DNA of 64,000 nt from Schmidtea nova (Eukaryota), in the NCBI GenBank assembly GCA_044892505.1, contig CM097883.1, positions 183,706,001 to 183,770,000 of the forward strand. Reading direction: 5' to 3'. The translations under genes and the position numbers were made by a program. The notes below the pieces were generated by a model. The model saw only the letters and a program-made list of their open reading frames with translations. It was not told where the DNA came from and did no database searches. This document shows positions 1 to 64,000 of this stretch, one piece after another; position 1 is the first letter of the stretch, and every line of letters starts with the position of its first letter.

Positions 1-540
1 GATTCAATTCATTCAAAAGTTTCAACATTTCAAGTGGTGTTTTCTTTGTCGGTAATGATCGCATTTCTTTTAGAAAAGTTCTCCACTGAATCCACTCATC
101 ACAGAGTTCATCAGTGACATCATCAGAGTAGAATTTCAAACAATTTCAAAGATTCCATTGTTGCAGTGCTGTTTTCATCATACGCAGTATAAAAAATAAC
201 AACGATCGTCGATTGCTTTATATGCTGCAATTCTACGGTTAAGATCGGTAACAAGTGAATCAATTATAACATAATAGGTATCAACTTTGAACTTCTCTTC
301 CCCCGTTAAAACAACAGCTGACTCATTGCTATCGTCTGCTCTGCGTTTTGGTTGACGTGCGCGTCTTGTTTCGAATTTCTTTTCTGAGCACAATTCTGCA
401 GCGGTATCTCGATAAAATTCAAATCTATTCCTCTGAGATGCTAGAAATTCCGACAATGACTTCAGTAGTCCTACTGCAGTACACAGATCCATTTTTTCTG
501 ATTGCAACAGCTGGCTTATATCATTTATGCGTTCCAGAAT
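1..540 (-). pseudogene. C-terminal part of outer ZMYM1/Tip100-type hAT transposase (frameshifted near 180, runs off window)
   Basis: Minus strand reads (ILE)RINDISQLLQSEKMDLCTAV...KFKVDTYYVIIDSLVTDLNRR; after a frameshift FYSDDVTDELCDEWIQWRTFL. It joins in frame to the 7160-8011 segment once the inner element and one TSD copy are removed. Confidence 0.85.
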
Positions 541-1103
541 TAGAGCATCTAAACCGGTTAAAACCGAAACCGGTTAACCGGTTAATCGGAGGTTTTTTAA
601 AAAACCGTAAACCGGGTTATTTTACACGGTTAACCGGTTTTTCCAATTATTTAATTAAATATAAAGAATATTCAGTTTTTATTCACACAGTTATAAATTA
701 CGCGCTCAACTCGAGGATTACATTCAAAATAGAAAAGGTGTCAACAAAAGTGCCATTTCTAAGAAACACTTATATGCCTTCGGTTCCGTTTCTAAGAAAC
801 ACAAAATATGCCTTCGGTTCCGCAGAAAGGTTCGTTCAGGTACTTTCTTTGGGAAAGGGTTAGCCAACTATCTATTGTTATGTTTTTCTACGACGCAAAG
901 CATAAATAAACTACAAAAATCAGTCGTTAATTTCACGTTGCGTTTGAAAGTTGTGTTTTGCTGACAAGAAGGAAATTAAAGTGATTTGGCAACCCGTGTC
1001 CATAATTGCAATCAACAAGTCTATCAGGTAATTAATATTACGTGTATTGCATGTTATAAGTGTATAGTCAAATAACAATTCATTTTTACCAATTTTATAA
1101 AAA

Positions 1104-1280
1104 AAATGTTATTTGTTATAAATATAAACTTAAATCAATATACTAATATGTTATATGTATGTGTATAGTTGAAATTAATATATTTATAAAATATTTTAGC
1201 AACCATAAAAAATGAATTCGAAAAAATCAAGCGTTTGGAGCTATTTTGACAAGGACATTACCACATAGACACCTAAATGT
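1104..1280 (+). repeat. Left copy of ~175-bp direct repeat (right copy 4759-4933) bracketing the viral/retroelement insert; contains the transposase start
   Basis: aaatgttatttgttataaatataaact...gacacctaaatgt occurs twice with scattered substitutions; both copies encode M..KKSSVWSYFDKDI. Confidence 0.92.
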
Positions 1281-1297
1281 AATACAGGTTGCGATAG

Positions 1298-4288
1298 TAC
1301 ACTATCTGTAGAACATATAGTTGGAAATTTATTGGACTTTCAGGAAGCAATTATTGGACAAAGGGACCTTTAAATCCTTACCTCGGATCTAGAACGGCTG
1401 AGAGCATCAGCATCTATCAGCCGTGGGAAAAGGAGACCGAGCTGCCGATTATTAAAAAGGAAATGAATATGAGGAGAGCAATTGGATGGTTTGTGGATAG
1501 AGACTCCAGTCCCGGAAGACTTATTTTCTCAAACCTCCTAGCTCTCACAGGAGAGGATTTGTCGGTGTCCGTATCAAATTTTGAACGAACAGAAAACCCT
1601 ATTCATAGGCTTTACTGCTCTCGCCAAAACAACTCGGGGCAGCCTGGAGTCTCTCCTAACGTCTTGAGACATATAATGGTAACGGCAGATCAGCTCGAAG
1701 ATCTGATCAAAACCAATTATGATTTTATGTATCAGTCTCTTTTGATTATGCAGAGGTGATGATGAAATTAGAGAAGATAAATACATCTAGAATTCACTAT
1801 CATATAAATTGTTTCACATGTCTAAGACCTATTGATTATTTCAAACTGAGTTCAGATATTGAGTATGAATTCCCAGATGTTTCACTTCAAATGAAACGGA
1901 TGGTTACATGTGAACTATCTTTGTTAAAAAGACTTCCCTTGATGCCAAAGTCCTATCAAATTCATATCAAATTAAGTTCTGAAGAACTTTCTTTTCATAT
2001 AGGAAAAAATCAAGGTTTTTTATGGGGACTTAAGGTGTATCACATCGAAAAGAATCTCTCTGACTCCTGCATATTTTCATACATTATGTGGAAGAAGATA
2101 CTGCCTAAAGAATACTTGTCCGGTCTTTTATTAGGATTTTTGAACGCCACCGTTCTGAATGCTTCAACTAGATGTTTCAGTTCAATGACTACTGAAGCTC
2201 AGATGTTGCTCAAAGGAAGTGTGTGGCACATCATTGACTGCTTCTTGTCTGATGTGAATATAGAGACGATGGTAGAGATAGAATCCTTTTATATATACTT
2301 CAAAAGTCAGAGATCAAACATCTGTGGCTGGTATCCTTAGAAAACCTTCTGACTTCTGATAAACCTCTTTCACTGATACAACTATACATATTTTCTGACC
2401 TAAGCTCTGATTATTTGAGTGTCATGTTCCAGCTTACGGAATACATGATGGACGCTTTTAAAGTAAAAACATTAAATGAACAGTCTCGAGTTAAAATAAA
2501 AATTGGGAAAAGACTTCTCAATGATTTAGAAGATATAGAGCTGGGACATTCCACAGATGCAAAGCAGGTTAGATTGAAAGAGGAGTTATCTCGCAGCATG
2601 TATCCAACAATTGTGTCAATACCCGTGGAATGCAGACATGCCTGTCAAGAGATTAAGATTCAACATACATTTATAGCACTCACACCAGAAGAACTGTTGA
2701 AGTCAGATAGGATAAAGACTTTCCCAGGATGCCAAGTACATGTAATAGAAATATATGATATTATTGGTCATAGAGTTGACCCTCATCGTTTTCGAGACAT
2801 AGAGAAAATTAAATCTTATATAAGCCCCTTAGGATCGGGATTAAGATTGATTCGTCTTTCTACTGGAGCTCAATATAAAATGCAATCTATATTGTTGAAA
2901 TGGAATCTGTCAGGGGATGGTCTATTCATGGGAGATGGCTCTGGCGGAATGTCGGCCATGTATTTAGAATGGGAGCGTGATACAAAGATCATATATAACA
3001 CTATGTATGAGTCGCATCCTGACAGAGGTAATGGTGTTTCATCTGGCACACCAGGAGCATTCCAAAGATTGAAAATATCCGATAGAAATAGATGCGTCAA
3101 CTTACATACCATGTGGCAAAATCCTTCTGATCTGAGTGATGAGTCGACATGGAAATATTTCATAAGAATTATAAATGAGAATAATTTGAATATCAAAGTG
3201 ATTGTTTGTGATGCTGAGATCAAAAATCCAGAAATGACAAGCAGTATAGAACTATTTCTTTTGAAATATCTGGAATTTATATTTAAAATCTCTGACAAGA
3301 AAAAAGAATTGCCCATTACCAACCATATAAGTAAAAGATTATTAATTTATAAAACATTCGGCAATAGAATTTGCGAAAATACTGAGTTTGTAGACTCTTT
3401 ATTGGGAATATTTGAAAAAGTGTACTTCTTTTTCCCTTTCGGACAAGGATCGCAGACCAGCGAAGTTTACTTGGTAGGAATTACTGATTCAGATGAATAC
3501 TTCAGTCCACGCAAACACTTCATATCTAATCTGTCAATACAACACCTTGTAAGATATATCACTCAGAAACAAGATTTAACATATGATTTGAAAAGAACAT
3601 CTGAGATGAATTACTCAAAGATGATAATAAATTATTCACAATTTATCCCATACAGTTCCACTACAGACGTAGCCATATTCTTGCAGGCTATAGGTATATA
3701 TACAGCGGGCGGTGCGAACGATTGGCTCAATCTGTTCTGACATATGCTACCAATAGAGGACATCCTCTAGGCATTCTATACATGATAGGAGGTCTAATTG
3801 GAGAGCAGTTAATTCCGGTCTGCCAATGGTACAACAGGTCTTCACTGGTTCCCTCAACAAGCCATCTATCTTACTTTTTATCTACTCTATACGGGCTCTG
3901 GTATTCTATAGTTTATCTCTGCAATTCAGAACTTTCTTATGGTTTCATAAATGAAAATTTTCAAGTATATCAAAAAGTAGAATTCGGTTTCGTTGAAGTA
4001 ACACATATGAATTAACCGAAAAGGTATAAAGCCTGGAGGATTTTATATGCCACCCTCTTGCCTGATGAAACTAAGACCATCAAAACTGTTTACATTGGAT
4101 CCGAAAGCTCACGAGCTCAAGAAGTCATAAGAATGATGTCTTGCCTCTATAAAGATACTAGATTCCAGAATAAGTCCTTAATTAATTCTGAAATTTGTTT
4201 CATAAACGAATTGTTAGCCAAGCATTATAGAAAATTGTCTATTGACATATTATTAAATAGAACAGGAATAAGTCCTTTTCCAGAGGAT
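1298..4288 (+). pseudogene. L: Endogenous viral element: rhabdovirus-like L protein (capping, connector, methyltransferase and C-terminal domains), frameshifted
   Basis: KGPLNPYLGSRT (GxxT), QPWEKE, IHRLYCSR (HR), GDGSGGMSA, RCVN..WQNPSDL....WKYF, VIVCDAE, LIYKTFG, SQTSEVY and C-terminal INELL...LLNRTGI are collinear with vesiculovirus L motifs as I recall them. Frameshifts near 1750, 2340-2415 and 3720; stop at 4013. Confidence 0.93.
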
Positions 4289-4758
4289 CAATGTAATCAC
4301 TGCCCAATAACTCAAAATGCTAGAAGAAACAAACATACGCACGTTTTAGAAAAAGTTAAAAATTTTTTTATAAACAAGGGATACCATGTTGATATTGAAT
4401 GCGCGCCCCGGGAGTAGAAACCACACTCAAACCAGACTTAATTATTAAAAGCTTAACTAACAAAAATATTCATATTGTAGATATTAAGGTTCCTTATGAC
4501 ATACAATCCAACTTTGATAATGCAAGAAAAGAAAACTACGATAAATACCTTAAACTTTCATTAGATACCGCTAAAATTAATAAATGTACAACCACCCTGT
4601 CAGCAATAGAAGTAGAAACAATAGGATCTTGGGATTGTGAAAATGATAAATACCTCAGGAAAATAGGACTAGGAGACACAGATATCAAATCACTCGCTAA
4701 AATATGTATGAAAGCAGCAGATACGGCTAGTTTTAAAATATATATGGATCATATTATT
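4289..4758 (+). mobile_element. 3' ORF fragment of an RLE non-LTR retrotransposon (NeSL/Utopia/R5-like endonuclease)
   Basis: CNHC..ARRNKH, KPDLII, IVDIKVPYD, ARKENYDKY, IGSWD..ND..L..IG, SFKIYMDHI; one frameshift near 4405. Confidence 0.88.
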
Positions 4759-4866
4759 AAATGTTATTTGTTATAAATATAAACTTAAATCAATAAACTA
4801 ATATATTATATGTATGTGTATAGTTGAAATTAATATATTTATAAAATATTTTAGCAACCATAAAAA

Positions 4867-6698
4867 ATGAAAAAAAAAATCAAGCGTTTGGAGCTATTTT
4901 GACAAGGACATTAACTCAGAGACACCTAAATGTCTTACATGTCGTAAAGATATGAAATGCAAAGAAGGATCGACATCGGCTCTCACAACACAATTGAAAA
5001 TTAAACCGGGCATTAGTTTAAAAAATATTGAAGAGTCAGAAGAAAATCGCGCAAAAAAGATGAAACGTCAATCAGGTGATATGATTAATTTTATGAAATG
5101 AGAGAGCTTGCCGAAATTTTTAGCGAAGTGTGCTGCATTTGATGGATTTTCCTTACGAGGAATTGTAAATTCAAGTGCAATTAAGGAATTTATCAATAGG
5201 CGGGGATATACGATGCCTCAACATGCATCAACTATTAAAAGTATGGTTGTAGATTTGTCTAATGAAAAAAAACTGGAACTCAGGGACGAACTTTTAAAAT
5301 TAACAAGAACTGGAACACGATTTTCTTTTACCGTAGATAAATGGACAAATATAAAATGTAAACGTTTTTTAAACTTGACTTTGCATGACACTAAAAATGA
5401 ATATAAATTAGGTTTAATGTATATTAAGGATACGTGCGATGCTTTTAATTTAAAACAAATATTACGGAAAAATTAAATGAATTTTATCTTAATTTAAAGA
5501 AAGATATTATAGCATCCACTCACGATGCTGCAGCAGTGATGAAAAAATACAGGAATTTAATTGGCATTAAAAGTCAACTTTGCTATAATCACGCTGTAAT
5601 GGAATTATTTTATAAAAATATTGATGAACGTGTACTTCCTCAAAATGACACTGAAAGTGATAATGAATCTGATGAATCATATGAAATTGATTATTTTAGT
5701 TTTAATGCAGATAAATCTGATAATAATCCGTGTATACACGATTTGCTAAAAAGCGTCCGTAAAATTATCCGATGTTTTAAATATTCTAGTGTAAGAAATT
5801 CTATTTTACAAAAATACGTTTAAGAACAAGAAAATAAGGAATTAGTTTTATTATTAGATTGTAAAACGAGGTGGAACTCCTTGACACCGATGATTGAAAG
5901 GTTTATTAAAATTAAGGAGTGTGTACGAAAATCTATTAAAGATATTAACCAGGAGTTTTTATATAATGAAATTAATTTTAATATATAAGAAAATATTGTT
6001 CATGTTCTGAAACCATTAGAAATTAGCGTTAAAGAATTAAGCAAAACTGATGCAACAATTTTAACGGCGGAAGGAGCATTTCAATTTTTATTTGAGCAGT
6101 TAAAATATATGAATCTCCGTTTAGTTCTGAAATGAGAAATTTATTAACTAAAAGAATATTAGAAAGACGCAATCAAAATTTAGTCACTTTGTTAACTTAT
6201 TTACAAACTACAGTGATTCCTAAAACAGTATTTAACTCAACTCAAGTATATATATCCAAAGCTTCCACAATTGCATACGAAAAACATTATAGGAAGGCTT
6301 TTCCCAAAAAACCTGATATAACAGAAACAGGCGAATCATTCGATGTACTTGTAAATAGAGACACTCACACAATTTCCTCAACTGTCATAACGGATCCGTT
6401 ATTTATAGAATTGCAAAAAAGCATATCTTCCATTATGACAGTTCCATGCCCGAAAGACATTTCGAAGGAATCATTGCAGTTAAATAAAGATTTCAAATCA
6501 TTTGAATCTACCAAAGAACGTACGCCAAATCTAGAAAAATTATATAAAGCATTATTAACGATTAAACCCACTTCAACTGCAAATGAACATGTATTTAGTG
6601 TTGCTAATAATTTTTGCACCAAAATTAGAAATTCTATGCACCACAATACACTTGATGCATTAGTTTTCTTAAAATATTATTTTTTAAATAATAAATAA
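4867..6698 (+). pseudogene. Inner hAT transposase (BED finger, DDE core, dimerisation domain), disrupted
   Basis: SSVWSYF..CLTC (BED), FSFTVDKWT..KRFLNLTLH, CKTRWNSL, TIKPTSTANEHVFSVA..LDALVFLK; several stops and frameshifts. Confidence 0.88.
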
Positions 6699-7159
6699 AA
6701 AAATGTGTGTTATTTTATTGTATAAGTAATAAGTATTGTATATTTCTATTTTTCTTACATTTTGATATTTGTGTTCATTATGATGAATTTTATTGTATAA
6801 GTAATAAGTATTGTAAATTTGTCTTTTATATTTTGAAATTTTTGTTCATTATGATGAATTTTGTTGTATATATTTTACAATGTACGTATAACTTCTCTTA
6901 TTCACCACCTTTGAAAACAAAAATAAAAGAATTATTTCCTCTTTTCGTGTTTCATTACCTATTTATATTTATTTATTATACCTATTTTTAAACAATCAAA
7001 CTATTAACATATAATTTTAACAAATGTTTACATTTTTTTTAATTTTGCAAATTACGTACTTGATTTTCTGAGGACAGTTTTAACCGGTTAACAGGTTTTT
7101 GATACGTAAAATACCCGAAAACCGGTTTGTACTTTTCCTCCGGTTATTTAGATGCCCTA

Positions 7160-8894
7160 TTCCAGAATGGTATTCCAAAAACACACCAAGAACACAGTTT
7201 CCAACTTATCCATGACATTCGCTAAATTTGTTGCTTCTGATCTCGTTTCTTTCTTTTGCAAACTGTTGCTGCCACTTTCTTGCAAAACAGATTGGTAGGT
7301 TTTATAGTGCTGATACATACTTCGTAGTGCAACAGCATGAGCAGACCACCGCGTGTCACTGAACCGTTTTGGAAGTAGTGCAGACTTTGACTTATCCGTT
7401 CCGATTACCTTTCGGCTGACAGCATCTTTGACAAGATTCCATCTATATGTCGAATCAGACAAGAAAACATAAATGTTCTGAACAAATCCGAAAAATGCAA
7501 CTGCCTCAATGCAAGCGTCAACAGCTGCAACCCCAGACAGATTCAGTGAGTGTGCCATACAAGGAATATAGGACGCCGTTTTTATGATTTCAATTATACG
7601 TGCCTGTACACCAGAATATTGTCCAGACATATTGCTGGCATTGTCGTATGTCTGACCTCTGCAGTCATTTAAATCAATATGAAGATCGCGAAAAGTTTCA
7701 ACAATTGTATCGAAGAGATGAAGACCGGTGTGTGACGAAATTTGAACAAATTTTAGAAAACGTTCAACAGGTTGGCCATTACTTTTCATATAGCGAACCG
7801 TGAAAGTTAATTGATCTGTGTGTGATATATCAGGCGTAGAATCAACACTGAAGGAAAAGTACTTTGCCCTTTTTAATTCATCAATAATACCTTTGGTGAC
7901 TTTTCTGGCCATAAGACCCACAAATTCTTCATAAGTAGTGGATGATAGGTATGATGTGATGCCATGTCCAGCATTTCCATGTGTCAATATGTTCCGCAAT
8001 AAATGAATCATATTCGGCTAAATACTCCAAACAACCTAAAAAGTTTCCATTATCTGCACTTCCAAAGGTTTCTGAAGATCCTCTGAGTGATAATCCACAC
8101 GATATGAGGAATTTTATTGTAGAAAAAACTCTCTTTAAAACTTCTCTCCAATAATGTTTTTGTTTCACAGCGTGCTCCCAAATTGATTTGTCCAAAGTCT
8201 GAACATTGGATATACGCGTTGCATAAGTGGGTAGAGCATATCTGTGATCAGCTGATTTTTCGTGTTGTTCAAGTCGATTTATGGTACTCCAGCTGTCAAA
8301 TCCTGTAGTCGCAAGAGCAGACGAACTGTTTATCGAAAACAGTTTACATACAAAATAAAAAACGCATCCAGATGATGGCGAATACAAAAGCCAATGCCTT
8401 TGAATTTTTTCTCCATTGTGAGATTGTGAGTAAAATGCTGAATCATTAAGTTTTCTGTTACAATTGGTATATTTCCTTAACGAATTTGCATAAACTCCTT
8501 CACGGTTTGCACACGCATTGGGCCCAGTGTGAAGCCAATAATTCACAAGATTACTATCCAGTACATTCCAAAAGGCTGGATCAGTTACAGAAATAATATC
8601 ATGTTTAGCAGTGTCAAACAAAGTTAGCGTATTTACGATTGATTCAGCCAGGATGATATTTAGTTGTTCTGATGAAGAAGTTATTTCATCAAAATCGTTT
8701 TCTTGCGGCGAAACATCTGTTGCAGATGAACTTTGTAGTAATTTCTCAGTATCAGCTAATTTTATTTCAACGGATTCACTATAAGTTTCAGATCTTTTAA
8801 CAAACTTATCGATTCCGCCACGTTGCAGTTCTGCCGCCTTTTCAAAAAGACGTTTCTTTTGGCGTTTTTGTGCGCCAGATTCAAATTTTTTCAT
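7160..8894 (-). pseudogene. N-terminal part of outer ZMYM1/Tip100-type hAT transposase (TTF zinc finger, DUF4371-like region)
   Basis: MKKFESGAQKRQKK, WLLYSPSSGCVFYFVCKLF, HEKSADH, LSLRG..GNFL, YFSFSVDSTPDISHTDQLT, CRGQTYDNASNMSG, PCMAHSLNL, DTRWSA; frameshift near 7980. Confidence 0.92.
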
Positions 8895-9617
8895 GGTTTA
8901 ATAGTAAATGTTAATTATTGTTAATATTAGTGTTAATAATAATATTATTGATAATAATGTTTTTAAAAATAATTATAATATACTATTATGTAATTTTGTG
9001 TGACGGTCATATTTAACTTATATTCGAATTTTAGTCTTGTAGACCCTCCAACGGCCACACAAAATATTTAAAAAAATCTCTAATCTAGCAAAGCATGAAT
9101 GAATGCGGTGAAAAGAAAGTAACATTCTACTACGCCGGTTAGATAATCTCAAGAGAGCGAGGCTAGAAGAATGTTATAATGCAATGATTTAGTAACACAT
9201 GTGGGATAAATATCGGATTCCTTGTCTAAATACAATATGTCAAGTTATTTATCTCCTATAACCAGATATACAGATATAAATTGTGGTAGTATTCAGTTGA
9301 CTGAAGAAAGTTTCAAGTTTCCAGATATAATTATATGCTGCGCCAACGATGCCAACGATCGTATGCCCATCACCCGGTCTGCTCAAATACAATCGGGTAC
9401 ATACATGCTACTAATGCCTACAGCCATGGACTCTATATCATAATATAGGAGTCCATGCTACAGCTTATCTTAATACAGATATGCATCTTGATCCGACTGT
9501 AAGGGATACAAGGCTTATCTGGCTATATCATCTTGCATAAAATAATAAGAACCATATATTTTTGTTCTATTTTATTTTAGCCGACAAATATTGTAAATTT
9601 GTTAATTTCATAGTAGG

Positions 9618-9689
9618 CCCCCTAACTTGTTAAGTTACGAGTGGGCCCGTTTCAATTGAAACATTTGCAATATGGTTAATCCGGCACAG
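9618..9689 (-). repeat. Probable left terminus of outer hAT
   Basis: Minus strand starts ctgtgccggattaacc with GGGCCC/GGCCCC subterminal motifs, like CAGTGCCGGATTAA-type hAT ends; the partner end is outside the window. Confidence 0.55.
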
Positions 9690-9759
9690 AATATGAGTAA
9701 ATAGCTCCATCGATCGAGAGGAGTGAACTAAACCAAATTAAATGTACGTTATATTGATG

Positions 9760-11400
9760 CGAGAATCGGATAACCGAGCTAACTAACAAATTTGATCAAT
9801 GACAAATCTTCCAACGATAAACTCTCTTACCATTTTCAGGATTCGGAAAAGTAACGAAGACCCGATTTGGCTATTAATAATGCTAGTCGTATAATTGTAA
9901 ATTCTTTTTCTCAACTACGATTGAAAATTTAATAGACGAAGATAATAAATGAAATTTTCGATCAGTGAAACTCGTAAGTCCAGAGTTCACCAAAATACTA
10001 TCAAACTGTAAACAATGACAGGAAGTGATATGTCCAAAATCAATAAACGACACACGAATTTAACCTATAATAAAATTATTCGAATTTGAATAACTTATAT
10101 TTTACCATATTGTGTAGGAAATTATATATCATCATAAACATGGAATTTATCGATCGAGAAATGTAACGGGAGCGAGAGAAGAGAGCCCCAAAGTTAATGA
10201 TCAAACGAAGATTTAACGTCCAACGCCTGATGGTCCTCTGAAGGATCTTCTCTCTAAAATATGCCAAAAGATAAATATAAAAGCGAGATTATGGCGTAGC
10301 GAACTGAAGATCCATTCCACATTTTCAATTTAGAAGATTGGTAAGCAAGACAAAGTCTGGTACCGGAGAAGACCCTGATGGGCCATAAATGTAGAAAGTG
10401 GTTATCTCTCATCATACTCAACCTGGTTCATCTTACCGCGGGATGTTTCAGGGAGGCCAAATACAATCTTATACTGGGCTACATCCCGAAAGCGACGTTT
10501 GATGAACTAGGATTTCTCGTATTCGACCATCCTCGTCCTCTCCCCAAAGTGCCGAAATCAGCGAACGAACCCAGGCCAACCGCAGTCTCAATGCAACCCT
10601 CAACAAAACGAAATATAAAGATCCATCGAGTGTTCGCTTTCCTATCTACACTATGTGTGCACTAGGAAGAAGAAATGAATTAGATCCCCATGTAGTAATT
10701 AATAAAAATCCCCATCTAGTTGTCAATATTCATAAATAAATCAAAACGCTTTGTCTTACGTCAAAGACCATATCACAAACAATAACCGAATAAAAGTCGC
10801 AGCCATAGGCGGCTTACATAGCCCTTCAAAACAACGAAATTCACATAAAATTTATCCATCAATTTGTCAGAAATCTAAGATCTAATTCAACTCCGCCAAG
10901 CTGTGAATGCAATAAACCTTATCTAAGGTCACGAGATCATGAAATATAACAGGTGAAACTTGTGATCTCACGGTTAAAGGTGCAATAATTCGAATTGGAA
11001 AGGGGATACTTTTCACCAACCCAGGTGAAGAAGCAGCTATAAGCCAAGCAGGTACAATCGATGTCTAATGTGAACTCGATGTTGTAAAAATCGAACTGAG
11101 AAACTGTCTCAGACAGGTAAATTAATCATTCGTGGAGACCGAATTGAGATCACTCTTCGACCAATCACTTACCACAAATAGACCGGTCACGTGGCCATGA
11201 TGAATAATCAAAATTCAGTCAGAATTAACATCACCGAAATCGACATGGAAATCCCTCCGCTGATCGATTAACGGACGGATGCGGAAACCTCAGCTATTGC
11301 ACACTCAAAGAGTTAGTGAACATGGTCCAGGCATTGTAGGCAGAAGCAAGCTTTTCCTAATACTTTAGTCACCAAAGTGGATTCGTTAAACGCGTTTTCA
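9760..11400 (-). mobile_element. Heavily decayed LINE (APE + RT) remnant, L1/Tx1-like
   Basis: Collinear degenerate words on minus strand: FCLQ, FGDVN (GDFN-like), FTW, DH, GSSPVPD (KSPGPDG-like), FIDF. No intact ORF. Confidence 0.3.
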
Positions 11401-12185
11401 GAATTGGACCTATTCACTGAGGTTATTCCGTTGTGACGGATCGCAAGCCCATGTGTTTTCAATAAAATTTTATGTATCTATTTCATTGTTTTGGCAAATC
11501 GTCGTCCCGTACTGAATATTAGGTGAAATCTGAATATCGTGATGTGAGCGACAGAAATACAGTTATGTAGAAAGATGAAACCAAAATAAAATACGGTCCG
11601 AGAACCTGAGTGGGTTCAAGTTGGGAGTAGACGCTAACAACGCAGCTTATCTGTCTGCTCAACCAACGTCTATATGTACATTACCAACGCGAAAAGACTA
11701 GGGATTTTTTCGGGTACATAGTCGATGACAAATCTTTTATGAAAGTGTTTACCATTAATCCCTAGATATTTCTAATAAAAACCAAATGAACACCAAGAAA
11801 AAAAACTGTATAATTAGTGGGAGATAAGGAGAGATATTCTTTTTTTTATTTGAAAAATTAATGAACTTCGGAATTTATCTCAATCAAAATTACTTGAGTT
11901 AATTTGTAATAAAATTTCTAGTAGAATTTATTATTCCGCCATCTTTTTATAGATCTAAAGATATAAGCATTATATAAGCTAGTTTTCCCTTTCCAAAAAT
12001 TAAGTGATCAATTTCCATTTACTTAAAATATTAGTATCAATTTTATATTGAATTTTTTAAATGCAACAATTACGCAGATTAAAATGGCGGAACACATTTT
12101 TAAAAAGTCACAAAAAGACACAAAAGAAGTTAAATTAATAAAGAAAACAAAATAATTGGAAGAAAACAAAATAATATATACATAT

Positions 12186-12410
12186 TGGTGGGTTGTTGAC
12201 CGTCAATATGACCTTGACGTTGCTATGGCTCATTATAACAACTCAGCACATAAAACATTAACTAACCATCTTGTTGCCCTCTACAATGAAACGTTTGTAA
12301 TGCAACAAATGTGTGGATGTTCGCAAACAGTGAGTGTCGAAAATTCAAAACTATGAGTTACCGAACATCACTATGGGTTCAAGGGCGACCGATAGAAGGT
12401 CTAATGTCCA
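12186..12410 (-). mobile_element. Inverted 3' (U5) end of an LTR of the element-1 family
   Basis: Reverse complement of the ~230-bp block at 26070-26297 and 41420-41647; no PBS adjacent. Confidence 0.85.
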
Positions 12411-39400: not shown

Positions 39401-41647
39401 AAAAACGAATTACGAAACTAACAGTTTATTGCAGATAACAATTTATAGAATAAATTTAATTTTTATTGAAACAAAAAGACATAACAAAATAAGCTTTATT
39501 TAACTTAAAATGGAGCAAATTACAAAATATCATTGAATAACTCACCATGAACGTACATACAAGAATAAAGATGTTCGTCTGTGAGGCATAAAAAATATTC
39601 AGGATAATAAGATCCCAAGCATAAATTCCCAGAACGAAAACCCGAAAAATCCTCTTGCATGATCTTCCCAATAATTTCCTTAGCTAAAATTCAAAATCAT
39701 AACATTAAACTACAAAATGTTAAATTTACTTTAGTTGAAAACTCCGGTGAAAAATTGATGTATTAAAGATTGGAGCGACGATTGAAATTGATGATGACTC
39801 TCCCTTGGAAATCTGAACCACTAAAAGGAGAAAACTGTAATTATATAAATAATAATTTAAATGTAACTTACCAGTTTGAGAATCAAAATTGAGGGGAATC
39901 TCATTACTAAAAATAACTACCTAAAATCAATAGTTATATTATAGAATTTAAATTGGTATGTTAAAAATTACCCAATAGAAATCAAGGAATTTTGCTTACC
40001 CGTCTATATAGAATTTCCTAAAATAGGGGGAACGTTGAGGGTTTTGAGGGAATTGCGGTTGAGATCGGATTTCCTAATTAAAAATTTAATTCGAAATTGG
40101 AAATAAAATTAGAATTGATAAATAAGAGGATTATCAGTAGAATAAAATTAACATACAAATTATAGAATGTATATTATTACCGTTGCTAAGGCCTCGGCGA
40201 ATTTTTGAAAAGTCCAAATGATAAATTTCAATAAAATGTTAAAGATTTATAAAGCAAGATAGACAATAGGATTAGGATATAAATCAAGCTTCTCTAAATT
40301 TTAAATATGGAAAACACAAAAATTTATACAACTTCGAATATAATAATTAATTTGACAAAGCTAACATCGATTGAAAGTCCCCGAATATATGTCTTTTTAT
40401 AGGAAGCATAAATCACCGAATTGAGTTGGCGATGGTATGTTTGAGGGTAAACATTGTAGGCAATAATGAATGTGTGAATGGAAATAATTTTGTGTTGGTT
40501 ATGAAAAATCGATAAGTGTTCATCGATCAAAATGATTATGTTTTATTGATTTAAAATGAATATTTGGAATTGAATGTCAAGTGACGATTGGAAGGGGTTA
40601 TTATTGTATAATTTTTTAGATGTCCGAAATGAATATAGAGCAGAAATTTGAAGAGATACACAAACTGATTGTGGAAAATGCCCGCCATAATCGCCGGGTA
40701 GACCAGTGTTTCGCCGAGATGGAGAAGGCGAAAACTTCAAATACGGATGCGTTACAGATCATGACATCTCGGATGGAGAAGTTCAGAGCGCGATGCCGGG
40801 AGATGGAGTCGACGTGGTCGAACAAAGAGACCGTCGACAAACTCCGCAAACAAATCCAGATGCTGTTGCAGCAGGCTGCGGACGACGCAATGAAATTGCG
40901 GGCGTGCCGAGTCACAATCAGGGACTTGGAAACACAAAATGAACGGCTAAGATTGGACAGTGGTATCATTGCCGCCGTCCTGCCAAAACCACCCTGTCTG
41001 TCCCAAGAGTTGTTCCCAGTGAGGGTCGAGGAACAGATATTGTCACCTCCTGTTCCCGCCAAAACAGCCAGGCAGAAGCCCAATAAAGGGGTGAGAGCTC
41101 GCCGAAGACTTCGGCAGGAAGCGAGACTGATGGGACAAGTCCGCAAGGAATCTGTAGACATAATAGACATTACTGCTTTGTGATTTAATGGACAACGAGT
41201 ATCCTATCGTGTATTTATTTGTTTTTTCTTTGTAGTTGGTGTTGTTTTTTTTGGTAACATTAAAGTGTTCTCTTGTTTTTTTTTTATTTTTTTTTATTGG
41301 GTTGAATGATTGAATGCAATAAAGCAAGGTATAGAATAAATTGAGTAAAAGCAACTGAGGTTCAATAGTAAAGGAAGTACATGAAGTTTTCTGAAGTAAA
41401 TAATACCTTGGAGGGACAGAAATGGGCGAGAAACCTTCTATCGGTAGCCTTTGGACCCAGGAGATATTCGGTCAATCATAGTTTCGTATTGACGACGCTC
41501 ACTGATTGCGAATACCCACCCACTTCTTACAGTACCAACGTTACATAGTGACGGGTAACAAGATGGTAGTTTAAATATTTTATGTGTTGAGTTGTTGATG
41601 AGAGCCATAGTAACGTCAAGGTCATATTGACGATCAACAACCCACCA
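36443..41647 (+). repeat. 3' LTR of element 1 (5.2 kb)
   Basis: TGTTGGGC start, CCACCA end, blocks shared with the 5' LTR. Confidence 0.85.
40620..41183 (+). CDS. LTR-encoded 187-aa protein: coiled coil, Pro-rich segment, basic patch, C-terminal SIM-like motif
   Basis: Intact GC-rich ORF in AT-rich LTR; RARRRLRQ, VDIIDIT; AATAAA at ~41317 and ~41336. Confidence 0.75.
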   Translation: MSEMNIEQKFEEIHKLIVENARHNRRVDQCFAEMEKAKTSNTDALQIMTSRMEKFRARCREMESTWSNKETVDKLRKQIQMLLQQAADDAMKLRACRVTIRDLETQNERLRLDSGIIAAVLPKPPCLSQELFPVRVEEQILSPPVPAKTARQKPNKGVRARRRLRQEARLMGQVRKESVDIIDITAL

Positions 41648-43115
41648 ATAATCAGAATTTTGTGGAAAATTTTTTAGTATTTGGAAATTTAAAGAATTTA
41701 AAAGAATTTAGTAGAATTTTTGGGGGAAAAAAATTTTTGGTTAAAAAAAAATTTTGAGAAGACGTTATCAGAATTTGTAATTTCAATTCGAAAAAGAAAA
41801 AATCAGGAGAGCCACACTGAGCGTAAGGATTTTCTCATTTTGTTTTTATGTTATATTTATTTCATTATATATGCGTTATCGGTATGGGAGGTCCAAAAAG
41901 TCATGCCCTTTGGACATCCCATGTCAAAACCGTTTTTTTATTTGATTCATTTAGTTATTTTTTACTTTTATTATTTAGGATGTATCAATTTGTATATTGA
42001 TAATATTATATAGGATTACATCTAATGAATTTTTTTTATTTATTTTTTATTTATTTTTTATTTGTTTTTTATCACAAATTCTCATAATTGAAAAATTTTA
42101 GTAGTCCAAGTAAAAATTATTAAATAAATAAATTTTTTGCTTCCGTACCCCTCGAAGCCTGTTTCTGGCCTTGTGCCGATCGGGTGGAAGTAGCCTGAGC
42201 GGATCGCTGGTTCGATTCGTAATCGATCAGCCCATATTTTCGAGTCCAGGTGAATAGCCTAAACATTCATGATCACTTCATCCTAACTGGGGAACAGTGG
42301 CTTGGCCAAGGGCAAGTTGTTATATTAATGATATTTGATTTATAATAAATGTAGTTTATCTGAATTTATAATTTCTGACATATCCATCATTTAAAAATTA
42401 AGACCACATGTAAACGTAAAGACGATTTTCTCCAGTAATGTCTTTTCCATTATGAAAAATAATTTATGCAAGAATAGTTTACTCGTCGTTCGCCTTCACT
42501 CTCACAACAACTGTCATCTTATCCGAAAACGCAAGAAAAATGGAAGCTAATATTGAAAAGAGAATCGTTTGAAATAATGCTCAAAGCTGGTATAATGATC
42601 ACGAAATGATACGTAATATGAAGACAAGTATTGATTTATCTGAATTAAACCTCATTCATCATCTAAATAATTTTGAGAAATTAGATTATTCATAAAATTT
42701 AAACCATGTGGAGGGAAACGCCTAATGTATAATGAAAATGCATTAAAATCTGAAAACGAATCGGTGACACGTATACTTTTATCACTAAAATAAAAGAGGA
42801 AATTGTAACAATGAAAATTTATTTGGCAGTCCATTAGAGAGAAGAAACAATCCAAAATACTAAATATAGAATTCCAAGGTTTGGCAAATAAATAATTCCA
42901 GTTATGTAAAGGTTGGTAGAAGGACTGATTTCCAAAAGCTAGATTTTTCCTAAAAATACAACAGTAACTCACGAAAATTTTCAACGAAATAAAATTCTTA
43001 CCTGAACATGTAAATTGAAGAAATTCAAATTTTTCTTTTTGGAAAATAATCGATCAATATCCATATTATATGAATTCATCCCATAATATAAGAAATCAAC
43101 CAATCAGGTTGATTA

Positions 43116-43310
43116 ATGTTTTCTTTTAAACAAAATAAAAGGGAAAAGAAAAAAGACGTTGATTTGAATCAAAGCCAAATCACTCAAAACGGAAATTTAC
43201 GACTTGATATAAAGTTTGCAACACCTATTGAGGAACCGGTTCATGTAGATATATTTGGAGTTTTTGAAAATGAAGTTCAAATTACTGCCAATCGAACAAT
43301 ATTGGTTTGA
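43116..43310 (+). pseudogene. Polinton/adintovirus major capsid protein C-terminal fragment
   Basis: GNLRLDIKFA..IEEPVHVDIFGVFENEVQITANRTILV. Confidence 0.8.
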
Positions 43311-43434
43311 GCAGAGCTCAAACAGTACTAGTTTAAGCAAAGCTTAAACATTGTTGGTTTAAGCAAAGTTCGAACAGTATAAATGATCAAAGTTATTATT
43401 ATTATTATTATTATTATGGAGTAAGATTTTTTAA

Positions 43435-43794
43435 TTGATTAATTATTTATTTTTAATTAGTTCTATTCAGGTATTACAACAAGGTAAAAAACTATTGGGA
43501 AATCAATTTATTGGAGTATTTCCGCTAGATAAAATACCTTATTTGAAAATGAATCAAGCCATCATTGTAAATACTCAGACATCTACGTTGGGCGGTGAAC
43601 ATTGGATTGCAGTTTATGTGAAACCAGATCAAATACATGTATTTGATCCCTTTGGATATTATTATCCTAATTTACTTGTTAGAAAACTTCAAACTATCGG
43701 TAAACCTATTGTGTATAATAGAATTCGTTATCAACATCCTTTAACAATCACTTGTGGTGAACATTGCCTTGCATGGTTGAAATCAATGTTATAA
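43435..43794 (+). CDS. Polinton adenain-like cysteine protease
   Basis: FIGVFPLD, IVNT..GEHW, FDPFG, Q....TCGEHC catalytic motifs; true start uncertain. Confidence 0.9.
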   Translation: MINYLFLISSIQVLQQGKKLLGNQFIGVFPLDKIPYLKMNQAIIVNTQTSTLGGEHWIAVYVKPDQIHVFDPFGYYYPNLLVRKLQTIGKPIVYNRIRYQHPLTITCGEHCLAWLKSML

Positions 43795-43826
43795 ACAATT
43801 TATTTTAATAAATTTTATTTGAAAAA

Positions 43827-44228
43827 ATGTCTTGTTATTTTATCGATTTTTACGGTTATAATGAAATGGGTGGAACAACAATTAAGGAATTATGTATTAT
43901 GAATGTCAATAATATTTTCACACCACAGTATTATATATACAGTGATTTATCTTTATGGCCTGATCGTATAGAATCGTTTGAAGGACAAGATTATTTTTGC
44001 CCAAAATGTATTATGGATGATATTACAGATAAAGGAGCTATTTTCTATATTACAGATAATGAAAAGTTGCATGTTTTGAAGAAGTATTTCCCCAAATTAA
44101 GATTAATTAAATATAATTTTAAAGAAGTTGAATATGTTCATGAAAACATTTCATGTCCCTATAAAGATCATTGTATGTGTGCCTATAAAGGGTGCTTGTC
44201 TGCTGTTGTAGATTATTTAAAACAATAA
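43827..44228 (+). CDS. Conserved small Polinton ORF (PW-like)
   Basis: FIDFYG..IKEL N-terminus, C-terminal CPYKDHCMCAYKGC; position after the protease. Confidence 0.6.
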   Translation: MSCYFIDFYGYNEMGGTTIKELCIMNVNNIFTPQYYIYSDLSLWPDRIESFEGQDYFCPKCIMDDITDKGAIFYITDNEKLHVLKKYFPKLRLIKYNFKEVEYVHENISCPYKDHCMCAYKGCLSAVVDYLKQ

Positions 44229-44605
44229 ATGTATTATTTTTATTAATTATTATTATTATTTTTATTAAATATTATTATTATTTTTATTATTATTAATATT
44301 AAATATTATTATTTTTAAACACAAAGGCATGACCAGTGCGTGATAAAGACATGATAAAACATGTGATTTCATGATGTCACATGTCTTTGTCGCGATACAA
44401 AGCAAGTATCGTGACGTCAAACACATAAACAAAGGTACATTATGTGTGCAGTATGTGTGTACATATTTGTCTATCCTATCTCGATTCTGATTGGTCGGTT
44501 AATAAAATTCATCTTTATATAGTATATACTTGCATTATTTCGTCACTTTTTACATTAAAATTTTAATTCAATTTTTAATCAATTATCGCAATCAATCTAT
44601 CAAAA

Positions 44606-45740
44606 ATGAATAATGTGAATAATTTAAATATGTCAAAACGGATCGCTGGAGGATTAAACGGTATAATTATTATTTTTATTTTATTATAATTATTATTTAT
44701 TTATTCTAGCTGTTAACATATCCAATAATATGGTCGGACAATCTACAAAAGGACTCAGAAATGAATATTCGAATATTGGTAAAATTAATAATTTTTTTAA
44801 GTTTCTTTATTAATAAATTATTTTTTAGAAAATTATAACAATTTCAATGGTGTGGATATTGATGCACCGATTAATGATATGAATGATGTCCCGGTTTATG
44901 TGAATGATGCATCTGTTAAAGATGATGTCCCGATTGATACTATTAAAGGATGCTCTAATATAGCGAGTTTTAATGGAAAAAACTCGAGGAAATGTAATTT
45001 TTTATTTTTTTATATAATAATAATATTTTTATTATTTTTAATTAATTCTTTTATTATTTAATTTATTAATAAAATTTTTATGAAGAATTTTTATTTTTAA
45101 ATAAAATGAAGAATTTGTTATATTGAAATTATTATAATGAACTGAAGAACAAGATGAATCATTATGAAGAATTTGTTATGATGAAATAATGAAATGAAGA
45201 ACAAGATGAATTATTATAGCGAAATGAAGAACAAGATGAATTATTATGATGAAAATTATGAATTATGATGGAAAATAAATAAATAATTTTATATTGAATT
45301 TTATATTAATTTACATTTAACATATTAAGTAATATATTTAATACAATTACTTAATATGTTAAATGTAAATTAATAAATGTGATATTAACAATATGACTTT
45401 TGATGATATTATTTATATTTTTATGACAAATTAATGAATAACTAATGATGATATTATTTTTTTATGACAAATAATGATGAAATATTTTAGATTAATATGA
45501 TGAATTTAGATGAAAAAAAAATTAATTATTATGATATTATTCTGTTTTATTTTTTTTATATAATTATGATAATCTTTTTTATTATTTTTAATTTTTATGA
45601 TCGAATAAAAAAAAGATGACGAAATAATAATATTAATCAAGAACAATATGACGAAATAATAAAGAAATATATTATAATAATTTATCTTTAACATATTAAG
45701 TAATATATTTCAAACAATTACTAAATATGTTAAAGATAAA

Positions 45741-45776
<36 letters not shown>

Positions 45777-47810
45777 ATATTAAAAAGATGAAAAATTAAT
45801 GATTATATTATTTTTTAACTATTTATAATTATTTAAATTTTTTATTTAATATTCAGGCTCAATATATTACAATTTTTGTAATAGTCGTTTCCATAATGAT
45901 TATAAAGAATTCTTTCTTTCGCATAGGACTCACCTTTCCCAATTAATGCCTTCGAAAAAATGTCTTTTTAATAGCATATATGCTAATTATATTACTAATA
46001 ATATTAATAATAATAATAATAATAATATTAACAACAACAACCTTCATAATACAATTAATCAAAATACTTTAAATAATTATAATAATCTACAAAATAATAA
46101 TAATAATACAACAAATACTATTAATACTATTAATACAAATAATTTACAAAATACTATTAATACAAATAATTTACAAAATACTATTAAAACAAATATTATA
46201 CAAAATACTATTAATACAAATAAAAGAAAAAACCAAACATTAATGGATTCAGTTCCTAAAAAACTTATAATAATCGACATCAGTGATGATGAAGATGAAA
46301 ATATTATTAATAATAATAATAATAATAATAATATATCTCTCATCAGTGATGATGAAGATGATCATATTTATAATAAAAGTAACAATATTATATCTGCCAT
46401 TGACGATGACTTAATCGTCGTCAATGATGATGAATTTGATGAAATGCTCAATATTATAAATAATAATAATAATAATCAAATTGGTATGGGTATTGTTGAA
46501 GTTACTTCAGACTTGAACGATACCCATTTTATTATAAAAATGGACGTTTCTAATTTATTATTAAAAACGGTCTCTGTGCCGGATATATTGTTAGAGAAAT
46601 TAAACTCCTATATAATTAAATTAAAATCATCCAAAATTCAATTTTGTCTCAAGGTAGAATTTGAGAAAGATGATGAATTACAATCTTTTGTAATCTCAAA
46701 TTCTGCCAGAGAGTGGAGTGATACCTTTATTGAAGAAGGTATCACTAGTTTAAATGAAAAAATTGTCCAAATAAACGAAAAAGGGAGTAATTGGACAATC
46801 TCCAAAATCGAATATATAAGTTTTGTAGTAACAAAATTTTCAGAGATTAGTAGGCTCAGCGGCAGCAGTTTTATCGAGACTCCTAATACCTTAAAAAACT
46901 TAAATTGCCTAGTTAACGTCAACAATAGCGATACATATTGCTTTCTTTATAGTTTTTTAGCTATAGTTAAATACGATAGTATAGAACGCCAATACCGGCA
47001 TAGGGCTACTTCTTACGATCTTTCCCAACTGATATTTGACCCCAATGACATGCCCATGAAATTAGTTAACATTAAGAAATTCGAGAGGCAAAACCCCGGC
47101 TACAGTATTAATGTCCTTACCTATGACGAAAAGGCCCAAATAGATGTAAGTGATAGCGATAATGATGATAATGTCGTTCTTAAACACCCTTTTATAGATA
47201 TAGTGTATCGTAGTAAAGTAGTCGGGGCAATTCCTATAAATTTACTTCTTTTGGAGAATAAAGATAATTTTCATTATCTCGCGATTACCGACTTGAATCG
47301 CTTTTTTAAATTGCCGAAACAGCACCATCACCCCAGTTAGGATTCGCAGCCAATGGTGCCCTCGTTGCTTGAATGGCTTTAGGAACGACGAAGCCTTTAA
47401 TCGTCATAAGGGTCTTTGTACCAAAAATCAGTTGGGTACCACTCTCTACACATTACCAAAAAATAAATTTTTAGAGTTTACTGATTGGAAAAAAACAGTA
47501 ACTCCTCCTTTCGTAATATATGCTGATTTCGAAGCAATATTAACAAAAGACCCTGTTCATTACCAAAAACATATTCCTATTGCTGCCGGTCTCCTTCTCA
47601 TTAATAACTTTTCTGGGGTGAGAATTTATAAGTCTTTTGTAGGGTTAGACTGTGTTGATCAATTCCTAAATGAAATCGAGTCAATCAGTAGATATATAGT
47701 AACGCCCTATTATTTTAAAAATTATAAAAAACGTATGACGATCACTGCTACTCAACAGCGCGAATTTGATAATAGCACTAATTGCTATTTATGTAAAAAA
47801 CTTATTTATG
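44606..47810 (+). pseudogene. Polinton protein-primed DNA polymerase B, N-terminal half, with predicted spliced 5' exons; frameshift near 47340, truncated near 47810
   Basis: KGSNWTISKIE, SGSSFIETP, NVNNSDTYCFLYS, KFERQN..SINV, HYLAITDLNR, WCPRCLNGF, PPFVIYADFEAIL, CYLC. Predicted exons 44606-44660, 44710-44778, 44829-44993, 45857 onward. Confidence 0.88.
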
Positions 47811-50088
47811 TAAAAGAACAATATAAAAGGAATTCGAAGCAAATGAAATAACACTAATAAAGAAAAATTGAGAAATAATAAAAGGAAATAAAACTAGATT
47901 AAAGCAAATAATAAATTTAGAACTATTAATGATAAAAACAAATAAAAAGAACGAACAATCACACGAATGAATAATAAAAATAATTATATATTAAAAGAAA
48001 ATAAAACCCAATTAATTATAATGAACAAATTCCTAAAAAGGAAATATTAAATAAGAATGATTCGTCAATTTAACGAACGCAACTCGAAGCTGATTGGTCG
48101 AGCCAACCCGTCCAAATAACATAAATAGCGACGGCAATCCCAGTTCAAAAGCATTTTTTTGTATTTCAAGCACTTTTTTAGCATTTGTTAATAAATTATT
48201 TTGAGCTTCAGTATCATTGTCATTGTACCAATCATCAGAAATTTTACGTTTTGTGGATATCAATATTGTAAAATATAATTTGTTGTTATTTTATAAATAA
48301 TTTGATAGCTAAAATCTCTCCTCATTGATATGGTGAGTCTCGGGCGGCTTGTTGAGTAGTTCCCAATTTGCTGAACCTACTGTTCCAAACTGAGAACTAA
48401 GGTCAGACAGTTGGTATAGTCACTGAAGGCAGTTGTAAGGAGCTAGAAATACTAGGATTTGAATATTTTTTTGGGAATCCCTAGATCATCGAAGGATCTA
48501 TTTTCGAGGGTAAACTACTAGTGAAAAAATGATATGAAATGTCTGTAAGCGTAATGAGTTGTTATTAAATAGATGTCGTGAGAGCATTTGCAATATTATT
48601 ATTAAAACATTAGAAATTCTATCGTGAAATATATATAGTAAAAATTACAGCTAATGTCGAGAAAACAAAGCTTCAACATTGACATGCATCAAGTCGAAAA
48701 TCAGAAAGCATTAGTTACACGGAATTTGAGCTAAAATACGGTAGAGATAATTCACTTGAGAAGTCGTTGTGGTGCAAATGGGAAATATAAAGTGCGGATT
48801 GCTGAAGCAATTATGAAATTTGCCCAATTATCATGACAATGAGCGTCACAACTGTTCATAGAGAAATAATGAAAAATTGGATAATGGTCGAGATCGACAC
48901 ATGAAAAATAATTATCGGTAAAAAATCGGTAAGACATCAAATAGACAGTAATTATAATAATAGCGACTTGGCTGATTGGAGAGATGGGGAAAATTACTTA
49001 GTAATTACACACGGGCAACAATTAGGTTGAAAATCCATTATTAATAAAAAGAGTCACAATTATAAAAAATTCGGAAACTTTTCATAAAGCCACGAGAATG
49101 TCGCTGTGGTGGTTGTCAACTTTACACCTTAAGATAATAGTTAAAAATAAAATTAATATAACTAAAATTAAAATTAAGGTTTAATAGTTAACGTGGAGTC
49201 GTGAAATGTTTTGATTGAATACTTGAATGTATTAAAGAAGGAAATTAATGTTAATATATAGTTATATGTTATCACTTATAATATCAAAAACACAAAACTT
49301 ATATAAAATGAGTATATTACTCTGCAGTAGCAAATGTGTATTAATAATTTTCATTCTTCTATTACAGATAATGACTAATCAAATGAACTTATATGAGGTC
49401 ATAATAGTGAAGGAGGAACCACAGTACGTCCTTCACCGCCCGAGATGAGAAAAGGAAAAATTACGGCAGTCGAACTAGGGCGTAGACGAGGACTAGAACC
49501 CTTCTCCACCGAGTGTGAATTACAATACAAGAGAGTTGTTTGACTAGGAAGCAGCGAATGATCTTTCCGAGCTGGAGTGAATTATGCCAACACACCAGAA
49601 TTTTTAGTACACTAAAAGATTCCGGGTACTATCTTCGAGATGGTCAGCTATGATCCTACCGAGAATGATCAACAGAAGAATTCTGTATACATGGTTGAGT
49701 TACATTTCCAAAGAGGAAACATCGCTAAGTGACAAGGGACGGCCGTTAGCAGCATTGATAGATAGCGTAATATAATCAATGTTCATAGTTGTGAATAAAG
49801 CTTTCTTTAATAACTGAGAAATGAATCATTGTAAATCTACCTTTTTTTAGTTTTGCGTGACGATAAAATCTTTTGGTTCACTCAGTTCAGTAATAATTGA
49901 TTAGATATGTAAAGTAAGAGTTATGGAGATATAAACACCCAAAAGTAATATAGAAGGATAAATGCATAACCGGAAATTTTAGAAGAGTTATTCTTTTTTC
50001 ATAAGTTTAATTTTGTCATTTGCCAATTGAGACCAATTGAGGAAATGTAAAAAGTTGAAGCGTGTGGTGTTAATCATGTTATGTTAAT

Positions 50089-50131
<43 letters not shown>

Positions 50132-50555
50132 TTGTTTATAATTTAGAAAATAGCACGCATAGTTAATGGCAAAAAGTTAATAAATTTAGCGTCAGAAAAT
50201 AATATACAATATTCCTGATCTATTGTCTTAGAATAAATGAGATTAAAAAATGAATATTAAACATAAAGACTTGACAGATGGCATCACATAAAATTTTTTC
50301 ACAATTGGAATATTGAAATAAAAAGTCTAGTTCCGTGGAAAATTTAATAGAAGACTTTTGGCAATTATCTTTAATACTATATCATAGTAACGAAGATGAT
50401 CCTTTACGCAATGTTGGGGATAATTTTTTAACACAGTATAACAATTGCTAACCAGAAAGCTAAAAACTTTATCCCTTAATATTAAATGAAAATATTTCCA
50501 TTACAATTTCAATATAATCTACAGTTATAGTTACATAATAATAATAATAATTTAC

Positions 50556-50821
50556 CTGCATCCTAATATTAATTTACAATTGCGTTTTGATAACTCAAAA
50601 GCACAAGCTCTTCCCAATCCAGAAGTAGCACCAGTAATAACAATTGTTTTTCTTTTTAGTGCAATACATTTGCATTTTTTACATCGAAATGATCGGAACC
50701 AACGAATTAGGAAAATACTAATTCCAGTTCCAAATACACCAATTGAAATATAATTATAATAATCTTTTCATAATTCGTATAAAATATATATTTTAAAGAG
50801 AAAATCCTTACTTGAATCCAT
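50556..50821 (-). CDS. Host short-chain dehydrogenase/reductase (RDH11-14-like), exons 1-2
   Basis: ATG at 50821, GT-AG intron 50764-50811; product MDSNYYNYISIGVFGTGISIFLIRWF...KTIVITGATSGLGRACAFELSKRNCKLILGCR, then donor at 50555. Later exons not found. Confidence 0.85.
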
Positions 50822-51568
50822 TTTAGATTTTCTTAATATAATATCTAGATTTTTAAATTCTTTCTTTATTAAAACGATTTACCAATTATAAAGTTGAGAG
50901 ATTTTAAATATTATAAATTAGATTTTAATAATTAAATATTAAGTGACCTGAAATTACATTTAACTAGTAAAAAAGTAAAGAAAAAAATATTTAAGAAAAA
51001 TCAATTTTTAAATAAGTTGCCTAAAATTCTGGTTATTGTTAAAAATTTACAATGAGCAATTGAGCTTCGTTACCGAAATTGCTCTTTATTGAATTGGGTT
51101 CATAGCTGCTAGTAGAAGGTACTACGTATACTTTAACTTTTTAGAACATACTTGTTCATTAGTTAGTTTTTCTTGAATCGAGAATATCTAGCGTTTACCC
51201 CAATTTAAGCATTTGATTTCATGAATTTTCCAAATCTTTGATATGACTGTTGGGTTGATGAAGGAACGGATAATGGCGAAAAGTAAACAATTAATCATGA
51301 GAGAATAAAGAAAAAATGAAGAATGTAAAAATAATAATAAAACAAATAAAAAATGACAATTAACAATAAAAGCACAATTAAAACAAAAATAAGCAGTGAA
51401 AAAGCGAGGAAAATGACAAAATATGTGAAATATGAGTAAAAGGCAAAAAATAAAGAGAATAAAAGAACAATAATAAAAATAATAACGAAAAATAATAAAA
51501 TAATAACGAATAATACAAGATAAAATAAATTAATAAGAAAATCGAGCGTTTAACCAATAAAAAGGTTA

Positions 51569-51612
51569 CTCGATTCTGATTGGCTGCCTGAGCGTCGATT
51601 TTAATATATAAG
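51569..51612 (+). promoter_or_regulatory. Y-box (CTGATTGG) plus TATA
   Basis: ctcgattctgattggc...tatataag, followed by a GT-AG intron around 51783-51854. Confidence 0.5.
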
Positions 51613-52921
51613 GAAGCGCTCAGGTCAGTCAATTTAATGTCATTTATATCAACATAAAATCACTCTGCAATTTTCACTCGCACAAGTATCCACAGTCAAG
51701 TACGCCATTATCAGTTCAAGAAGAATTCAACAACGCTCGAGGAAGAATCGCTGAAATATTGTGCATAAATCAGAAGGAAATTGTAAGTAACTTGTTATGC
51801 CAAATATAAATTTTAACCATAAATCATATTTCGTTTTCATTAATTGTATATAGATAATGCGAGAGTTCGGCGATCCCGTTGATTGTCAGCTCTCCGGGGA
51901 GATCCATCTTTGTTTCGTGTCTCGGCACGGGGCGAAGATGGGTTGCTCCGTAAAGACCTTTTTATGATGGACAGGGAATGAGTGAATGTCCGGAGGCCGT
52001 TGCAGCATCAAAATATCAAAACTACATATAATCCGTAGGAAGCGAAAACGTTGATTGAGAAACCTACTAATTTTTAGAAAAATCCAAAACGGCTGCGTTC
52101 GTTGAAATTTTTGATAAATCTCTAGAAAATATCACAGTAAATCCAAGCGAAATCGTGAGTTTCCATCTAACCGTTGTAAACCAGTTCCTATAGTAGGTGA
52201 AATGCGTTTTGGGTATGAAAAGATTGAAACATAAAATTGATAAAATTCCAGCTCTAATCGTTTACCCATTCCCACCAAATCGTATAAAACTGCCTGCACA
52301 TAATAATTCATGCGATTACATAATTATGCCTAATAACCTCTCTAATGATTCACAGTCAAATCCAATGCCCGAGCGAATTATTGAAAACCCCGTAGATACC
52401 GTCAAGGAATGCGGTAATTACAGATATGAGATAGATTAGAGATTCATCAAATACATGAGTCCTTAACCGACAGCGATTTCGTTGAGAATAGGAAATAATT
52501 ACCGGAAAGGCAATTAGCGATGCTTTCGTAGTTCTTACTAGAGTTCGCAGAAATCTAATAATTGGCCTGAAATTGCTGGCTCCGAGAAAGTAACAATTAC
52601 CGATTGTAAGAATAATGATCATAATTAAATGCTGAACATCTCAAAATTGGTCAATTAAAATAATCTCAATCGAGCGAAAAATCAACATGAAATGAGAAAT
52701 CTAGGGGAGAATGATAATTGATAAAATGGGGAAATTTCGGGAACCTTACCCTACATAAGCGTCATTGATACTGTTCGCAAATCATGAAACATATAATAAA
52801 TAATTAATTCCCCAAATATTACTAAGCGAGTGAATGAGGCGAGAGCGAGGACACATGATGGGGGGCGCGGTATATAAATTGTGAATTACCCATTTCTTGT
52901 ATACTTAGACATTCACGAACG

Positions 52922-53425
52922 ATGTATTATACCGGAATTCAAGTTACAGGACCTCAAGGAGAGACTCGGAGAGAGAAAGATTTCATGGACGAGACGCGGA
53001 TGTACGATACGCACCTAATGATGCTCATGCCGCTCAAGCCGATCCCAACTGAGTTGGCCAATGAGATCCTACACGAGCACAAGGAGGAATTCGAAAGGAC
53101 GGGAATTGCCCCGCCGTTTAGCCTGTTCCGAGACGGTCCATCGGATATCATTTGGCATGGCAGCAGGGAATGGCCGATCAACGTGGATCGCCCTCGCTGG
53201 CCAAACCAGGCGAAATACTTTGTGGAGACTCCCACCGAAATTCCCGGGAGATACCAAGTTTATTATCAAGGCGAGATTCCGCAAGAAGAGTTCCTGAGTA
53301 CGGGACGATTCGTGTTCGCCCCGGCTCCATCTCCAAGTCCGACGGAATCACCATACAGCCCTTCAACGCTTAGTGATGACAATAGCGACGACAGCGAGGT
53401 CGAGATCATCGCCGAATATTATTGA
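52922..53425 (+). CDS. LTR-encoded 167-aa protein with Ser/Pro and acidic tail
   Basis: GC box + TATATAAA at 52861-52878, intact ORF, AATAAA at 53506. Confidence 0.75.
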   Translation: MYYTGIQVTGPQGETRREKDFMDETRMYDTHLMMLMPLKPIPTELANEILHEHKEEFERTGIAPPFSLFRDGPSDIIWHGSREWPINVDRPRWPNQAKYFVETPTEIPGRYQVYYQGEIPQEEFLSTGRFVFAPAPSPSPTESPYSPSTLSDDNSDDSEVEIIAEYY

Positions 53426-53860
53426 ATGTGATCAACTGTACCTGTATTAACCATCAATTATATGTTTCTTTGTGTAGTTGTTTTTCCTCTATTCACTTGT
53501 TTAGTAATAAAAAGTTGTAAAGTAAAGGAAAATAAAAGGTCATCGCGTAAGCACTCCACCGACAGTAAACATGCAATAAACTAAAAGAGATAGTAAATCC
53601 AGTAGCGTAATACAAAACTAAAGTTTTAGGAAATTAGGCAAAAGCACAGGAATAGAAATCTGTTAGGTTAAATGCACTGCACTCGTATACAAATATATAG
53701 CGTTTAGTCCACGAAGGATAGCCACCAACCGAGGAGGCGAAGAGGTGGAGAAAACCGAGTCGTAACCAAGTAAGGGTCGAGTATAAATCCCTCGTTTTGC
53801 GATTAAAAACTAACTCAATAATTACGAATATGCTTCTGTCTTCTAGTAAAGAAAAGAGCC

Positions 53861-54292
53861 ATGGACGAGAAAACTATAGGACAATTGAAGAGGAGACTCA
53901 TTGACCTAGAAAGCAGTTATTTTTCACCGACAGAAATGAAGAAGGTGAAGGAGCAATTGATCAGGGCAACGCAGGTTATGCAGGATCAGAGACAAGAGAT
54001 AGATGCCCTAAAAATCGAACTCAAAAATTGTAGAGCATTCATCACAGAGAAATTCATAACGGACAACCTTAAAAACTTAATTCGCCCGATAACGTTAGAA
54101 AGATGGTTTCCCACACCAGATCAATCAATAAGTACCGAAATCGAGATGCCAATACCGCCAACCACAAAGCGAAAACGAAGGAAATCGCACGCACAACGCC
54201 GACAACAGTTGAAACTGAGTATGGAGGTCGACACCAACAAAATGGTCATCGATGTGAACAGTATTGGAACAACAGGCGTGAAACGCAAATAG
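53861..54292 (+). CDS. LTR-encoded 143-aa coiled-coil/NLS protein, positional analogue of 40620-41183
   Basis: TATAAA at 53782, KRKRRKS, VIDV, AATAAA at 54311. Confidence 0.75.
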   Translation: MDEKTIGQLKRRLIDLESSYFSPTEMKKVKEQLIRATQVMQDQRQEIDALKIELKNCRAFITEKFITDNLKNLIRPITLERWFPTPDQSISTEIEMPIPPTTKRKRRKSHAQRRQQLKLSMEVDTNKMVIDVNSIGTTGVKRK

Positions 54293-54803
54293 TGATTGTA
54301 ATGTTATGAGAATAAATATATGTATTTAAATAAAAATGTGTTGTTATTTGTTAGACGAGAATTGAATTAAATAAAGTAATAACGACAAATGAACTCCAGT
54401 TTTCATCGACTCATAAAACCGTAAATAACAAAGTAACTAATAGGAACAATAAGTATAGGGGCTGGATGGTAATATAGGAAATAGAGAGCAAACACCCAAA
54501 ATGAGAGACCTAAATACAGGGTGAGGAGAGTTACAACGAGACCTTCTATCGGTCAAGCTAGAACCCGAACGATGCGACAAGTCAGGAGTAGTTCTTGTGA
54601 AGGAGCTCACCTGCTGGCTTGCGATCGGCTGTTATACACAATTCCAACGTGAAGGATTAGGGTAATTCACGGGTGTATGAACAGTTAAGTTTTTATGTGT
54701 GTGTTGGACCCTAGAGAGCGAAGAAGAACGTTTTTAGAAAGAGAAAGTGAAGAAAGCTGATTCAGAGTTTGAAATTTTTTAACAGAACACACCAACATAA
54801 ATT

Positions 54804-54821
54804 TGGGGGCTCAGCCGGGAT
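54804..54821 (+). promoter_or_regulatory. tRNA-Pro primer-binding site
   Basis: tgggggctcagccgggat, identical to 26308-26325. Confidence 0.9.
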
Positions 54822-56631
54822 TAAAGCGATTTCATTGTGAAAAAATATGAACAATAATGAGAAAGAGTGTTGAAACACACCATCAGCAGGGAAATTATAA
54901 TAGAGAAAAAAGGGAAACTACGGGCGCAGACGGAGTCAATAAGAAAAGCAGAAACCATAACGATATCGTAACGCCGAGGCGACATTTCTCATGAAACCAG
55001 GAAAAGGTCAAGTAGTAGATAGAAACATAAAAGAAACGAAACACCACTACTTCAAATGTACTAGAAAAGGAACCGATGGCTCACCAACATAAATTTGGGG
55101 GCTCGAAATCAATAGTGGCTCTATTGGAAAAAGCAATAACAATAATAAGGACCGGGGATCTAAAGCGATTTTATTGTAGACAAATATGAACAATAATAAG
55201 AAAGAGTTTCGAAACAATAACGAGCATAAATTTGGGGCTCAGATGGAAGTGACCCTATTGGGAACAAAGAGGGATTAACAAGCAACCCAATGAGGAGAAT
55301 GTGGAAACTATGGCAACAGACGGAGGTAGCAGGAAAAAGTAGAAATTTAACAATAGTGCAATGTCGGGACGACATTTGGGAAACCGCCGGGAGAATTGGA
55401 CAAGAAACGAAGCAGATTACTACTTGGGATAAGTCGAAAGAAACCGCAAATCAATCAACATAAATTTGGAGCTTAACGAGTGGCTCTATTAGGAAAATAG
55501 TGCAAATAAGTAGAGAAATAAAGGTATAAAAGTAATAAAAGGAAAAGCAAATAAATCGTATGTATAAAAGTACTGTATGGAAGGTATTTAGGCAAAAGTA
55601 TAAAAGTAGTAAACGGAATGTAAATAAATTAGGAATGTAAAGCATAAAACGGTAAGTGCATGTATAGAACAATCGAAAAGAGGGCATGTTGTAAATAACG
55701 CAAGTAAATAAAACTAAAATAACAAGACAAAAATAAAAACAAGGAATAAGCGAAAATAGGAACTAAAACACGGGGACGACAGTAATTAGGAATAGGGGGT
55801 TACACAATCAATAAGCTAAAAACAAGTGAGAGGGATAGACAATTAAATTATAAAGGGGTAAACAAAGTAATAATATCAAGGGATAAATAAAATGATAATA
55901 CAATGGGGTAAACGGGAACAAAGAGATAAAAAGACGGGGTTGGATAATTGCGATAAATAAACTAACAAGGGGATAGAAAACAACCTGAACAAGTGGGAAA
56001 ACGTGCGCTTGGGAAATGATCGGTGGATAAACGCTAACGCAAGGGGTAAATAAGAAAGAAAAAAAAGGATATGATGAGATAATAAAAGTTGGGGATTGAA
56101 TAGTAAAGAGAATGGAGCTGCTGACCGGTTTTCGGACATTCACCACTGTCGAGAGAGGAAAACGAGATGTGAAAATGTGTGTATAAATGACAAAATAATA
56201 ATTTTTGAGCTACCTTCGAGTAGTACGTTAGGAATCCCATGGGTAAACCGACAGATCAAACTAACTAGGGAAATATAGGACGGGGCCCATCGCATATGTC
56301 GGAAAACCTCTGTGGTGTGACTGATCACCATACCGTGCAGTGGGGGACCGACGCGATCGTGTTATATCTTTTTGGTTGGGGAGAGAAATAGGAAAGCCTA
56401 GGGGAATAAGAAGCGCGCTAAAACAAAAATAAAAATAAGAGAAGTAAATGGCCAGTTGTTACCCAGAGATAGGAAGCGTTATAAAATAAAAGAGATAAGC
56501 TGGCACAAAAGAGATGAAATTAAACGACGTCGTAGTGAATTGATTGGGATATGTAATCAGCTCTTGAGAATTTATAAAGTTACTAGTAACGTGGATAAAG
56601 AAATGGTAAATAGAGGAACAATTGTAAACGA

Positions 56632-57119
56632 GAGATGCTTTGAAACATAAGCCATAGAGATGCTTTGAAACATAAGCCATAGAGATGCTTTGAAACATAA
56701 GCCATAAAGATGCTTTGAAACATAGGCCGCAGAGATGTCTTGAAACATAGACCAGATGAAATTGAGGAAATCCTGGAATGCCCTGTAATGTTCGGGTCCA
56801 GATGAAATTGAGGAAATCCTGGAATGCCCTGTAATGTTCGGGTCCAGATGAAATTGAAGAAATCCTGGAATGCCCTGTAATGTTCGGGTCCAGATGAAAT
56901 TGAGGAAATCCTGGAATGCCCTGTAATGTTCGGGTCCAGATGAAATTGAAGAAATCCTGGAATGCCCTGTAATGTTCGGGTCCAGATGAAATTGAAGAAA
57001 TCCTGGAATGCCCTGTAATTTTCGGGTCCAGAGGAAATTGAGGAAATCCTGGAATGCCCTGTAATGTTCGGGTCCAGAGGAAATTGAAGCAATCCTGGGA
57101 TGCCCTGTAATTTTCGGGT
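56632..57119 (+). repeat. Adjacent tandem arrays: 25-bp unit x5, then 46-bp unit x8
   Basis: gagatgctttgaaacataagccata from 56632; ccagatgaaattgaggaaatcctggaatgccctgtaatgttcgggt at 56752 and every 46 bp. Confidence 0.95.
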
Positions 57120-57241
57120 CCAGATGGAATATTGTCGGTGAGCAAAGAGGGGGATGTCGACTTCAACTCAAACTAGCAGCCGATTCTGACCAGCAAAGAG
57201 GGTGGGGAAGCACCCATGCCCAAACTAGCAGTCAGACTATT

Positions 57242-57380
57242 TCCGGCCAGAAGGAGCCGAGGATAATGATGACGGCCATAGGAAGCCGCTGTTGATTTAC
57301 GGCCATAAGGAGCCGCTGTTGAATATTTTCGGCCAGAGAGAGCCGCTGTTGAATTAATGATGGCCAAAGAGAGCCAATAG
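57242..57380 (+). repeat. Degenerate ~30-bp repeats (ggcca..gagccg)
   Basis: About five imperfect units. Confidence 0.75.
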
Positions 57381-58223
57381 TGAATAATAATCCGGATTAA
57401 AATGAGGAATATTTAGGGAAGTATCAAGGTGCGCACCAAAGAATAGTCAAAGGAGCTCTGTAGAGAATCACGTGATTGAGAGGAAACTGATTACATATCG
57501 CCAAAATAAAGTATAGAGAACCGCGGATTAAAGCAAATTGAGGTAAGTAAGCGAATCAAAGATAAAGTGAATTAAGGATAAAGTGAATCAGATTGAGTAA
57601 ACGAATAGACTAGGTAGACAAATAAAGTGAGATAGAGAATAGAATAGAATAAAATAGGAGAATAAGTGAATTAAAAGGCATTGAAGCCAAAGAGATAAAG
57701 TGAATTAAGCAAAACGAATAAAGCAGAATAGGGAAATAAAGTGATTTAAAGTCTCGAGACAAAAGGGGGAAATTGAGGCTAATAGGCCAATGAGTAAATT
57801 AATGTAATGAGATAAAAGGTAAGGAAAATAAGGGATCCCATGAGAAATAAGAGAGAAGCTCGAGTAGATGTAATAAAAGAGGAAATCTCAAACGATAAAA
57901 GGTTAAAAGGGTAAGAAACCCAATAGAGCGGAATCGCGCTAAAATAAACGGGGGGTGTGAGAAAAATATTAATTGGTGTTATGGTAAAACTATAGATAAT
58001 TGATGCGACTCTATAGATAATTGTTACTACTGGATAGATAATTTAAATAGACTCAAAATCAAGGGAAATGGGATATGGGGAAAAATTCAAAGGAAACCGT
58101 AAAGACCCATTAAAGCTTAACCACGAACGAAAAGAAATCGTTGAAGTGATTTAATTGTAATTTAGATCACAAAGCAATCCAAGTAACAATCAAAAAGGAC
58201 AAATCAAAACAAGAAAGGATTAA

Positions 58224-61200
58224 GTCGTAGACAAAACAGGAACCATTGAGAAATCATACTTCCTGAGACACAGTACAAGGGTTGACATAGAATTAACACC
58301 AGAACAAGCGGAGAAAATCAAGAGAAATCGATCGCTATCGTTAAAAAGACAACCACTAAAACCCCTTGGGAAACAATTGTCGGATATTAGTGACAAATCA
58401 AGCGATAAAGAGAATCAACCGAAACCAAAACAAAAAGAAAATAAAAGAAAGACTAGAACAAACAGAACAAAGTCAGAGAACGACGAAATAAATATAACCC
58501 CAGTAGAAACAAAAGTAGAGAACGAAGAAATAGATACCACCCCAACAGAAAACAGAGAGATAGAAAGAATAGAAAACGTAGTAACCCCAGAAGTGGATAT
58601 AGATAATAATAATAATACAACAAGAGATAGCGGATTCGAAAACATGACGGAAGTAGAAGTTAAAAAGGAAGAATTGAGGGAAAAATTTAGAGGCGAACCA
58701 TTCAGTGGTGACGCTAGTAAATTTGACGCGTTCATAAAGGAATTTAGCATATATATAAGAGTATGCCGATGGACAGATGTCACGGTAGTCGAAAGGATAT
58801 CGTTGTATTTAAAGGACAGCGCTCTCGACTTTTATGAAGAAGCGAGAGGCAGAGAAAGAGCACCCAAGAATTGGGAAGAAATAAAAGTGTTTTTACAGGA
58901 AACGTTTGGAATGGCTAAGGTGTTAGACCAAGCATTCGACGACTTTTCAGAAAGGAAACAGAAGAGAAACGAATCCAACGCAGTATTCGCTAGTGAACTA
59001 AGAAGATTAGCTAAACTAGCAGAAGAAGGTGGAAGTATAATAAGCGAAGGACTATTAACCGCTAAATTCGTCCGAGGATTGAGGAGACCAGATATACGAG
59101 CACAGGTGGGATGCAAAGGATGCGTCAACCTGGACAAGGCATTAGAACTTGCAAACAGATTTGAGTTACACATGACGGTCAATGACGCAAGAATCGCCGT
59201 AGCAGCAAGCGAACTAAAGGAAGATAAACCGGTGGAATATGCAACCTTGAAACAATCTATACCAAACGCACATTTATTATTCAAAAGTGCTCCAGCCGGA
59301 AGAAACAACGACAATAACTCGCAGAACAATAACTGGAGGAACAATTCAAGAAACAATGGGAATAACAACACAGGATCAAATAGACAATGTCAATTATGTG
59401 GAAAAATTGGACATTGGCAACAGGATTGTTTCCGAAACATGAGTTGCAACAAATGTGGAAAAAGAGGACACACGGGGAATATTTGTCGAGCCAACAACTG
59501 TTTTAATTGTGGAGGATCAGGTCACTTGGCACGAGAATGTCGATCTGGGAACAACCAACAGGGAAATAGACCAAACAATGGGTATCGACAAAACACGGGA
59601 AATCGGACTAGCCCGAGTAATAACCAGAACAGTAGAGAAATAAGACTGATGCAGGAAGTAAACAGGCTATCAGAAGTGATAGAGGGGATGGCAAAAGCGA
59701 ATCAAAAGAATAACCCGCAAAAGATTAACATGATGAGGAAGACGGAAAACGAAAACGATAGAATAAACGAAGAAAGCAAACAAAGACACTTACAAGAGTG
59801 GCAAAGATTACAACGAGAAGAAGAAAGAGTGAAACAGGAAAGATGGCAACAACAACAAAACGCACCAAGAATAAACATGATGAGAGCATTCAAGAAGATA
59901 AAGGAACAATACTGGTATAACTACGAGAAAACCCCAAAGGAAACAGGAGATGTAGAGGTAGAACGAGGAATAGAAGAAGAAGAGACTCTTGAGAATAACG
60001 AACCAAAAGCCATAGAGGAAGGCGGAAGGAAGGAAGAAACGATAAGCGACAATGGCAACGCGGAAAACACAATTAAAGAGGAAGAAGAGAAACCAAAAAG
60101 GATGCTTGTGATAATGCCAAATGACCACGTATACGCATTTCGGTATGATGCAAAGGAACGAGTAGGAGACCTGATGCGGAGAATAAAGGAACTATGTCCA
60201 GAGAGGCTAGTAAGTAACGTAGAGATTTACTGGAAAACGAAAAACAAGCCCGAGAGAAGAATAAGCGAAACGGACATTTGGGAAGAAATAGGAATAGAAG
60301 TGAAGGAAAACAATTACTTGGTCCTTCGAAAAAGAAAAGAAAGAGAGAATAATGGAAGTGCGATACCCAGAAAAAGTAGAGTACAAGAAATATTTACCGA
60401 GCGACTCAGGATAAGAGCCGAAAAAGAAGTTCTGGAAACGAACCAGTCAGGCGTAAGAACATTACAAGATTTGTTAGATAAGGAAAACAACGAGACAAAC
60501 GAGGACCTAATCAAACCAGAACCAAGCACAGAAGAAAGAAAACGAATACATCTAGCGCAAATCAACATGATGAGAAACATAGGAAATGAATCCTCAGACG
60601 AAGAAGATAGCACAGTGAGTAGTTTAGCGGGAGACATATTACAAGAAACGAGACCGAGCGAAGAAGTTATGGAAGTAGATGAGAACAAAGAAAACGAACC
60701 GGAGATTAAAGTGGACAACGACGAAATAGACAAATTACGGGAAAATGCGTTGGAAGTGATCAGAAATGAGGAGTTCATAGAGGAATCCTCATATAGGAAA
60801 TTTGTGAAATTAGTGTTACAAGTAACTACGACGTTACCACAAGTTGATATATTACGAAATGAAGAGAAGAAGATAGTTGCAGAATATGTGAGCGGTATGA
60901 AACAAGAACCAACGGTAGAATACATAATACAGTTGTGGACGGAAGAAACCCTACCACGGATATGGATCAAGACAACGAATACAAACGAATTATATGAATG
61001 GGTAAGGGATAGATTAGGAAATTCGAACAAAAATAAGTCAATATACGTGGACGATTGGAAGATAAAGGCCAATACATCGCTAAGAGACGCACTTATATGG
61101 TCAGGTGAAGTGACGACGTTAACATTGAGTAAAGAACAAGTGGAAGTCGACCCGAGAAAATGGGCTAAAGAAGCCAATATAAGATTCAAAAATGGGATAA

Positions 61201-64000
61201 AACCACAGTTAAAAACAGCTAAGGAAAGGATATTAAGAAATAATTTAAATAAGTGGTCTGACCAAATAGTAGGACAAATTGAGAAAAATTGGGATAAGCT
61301 GATAACAGAGGAATTTAAGAACGTAAAAGAATGCATAGAAAACATAAGAGATACCGAAAAGATAAGATCGTCAAGATATGAAACCAATAGGTTAATAGGA
61401 AAGTTTGGAAAAACGATGTTTAAGAAAGGAGAAATAACGGGAGTTAAGGTGACAATAAAATTACCAAACGGCGAAGAAACGGAAATACATATAGAAGTGG
61501 GTTGTACGATTCGGGAATTGATGGAAATACTAGACAATACAATCCTACAGAGAGTAAAAGAGCAAAACGACGATGAGTATGAAGACGATATAGTGATAAT
61601 GTACAACGGTCACTTGTTGGAGAAACATGAAGAGATGTGTTTATATAGACTAGGCATATGGGATGACAAGCAGACGATAAGTATCATACCGATGGACGAT
61701 CCAGAGAGAATTACCCCAAGAGATGAAGCAAAAGCGAGAGAATTTCAAGAGGAAATGAACAAAAAGTTGAGACGAATAATGGATATATACGGACAATGGA
61801 GGAGAAATCCGAAATTCGGAGAACTATTAGAAGAATTAGACATGGAGCAATGTCGGAAAACACCTTGCGAGAAGGAGTGGGACGAAATCAATAAAGGTTG
61901 GACGATAAAAGAAGGAAGATATGCGGAAAAGGTTAAAAGAGAGATGGAAGACAAAAACGAACCAGATGCAAAACGGATTTGCATGGTAACACGAACAACT
62001 ATCCTACCCACAGATATAGACGGACCAGAATCAGCAGCCATACAGTTAGGTATGGAGAAAGCAAAAACGGAAGAGTTGATGGATATACTAAAAAGAAATG
62101 CACCACATAGAAGACGTACCGTGAAAAGTCTAGCAGAGTATATCATAGCAAATGTGGAAGACATTGACAGTTTAAGAAAAGTAGTAAAAGTCATTGAAGA
62201 ATACCGAAGAGGAAACGAATGGGTACCAGAACAATTAAACCAGGTAATCCGGAAATGGAGAAACCAAGAATGGGCACAAGAACGACTCGAGAGATTAAGC
62301 CTAAAGATAGTCTACCCACATTACAAGAAGGAGGAAATATGGGTACAACTTACGGAAAAAATTAGAGACATCAAAAAGAAATTGGCCTATGAGACGCCAT
62401 TTCATCTACAGCATCAAGGAAGATCATTAGACGATAACATGGAAATTGGAATAACACCGGTAGTGTTAGGAATTACAAATACGTTAACAGTAGCCGAAAT
62501 AGATGGACACCCACTAATAAGGAAGGAAGAGAGGAGATTAAAAGGTAGTATGAGTACACCAAGCCCACTAAAAGCAATAGCATCTCCAGAAACCGATCGG
62601 AATAGACCATCAACATCGTCAACAGAACAAAATAAAAGGGAACAATCACCAAAATCCTATGATGGTGATGAGATATTAATAGATAGTGATGATGCGTTGG
62701 AAGAATTAACAAAATTAACCATGAGAGAAAATGACAACATATTCGAAAGGATGGAACAACCAACGACATCTCAAATAAATGAAGTAGAAAAAGGAATAAC
62801 ACAAGAGGTAGTAATAGAAGCAGTTGACGAGGCGGAAGGACAATATTATCCACCAATGGAACAAGCAAGAGAACCACGAACAAGTGGAGAAAATCTGCAA
62901 TTGACCCAAGATTGGAATAACTGGCTGATGAATCGAGAAAACGACACAGTAGATAACATAGAAGAAAGAAGCAAAACAGTTAAAGAAATAGGTACGTCAA
63001 TGGATAAACGACCAAGGGGTCGACCAAAGTTAAACCCGGCAGAAATTATACCAAAGACTAGAGAAGAAAGGAGACAGGACCAATGGCAAATACGATTAGG
63101 GAAACTGGGAAAAATAGCAGACACGATTAATAAAGATAATATGCAGATAAAACAAGGGGCCGAATGGATCGAGAAATTACTCATGGAAGTGTTAGGGATA
63201 ATAGACCCAGAATTAAGAAAATTATGGTTACAAGACCAAGTAAGTGAAGGAGCTCGATTGCTACACAACGCTATTTCATCCATATTACCGGAAATAATCA
63301 AAGAGAAGACCAAGGCAACTCAATTGGATTGGGAAGGTGCAAGGAGATTAATAAGAACGCTAGTGGAAGAATCAGAAACACATGCAAAATATCTAGTGGC
63401 ATTAACATATACCATTTATAATTTACTCACATTGAGTAGAGGGAGAACACAGAGAATGTCATTCAGAAGACACGTAAAAGCCACGGCGCACATTATCGAA
63501 GTAGAGATCGAACCATATATCCTAAGAACTGGAGGATGGGAAAGATTTATAAAGGAAAAAAAGAACAAAGACCAAACAAAACCAACACAAAAGAAATTTA
63601 GAGAGTTGTTAAAGGAGTTAGAAAATGAAAGTACGACTATGGAAAACGGGAGGCCAATCACAACTTGGAATTCAGTAATTCTAATGTTGTTGATATGGAT
63701 GATGAGTGCAGAAGGAAATGCAGCGTTTGAAGTGTTCGACTGCGATCAAATGCAGTTAGGAGACAGATACTCGTTAAGAGGAACAGAACAATGTAAAGAC
63801 GCGAATCCAGTTAAGTTGAAAACGTTGAACAAGAAGATATTTTACCATGTGTATCAAGAATCAGATCTGATCCGGACAGAAGTTCAAGAATGTACAGTTA
63901 CTAGATCGAAATTTGCGTTTTACTGCGGCAGATCATCATACTCAGCAATCGTACTACCAGGAACAGATAAAAAACCCGTACAGTTATCAAGGAAAGGATG
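58224..64000 (+). CDS. gag: Giant Gag-accessory-glycoprotein polyprotein (open to window end; first ATG at 58644)
   Basis: Translated by hand, no stop from 58224 to 64000. Capsid-like FSGDASKF..WEEIK..F; CCHC x3 (59388-59540); Ubl-like domains; KRPRGRPK; EPYILRTGGWERF; signal/anchor; FDC..YSL..C..C..YCG. Confidence 0.9.

Follow-up and report, generated by a model that had tools for sequence, protein, structure and literature searches.

A fragment of a rhabdovirus L gene was found joined directly, and in the same sense, to a piece of a non-LTR retrotransposon with a restriction-like endonuclease (RLE) in the genome of Schmidtea nova. The chimera lies in a 64-kb window (GCA_044892505.1, CM097883.1), the whole stretch of DNA analyzed, whose positions serve as coordinates throughout. 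We put at roughly two in three the probability that one retrotransposition event, in which the reverse transcriptase (RT) jumped onto viral RNA, left this L-RLE chimera inside a local 175-bp duplication of its target.

The host transposon and the duplicated target

The insert interrupts a broken hAT-type DNA transposon (541..7159, +) whose ends were located, with terminal inverted repeats at 541-553 and 7147-7159, a 9-bp target duplication (532-540 / 7160-7168) and a Pfam Dimer_Tnp_hAT match at 6096-6695. At least 39 further copies, 88-95% identical, occur in the genome among the matches listed. This hAT is itself nested inside an outer DUF4371 (hAT-like) transposase (7157..8897, -; two ORFs, Pfam DUF4371), which probably continues at 178-573 (-), judging from the position of an ORF there that has no Pfam match. 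The host hAT would have been old and already decayed when the insert arrived. The hAT was not seen to have carried the insert to other sites, the L fragment being single copy in the assembly.

The left copy of the duplication (1104..1280, +, 177 bp) contains the hAT 5' leader and the start of the zinc-finger coding region; the right copy (4759..4933, +, 175 bp) overlaps the retroelement piece by the bases AA and is followed by the remainder of the hAT. These positions uphold the original prediction, which had placed the chimera between two copies of about 175 bp of the hAT 5' region. It had also named empty hAT copies as a potential refutation; the repeat is present once in 14 of the 14 other copies examined, which rules out that it pre-existed in the hAT family. 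Aligned with each other, the two copies show 9 differences in 176 columns. At six columns both carry the same non-majority letter, in five cases a letter absent from all 14 other hAT copies; in the control, 91 pairs of other hAT copies share at most four such columns, and 79 of the pairs share none. Together with the single repeat elsewhere, these locus-specific letters indicate that the duplication was made locally, and a target duplication made at the site is a feature of canonical target-primed insertion.

Repeats on both flanks could also point to an assembly artefact, in which a viral or contaminant contig was joined to them. However, contigs from independent runs bridge the hAT/L join at 1280 in 4/4 runs and the L/RLE join at 4293 in 3/4, with 0-3 differences and even depth; all four runs come from a single study, and the assembled sample may be among them. 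Support across the junctions was therefore obtained for two of the three joins, the 3' join at 4760 having no bridging contig among the matches listed. Moreover, the repeat copies differ at nine columns, unlike a false duplication, and L bears stops and frame changes. Such an artefact is scarcely credible.

The rhabdovirus L fragment

The viral part (1281..4293, +, mRNA sense) is the 3' half of the L gene, running from about aa 1140 almost to the C-terminus. Capping, connector and methyltransferase domains follow in the expected order (Mononeg_mRNAcap, PF14318, E 4e-26; connector, PF21080, E 6e-12; methyltransferase, PF14314, E 3e-43), and the sequence contains GSRT, IHRLY and GDGSGG, which we take to be the GxxT, HR and GxGxG motifs of L. 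No match to the RdRp domain (PF00946) was found at the locus, where L is a fragment and not intact. Its best PDB match is the vesicular stomatitis virus L protein (E 4e-29) and its closest relatives are rhabdoviruses. In a quick tree it groups with two unnamed proteins (SH-aLRT 99), on a long branch and at 29% identity; it is not assignable to a genus.

Concerning the C-terminus, it had to be decided whether 4060-4288 aligned to the retroelement instead of L. The stretch 3698-4270 aligns to the P0011 L C-terminal domain (aa 1947-2125 of 2149, E 7e-18), and two ORF pieces of it score E 1e-9 and 2e-8 against a profile of 79 L C-termini, for which retroelement control frames gave a best E of 0.8. 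Based on this alignment and these scores, the region is L. The predicted run of about 3 kb of mRNA-sense L does reach the C-terminal domain, but it occupies several frames, lacks the stop codon of the gene and ends short of its relatives. The reading frame is broken by about four frame changes (near 1340, 1750, 2340 and 3700) and by two stops, one at 4013. The L sequence reaches the join, 8-9 codons past the C-terminal TG motif, without a stop of its own; relatives continue here for a median of 32 residues more (44/79 rows). The insert has decayed neutrally since its arrival and encodes nothing functional. No RNA dataset containing it appeared among the matches listed, a result that speaks neither for nor against expression.

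The retrotransposon piece and its family

The retroelement part (4294..4760, +) is 467 bp long and comes from the interior of a NeSL-like RLE non-LTR retrotransposon; it comprises the second half of the CCHC knuckle and the endonuclease. Among the matches listed, at least 39 other genomic copies are 83-91% identical to it; the match begins at 4294 in all but one of these family matches and stops at 4755-4760. The piece begins inside the knuckle and ends about 20 codons before the ORF stop, with one frame break near 4410. It was originally taken for a retrotransposon tail, a description that has to be corrected since both ends lie inside the element. The accompanying caveat that the 3' UTR is absent holds: there is no ORF end, 3' UTR or poly(A), and compared with 8/8 full-length copies the piece stops 1170-1207 bases short of the family 3' end, so that the insert lacks the terminus of 3' UTR plus poly(A) that marks canonical target-primed insertion. 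The donor subfamily was not found intact, as the closest family copy among the matches listed is only 91% identical.

In a full-length copy, ORF2 matches RVT_1 (E 7e-33) and zf-RVT, and its best PDB matches are R2 proteins (E 5e-51). The family has an RT followed by a CCHC knuckle and a restriction-like endonuclease, the arrangement that defines RLE-type elements. Upstream of the RT, a Ulp1-like region gave no direct PF02902 match and aligns to 7/8 PF02902-bearing relatives (E 6e-10 to 6e-4); its His-Trp and Asp are kept and its Gln/Cys motif is altered, so the protease-like region is degenerate. The family resembles the NeSL clade (NeSL-1, Utopia, R5/LIN), described in PMC4640811 with a Ulp1-like region before the RT, a CCHC knuckle and an RLE, and the proposed NeSL-group assignment is thus only partly supported. 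It departs from that clade in its degenerate protease motif, in a long upstream ORF that terminates at an in-frame UGA and in its poly(A) tail. Nor was a NeSL-type target in spliced-leader, U2, tRNA or rRNA genes found: the five family loci and one sister-family locus scanned gave no Rfam match. Utopia duplications are given as 0 or 20 bp in the same source. One repeat-like sequence is common to the 3' flanks of 6/32 loci, most others being different. The UGA-CUAG kept in frame at the end of the upstream ORF is, from its sequence, a candidate readthrough signal. The family also retains young, near-intact copies.

The joins

L meets the retroelement at 4293/4294. That L continues in frame into the endonuclease, as predicted, is correct in that the frame is open across the join, but chance alone would keep the frame in one join out of three, and the fused ORF spans no more than 133 aa. 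A functional L-endonuclease fusion was rejected, given an ORF of this length with half a knuckle, breaks on both sides and no meaningful PDB or Pfam match; the in-frame fusion is a product of chance, without function. The outer joins show overlaps of 2-3 bases (AA at the 3' join, TGT at the 5' join). Two other L inserts read C-x-I-G-C where the 5' join falls, so the junction TGT (Cys) was probably common to virus and target.

The chimera might also have arisen by two separate insertions: a retroelement would have made the long duplication, viral cDNA would later have entered its 5' part, and deletions would have trimmed both. Post-insertion deletions would account for the lost tail, and the closest copies of the piece (L046 and L047) likewise lose their match to the family some 30 bases beyond this point. 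However, RLE-type sequence makes up only 389 bases in a background of 300,000, or about 0.13% of the genome, which makes a chance L/RLE join unlikely: with roughly 17 L loci present in 1.25 Gb, a hit in this small target class would be needed. The parts also agree in decay, with private changes at 9/395 positions of the RLE piece and 13/563 of the hAT (2.3% each) and the divergence of the duplication copies given above, which favours a single event. Two insertions are thus very unlikely.

Long target duplications in the family

The guess that this family can make duplications of more than 100 bp was confirmed by measurement. Two ordinary copies, both 5'-truncated and poly(A)-tailed, have target duplications of 688 bp with one mismatch (L173) and 262 bp with none (L176), adjoining both insert ends; the segment repeated at L176 is single in 7/7 other copies of its target repeat. 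A sister-family copy has a 90-bp duplication. Long duplications were seen in just 3/32 loci examined, only in 5'-truncated copies and in 0/11 full-length ones. The precedent invoked, R9 of bdelloid rotifers, is an RLE element with an unusually long duplication, cited as 126 bp in PMC6895275; the 688- and 262-bp duplications exceed it. R9 is rDNA-specific, whereas the targets here are mostly dispersed and lengths vary (none seen, 262 or 688, and 90 in the sister family).

These copies bear on another reading, in which template switching off the chromosome gave a free chimeric viral cDNA that was captured at a break, the duplication being a product of repair synthesis. Chimeric viral-retrotransposon DNA is reported to form in infected insects, with LTR elements (PMC5857290); break repair requires no tail, and both outer joins have overlaps of 2-3 bases. 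Against it, the poly(A)-tailed family copies have duplications in the same size class, and the other L inserts offered no established clean flanking duplication. We regard it as improbable.

A model for the origin of the chimera

Under the single-event reading, the family endonuclease would have nicked the already decayed hAT at an A-run (1099-1106), and the RT would have copied the retroelement RNA first. It would then have switched templates, taking up a piece of viral L mRNA or antigenome at its broken 3' end, and copied 3 kb; the lack of an L stop and gene-end argues against a jump to an intact mRNA end. The cDNA may have been attached to the other side of the target through the TGT, and the second nick would lie about 175 bp downstream, as in the ordinary copies whose duplications measure 262 and 688 bp. 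Either of two causes could account for the missing 1.2-kb tail, priming on a tail-less RNA via the 2-base AA overlap or a later deletion. R2 RT is reported to engage RNA 3' ends via 0-2 base pairs and to jump at template 5' ends (10.1101/2021.04.30.442027). According to PMC13580325, R2 proteins bind the 3' UTR region to start priming, and the absence of 3' UTR and poly(A) therefore counts against the event.

Alternatively, viral and retroelement RNAs may have been joined as RNA, by ligation or recombination, and the fused RNA then retrotransposed by the same family. RNA ligation is one route proposed for U6/LINE-1 chimeras (10.1101/2025.02.02.635956); both partners end internally, as cleaved RNAs would, and the long duplication is accounted for equally well. 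Yet the L/RLE join is spanned by a 7-base near-repeat similar to a mark of polymerase activity in L173 and L176, where 10-11 bases were copied again at the 5' joins; the near-repeat is weak, though, and 4% of random joins would show a match of this kind. L being single copy, no locus was found from which a fused RNA could have been transcribed. We hold this joining of RNAs to be unlikely.

Other viral inserts in the genome

A general RLE route for viral inserts in this genome is unsupported: with three RLE families as probes, RLE sequence was found within 500 bp of either end in 0/18 other L pieces. This count excludes the L065/L066/L072 cluster, analyzed separately, which was downgraded as a second clean capture in R2/rDNA because it is rearranged and ambiguous. 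In L072 the L piece lies about 210 bp from an R2 piece; the spacer is 93% identical to an Rfam-called large-subunit rRNA stretch in the opposite sense, L072 itself having no direct Rfam match. In L066 and L101, R2 and L are directly joined, apparently through a later deletion. At L076 an RLE tail lies 800 bp upstream of L and is not joined to it. Repeats around the other L inserts lie inside L or inside rearranged clusters, or are only 84% alike, and no clean flanking target duplication was established among them.

Relation to known systems and implications

The U6/LINE-1 and other RNA/LINE-1 chimeras (10.1101/2025.02.02.635956) share the layout found here, with foreign RNA 5', truncated retroelement 3', the same sense and one target duplication. 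Here, however, the partner is viral, the element is RLE-type and not L1, the 3' tail is missing and the duplication is about 175 bp against their 7-19 bp; the words "virus" and "viral" are absent from the main text of that paper. Insect viral DNA and NIRVS associated with LTR retrotransposons are alike in that RNA-virus sequence is reverse transcribed by a retroelement, with template switching proposed, but the elements enriched in those reports are Ty3/gypsy and Pao, and non-LTR elements are underrepresented, at 3.9% near NIRVS vs 12.8% genome-wide (PMC5497376, PMC5857290). In our case the partner is an RLE non-LTR element, directly joined. LINE-mobilised mammalian viral mRNAs also combine a mRNA-sense viral gene with a target duplication, but they have poly(A) and no retroelement piece, and the text of the same source states such integration hallmarks to be absent from every insect insertion it covers (PMC2987831). 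In the titles and abstract openings of the literature searched, with supplements and subscription journals outside its scope, no fusion between a viral insert and an RLE element was reported; an earlier report is possible.

Entry of non-retroviral RNA viruses into invertebrate genomes has mostly been inferred from neighbouring LTR elements, according to PMC2987831 and PMC5497376. This locus preserves integration hallmarks and points to a different agent, an RLE non-LTR element; as a single event in a single genome, it indicates that the route exists and not how frequent it is. Tentatively, the family may combine a second nick hundreds of bases away, an RT made by UGA-CUAG readthrough and end-to-end joining of broken RNAs, which would give invertebrates an LTR-independent route for viruses into the germ line, marked by giant duplications. 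Of the steps in non-LTR integration, second-strand cleavage is described as the least understood (PMC6895275). It is relevant to genome engineering based on R2, and this family makes it testable, having young near-intact copies and duplications that range from none seen up to 688 bp.

The chimera and its viral and retroelement parts

The viral insert, 1281-4293, lies in mRNA sense and is the 3' half of the L gene of a rhabdovirus. Its C-terminal 570 bases match the L protein P0011 (E 7e-18) and a profile of 79 L C-termini, which the retroelement control frames fail to match, in agreement with the original reading that this end is L. The reading frame of the fragment changes about four times and meets two stops, and no L stop codon precedes the 4293/4294 join; L ends 8-9 codons past the TG motif, where 44 of the 79 relatives extend for another 5-56 residues (median 32). 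It is single copy in the genome, the ten other matches being mostly short and 65-89% identical, and a quick tree placed it on a long branch with two unnamed proteins.

The adjoining piece, 4294-4760, matches at least 39 other genomic places with 83-91% identity. Full-length copies of this family measure about 8 kb and comprise a long first ORF, a degenerate Ulp1-like region, the reverse transcriptase (RT), a CCHC knuckle with the restriction-like endonuclease (RLE), a 3' UTR and poly(A). The window piece begins within the knuckle and ends 1170-1207 bases before the family 3' end (8/8 copies). Judged against the NeSL clade as portrayed in PMC4640811, the element is NeSL-like and not a proven NeSL member. 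The closest copies (91%), the inverted pair L046 / L047 at C3:39.84-39.85 Mb, also lose family similarity about 30 bases beyond the window breakpoint. More than 15 family copies, nearly all on one strand, lie at G000:C2:30,000-600,000 within the first 600 kb of C2; a subtelomeric array and a segmental duplication are candidate readings of this cluster. Six copies (L163, L168, L170, L192, L195 and L197) have a common 3' flank within a degenerate tandem repeat, a partial target preference.

Elsewhere in the window, region 30881-34954 contains an ORF with integrase and ankyrin matches (30881-32347) and another with fibronectin III matches (33164-34951). Strong A-skew marks 31-36 kb and 54-64 kb (54000-64000), and the long minus-strand ORFs in these stretches had no Pfam match.

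A local duplication in the host transposon

The chimera interrupts a broken hAT-type transposon (541-7159 of the window, which is G000:C2:183,706,001-183,770,000) with terminal inverted repeats and at least 39 further copies in the 1.25 Gb assembly, a genome probably of invertebrate origin. Its target duplication (532-540 / 7160-7168) is 9 bp, the usual hAT length being 8 bp. Segment 1104-1280 is repeated at 4759-4933. As had been predicted for empty-site hATs, all 14 other copies examined (the best 14 of 39) carry the segment once, continuous with the sequence after the right copy. The two repeat copies have six non-majority letters in common, five of them in 0/14 other copies; of the 91 pairs formed by the other copies, 79 have no such letter in common and no pair has more than 4. 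From the single segment elsewhere and these shared letters it follows that the duplication was made at this locus, once hAT decay was under way. The repeat copies now differ at 9/176 columns and are therefore no false duplication by the assembler; an assembly artefact is very improbable.

Four runs of one study contain 81-85% of the sequence words. Reads across the junctions, a check proposed from the start, were obtained at 1280 (bridged by run contigs in 4/4 runs) and 4293 (3/4), and one 3178-base contig spans 1222-4394 with 2 differences; among the contig pieces listed, to which 394 further pieces can be added, none bridges the 4760 join. The observation is real.

At the 3' side the retroelement piece and the right repeat overlap by AA, and the repeat begins in the target A-run. 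At the 5' join, the TGT codon is probably common to hAT and virus, because two other L inserts in the genome have Cys at the position of hAT's last TGT. Private changes number 9/395 in the RLE piece and 13/563 in the hAT, a matching decay that is consistent with one event; two insertions are decidedly improbable.

Long target duplications in the family

The guess that this family can make duplications of more than 100 bp was confirmed among 32 loci found by the family 3' end or endonuclease piece. L173 and L176 are 5'-truncated, poly(A)-tailed copies, 99.6-99.8% identical to a full-length copy. The first has a 688-bp duplication with 1 mismatch (L173:5223-5910 and the downstream flank in L157) and the second one of 262 bp without mismatch (L176:8245-8506 and L160), both abutting both ends and both read from assembly sequence, with an empty-site comparison for L176: its target is a repeat, and 7/7 other examined copies have the segment single. 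Their 5' joins show a 10-11-base re-copy. A 5'-truncated copy of a sister family, with only the last 200 bases in common with this one, has the same 90 bases on both sides, within a repeat that is degenerate (L195:5856-5945 / 9023-9112). No duplication was seen at the other 29/32 loci, including 11 full-length copies, a few having the 5' or 3' end out of view. For R9, PMC6895275 gives an exceptional duplication of 126 bp.

Origin of the chimera

The duplication is local, the join direct and same-sense, the family able to make long duplications and the ages matching. We favor, at roughly two chances in three, one retrotransposition with a template jump onto viral RNA. The target would be nicked at the A-run and the retroelement RNA copied by reverse transcription, which would then jump onto a viral RNA piece; the product would join the target at the shared TGT, and a second nick would fall about 175 bp from the first. 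R2 RT takes up RNA 3' ends through 0-2 base pairs, and it jumps once it has reached the 5' end of a template (10.1101/2021.04.30.442027). Ligation of viral and retroelement RNA before copying is unlikely, and capture of a free chimeric cDNA by repair equally so; the retroelement machinery has a part in these two readings as in the template jump. The capture originally proposed is a single event with an absent tail and a jump that we infer.

Unlike a canonical insertion, the locus is without a tail. Tail-less retrocopies with duplications can come from internal priming, hard to separate from later tail loss (PMC5322556). In mode the locus resembles the U6/LINE-1 chimera (10.1101/2025.02.02.635956), but the partner is viral and the element RLE-type. 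Published invertebrate viral inserts implicate LTR elements (PMC5497376, PMC5857290) or are without hallmarks (PMC2987831). No report of this architecture was found within the limited coverage of our search.

Other L loci and RLE elements

About 17 L loci were found in the genome. RLE sequence occurred within 500 bp of 0/18 other L pieces and made up 389/300,000 bases in 30 evenly spaced background loci. A second RLE-virus association is suggested, and only suggested, by an amplified mosaic (L072:3337-6460, L065, L066:4408-6310 and L101) in which a deleted R2-family element, represented by its 5' part, contains L aa 598-800 in its own orientation; an opposite-sense rRNA-derived piece separates the L and R2 parts, and the cluster was later rearranged. 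Mosaic copies occur on C139 and close to the ends of C1 and C2, and L066 contains a secondary copy whose repeats measure 70 and 35 bp. Locus L097 holds an open R2-type ORF of 1025 aa (5186-8260, minus strand) with zinc finger, Myb-like, RT and RLE regions, preceded by a long TAA microsatellite and with 28S-like fragments nearby. At L076:4200-5275 (minus strand), an L fragment, 67% identical, lies just past the apparent zinc-finger start of a DNA transposase, and no long duplication was seen there.

An in-frame UGA between the family's ORFs

The NeSL-like family has two ORFs, roughly 1190 and 1115 aa long, which share one reading frame with a single TGA between them, as in the full-length copy L175 (5129-5135; G000:C2:324,927,642) and other copies. 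CTAG follows this TGA in 14/14 pattern-matched copies and in the divergent L046, with adjacent codons varying. UGA-CUAG is a strong readthrough context, and the stop falls where Ulp1 proteins carry Trp. The motif is a candidate for programmed readthrough, of which no case for a non-LTR element was found in the literature searched. The very long duplications of the family and this readthrough candidate add to the interest of the finding.

Follow-up and report, generated by a model that had tools for sequence, protein, structure and literature searches.

Genes within the LTRs of giant Ty3 elements

Ty3/gypsy LTRs are usually treated as non-coding, and the locus analyzed here raises the question of whether such LTRs can carry genes of their own and what these genes would do for the element. 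The window, a 64,000-nucleotide stretch of the Schmidtea nova genome (contig CM097883.1, positions 183,706,001 to 183,770,000), had been described in a sequence-only reading as holding three intact, GC-rich ORFs within LTRs. Their coordinates, lengths, and motifs proved exact: ORF1 (40620..41183, 187 aa), ORF2 (52922..53425, 167 aa), and ORF3 (53861..54292, 143 aa) have a GC content of 0.51, 0.52, and 0.42, respectively, against 0.32 for the window. The LTRs, splice sites, promoter, introns, and structured RNAs given below lie, like these ORFs, on the plus strand.

All three ORFs sit within LTRs of Burro-like giant Ty3 elements, recognized by multi-kb LTRs with TG...CA ends, target site duplications (TSDs), a Gag-env-protease polyprotein, and ankyrin, TRAF/MATH, and BIR cargo. 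ORF1 belongs to the 5.2-kb 3' LTR (36443..41647; TGTTGG start, CCACCA end) of an internally deleted Burro-like element (23125-41647; TSD, ATAA), whose 5' LTR (23125..26297) is of an ORF-less type that lacks ORF1 and has its 5' part and a 3' structured RNA in common with the ORF1 LTR. Paired 5.4-kb twins of the ORF1-type LTR exist elsewhere in the genome. Both ends were found in 9 of the 20 ORF1-LTR relatives examined, and 8 of these 9 are solo LTRs with a 4-bp TSD, bearing out the earlier proposal that the ORFs persist even in solo LTRs. ORF2 and ORF3 occupy together a 3,551-bp 5' LTR (51248..54798; TGTTGG...CCAACA ends) with two further copies downstream in the genome, the third being 99.6% identical, and a 4-bp TSD flanks the whole array of three. 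The interior of this element encodes Gag-CCHC, an env-like fusion protein, a protease, ankyrin, and TRAF. Across the elements, internal regions hold genes for TRAF/MATH, BIR-RING, ankyrin, and FN3; an RT was detected in an ORF1-type element (L102), position 30881 of the window holds an integrase remnant, and BIR cargo is present in L098, a related element. A DNA motif near the LTR 3' end, noticed in the sequence-only reading, has 8,952 exact matches across the genome in one variant. Among 30 sampled LTRs anchored on this motif, ORF1 is carried by 10.

Purifying selection confined to the ORFs

Pooled pairwise dN/dS is 0.19-0.27 for ORF1 (43 sequences), 0.15-0.26 for ORF2 (57 sequences), and 0.20-0.32 for ORF3 (61 sequences), with 0.18 for ORF1 and 0.17-0.22 for ORF3 in motif-anchored loci. 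The LTR flanks are at about 1, shifted sense frames are mostly above 1, and no window in either LTR other than those over the three ORFs falls below 0.4. A further ORF near 51858 was rejected, with a dN/dS of about 0.75. Judged by these substitution patterns, ORF1, ORF2, and ORF3 are real protein-coding genes under purifying selection, one or two to an LTR. In-frame values of about 0.2 contradict the earlier description of the proteins as fast-evolving.

Probable splicing from a predicted LTR promoter

How would such genes be expressed? Two of the ORFs had been credited with TATA boxes of their own. The words do exist in the window copy, but they are poorly kept (ORF3, 10/35 copies; ORF2, 25/39), many of those at ORF2 lie within (TA)n runs, and that of ORF3 falls inside a predicted mini-intron. 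Splice acceptors fit better than independent TATA promoters. A predicted acceptor adjoins the ORF1 ATG (40610..40619) in 14/14 family members, against 0.6 expected. The mini-intron predicted upstream of ORF3 (53770..53846) has its donor in 29/35 copies (7.8 expected) and its acceptor in 31/35 (2.3 expected). Over six families, acceptors stand no more than 16 nt from the ATG in 14/14, 16/39, 31/35, 14/18, 9/10, and 10/12 copies, against 0.5-2.8 expected, and by a looser acceptor rule 63 of 64 ORF2 copies are positive. Upstream, a predicted core promoter with CCAAT boxes and a TATA at 51605 (51552..51630) is kept in the 22 aligned copies covering the site, and two other LTR families likewise have ATTGG plus TATA, at 350-580 nt. 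It is followed by leader intron 1 (51783..51853), whose GTAAGT donor is kept in 16/16 of the aligned copies listed and also joins the ORF2 acceptor ending at 52908.

Fossil spliced copies also speak against independent promoters. In one copy (L115), a 1,274-nt GT-AG intron has been lost exactly, so that the leader donor site now meets the ORF2 acceptor, and in two copies of a homologous family (L277, GT-AG; L275, GC-AG), the mini-intron is lost exactly at the same place before the ATG. A screen of about 390 copies assigned to families (some of which entered under two) turned up no more than these three losses; they imply that spliced RNA was reverse-transcribed. The AATAAA reported after each stop holds up in 11/14, 35/39, and 33/35 copies versus 2.5, 14.1, and 18.8 in shuffles, the copies being related rather than independent. 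Four sequence runs matched to 51000-56000 proved to be contigs; those listed contain no GT-AG joint, and they are uninformative about expression. The conserved signals and the fossil copies suggest that the LTR ORFs are likely exons, expressed by splicing to a leader that starts at the 5' promoter of the LTR itself.

Two probably related proteins and a third of no known family

ORF1 encodes a coiled coil, a Pro-rich linker, an Arg-rich motif, and a C-terminal SIM-like tail ([IV]D[IL]T). By part, its pN/pS is 0.02 at IDIT, 0.09 at the Arg-rich motif, and 0.73 in the linker. I-D-[IL]-T forms the end of 37/38 full-length ORF1-family proteins, relatives with about 55-61% identity retain [IV]DLT although their tails differ in length, and a homologous family has IDL in 23/25 members. 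ORF3 likewise has a coiled coil and an Arg-rich motif (pN/pS, 0.18), but no conserved SIM core was found in it: the pattern occurs in 19/37 sequences versus 12.2 expected, and VIDV (0.65) is as unconstrained as the linker (0.69). The common layout claimed earlier for ORF1 and ORF3 therefore stands for the coiled coil and the basic motif, not for the SIM, as does their common position about 250 bp before the LTR motif (ends 249 and 248 nt upstream). Direct profile comparison of the two gave 0.2-22%, and bridging proteins found later connect them; they are probably remote homologues. The Arg-rich motif is present in every lineage aligned and is among the most constrained parts of both.

ORF2, which lacks an Arg-rich motif, consists of a small alpha/beta core, an S/T-P-rich stretch, an acidic stretch, and a SIM-like tail, S[DE]VEI[ILV]. 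Over 53 sequences, the tail has V in 47, I in 46, and I/L/V in 47, which points to moderate constraint. SIM-like motifs, attributed earlier to all three proteins, thus appear strong in ORF1 and moderate in ORF2; both tails have a conserved hydrophobic core with an acidic or Ser/Thr flank. A related LTR family has a 190-aa ORF where ORF2 would lie; its homology to ORF2 is not established (about 1% in profile comparison), though its predicted order of elements is similar (in poor AlphaFold models), and it yields atlas leads all under 0.9. The ORF at the ORF2 position of another family has no SIM (0/9).

Neither ORF1 and ORF2 nor alignment A2 had a match in protein databases, and none was found among phage or PDB sequences. 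For ORF2, neither a homologue nor a usable fold match was found in protein databases, the atlas, or PDB sequences, which leaves its core in no known family. The AlphaFold models are poor (pLDDT 40 and 52), and a viral fold search with the second model had no match at E 0.001. Pfam REV (PF00424) does not match ORF1, ORF2, or ORF3; one remote relative matches it over the Arg-rich motif at E 0.0013 (19.1 of 22 bits), below cut-off. Two further motifs, an ATM-site mimic in ORF1 and a PCNA-binding box in ORF3, were dropped, as relatives do not keep them. No host SUMO gene could be recovered: all 12 of the PF11976 loci that were read proved to be ubiquitin inside other retroelements, and a pattern-search candidate was rejected as a non-gene.

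A covarying RNA at the LTR 3' end

In each family, a covarying structured RNA lies 170-320 nt downstream of the stop. In the ORF2/ORF3 LTR (54540..54713), it begins with the DNA motif and comprises a small hairpin, two long stems that covary and have internal loops of conserved sequence, and a possible pseudoknot; compensatory change is seen in 28 of 40 pairs, with 87% paired (0/500 shuffles). The ORF1-type copy (41432..41566; alignment A3) is conserved as well, and no match exists in Rfam.

Possible functions of the LTR genes

We tentatively prefer the reading, which we hold plausible though short of probable, that these are spliced LTR genes of self-regulation, in which the Arg-rich motif of ORF1 and ORF3 binds LTR RNA and favors full-length RNA, with the SIMs as accessories. 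The 5' promoter would drive a leader that is spliced to the ORF exons, so any single LTR, solo or not, could yield short spliced polyadenylated mRNAs. The ORF1 or ORF3 product, presumably nuclear and dimerized by its coiled coil, would recognize the folded RNA of the LTR end, favoring full-length element RNA in an early-to-late switch like that of Rex and Rem. The SIM-like tails of ORF1 and ORF2 would probably be an addition specific to the lineage, connecting the proteins with SUMO-modified partners in the nucleus. A trans-acting switch would be needed because full-length RNA must traverse the same splice and poly(A) signals. Self-regulation is supported by dN/dS of about 0.2 confined to the three ORFs, the conserved acceptors, the three exact intron losses, the strong constraint on the Arg-rich motif and its REV match in one remote relative, and the covarying RNA. 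It has limits: the intron losses are only three; 9 of the 30 motif-anchored LTRs have the RNA structure without any such ORF, which fits supply in trans and equally another RNA job (packaging, strand transfer, or 3' end formation); the REV match of the remote relative is compositional, the same motif in relatives matching a bZIP basic region equally weakly; and ORF2 stands outside the model, since it has no Arg-rich motif. The farther-reaching version, that a Ty3 lineage independently evolved a complete complex-retrovirus module in its LTR (promoter, alternative coding exons for a new family of Rex-like RNA binders with SUMO-binding tails, and a new structured response RNA), is a doubtful possibility. 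If true, thousands of solo LTRs would be self-contained units supplying regulators in trans to full-length and defective elements.

SUMO-directed anti-silencing, in which C-terminal SIMs would bind SUMOylated silencing factors and relieve or divert piRNA/H3K9me3 while the basic motif would do no more than direct the protein to the nucleus or anchor it on chromatin, strikes us as rather unlikely. The near-invariant ORF1 ending, its persistence in relatives, and the IDL of the homologous family all favor it, as does the acidic/Ser stretch before VEI[ILV] in ORF2, which fits the phospho-SIM layout described in the pertinent section of PMC12751080. It also has on its side that silencing of Burro1 acts through SMEDWI-2 (PMC8532177). 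Against it, the word SUMO has 0 occurrences in that paper. Moreover, the unconstrained VIDV of ORF3 and the 0/9 at the ORF2 position of the other family argue against it, and a SIM is a loose motif that alone gives an element no targeting.

A DNA-binding transactivator, dimerized by the coiled coil and binding an LTR promoter site through a basic helix as in bZIP, with the SIM tuning activity, is unlikely. Pfam bZIP_1 covers the basic region in 3/39 relatives (E 0.002-0.02; best, 0.0019), below cut-off, and inverted repeats flank the first TATA in 2/6 LTRs tested (about p 0.03). However, the dyads are not significant in the other 4/6, the basic region is not followed by a zipper, the coiled coil lying N-terminal instead, and the Asn of the bZIP pattern is absent from ORF3.

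Still less probable are host-directed accessory proteins acting on cell cycle, apoptosis, or antiviral defense, unrelated to element RNA and placed in the LTR only to secure early expression. Such a role, which may fit ORF2 best, would agree with the TRAF/MATH, BIR-RING, ankyrin, and FN3 cargo of the internal regions (compare the BIR, TRAF, and BCL2-like genes of Burro in section 7 of PMC6431247) and with MMTV sag, an LTR gene aimed at the host (PMC12789967, in its account of MMTV). Against it, no captured host domain was seen in any LTR ORF, and in families with about 30% identity the ORFs always keep their place beside the RNA structure. Finally, that the ORFs are GC-rich fragments without function or shadows of an antisense frame is scarcely credible and already largely refuted by dN/dS: changes private to single copies are roughly neutral (0.51, 0.82, and 1.94, stops included) and one antisense frame is also low (0.24-0.42), but in all bins the sense frame has the lower value, copies agree in where the ORFs begin and end, low values hold in loci not picked by protein similarity, and neutral private changes are expected after insertion anyway. 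Once inserted, the copies give no clear sign of upkeep.

Comparison with known systems

The LTRs, present at high copy, combine genes of protein families without a Pfam, PDB, or atlas match with an RNA structure that has no counterpart in Rfam. The elements resemble Burro of dugesiid planarians, as section 7 of PMC6431247 portrays it, in a Gag with CCHC knuckles, an in-frame mononegavirus-like fusion protein, a protease, multi-kb LTRs, and further common cargo (ankyrin, TRAF/MATH, BIR, and a ubiquitin/SUMO-like domain). That section describes no LTR-internal genes or RNA structure, unlike the present LTRs, and the ORF2/ORF3 element is shorter (about 25 kb), and a scan of its long ORFs revealed neither an RT nor an integrase. 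KSHV K-bZIP and HSV ICP0, in the treatment given by PMC12751080, are comparable as small nuclear proteins with a SIM-like motif and a basic region, nuclear location being presumed for ours; the LTR proteins have no homology to them and no RING or E3 domain, ORF3 is without a SIM, and SUMO binding is here a prediction from sequence.

Both MMTV sag, which lies in U3 as a complete ORF, and HIV nef, of which a part does, are LTR coding sequences kept in both LTRs and reached by splicing, as predicted here. The present ORFs differ in being up to two per LTR and exchangeable or absent between LTR types, and their products appear to be soluble basic proteins, whereas the sag product, a type II membrane protein, targets lymphocytes of the host. 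As putative element-encoded regulators, the LTR proteins also resemble the plant VANC anti-silencing proteins, to which they have no homology. Annotation of such genomes should treat solo LTRs as units that may code for protein, and, provided that the module operates as suggested, the LTR genes would offer defined targets for studying the conflict of transposons with PIWI/SUMO in planarian stem cells.

The closest parallels are HTLV Rex/RexRE, MMTV Rem/RmRE, HERV-K Rec, and HIV Rev/RRE, with which the LTR genes would have in common a small, predicted-spliced product, an Arg-rich motif, a probable oligomerization helix, and a structured RNA in or at the LTR, its response-element role here being putative. 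In the passages of PMC12789967 concerned, RexRE is placed within the LTR, RmRE is described as overlapping with it, and sag and rem exon 2 are assigned to the MMTV U3. Apart from the below-cut-off REV match of one relative, the present genes have no sequence homology to these systems; nor do they belong to a retrovirus, being contained entirely in the LTR of a Ty3 element. Should the proposed module operate in this way, it would explain how a retroelement of 25-35 kb gets its transcripts past splice and poly(A) signals of its own and would provide a case of Rev/Rex-like regulation outside retroviruses.

Genes inside the LTRs

ORF1 (40620-41183, 187 aa), ORF2 (52922-53425, 167 aa) and ORF3 (53861-54292, 143 aa) were found exactly as the sequence-only reading had described them, all inside LTRs; the ORFs are real, and the interpretation given to them was right only in part. 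Their GC contents are 0.51, 0.52, and 0.42, respectively, compared with 0.32 for the window. ORF2 and ORF3 lie in a 3,551-bp LTR (51248-54798, ends TGTTGG and CCAACA) that has two more copies downstream in the searched genome, the third 99.6% identical, with a 4-bp TSD bounding the whole, and both ORFs are also present in a 99.9% LTR pair of an independent insertion. ORF1 lies in a 5.2-kb LTR (36443-41647), the 3' LTR of an element that begins at 23125, has the TSD ATAA, and carries a 5' LTR without ORF1. The two LTRs of this element (23125-26297 and 36443-41647) are unlike, though its 4-bp TSDs match; what the LTRs have in common is the 5' part and the RNA structure at the 3' end, suggesting exchange of a middle cassette.

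Internally, the elements code for a CCHC-knuckle Gag, a fusion protein of Monjiviricetes type, a protease, and ankyrin, TRAF/MATH, BIR-RING, and FN3 domains; no reverse transcriptase or integrase was found in the scanned long ORFs of the ORF2/ORF3 element. The polyprotein (60096-62504 and 63114-63560) has, by eye, up to four ubiquitin-like segments and one BCL2-like segment, with a single, weak PF11976 match (61431-61700, E 0.006). Elsewhere in the genome (L321-L332), ubiquitin is fused in frame with a BEL/Pao-type Gag (putative, by eye), with at least 150 matches, many in long frames; upstream of it lie pieces similar to host genes, Hsp70 among them. The window also holds an endogenous viral element, a mononegavirus-type L gene fragment with capping methyltransferase domains (1759-3740, E 2.5e-43), and Maverick/Polinton-like fragments (43159-47851) with an adenovirus-type protease (E 7e-6) and, by eye, a possible DNA polymerase region.

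Purifying selection

For each of the ORFs, the genome holds 150 matches or more. Pooled pairwise dN/dS (Nei-Gojobori, transition weight 2.5, Jukes-Cantor; pairs not independent) was 0.19 to 0.27 for ORF1 (43 distinct sequences, 50 loci) and, in 70 loci, 40 of them chosen by hand over the identity range and mostly stop-free, 0.15 to 0.26 for ORF2 (57 sequences) and 0.20 to 0.32 for ORF3 (61 sequences). Flanks gave about 1, shifted sense frames 0.95 to 2.8, and the antisense shadow frame 0.24 to 0.42. Because the first copies came from protein similarity, the estimate was repeated with loci located solely through the DNA motif, giving 0.18 for ORF1 (9 of 30 loci) and 0.17 to 0.22 for ORF3 (9 of 30), with one single-pair bin at 0.67. 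Sliding-window scanning of the two LTRs in all six frames, 38843-39740 excepted for too few aligned copies, picked out only these three ORFs. Thus, the purifying selection sought as a check on the earlier reading is present in all three, which are very likely functional genes.

The ORFs also persist in solo LTRs, as had been proposed: solo LTRs with a 4-bp TSD account for 7 of the 10 ORF2/ORF3 copies with both ends found (40 examined) and 8 of 9 such ORF1 copies (20 examined).

Transcription and splicing signals

A TATA word lies within 130 nt of the ATG in 2 of 14 ORF1 copies (5.4 expected), 25 of 39 ORF2 copies (10.9 expected; often the word falls within a (TA)n stretch), and 10 of 35 ORF3 copies (4.6 expected). 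The claim that two of the ORFs have their own TATA is not supported as a sign of independent promoters: splice acceptors are more regular, and the ORF3 TATA sits within a predicted intron of 77 nt that retains its donor in 29 of 35 copies (7.8 expected). Within 16 nt of the ATG, these occur in 14/14, 16/39, and 31/35 copies of ORF1, ORF2, and ORF3 (63 of 64 for ORF2 under a looser rule) and in 14/18, 9/10, and 10/12 copies of three further LTR ORF families, with 0.5 to 2.8 expected. AATAAA after the stops was enriched, in agreement with the earlier observation. Near the LTR 5' end lie a conserved CCAAT-TATA candidate promoter (TATA 51605) and a GTAAGT donor (51783). One copy (L115) shows exact loss of a 1,274-nt GT-AG intron from the equivalent of this donor to the ORF2 acceptor, and two others have lost an intron just ahead of the start codon in an ORF3 homologue, of 48 nt with GT-AG ends (L277) or 49 nt with GC-AG ends (L275). 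These losses, only three in about 390 family-assigned copies screened, imply that spliced RNA was reverse-transcribed.

An antisense transcript is possible, as the minus strand has several 5' splice sites close to consensus (39500-40000 and 54608-54616), one within the conserved RNA structure. In another LTR family (L346, L350), three tandem near-perfect hairpins follow the predicted promoter, about 560 to 780 nt into the LTR; at this place the leader of other families is GC-rich and conserved (51854-51968, ~37400-37580).

Protein families and folded RNA

ORF3 has clear homologues of about 30% identity at the same position in two other LTR families (hhalign 96 to 97%), and its direct comparison with ORF1 gave 0.2 to 22%. 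When 1.84 billion representatives were searched with a profile, four remote relatives came up that look like chimeric gene models. A profile of these four aligns with both ORF1 (92.5%) and the ORF3 group (97%), the search profile having already contained both groups. By these alignments, ORF1 and ORF3 probably belong to one family. Their common plan is a coiled coil, variable linker, Arg-rich motif, and variable tail; pN/pS is 0.09 in the Arg motif and 0.73 in the linker of ORF1, and 0.18 and 0.69 in those of ORF3. ORF2, with pN/pS of 0.17 in the core, 0.21 in an S/T-P stretch, and 0.55 in an acidic stretch, matched nothing in any library tried and gave a poor structure model. Of the three roles, that of ORF2 is the least constrained; our guess is an adaptor that is linked to SUMO and has its tail phosphorylated.

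A very young LTR family (L231-L260, relatives of L217) encodes a 190-aa ORF1 relative, stop-free in 149 of the best 150 matches, many of which are paired about 22 kb apart. Another (L261:640-1209, L290, L349) has a Trp-rich ORF of 190 to 210 aa at the ORF2 position, with no SIM tail or database match. Tandem arrays of a 1,257-bp unit (G000:C2:408222092-408244016, 408554400-408577580, and L333; at least 37 units) contain the ORF1 acceptor, stop-free ORF1, poly(A) words, and the RNA structure start.

The motif that starts the folded RNA (41432-41566, 54540-54713) occurs 469 and 8,952 times in two exact variants, with none for reversed controls; 30 loci of the second variant include 10 with ORF1 relatives, 3 with ORF3 relatives, and 9 of an ORF-less LTR type. 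Aligned with MAFFT, the ends of 28 diverse LTRs fold as two long stems with conserved internal loops, to which a small hairpin and a possible pseudoknot were added by inspection. Scored on the alignment from which the structure was derived, 28 of the 40 pairs have compensatory changes, with 87% of cells paired (0 of 500 shuffles as high; slid controls 30 to 41%). The hairpin at the motif itself lacks covariation, the pseudoknot is weak at 71%, sequences folded singly give modest z-scores, and Rfam gave no match at E 1.

Possible functions

One LTR would combine promoter, leader, alternative coding exons with poly(A) words, and folded RNA, and full-length element RNA would have to get past its splice and poly(A) signals. 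The spliced ORF1/ORF3 product would bind the folded RNA and favour unspliced RNA. Complex-retrovirus regulators bind RNA through an Arg-rich motif, and the basic motif of one relative resembles Pfam REV (E 0.0013, below cut-off). By this analogy, we tentatively favour, for ORF1/ORF3, RNA regulation like that of complex retroviruses, at somewhat under even chances.

SUMO-based anti-silencing by these proteins, as suggested earlier, is less likely. The SIM is loosely defined, as a hydrophobic core of four residues next to an acidic or phosphorylated stretch (PMC12751080, available part). Of 38 full-length ORF1-family proteins, 37 terminate in I-D-[IL]-T (pN/pS 0.02), which is kept in more distant relatives despite other tail lengths; the V, I, and I/L/V of the ORF2 tail are kept in 47/53, 46/53, and 47/53 (0.43); VIDV of ORF3 stands at 0.65. 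The SIM claim is therefore good for ORF1, fair for ORF2, and fails for ORF3. DNA-binding transactivation is slightly less likely still. In three relatives the basic motif resembles a bZIP basic region, below cut-off (E 0.002 to 0.02). Changes private to single copies gave ratios of 0.51, 0.82, and 1.94 with 7, 0, and 12 stops, respectively, so selection seems to act in replicating lineages, and ORF upkeep by the host left no clear sign. Host-directed action of the ORF1/ORF3 proteins is very unlikely, and ORFs without function are barely credible.

Comparison with known systems

Genes inside LTRs are already known from retroviruses. Burro elements are known too, as giant Ty3 elements of planarians with the same internal architecture (PMC6431247, available part), which points to a planarian host here. 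In the accessible portions of the literature, we found no report of LTR-internal genes or this folded RNA in Burro or other Ty3 elements, though the supplements to the original Burro genome paper or Repbase entries may annotate LTR ORFs; the available parts of PMC10680173 and a Dugesia genome preprint add nothing further. Burro1 is de-repressed on SMEDWI-2 loss, according to the available part of PMC8532177. As far as the accessible text of PMC12789967 goes, a small spliced protein of complex retroviruses binds an RNA structure located within or at the LTR and favours unspliced transcripts, and MMTV, like these LTRs, has coding sequence inside the LTR, its U3 containing the sag ORF in full together with rem exon 2.

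Follow-up and report, generated by a model that had tools for sequence, protein, structure and literature searches.

Burro, or GYPSM1, designates a group of giant LTR retrotransposons, Gypsy-like and found in planarians (Jurka 2007 and Grohme 2018, as given in PMC6431247). The description in PMC6431247 reports a polyprotein with a three-knuckle Gag, a Ubi2/SUMO-like domain (PF11976) and a BCL2-like domain, an env placed in frame between gag and pol with matches to mononegavirus-type fusion proteins, and ankyrin repeats. GAG-ENV-POL elements of S. mediterranea with a gB-type Env have already been catalogued, in a paper whose main text makes no mention of Bcl, ubiquitin, Burro or lacking pol (PMC13524379). 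Non-autonomous retroelements that arose by the swap of a segment are a known kind, and trans-complemented examples include the endogenous retroviruses bovine ERVK C/D, MusD/ETn, KoRV/recKoRV and IAP I-delta-1, as presented in PMC10924933.

We analyzed a window of 64,000 nucleotides of Schmidtea nova (GCA_044892505.1, contig CM097883.1) that contains the 5' part of one such giant element (Table 1). Beyond the window end we use extended coordinates, i.e., contig position minus 183706000. The extension of the contig reached the 3' LTR, since the same LTR recurs at 72871-76428 and again at 88094-91651, with a 4-bp target duplication (TGAC) around the first and the third LTR. The pol-less element has a total length of 25.2 kb with LTRs of 3.55 kb, and pol-bearing copies are about 4.6 kb longer, around 30 kb in all. 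Next to the window copy stands a second unit with 99.97-100% identity to it and with two identical LTRs of its own; we hence attribute this tandem arrangement either to local duplication or to the assembly itself. Both short ORFs of the LTR recur in the LTRs of other copies, and a Pfam scan of the two gave no match. The leader carries three more repeats resembling the primer-binding site (at 55088, 55225 and 55459) and tandem repeats of 25 bp and 46 bp (56606-57165). We consider this locus to be, with good probability, a giant Gypsy LTR retroelement of Burro type, with GAG-ENV-POL layout and in a non-autonomous recombinant form. The assignment to Burro draws on the architecture, Burro being known to us by description, and on a comparison of Env by eye.

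Table 1. Features of the element within the window.
Feature	Position	Strand	Support
5' LTR, 3,550 bp, TG...CA ends	51248..54797	+	
Two short ORFs (188 and 156 codons) within the LTR	52859..54292	+	
Primer-binding site, pairs with 3' end of host tRNA-Pro(TGG)	54804..54821	+	
Untranslated leader, 3.4 kb	54822..58223	+	
Polyprotein frame, open at the window end after 1,925 codons	58224..63998	+	
Gag capsid, Retrotrans_gag PF03732	58797..59087	+	E 7.6e-8, piece scanned alone
Three CCHC zinc knuckles (nucleocapsid)	59388..59540	+	read from sequence; PF00098
Ubiquitin-like domain 1 (Ubl-1), beta-grasp	60096..60335	+	Z 10.6, rmsd 2.4, 80 aligned
Ubiquitin-like domain 2 (Ubl-2), beta-grasp	60909..61136	+	Z 10.1, rmsd 2.1, 72 aligned
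Probable ubiquitin-like domain 3 (Ubl-3)	61437..61700	+	PF11976 E 0.0055, below cut-off
Small helical bundle	62025..62291	+	model, block pLDDT 64-81
Possible ubiquitin-like domain 4 (Ubl-4), lead only	62289..62531	+	
AT-hook-like motif KRPRGRPK	63006..63029	+	sequence
Degenerate Bcl-2-like domain	63060..63560	+	
Short hydrophobic stretch, probable internal Env signal sequence	63675..63722	+	sequence; start of PF24664 match
Start of fusion glycoprotein, PF24664	63678..64000	+	

A sequence-only reading of the window had announced more than 1900 codons without a stop, and this frame is confirmed; given the base composition, 1,925 stop-free codons have a probability of about 1e-61 by chance. The first Met lies at codon 141. 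The frame ends at extended position 65018, and a second frame (65002-68574) encodes the rest of env, the protease and ankyrin repeats, so that the polyprotein of the window copy is broken inside env, past the window end. Frame breaks occur in the polyprotein of all eight close copies examined. Programmed frameshifting as an explanation for the env break was ruled out, since sister copies have one open frame across this point. The domain order that we tested was Gag capsid, three CCHC knuckles, ubiquitin-like domains, AT-hook motif, Bcl-2-like domain, hydrophobic signal and fusion glycoprotein. The capsid proposed by the earlier reading was recovered with PF03732, and its three knuckles are directly visible as CX2CX4HX4C repeats at residues 389-439 (PF00098, E 2.3e-9).

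Three to four ubiquitin-like domains had been proposed, and two of them hold by fold: Ubl-1 and Ubl-2 form a beta-grasp in an AlphaFold model whose pLDDT is around 60-77 and 50-66 in the respective blocks (40 on average over the whole model), and their best VIA matches are SUMO/ubiquitin-like chains. Ubl-3 is probably ubiquitin-like, as it matches three other ubiquitin-like Pfam families besides PF11976, all below the cut-off; its profile-profile comparison with the other three domains gave probabilities near 1%. Ubl-4 is a possible member and a lead only: the region is 62-67% identical across families and an Atlas search gave 0.83-0.85 to ubiquitin/SUMO-like clusters, but Pfam and PDB searches returned no match and the region was modelled as a low-confidence helix. 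Profile searches of the PDB with each of the four alignments gave nothing under E 0.04. The small helical bundle, which the earlier list did not contain, has a single helical structure match (Z 9.1) that is uninformative.

The proposed AT-hook stands as a motif, which is unchanged in 7/7 aligned sequences, but the Pfam scan gave no match. The Bcl-2-like domain retains the GGW of the BH2 region and is missing the NWGR-type BH1 motif of the host genes. A profile of six sequences of this region reaches Bcl-xL with E 7e-8, although the region searched as a single sequence had no match; since three of the six rows were originally retrieved with a Bcl-2 family model, the support for this call is transitive. 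The region was modelled with low confidence from seven sequences, and its single-sequence fold was uninformative (pLDDT 41). An Atlas search of it gave no named family, and its comparison with 1.84 billion representatives gave two matches, both to repetitive proteins and judged artefacts. None of 2,228 candidates was retained when residues 1350-1925 were compared with longer proteins.

The hydrophobic anchor or signal predicted ahead of the glycoprotein is signal-like, but at about 10 residues it is not picked up by a 17-residue hydropathy scan as a membrane helix. The Cys-rich module that follows was rightly read as a viral fusion protein: PF24664 matches with E 1.4e-8 in the window and with 8e-77 across 605 residues in a sister copy. 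In sister copies, PF24664 is followed by the protease within a single frame. We take the glycoprotein to be probably gB-type, by its kinship to published elements: in the first 100 gap-free residues, compared by eye, there are about 52 identities with Smed_errantivirus_5. A sequence search of Env against the PDB gave no match. Downstream of the polyprotein lies a TRAF-like accessory gene of RING, zinc finger and MATH composition. Three more places with TRAF-like genes were considered as a new spliced or deleted form and ruled out, as they are 5'-truncated fragments.

Reverse transcriptase (RT), RNase H and integrase had no match in the nine frames scanned from the window end to the second unit. 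The absence of pol and the recombinant lineage lie beyond the window, outside the view of the earlier reading. Around 6.7 kb of pol and tail have been exchanged in frame for a 2.1-kb ankyrin segment of another Burro-like family. Among seven close copies (places at least 97% identical across the full 2-kb query), five carry the swap, with the same two breakpoints relative to the pol-bearing copy, and two (97-98% identity) retain pol, as do related families. All five pol-less copies keep the reading frame across the 5' junction, and the 3' junction is spanned by a contig of one public run, possibly from the same source as the assembly. Of 40 places listed for the swapped segment, six are at least 92% identical and the remaining 34 are at 79-80%; the five fetched among the latter all belong to a pol-bearing family. 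In two copies, a 5' patch has 87-91% identity to the donor-like family as against 80-81% to the window, which indicates that cross-family recombination recurs. The RT-RNase H region is 90-92% identical among three families, and a quick RT tree, with no Burro reference in it, grouped the four local families with three other proteins (SH-aLRT 98). Our literature searches did not turn up a pol-less Burro lineage; the figures or supplement of Grohme 2018 may show deleted forms.

The pol-less copies keep the LTRs and the primer site, are devoid of the enzymes, and stand for a single defective form that inserted several times, independently and recently. Three of the five have distinct target duplications (TGAC, ATAG and CTAA; AAAG and TTAC in pol-bearing copies); of the other two, one lies in a microsatellite and one has interrupted LTRs. 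In four of them the two LTRs are 99.4-99.9% alike, and the window LTR is 93-94% identical to theirs. The three distinct duplications and the four near-identical LTR pairs indicate that the pol-less form retrotransposes in trans. The lineage still spreads, apparently with copying enzymes borrowed from relatives.

The coding frames of the pol-less form, swapped segment included, are under purifying selection, with omega around 0.2 in estimates that ignore transition bias and treat sites that are not independent. Variants of the swapped segment among six copies gave 0.15-0.27 (p 5e-5 or lower). In the closest pair (the window and one sister) this segment shows no silent and seven replacement changes, the neutral pattern expected after insertion. 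Four sequencing runs of one study matched, none of RNA among those listed, and they are silent on expression. One might regard the pol-less copies as passive passengers, whose apparent selection comes from ongoing recombination with autonomous elements, including an unseen closer donor of the ankyrin segment. Mosaic patches do occur, and in Gag (no replacement changes) and TRAF hardly anything separates one of the pol-less copies from a pol-bearing one. Genome counts are also lower bounds from the one haploid assembly searched, which leaves room for an overlooked pol-bearing donor of closer sequence. However, omega stays near 0.22 after dropping the two mosaic patches and the donor-matching variants, with shared and single-copy variants alike, every pol-less copy preserves the frame at the 5' junction, and no place listed for the swapped segment lies between 80% and 92% identity. 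We therefore regard passive passengers as rather unlikely.

If the non-autonomous Burro-type reading is right, the 5' LTR would drive an RNA that is translated into a single protein of about 3,450 residues. Env would be threaded into the ER by the short hydrophobic stretch that follows the Bcl-2-like domain, and the membrane helix of Env would bring the protease back to the cytosol. There the protease may free the modules by cutting at INMM-R-like motifs, which recur and one of which is located at the swap junction. Co-assembling autonomous relatives would supply RT, RNase H and integrase. Gag, Env and protease would be kept most likely through preferential packaging of RNAs that encode their own Gag, and the ubiquitin-like, Bcl-2-like and ankyrin modules, with the separate TRAF-like gene, would probably damp host-cell death or signalling. 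Taken further, the element might be a helper-dependent enveloped satellite of 25 kb, which makes its own Gag-Env particle, carries a selected cargo (ubiquitin-like, Bcl-2-like, ankyrin and TRAF), borrows RT and integrase through particles mixed with other Burro families, and passes from cell to cell in an animal whose germ line is renewed by stem cells. We advance this satellite reading tentatively, as possible rather than probable.

The sequence-only reading was right about the kind of element, an LTR retroelement that has an env and joins modules of the ubiquitin and apoptosis type in a single frame, and right to call for a comparison with Burro. By the standard that it set itself, this comparison removes the novelty: the same in-frame design has been published, as described in PMC6431247. 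With this design published for Burro and gB-type GAG-ENV-POL elements catalogued, the in-frame Gag-Ubl-Bcl2-Env-protease architecture is not new, and as first described it adds a family, not a kind. A categorically new element, different in kind from Burro, is accordingly very unlikely. Up to four ubiquitin-like domains, the AT-hook and a full TRAF-like gene downstream go beyond the published description in PMC6431247, and large protein libraries gave no relatives; however, the order of the domains, the use of one frame, the size class and the scale of the LTRs agree with what is given there for Burro, and Env is clearly akin to that of the published S. mediterranea elements. That the pol-less copies stem from DNA-level duplication or mis-assembly, as the near-identical second unit with its identical LTRs could suggest, is largely refuted for the dispersed copies and hardly credible, because these lie on two chromosomal contigs with different flanks and target duplications, their LTR pairs are far closer than the copies are among themselves, and the public-run contig, possibly of the same source as the assembly, crosses the 3' junction.

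On the non-autonomous Burro-type reading, the loss of pol makes this lineage a deletion experiment, carried out by nature, on a retroelement polyprotein of 5,000 residues. It separates what is needed in cis, all under selection (Gag, Ubl, Bcl-2-like, Env, protease, ankyrin and TRAF), from the parts that may be supplied from elsewhere, namely RT, RNase H, integrase and the tail. That Env is under selection in an element unable to copy itself may lend indirect support to the idea of enveloped Burro particles.

Compared with Burro as described in PMC6431247, the element shares the single giant frame, the Gag with three CCHC knuckles, the multi-kb LTRs, the Ubi2/SUMO-like then BCL2-like order ahead of env (with Bcl-2 support that is transitive here), an env that lies between gag and protease in the same frame, as seen in sister copies, the ankyrin repeats, and a size of about 30 kb in the pol-bearing sisters. 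MATH/TRAF is found in the Burro polyprotein or in an accessory ORF, i.e., within the polyprotein in Burro1 and upstream in the D. tigrina element, whereas here it is a separate downstream accessory gene. More than one ubiquitin-like domain is present, unlike in that description, and BIR, which occurs in some Burro members such as Burro1, had no match among the frames scanned. The Burro order of protease, RT, RNase H and integrase followed by ankyrin in one ORF was not found in the window copy, which is without RT, RNase H, integrase and tail, nor in four sisters; since two sisters have it, the window copy is a non-autonomous derivative rather than an autonomous member. Gene order and Env kinship also link it to Smed_errantivirus_1-6, with their HSV gB-type Env, but these were chosen as intact with pol (PMC13524379). 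The plant TR-GAG elements, as presented in PMC4350172, are likewise non-autonomous, have kept Gag, lost the enzymes and are still active, but they are under 4 kb and carry Gag only, unlike the window element with its Env, protease-linked cargo and accessory genes. Finally, bovine D elements lack intact ORFs in the account of PMC10924933, whereas the window lineage combines an in-frame swap with Gag, Env, protease and ankyrin under purifying selection.

The stop-free frame that the sequence-only reading put at more than 1900 codons comprises 1,925 codons and continues beyond the window end; from base composition, an open frame of this length has a probability of about 1e-61. The claimed capsid (PF03732), three CCHC knuckles and Cys-rich glycoprotein, the last being where a viral fusion glycoprotein (PF24664) begins, were all firmly recovered. 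Other domains fared less evenly. Among the three to four ubiquitin-like domains proposed, the first two are supported by predicted fold: in a 7-sequence AlphaFold model (mean pLDDT 40, poor outside these domains), the beta-grasp domains at model residues 5-91 (best Z 10.6) and 279-354 (best Z 10.1) both have ubiquitin-like chains at the top of a fold search among 48,161 chains. The third has sub-cutoff Pfam matches only (PF11976, E 0.0055), and the fourth an Atlas match to be taken as a lead. The Bcl-2-like domain had no match when searched as a single sequence, but it is colinear with its counterpart in a related family, where matches to PF00452 reach or approach the cut-off, and the joint profile of both finds Bcl-xL (E 7e-8), a transitive kind of support. 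Sequence comparison showed that it lacks the NWGR-type BH1 motif of host genes while keeping the GGW of the BH2 region; hence, ordinary BH3 binding should not be assumed. The AT-hook stands as a conserved motif only, and the anchor or signal is a short hydrophobic stretch resembling a signal sequence.

That reading also proposed extending the contig (G000:C2, where the window occupies 183706001-183770000) to the 3' LTR, which revealed a second and a third LTR. The frame break inside env is private to the window copy, because sister copies read through that point. RT, RNase H and integrase had no match in any of the 9 frames scanned from the element. Homologues of its TRAF-like gene occur at 44-48% in many other copies. 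A TGAC target duplication flanks the entire array from first to third LTR. Its second unit, which uses the same middle LTR, is 99.97-100% identical to the window element with an additional 6.4-kb internal deletion, and is either a recent tandem duplication or an assembly effect.

Features of the window element and of other sequences (extended, window numbering continued past its end; L-numbers, separately read stretches of the genome with local numbering)
Feature	Position	Strand	Remarks
Probable endogenous viral L-gene fragment	1723-3740	+	capping methyltransferase domains of mononegavirus type matched in two frames (PF21080, E 5.6e-12; PF14314, E 3.4e-43)
Remains of hAT-type transposon	6096-8897		PF05699, DUF4371
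Decayed sister element	30881-34954	+	integrase-ankyrin frame, then FN3 frame ending in hydrophobic stretch
5' LTR	51248-54797	+	TG...CA ends
Primer site	after 5' LTR		matches host tRNA-Pro(TGG)
Open frame within window	58224-63998	+	
First polyprotein frame	ends extended 65018		
Second frame	extended 65002-68574		remainder of env, protease, ankyrin repeats
Accessory block before 3' LTR	L011 6708-9906 and L012 1993-2649		four ORFs
Accessory ORF			121 codons
Accessory ORF			473 codons; RING-zinc finger-MATH, TRAF-like gene
Accessory ORF			429 codons; charged, helical
Accessory ORF			219 codons; one membrane helix
Second LTR	extended 72871-76428		
Third LTR	ends extended 91651		
Second unit	extended 72871-91651		L012, L013, L014
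Long ORFs adjoining related copies	L044 2164-6495; L050 3784-7809		1,444 and 1,342 codons; sole match a weak Endonuclease_7

Seven places, window included, were listed at ≥97% identity over the full 2-kb query, and we fetched and read the six others; copy counts are lower bounds. Two of the seven carry RT-RNase H-integrase-ankyrin. The window and four others depart from this pol-bearing layout past the protease, at one shared base, and return to it ten codons ahead of the stop, again at one shared base; 2.08 kb takes the place of 6.7 kb. An eighth, partial copy also holds the swapped segment, its 5' junction being interrupted. This segment shares 79-80% identity with the stretch right after the integrase in another, pol-bearing family (a class of 34 of the 40 listed places, with family membership read from 5 fetched), and gave no megablast alignment with the tail of the window element's own family. 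The 5' junction, which keeps the reading frame in 5/5 copies, falls on an INMM-R-like motif that recurs in Gag too. Such motifs, which are candidate protease sites judging from sequence, repeat near domain borders (aa 501, 550 and 780 of the window polyprotein, aa 489 of the second frame in L011).

The enzyme-less form has moved by LTR retrotransposition. Target duplications vary between copies, the LTR pairs inside four pol-less copies are 99.4-99.9% alike, and the window LTR is 93-94% alike to theirs. Near-identical pairs together with LTRs diverged between copies mark these as recent insertions that arose independently, from sources that had diverged beforehand. In two copies, a patch is nearer to the donor-like family, which shows repeated exchange between families. 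All 8 close copies have breaks in the polyprotein frame. The parts kept by the enzyme-less form are under selection: pairwise omega between diverged pol-less copies (without transition-bias correction, and leaving out 16 to 43 codons whose sites had more than one change or three states) is ~0.07-0.19 for Gag, 0.13-0.28 for the Ubl region, 0-0.06 for the Bcl-2-like domain, 0.04-0.09 for 5' env, 0.11-0.32 for the swapped segment and mostly 0.12-0.23 for TRAF. With two mosaic patches and donor-state variants removed, the swapped segment has an omega of 0.22-0.23 (p 5e-5 or lower). The closest pair is an exception, nearly all changes in its swapped segment and TRAF being replacements, the pattern that decay after insertion would produce. 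It is fairly likely that selection acts on the pol-less form itself.

Retroelement RNA is reverse-transcribed from a tRNA primer inside the Gag particle, where RNAs packaged together can recombine. RT and integrase would here be supplied by autonomous relatives, whose RT-RNase H are 90-92% identical and which include many long open frames; mobilization in trans is very likely. Gag retained in cis would favor packaging of the element's own RNA. The polyprotein would probably run from cytosolic Gag-Ubl-Bcl2 through an internal signal to a lumenal Env and then, by the one membrane helix predicted between Env and protease, to a cytosolic protease and ankyrin. Some RNA virus polyproteins span the membrane in a comparable way, and by analogy the topology is probably similar. 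Enveloped particles are a rather doubtful prospect.

In the decayed sister element, the integrase-ankyrin frame shares 56-58% identity with the pol tail found in related families, and the FN3 frame has no match in 8 stretches of other families. One pol-less copy (L019, L021) sits within the long ORF of another element, and a frame with Bcl-2 and Env motifs resumes past its 3' LTR. At least 7 decayed pieces of the window element, 73-75% identical, cluster at 50.7-51.0 Mb of contig G000:C3. Tandem tRNA-Pro(TGG) genes with a 308-bp period lie near 459.61 Mb of contig G000:C1 (L056), and the motif has 1,106 matches genome-wide. A shorter family (L130-L135) has 1.1-kb LTRs and ~3,070-codon frames with Gag, an AT-hook-like motif, Bcl-2 (PF00452 near cut-off), Env, protease, RT, RNase H and integrase; its Env resembles, by eye, that of Smed_errantivirus_3. 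By hand count, ~51 of the 150 listed relatives have open frames longer than 5,000 codons; from stop to stop, many measure exactly 5,140, the figure that PMC6431247 also gives for the D. tigrina element, which could be chance.

The window element is very likely kin to Burro. According to PMC6431247, the single Burro ORF (~4,900-5,100 residues) holds Gag with 2-3 knuckles, MATH, Ubi2/SUMO-like and BCL2-like domains and an env placed in frame between gag and pol, together with protease, dUTPase-like, RT, RNase H, integrase, BIR and ankyrin; that paper already proposed a provirus that interferes with apoptosis and ubiquitination. The virus-like multi-domain architecture flagged by the sequence-only reading is real but already known. 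Other sources catalogue six GAG-ENV-POL elements of S. mediterranea whose Env is gB-type (PMC13524379), the fifth of which shares by eye ~52 of the first 100 residues with the window Env, report BURRO1 expression upon smedwi-2 knock-down (PMC8532177), or merely mention Burro (PMC11410931, PMC13309565). Two more offer precedents in segment-swapped, trans-complemented ERVs (PMC10924933) and non-autonomous elements keeping Gag (PMC4350172). The literature searched contained neither a pol-less Burro lineage nor a downstream full TRAF gene, and figures and supplements of Grohme 2018 and Jurka 2007 may bear on novelty. What is new is modest: an in-frame, cross-family swap made a 25-kb non-autonomous lineage still selected for Gag, Env and cargo. 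Compared with autonomous Burro, the window copy falls short only through its missing pol, and it works like a helper-dependent Burro.

Follow-up and report, generated by a model that had tools for sequence, protein, structure and literature searches.

Giant gypsy elements of dugesiid planarians, known as Burro or GYPSM1, were reportedly described by Jurka in 2007 and by Grohme in 2018, work that we know through a review. In that review's account of the elements, multi-kb LTRs accompany a single huge ORF that encodes gag, a Ubi2/SUMO-like domain, a BCL2-like motif, a mononegavirus-type env located in frame between BCL2 and protease, RT-RH-IN, and ankyrin repeats; an accessory ORF is of MATH/TRAF type, and meddling with host apoptosis is suggested (PMC6431247). 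The element type and the adjacency of Bcl-2 and env are already published in the same account (PMC6431247). Section 7 of the review is silent on signal peptides, TM helices, topology, protease sites, an AT-hook-like motif, an extra BH3-like helix, and a second, C-terminal ectodomain (PMC6431247). Here, we describe an element of this type, and we propose how its polyprotein may be processed.

Three other systems resemble this element in part. HCV core is held in the ER, after signal peptidase has acted, by the C-terminal signal of the next glycoprotein, until signal peptide peptidase (SPP) releases it, as set out in the passages on core (PMC4068138). The likeness is that of a cytosolic protein whose C-terminal hydrophobic segment would be the next glycoprotein's signal; unlike the element, HCV is an RNA virus and the held protein is a capsid protein, and SPP release, demonstrated for core (PMC4068138), would be a prediction for the element. 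Foamy virus Env leader peptides, in the sections of the source devoted to them, are likewise retroelement env signals behind a cytosolic domain, with type II topology and as SPase/SPPL substrates; unlike here, env is a separate ORF of class I, the cytosolic part is ~60 aa, cleavage is mainly by furin, and the span is of standard length (PMC7828637). Lastly, Anakin Pao elements are LTR retrotransposons with a captured chuvirus-type fusion glycoprotein, but they belong to the BEL/Pao superfamily and occur in mosquitoes, and the main text of the paper contains none of the terms “signal peptide,” “transmembrane,” or Bcl-2 (PMC7642597).

The stretch analysed (“the window”) comprises 64,000 nucleotides of Schmidtea nova (GCA_044892505.1, contig CM097883.1, positions 183,706,001 to 183,770,000 of the forward strand). 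It is part of a Burro-type giant gypsy LTR retrotransposon, with gag-env-pol in a single polyprotein. The likeness to Burro, drawn by description, lies in long TG...CA LTRs with a duplication and in one ORF with gag, Ubl, BCL2-like, and env regions and then, past a frame break in env, protease. The features in the window are as follows:

51248 to 54797, forward strand: 5' LTR of ~3.55 kb with TG...CA ends, and the target-site duplication TGAC in front.
54804 to 54820, forward strand: candidate primer-binding site 3' of the LTR, presumably of tRNA-Pro type; seen after LTR1 and LTR2, absent after LTR3.
58224 to 64000, forward strand: polyprotein ORF, stop to stop, 1925 residues in the window; it runs on to window-equivalent position 65018 (2265 aa).
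58644 to 59543, forward strand: Gag, a capsid-like region with CCHC zinc knuckles (PF00098, E 2.3e-9; Retrotrans_gag, E 3e-4 on sister element L014).
61443 to 61709, forward strand: ubiquitin/SUMO-like domain (PF11976, E 0.0057, under the curated cut-off; compare the Ubi2/SUMO-like motif in the Burro account of PMC6431247).
61971 to 61994, forward strand: last candidate cleavage site of retroviral-protease type upstream of the Bcl-2 domain, at residue 1252; putative start of the Bcl-2-bearing product.
62292 to 62492, forward strand: second possible ubiquitin-like domain, by look; an ESM Atlas lead of only 0.82, and no Pfam ubiquitin match.
63006 to 63029, forward strand: AT-hook-like KRPRGRPK, by sequence (PF02178, E 0.056 on one row).
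63105 to 63131, forward strand: BH3-like LxxIAD (LGKIADTIN) on a predicted extra helix N-terminal of the Bcl-2 core.
63147 to 63566, forward strand: Bcl-2-like helical domain with a degenerate BH1 (THAK) and the BH2 PYILRTGGW; family profile, weak fold matches, pN<pS.
63567 to 63674, forward strand: charged linker after the Bcl-2 domain, less conserved and partly predicted helical (model helix 181–199, pLDDT <50).
63675 to 63725, forward strand: predicted internal signal peptide of env, with the core VILMLLIWMM and a small-residue c-region; the cut would fall after AEGNA or one residue later.
63726 to 64000, forward strand: env, start of a mononegavirus/chuvirus-type fusion-protein ectodomain (PF24664, E 1.6e-8 on the window part).

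Beyond the window, further LTR repeats are located at window-equivalent positions 72871 and 88094. The repeats are 99.6–99.99% identical, and the 4-bp duplication TGAC flanks the entire tandem unit of three LTRs. A search with the last 308 residues of the window ORF, in which 128 of 2512 candidates scored, indicates at least 128 related copies: 8 of the scored copies are 98–100% identical to the window, 1 is 81% identical, and 119 are 56–58% identical. The window ORF stops inside env, the frame being broken before the env TM in the neighbouring stretch; another frame downstream encodes the end of env, its TM, protease, and ankyrin repeats, with protease running into ankyrin. Unlike Burro, the window copy lacks RT, RNase H, and integrase, in both the window ORF and the neighbouring stretch. 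A RING-zinc finger-MATH (TRAF-like) ORF follows downstream of ORF1, whereas the part of the review on these elements places it upstream (PMC6431247). The window copy is young but non-autonomous, because its env frame is broken and it has no RT, RNase H, or integrase.

The complete architecture is visible in related families. One sister family has an unbroken ORF of 5140 aa, stop to stop, the length given for a Burro-like element in the review's account (PMC6431247); it encodes gag, Bcl-2-like, env, protease, RT, RNase H, integrase, ankyrin, a Cys-rich region, and a last TM. Other families, with ORFs of 2992–3401 aa read by eye, have the same domain order without ankyrin. In unbroken sister ORFs, the order is gag, Ubl, AT-hook-like motif, BH3-like helix, Bcl-2, hydrophobic stretch, env, TM, protease, RT, RNase H, integrase, (ankyrin), second hydrophobic stretch, ectodomain, and TM. 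The gypsy order PR-RT-RH-IN is present in the sister ORF and seen by motif in the family copy L018, but not in the window copy. Families A, B, and C and the database relatives P0001, P0002, P0005, and P0006 retain GRP[RK] ahead of the signal peptide. For env, the viral fusion glycoprotein model PF24664 scores 33.4 bits on the window part (cut-off 27) and reaches E 4.5e-69 on the sister ORF; the window match begins at residue 1819, with model positions from 5, and takes in the hydrophobic stretch. The C-terminal TM of env is seen beyond the window and in near-complete family ORFs. Two further matches, to Pfam Pox_polyA_pol_C (E 0.07) and to PDB 4w60 (E 1.4), were discarded as chance.

A sequence-only reading of the window had proposed a Bcl-2-like domain whose tail anchor doubles as the signal peptide of the glycoprotein. 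The motifs it quoted are all in frame in the polyprotein ORF: LGKIADTIN (63105–63131), KYLVALTY (63387–63410), IEPYILRTGGWERFI (63507–63551), VILMLLIWMM (63675–63704), SAEGNA (63705–63722), and FEVFDC (63726–63743). On the sequence evidence, the Bcl-2-like domain is real at the family level. The window region alone has no match in Pfam Bcl-2, PDB sequences, or Bcl-2 structures; the ESM Atlas has no match ≥0.9 for it or for the region upstream; and a homologous-protein search with it gave 0 matches among 2947 longer and 945 near-length candidates. The assignment therefore rests on relatives. An alignment of nine rows (A1; <93% similarity, 8 families) was chosen from 71 unbroken segments in the loci. 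At E ≤10, the profile built from it picks out 158 PDB sequences, and all 60 of the matches listed are to the Bcl-2 family; the best, to Bcl-xL (E 2e-7), spans helices 4–6 and BH2. Six of the nine rows, the window row not among them, match PF00452 at E ≤1 (best 4.3e-8). The curated cut-off of that model is reached by copies of sister families C and D, inside ~3000-aa ORFs, but not by the window protein. An HMM of the element domain scores all 11 host Bcl-2 exons given to it (best E 6.6e-10 at Z=11), and hhalign of alignment A3 against host bcl2-2 gives a probability of 25%, over BH2 only.

The Bcl-2 core has a pN of 0.16–0.34 against a pS of 0.60–0.75 in six family pairs and, judged by these values, is under purifying selection. 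In the window lineage, amino acid identity is 0.59 in the core, 0.53–0.58 in env, and 0.36–0.42 in the linker after the core; the linker upstream of the core is also constrained. Between families, the segment from BH2 to the signal is the least conserved part (identity 0.31–0.49). The order of BH2-like GGW, linker, hydrophobic core, small residues, and the env start xYDC is common to 8 element families, here 12–56% identical to the window, and the same order from GGW to xYDC occurs in 8 of 35 distant database proteins. A reading of the motifs as chance was rejected, as they are conserved in 16 lineages. So was a reading of the domain as a host Bcl-2 gene, since it lies in frame with gag and env and between LTRs; a bcl2-2 exon of the host matches the S. 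mediterranea bcl2-2 protein at 99% identity, which marks the host as a Schmidtea planarian.

Sequence gives good support for the homology, and structure weak support. A single-sequence fold of the Bcl-2 region (pLDDT 43) was left out of the fold search. The model built with a 14-row alignment is of low confidence (pLDDT 53.5, pTM 0.54), and the Foldseek comparison suggested by the earlier reading gave it no match at E ≤0.001; the best is Bfl-1 (E 0.17, TM ~0.45, rmsd ~7). Bcl-2-family titles fill 46 of the top 50 rows, none of them significant, and one is an Affimer complex with the matched chain unspecified. In BFVD, three named viral Bcl-2 proteins are among the top 10, again none significant. 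In a wide VIA search, Hydra Bcl-2-4 comes fifth, after four helical proteins of unrelated kinds (Z 6.5, rmsd 3.7); at 114 residues, its alignment is the longest of those listed. Whole Bcl-2 chains align with this low-confidence model over residues ~38–177, with ~115 residues aligned at Z 5–6.5; VIA Z values for the fold span 5–6.9 in all. The Bcl-2 domain proposed earlier is thus upheld by the family profile and by weak fold matches, but not by the window sequence taken alone.

The BH motifs are unevenly kept. LGKIADTIN, noted earlier as BH3-like, is present, but it does not represent a BH3 on helix 2 of the domain: in the low-confidence model it occupies residues 24–32, and solved Bcl-2 structures align from helix 1 onward at ~38–42, which places the motif on a predicted extra helix before helix 1. 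LxxIA is kept in 7 of 9 A1 rows, with the Asp only in the window's family. BH1 does lack NWGR, as had been noted; the window reads THAK, and the BH1 Gly is lost in 13/13 rows, so a canonical BH3 groove is doubtful. The Arg column of BH1 holds a basic residue in 11 of 13 rows. A complex predicted, without an alignment, between the element domain and a BH3-like peptide from the host scored 0.01 and speaks neither for nor against binding. The resemblance to BH2 holds throughout, with a GGW-type motif (W/Y-x-x-x-x-GGW) in 16/16 Bcl-2-bearing sequences. In all 16, Bcl-2 is the last domain before the hydrophobic stretch, and BH2 lies 27–58 residues ahead of the hydrophobic core; in the window this gap is 45 residues, partly predicted helix. 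The spacing is near the native Bcl-2 layout, although it may reflect a single inherited placement. Overall, the domain resembles cellular and viral Bcl-2 proteins (Bcl-xL, Bfl-1/A1, Hydra Bcl-2-4, herpesvirus vBcl-2) in helices 4–6 and BH2 by profile and in having a hydrophobic segment after BH2. Unlike them, it lacks NWGR, sits inside a polyprotein, and has its BH3-like motif outside the fold, and its hydrophobic segment is short, with a (−3,−1) site and then a lumenal ectodomain behind it.

Tail-anchored proteins end in a C-terminal TM helix of ~17–22 hydrophobic residues. The stretch in the window's family is shorter, with a core of 10–12 residues (the core of family F is longer), and its KD19 is 1.51, against 2.54 for the env TM and 2.62 for the last TM of the same family. 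It is predicted from sequence to act as env's internal signal peptide: it goes with env and is retained in elements that lack Bcl-2. Among the 37 relatives with enough upstream letters, the (−3,−1) small-residue rule holds in 34 for a cut two residues before xYDC, and in 2–15 at eight other registers. The window reads N-A-A at the conserved register, where Asn at −3 breaks the rule; G-N-A fits one residue earlier, at AEGNA/A. The signal-peptidase-type site that had been proposed at AEGNA/A is therefore sustained, there or one residue later, and the topology of the hydrophobic segments agrees with the proposal that the env ectodomain is released on the lumenal side. Conservation of the (−3,−1) pattern is too strong for an uncleaved signal anchor, and that reading was rejected. 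In each of six near-complete ORFs scanned, a short hydrophobic segment before env, the env TM, and the last TM occupy the same places, and 5 of the 6 have a second short hydrophobic segment after integrase or ankyrin. A free-standing viral glycoprotein for signal comparison was not found (viral contigs: 4 pattern matches, 0 confirmed; metagenome contigs: 591, 0 confirmed).

Relatives with and without Bcl-2 address whether the stretch belongs to that domain. Of 35 relatives found among 1.84 billion representatives, 8 have Bcl-2 before the stretch and 8 have none in the 143–891 residues upstream; the other 19 were left out of this split as too short, lacking the motif, or chimeric-looking (P0015). 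The stretch is present in all 8 Bcl-2-less relatives. It is alike in the 16 Bcl-2-bearing and 8 Bcl-2-less sequences by KD19 (medians 1.75 and 1.96; p 0.56) and Hessa sum (p 0.52), and by KD11 the Bcl-2-less stretches are higher (p 0.07). In an env tree of 17 rows (LG+G4; P0021 left out for its long branch, and short fragments left out), 4 changes are required to account for the 10 Bcl-2-bearing rows, and a single clade of these rows is rejected (p-AU 0.007). One Bcl-2-bearing element has as its sister group three elements without Bcl-2 that nevertheless retain the AT-hook-like motif (support 97/99). The tree points to Bcl-2 as a module that was lost or gained more than once with the signal retained, although env recombination could mimic the pattern. 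Because the stretch is equal in the 8 Bcl-2-less relatives and a single Bcl-2-bearing clade is rejected, it is not Bcl-2's own tail anchor; the Bcl-2 product would use the env signal by position. The earlier idea of a Bcl-2 anchor doubling as a signal is not supported, on these grounds and given the short, weakly hydrophobic core.

Where the Bcl-2 product would begin is suggested by a short motif, [IMV][NC]M[MLV], at residues 501, 550, 780, and 1252, against 0.1 expected for a motif that was defined after seeing the sites. A family copy also has it where RNase H meets integrase, and the sister family has it downstream of integrase, a pattern as expected of self-protease sites; these are candidate sites, read from sequence. 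No such motif lies between residue 1252 and the hydrophobic stretch. As there is no candidate protease site between BH2 and the stretch, the N-terminal product would end in the signal stub. In the proposed pathway, the ribosome would meet the internal signal after ~1800 residues, env would be threaded into the ER lumen, signal peptidase would cut at AEGNA/A or one position further on, and the element protease would cut upstream, near residue 1252. Left behind would be a cytosolic product of ~580 residues (helical region, possible Ubl, acidic linker, AT-hook-like motif, BH3-like helix, Bcl-2 domain, and signal stub), ER-held by the stub in the manner of immature HCV core. The hold is likely weak or transient, because the stub is short, and would be ended by signal peptide peptidase or by turnover. 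We think that the Bcl-2 product is probably tethered to the ER at birth in this way, by the env signal stub and with a weak or transient hold. Its most likely job would be to bind pro-apoptotic Bcl-2 proteins at membranes, so that host cells making env and particles stay alive. The earlier claim of coupling to envelope synthesis reduces to the presence of gag, Bcl-2, env, and pol in one ORF.

Two other fates of the stub need to be weighed. In one, the double use would be stable and selected: after signal peptidase cleavage the stub would remain a durable tail anchor, and Bcl-2 would have been kept next to it since the stub recreates the native layout. The constant place of Bcl-2 as last domain 27–58 residues before the stretch (16/16) points that way, as do the longer, TM-like cores of families F, D, and E (KD19 2.1–2.4) and, in the sections of the source on Env leaders, the persistence of foamy virus leader peptides as membrane proteins (PMC7828637). 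However, that common position may be one inherited event, Bcl-2-bearing stretches are neither longer nor more hydrophobic than the others, the window's family has one of the weakest stretches (KD19 1.41–1.51), and a second such signal follows integrase, where anchoring serves no evident purpose. We regard a lasting anchor as unlikely. The opposite fate, a soluble product, would arise if an element or host protease cut the charged linker between BH2 and the signal, leaving the signal to serve env only. Flavivirus capsid is freed from its anchor by a protease cut of this kind. Such a cut would suit the linker's length, its charge, and its conservation, the lowest of any part; the candidate-site motif was drawn up once the sites had been seen, and the sites in other families are looser. 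Moreover, a membrane anchor is not obligatory, because the host's bcl2-2 stops soon after BH2 and has no hydrophobic tail; both of the Bcl-2 proteins retrieved for comparison end without a tail anchor. Yet the linker of families A and B has no motif like the other candidate sites, and no conserved site is visible across families, which makes a linker cut improbable.

Independently of anchoring, the fold may have been kept while BH3 binding was lost, the domain then serving as a signalling adaptor or having its groove filled by its own N-terminal BH3-like helix. Poxviral Bcl-2-fold proteins are immune modulators that act as signalling adaptors. The loss of the BH1 Gly in every row, the extra LxxIA helix before the fold, and the company of ankyrin repeats, Ubl domains, and the TRAF-like ORF in the same element would all suit a non-binding domain; retention of BH2 and of the basic residue in the BH1 Arg column across very distant elements, and a profile closest to cellular Bcl-xL, argue for binding, and we lean against the loss of it without putting it far down. 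A more elaborate version of the tether extends the flavivirus likeness to the entire precursor: a four-pass polyprotein that contains two internal signal peptides and yields two surface proteins. The env stub would then serve as a selected anchor for an AT-hook/Ubl/BH3/Bcl-2 product that blocks ER apoptosis one-to-one with env synthesis, and signal peptide peptidase would be the release switch. As a whole this scheme, too, seems unlikely to hold; if true, it would mean that a retrotransposon uses a captured Bcl-2 to keep its host cell from dying.

What is added to the published architecture is a testable processing map, consisting of the putative signal peptidase and element protease cut sites, the Bcl-2-bearing product between them, and its place in the cell. 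A second predicted signal peptide and ectodomain after integrase, and Bcl-2 as a lost-or-gained module with the signal kept, are further additions. We found no statement of the signal-peptide/anchor reading or of a four-pass topology in the literature covered, in which Grohme 2018 figures through the review; its extended data may annotate TM or signal segments. The account of Burro elements in the review calls their effect on host apoptosis worth testing (PMC6431247), and BURRO1 RNA is up in differentiated cells after smedwi-2 RNAi, according to the part of the source on this element (PMC8532177). If the anti-apoptotic role is true, a very abundant mobile element would steer cell death in a regeneration model animal.

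The Burro-type giant gypsy LTR retrotransposon that carries the Bcl-2-like domain belongs to a tandem unit, the second internal part of which is missing the Bcl-2/env region. The features of this unit, together with a similar ORF upstream, are as follows, with window-equivalent coordinates continuing the same numbering past the window end:

51248 to window-equivalent 91651: LTR-internal-LTR-internal-LTR unit with a single target-site duplication
52859-53425 and 53822-54292, plus strand: two ORFs within the LTR, of 188 and 156 aa, respectively
40620-41183, plus strand: coiled-coil ORF resembling the LTR-internal ORFs in appearance
56460-57170: tandem repeat within the leader that separates the LTR from gag
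63006-63029: AT-hook-like GRP[RK] motif
Window-equivalent 69098-70516 (5098-6516 of the neighboring stretch L012): accessory ORF with RING, TRAF zinc finger and MATH domains

A family search with the two LTR-internal ORFs and the coiled-coil ORF returned zero matches. Open minus-strand frames at 56460-57170 are due to the leader tandem repeat. The AT-hook-like motif, also found in the related database polyproteins P0001, P0002, P0005 and P0006, lies 5′ of the env signal and is conserved in Bcl-2-bearing and Bcl-2-less elements alike. The accessory ORF is a TRAF-like protein encoded within the element.

In five near-complete polyproteins from the same genome (L016, L107/L108, L110/L111 and L105), a second short signal-like stretch is located 3′ of the integrase or ankyrin region, followed by an ectodomain of 140-550 aa and then the last TM. 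In the sister-family ORF, L016, this arrangement spans residues ~4495-5083. We predict that it constitutes a second surface protein, a feature that goes unmentioned in section 7, on Burro elements, of a published review (PMC6431247). The window's remnant related to this protein matches fn3. N-glycosylation sequons are scarce in env ectodomains (0-2 per ~550 aa, a raw count across five families), despite the name “glycoprotein”.

The window contains several other elements:

1298-3740, plus strand: broken piece of a mononegavirus L protein, with cap methyltransferase domains matched at E 3.4e-43 and 5.6e-12
6096-8897, both strands: pieces of hAT transposase
28757-34954, plus strand: broken remnant of a further Burro-type element, with a RING finger, integrase, ankyrin, fn3 repeats and a TM
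45850-47851, plus strand: broken ORFs

The L-protein fragment is an endogenous RNA-virus element. On visual inspection, the broken ORFs at 45850-47851 resemble the DNA polymerase region of a Polinton-type element; a Pfam search of them gave zero matches.

One Burro-like polyprotein, P0009, is catalogued under a Flavobacteriaceae MAG, and most likely represents animal DNA misplaced in a bacterial bin. When the element Bcl-2 profile was scored against host Bcl-2 paralogues, the group comprising L031, L033 and L045 scored highest, pointing to this group as a possible donor lineage.

Follow-up and report, generated by a model that had tools for sequence, protein, structure and literature searches.

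A probable helper-dependent, recombinant Burro-type Ty3/Gypsy element with a chuvirus/gB-type glycoprotein in Schmidtea nova

The window, i.e., the whole stretch of 64,000 nucleotides that was analysed (G000:C2:183706001-183770000), contains at its right end the first part of a long LTR element that continues past the window edge (Table 1). The complete locus (G000:C2:183757248-183797651) is ordered as LTR, internal region, LTR, shortened internal region, and LTR, is enclosed by one TGAC duplication, and shows a period of 21.6 kb in the self-comparison of the element. The second and third LTRs are 100% identical over 3,562 bp, and the first LTR differs by seven changes and one gap; the three-LTR tandem is the result of either a recent unequal recombination or an assembly effect. 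LTRs of the TG...CA type, a tRNA primer-binding site, and a short target-site duplication (TSD) are features of Ty3/Gypsy elements (Metaviridae), and all of them are present. The window copy is a non-autonomous Ty3/Gypsy derivative that has kept its protease (PR) and lacks reverse transcriptase (RT), RNase H (RH), and integrase (IN), for which neither a frame nor a Pfam match was found anywhere in the 21.6-kb unit. Downstream of the ankyrin stop, three ORFs beside the TRAF-like one have no Pfam family above the cut-off in the next 10 kb.

Table 1. Coordinates of the features of the window copy. Positions above 64000 continue the numbering of the window (L011 position plus 63000).
Feature	Position	Strand	Basis or remark
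4-bp TSD TGAC, left copy	51244..51247	+	right copy after the third LTR, 40.4 kb away
5' LTR, 3,550 bp, TGTTGG...CCAACA	51248..54797	+	holds two small ORFs
Primer-binding site, 18 nt, 6 nt past the LTR	54804..54821	+	complementary to the 3' end of host tRNA-Pro(TGG)
Leader, 3.4 kb	54822..58223	+	more PBS-like repeats; tandem array about 56650-57130
Polyprotein frame, open over 1925 codons up to the window edge	58224..64000	+	ORF list; first Met 58644
Gag	58644..59543	+	Retrotrans_gag PF03732 (E 6.7e-8, Pfam); three CCHC knuckles (C-x2-C-x4-H-x4-C, motifs read; zinc knuckles also matched by Pfam)
Ubiquitin/SUMO-like segment	61437..61640	+	PF11976 E 0.0055, under the curated cut-off
Bcl-2-like segment, BH2-type GGW motif at its end	63069..63578	+	weak match; profile and relative
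Short hydrophobic stretch, candidate internal signal sequence	63666..63725	+	by eye; helix here in the L026 model
Start of class III fusion ectodomain (predicted), from FEVFDC	63726..64000	+	Pfam PF24664; last 275 bases of the window
Ectodomain and transmembrane segment	past window, ending 65460		a single break in the frame near 65000
Aspartic protease	66055-66342		PF00077 E 6.9e-8
In-frame junction in place of RT-RH-IN	near 66450
Ankyrin tail	from the junction near 66450		stop at 68577
Separate TRAF-like ORF	69098-70519		MATH E 1.4e-24
Two ORFs (429 and 219 aa)	70617-72652
Second LTR	from 72871
Second internal copy	between second and third LTR		minus the equivalent of 62094-68499
Third LTR	ends 91651

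The LTR itself holds two ORFs (about 52922-53425 and 53822-54292, + strand), each with a TATA-like box before it and an AATAAA-like signal after it by eye. Neither ORF matches Pfam, and the first is also without a usable Atlas match. The gene of the primer tRNA, tRNA-Pro(TGG), forms a long tandem array with a 308-bp period at C1:459.61-459.66 Mb, and the tRNA-Pro(TGG) pattern has 899 matches across the genome.

At the end of the window, the initial annotation had placed a chuvirus/gB-type glycoprotein ahead of any pol domain. The residues it had cited (FEVFDC...) occur in the cited order in the polyprotein frame on the + strand, the dot spacing of the pattern being only schematic. PF24664 (Monjiviricetes_fusion) matches residues 1819-1923 of the 1925-aa frame with an E of 1.4e-8, which is over the curated cut-off, and past the window edge it matches with E 1.6e-49 and 2.3e-21 on the two sides of a single frame break. 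The rest of the Cys pattern is present as well, as is a transmembrane segment C-terminal to the ectodomain (hydropathy test on the downstream continuation). The structure was modelled on the env of the sibling L026 (PF24664, E 1.9e-76), which is 98% identical to that of the window copy; with an alignment of 101 natural sequences as input, the model has a pLDDT of 87.6. Among predicted structures, it is matched best by glycoproteins of chuviruses (Tacheng tick virus 4, E 1.7e-39), with a TM-score of 0.57-0.66 to chuvirus G for the top three; in the PDB, every match listed is a gB of a herpesvirus (E 5.7e-14 at best, with a TM-score of about 0.4). In a search of the PDB with an env sequence profile, gB accounts for 36 of 37 matches (best E 0.0016). 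As modelled, the env is a class III fusion glycoprotein of the chuvirus G/herpes gB type with a predicted function in fusion, in line with the annotation.

The env ectodomain contains only one N-glycosylation sequon and, in a motif scan, no furin motif. The hydrophobic stretch preceding it stayed under the hydropathy cut-off used for transmembrane calls. The env frame break of the window copy lies in a short A run and is private, as it is absent from the seven other copies compared and also from the contigs of four runs of one study; either a lesion or an error of the assembly could account for it.

At E values up to 1, Pfam matched the 1925-aa frame to none of the protease, RT, RNase H, and integrase families, which bears out the earlier observation that none of the protease or RT motifs lies between Gag and env; the DNA past the window supplied the protease and neither RT nor integrase. 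The SUMO-like and Bcl-2-like families rank first where the published Burro layout expects them, both under the cut-off. For the Bcl-2-like segment, a profile of 10 relatives ranks Bcl-xL first (E 0.0026, under the cut-off), and the relative P0010 matches PF00452 with E 9.6e-4. Used as a single sequence, this segment gave nothing useful with phmmer against the PDB, Pfam, or Atlas, and its single-sequence AlphaFold model (pLDDT 42.5) led to an uninformative fold search. Three further suspected ubiquitin-like segments were dropped, as Pfam found no such family in them. L038, which contains stops, was left out of one Pfam scan. For the segment between PR and RT, dUTPases are two of the four matches (weak, E 0.49 and 1.5), and Pfam gave none. 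The motif I-x-(M/V)-(M/L/V) is found repeatedly: behind the nucleocapsid, within the spacer, ahead of the protease, between RNase H and integrase, and past the integrase; from this position at domain borders, we infer that it marks candidate sites of the element’s protease.

A 601-base probe at the env start yielded 483 candidates, of which 40 were scored; all eight at or above 97% and nine further loci were fetched. Among these eight closest loci, six are pol-less at the junction and two (C1:261.27 and C1:505.93 Mb, family A) are pol-bearing. The pol-bearing locus at C1:261.27 Mb (L026) encodes env, PR, RT, RH, IN, and ankyrins in a single open stretch of 2819 codons, and an identical order is found in the more distant copies L053 (3333 codons), L050 (2037 codons), and L062 (3332 codons, by motifs). 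Pol-bearing siblings also lie at C2:159.87 Mb and C3:127.62 Mb. Env, PR, and RT follow in that order within one chain in five of 16 database relatives scanned (env then PR only in four), and likewise in P0004. The sibling RT is nearest to Ty3 RT (E 1e-82). The family order is gag-env-pol, and the complete siblings are Ty3/Gypsy elements having PR-RT-RH-IN with a Ty3-like RT. The Gypsy backbone proposed by the initial annotation, which is also indicated by the Gag family PF03732, is thereby upheld. It had offered two options: the gag-env-pol order holds for the family, and the pol-less, helper-dependent element stands as far as the absence of RT, RNase H, and integrase is concerned, with the correction that a protease is retained just past env.

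One pol-bearing sibling measures 29.5 kb and another, in which 1.9 kb of LTR sequence is deleted, 27.9 kb, and the pol-less copies are 24.5-25.3 kb long; the frame of a pol-bearing sibling, computed from coordinates, runs for about 4,990 codons from stop to stop. A programmed frameshift before env in the pol-bearing family-A copies was considered and rejected, as the two copies differ oppositely in one short A run. In P0004, P0002, P0006, P0007, P0013, and P0019, at least two aspartic-protease-like stretches lie behind env in one chain. A cluster of seven near-equal env-start matches (73-74%) within 300 kb at C3:50.71-51.00 Mb, of which the one fetched is decayed, is a local amplification of an old copy.

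A quick tree was built from 62 env rows: 15 in which a protease motif follows env and, of the others, 40 random and 7 chosen ones, from 126 usable. All 15 protease-linked rows share one side of a branch (SH-aLRT 92) with four truncated relatives, and the opposite side holds one long-branch row and 42 others, including the Bel/Pao-linked P0036 (DUF5641). The simple reading of this tree is that env would have been acquired by one old capture common to the lineage. The independent capture that had been suggested for env thus applies only in relation to the mosquito Bel/Pao element Anakin, and within the lineage the gene appears old and shared.

Env ahead of pol had been regarded as a surprise by the initial annotation, but this arrangement is already on record: PMC6431247 (2019) describes env in frame between gag and pol in Burro/GYPSM1 of planarians, and PMC13524379 describes gB-type GAG-ENV-POL errantiviruses in Platyhelminthes, Nematoda, and Bryozoa. 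Our probable assignment to Burro draws on the architecture and on agreement, judged by eye, with a published env row. Like Burro/GYPSM1 as presented there, the element family has a retrotrans_gag with three CCHC knuckles, env in frame before PR, PR-RT-RH-IN in siblings, ankyrins, and MATH/TRAF cargo (PMC6431247). It comes close to Burro/GYPSM1 in its single frame (about 4,900-5,100 codons) and in the size of complete copies (about 30 kb, compared with over 30 kb), and its candidate SUMO-like (PF11976) and, just before env, BCL2-like segments are weak matches. Unlike Burro/GYPSM1, the window copy is without RT-RH-IN. TRAF is a separate downstream ORF in the window copy, whereas it lies inside ORF1 in Burro1 and upstream in the D. 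tigrina element, according to that paper. A BIR family was not found by Pfam in the 1925-aa frame, its downstream continuation, or the sibling frames scanned, and the element is therefore not Burro1 itself. PMC6431247 tied the Burro env to a gypsy/baculovirus-type Env while noting mononegavirus matches; the fold predicted here is class III.

The elements of PMC13524379 share with ours the gene order, a Ty3/gypsy pol, and a gB-type env. Smed_errantivirus_1 and _2 are given there as spanning 14.8 kb, and the window env start agrees by eye with the printed Smed_errantivirus_1 row in 18 of 37 residues. The survey required all three genes to be intact, so that pol-less sub-families lie outside its scope; in its main text, ankyrin, TRAF, Bcl, and Burro each have 0 occurrences. 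Like Anakin, a group of mosquito Pao elements (PMC7642597), the present elements carry the same glycoprotein family, and defective glycoprotein-bearing copies exist; unlike them, in that Anakin has a Bel/Pao backbone, they have envs that group apart, with P0036 as a stand-in. Burro is described in PMC8532177 as being under PIWI control.

The lack of pol is not a peculiarity of the window copy. A probe across the junction is matched in full at six of the 40 scored places, and at a seventh locus an insertion divides the match into two pieces; the ankyrin side of the probe alone matches at 32 of the 40 (80-84%). One junction is thus shared by at least seven loci on two chromosomes, and it stays in frame, leading from the end of the protease to the motif that follows the integrase in complete elements. 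Inside 66450-68500, a sliding comparison gives a DNA identity of 77-81% to the pol-bearing family B and of 65-74%, in short patches, to family A; the internal region outside this segment is mostly 95-99% like family A, and the gag-env-PR of family B is only about 66-76% like that of the window copy. The pol-less ankyrin segment has 37-46% amino-acid identity to family A’s own. Since the ankyrin segment is B-like and the remainder A-like, the pol-less sub-family is an A-B-A chimera. None of the 32 listed contig pieces (31-base rule; four runs of one study) bridged the junction, with all 30 bins covered and depth not equivalent to copy number.

The TSD test covered the four pol-less copies with both ends fetched, leaving out C1:156.94 and C1:283.65, where the outer ends were not reached. 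All four have their own 4-bp TSD (one, in a TAA microsatellite, is weak) and LTR pairs that are 99.4-99.9% alike. Distinct TSDs and near-identical LTR pairs indicate that the pol-less copies are separate, recent, integrase-made insertions. Among five pol-less copies, 400 codons of env have a dS of 0.06-0.11 and a dN/dS of 0.05-0.10, and 430 codons of the ankyrin segment have a dS of up to 0.36 and a dN/dS of 0.08-0.22, including one near-identical pair without synonymous change. The low dN/dS of env may reflect selection that acted in the helper, with recombination then carrying the sequence into the pol-less copies. The TRAF ORF is open in seven of seven copies. A stop or frame break lies somewhere in the polyprotein of all seven family-A copies compared, including all pol-less ones, and thus neither a working helper nor a working pol-less copy is among them. 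The best reading of these sequence data is that the window copy belongs to a selected, still-inserting, recombinant, pol-less Burro sub-family. Non-autonomous LTR derivatives that retain coding capacity, are mobilized in trans, and recombine with their helper include BARE-2, TR-GAG, and Dasheng in plants; to our knowledge, these have neither a fusion env nor signalling cargo.

The element is very probably a helper-dependent recombinant of a Burro-type giant Ty3/Gypsy and has retained Gag, Env, the protease, and the cargo for host signalling. Complete members encode Gag, SUMO-like, Bcl-2-like, chuvirus/gB-type Env, PR-RT-RH-IN, and ankyrin parts in one long frame. Judging from the motifs, the putative internal signal sequence and the one transmembrane segment would place the Env ectodomain in the ER lumen in a type I topology, and the Gag part that precedes it and the Pol part that follows it would both be cytosolic. 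Signal peptidase and the element’s protease, the latter acting at the I-x-(M/V)-(M/L/V) border motifs, may then free the parts. In the pol-less sub-family, the frame passes directly from the end of the protease to the motif that follows the integrase in a second Burro family. As pol-less copies still insert with intact LTR ends and TSDs, RT and integrase would come in trans, supplied by complete relatives and most simply via co-packaging of the pol-less RNAs. Co-packaging with template switching would account for both the chimerism and the mobility of the pol-less copies.

Another account goes further and describes a two-component endogenous retrovirus, in which a maintained pol-less partner provides surplus Gag and Env together with anti-apoptotic and TRAF cargo, complete copies provide RT and integrase, and enveloped particles carry both between cells. 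Its premise is that a single frame fixes Gag:Env:Pol at 1:1:1 and that a surplus cannot be reached by frameshifting; the pol-less partner would be long-lived and born by recombination of two co-packaged Burro families, with complete copies rarer. The six-to-two ratio of pol-less to pol-bearing copies among the eight closest loci, the age of the private segment and the purifying selection on it, and a junction that preserves both frame and border motif are all consistent with this account. However, a selfish passenger with cis-preference predicts the same, the ratio was taken from the closest loci of family A whereas families B and C have many more copies, and splicing could set the stoichiometry instead. 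We therefore regard a two-component system as rather unlikely.

Somewhat less credible still is domestication by the host, which would have retained the cassette because of its Bcl-2/TRAF/ankyrin cargo or because Env acts as a receptor decoy. The TRAF ORF, open in all seven copies compared, fits such a role, and PMC13465017 cites a function in stem-cell survival for the IAP segment of Burro1; but the insertions are young and dispersed, with near-identical LTRs, instead of forming one fixed locus, and the polyprotein of the window copy is broken. That each pol-less copy is a replication accident of a complete element, dead on arrival and never a template, would agree with the stops or frame breaks in all pol-less copies. 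This reading is very improbable and is largely refuted by the single junction common to seven loci on two chromosomes; moreover, the replaced segment is not helper-derived, given its low identity to family A, and the synonymous divergence among copies far exceeds that of the LTR pairs and is under selection. An Anakin-like Bel/Pao element can practically be dismissed, as can an unrelated Gypsy into which a chuvirus EVE has inserted: chuvirus glycoproteins are the nearest viral structures and P0036 is among the matches, but gag, RT, and integrase are all Gypsy-type, the sibling env is in frame on both sides, the siblings’ envs group apart from 42 others including P0036, and Pfam found no Pao-specific family in the frame, its continuation, or the sibling frames scanned.

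The helper-dependent Burro-type recombinant thus remains our preferred interpretation. With the env-before-pol architecture already published, the addition to knowledge is the pol-less recombinant sub-family; we found no prior description of a pol-less or inter-family recombinant Burro in the literature searched, and Grohme 2018 or Repbase may mention one. The chimera provides sequence evidence of segment exchange between Burro families, resembling that between co-packaged retroviral genomes, and this bears on the question whether Burro forms particles. Furthermore, the 2-kb segment peculiar to the sub-family offers a target for RNAi or read counting restricted to it. In this way, what the cargo (Bcl-2-like, TRAF, ankyrin, and Env) does could be distinguished from what reverse transcription does, in a group of animals in which Burro1 reportedly protects stem cells.

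Other features are found elsewhere in the window. Another Burro-like remnant (30881-34954, + strand) contains an integrase end, the same post-integrase border motif, ankyrins, and a 596-aa ORF, with possible LTR pieces near 22490-24600 and 36442-38334. Besides fibronectin type III repeats (PF00041, E 7.5e-7), this ORF has a transmembrane segment by eye; it represents a receptor-like cargo of a kind not named in the parts of the Burro literature compared. An Asn-rich ORF followed by a Cys-bearing ORF (45850-47851, + strand) has no Pfam match; by eye, the two resemble the region before a Polinton/Maverick-type polymerase. Fragments of a hAT-type transposase (PF05699, PF14291) lie on both strands at 6096-8897. 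Finally, a broken mononegavirus L-gene remnant in three frames (1298-3740, + strand), with capping (PF14318, E 4e-26), connector (PF21080), and methyltransferase (PF14314, E 3e-43) domains, is a piece of an endogenous negative-strand RNA virus.
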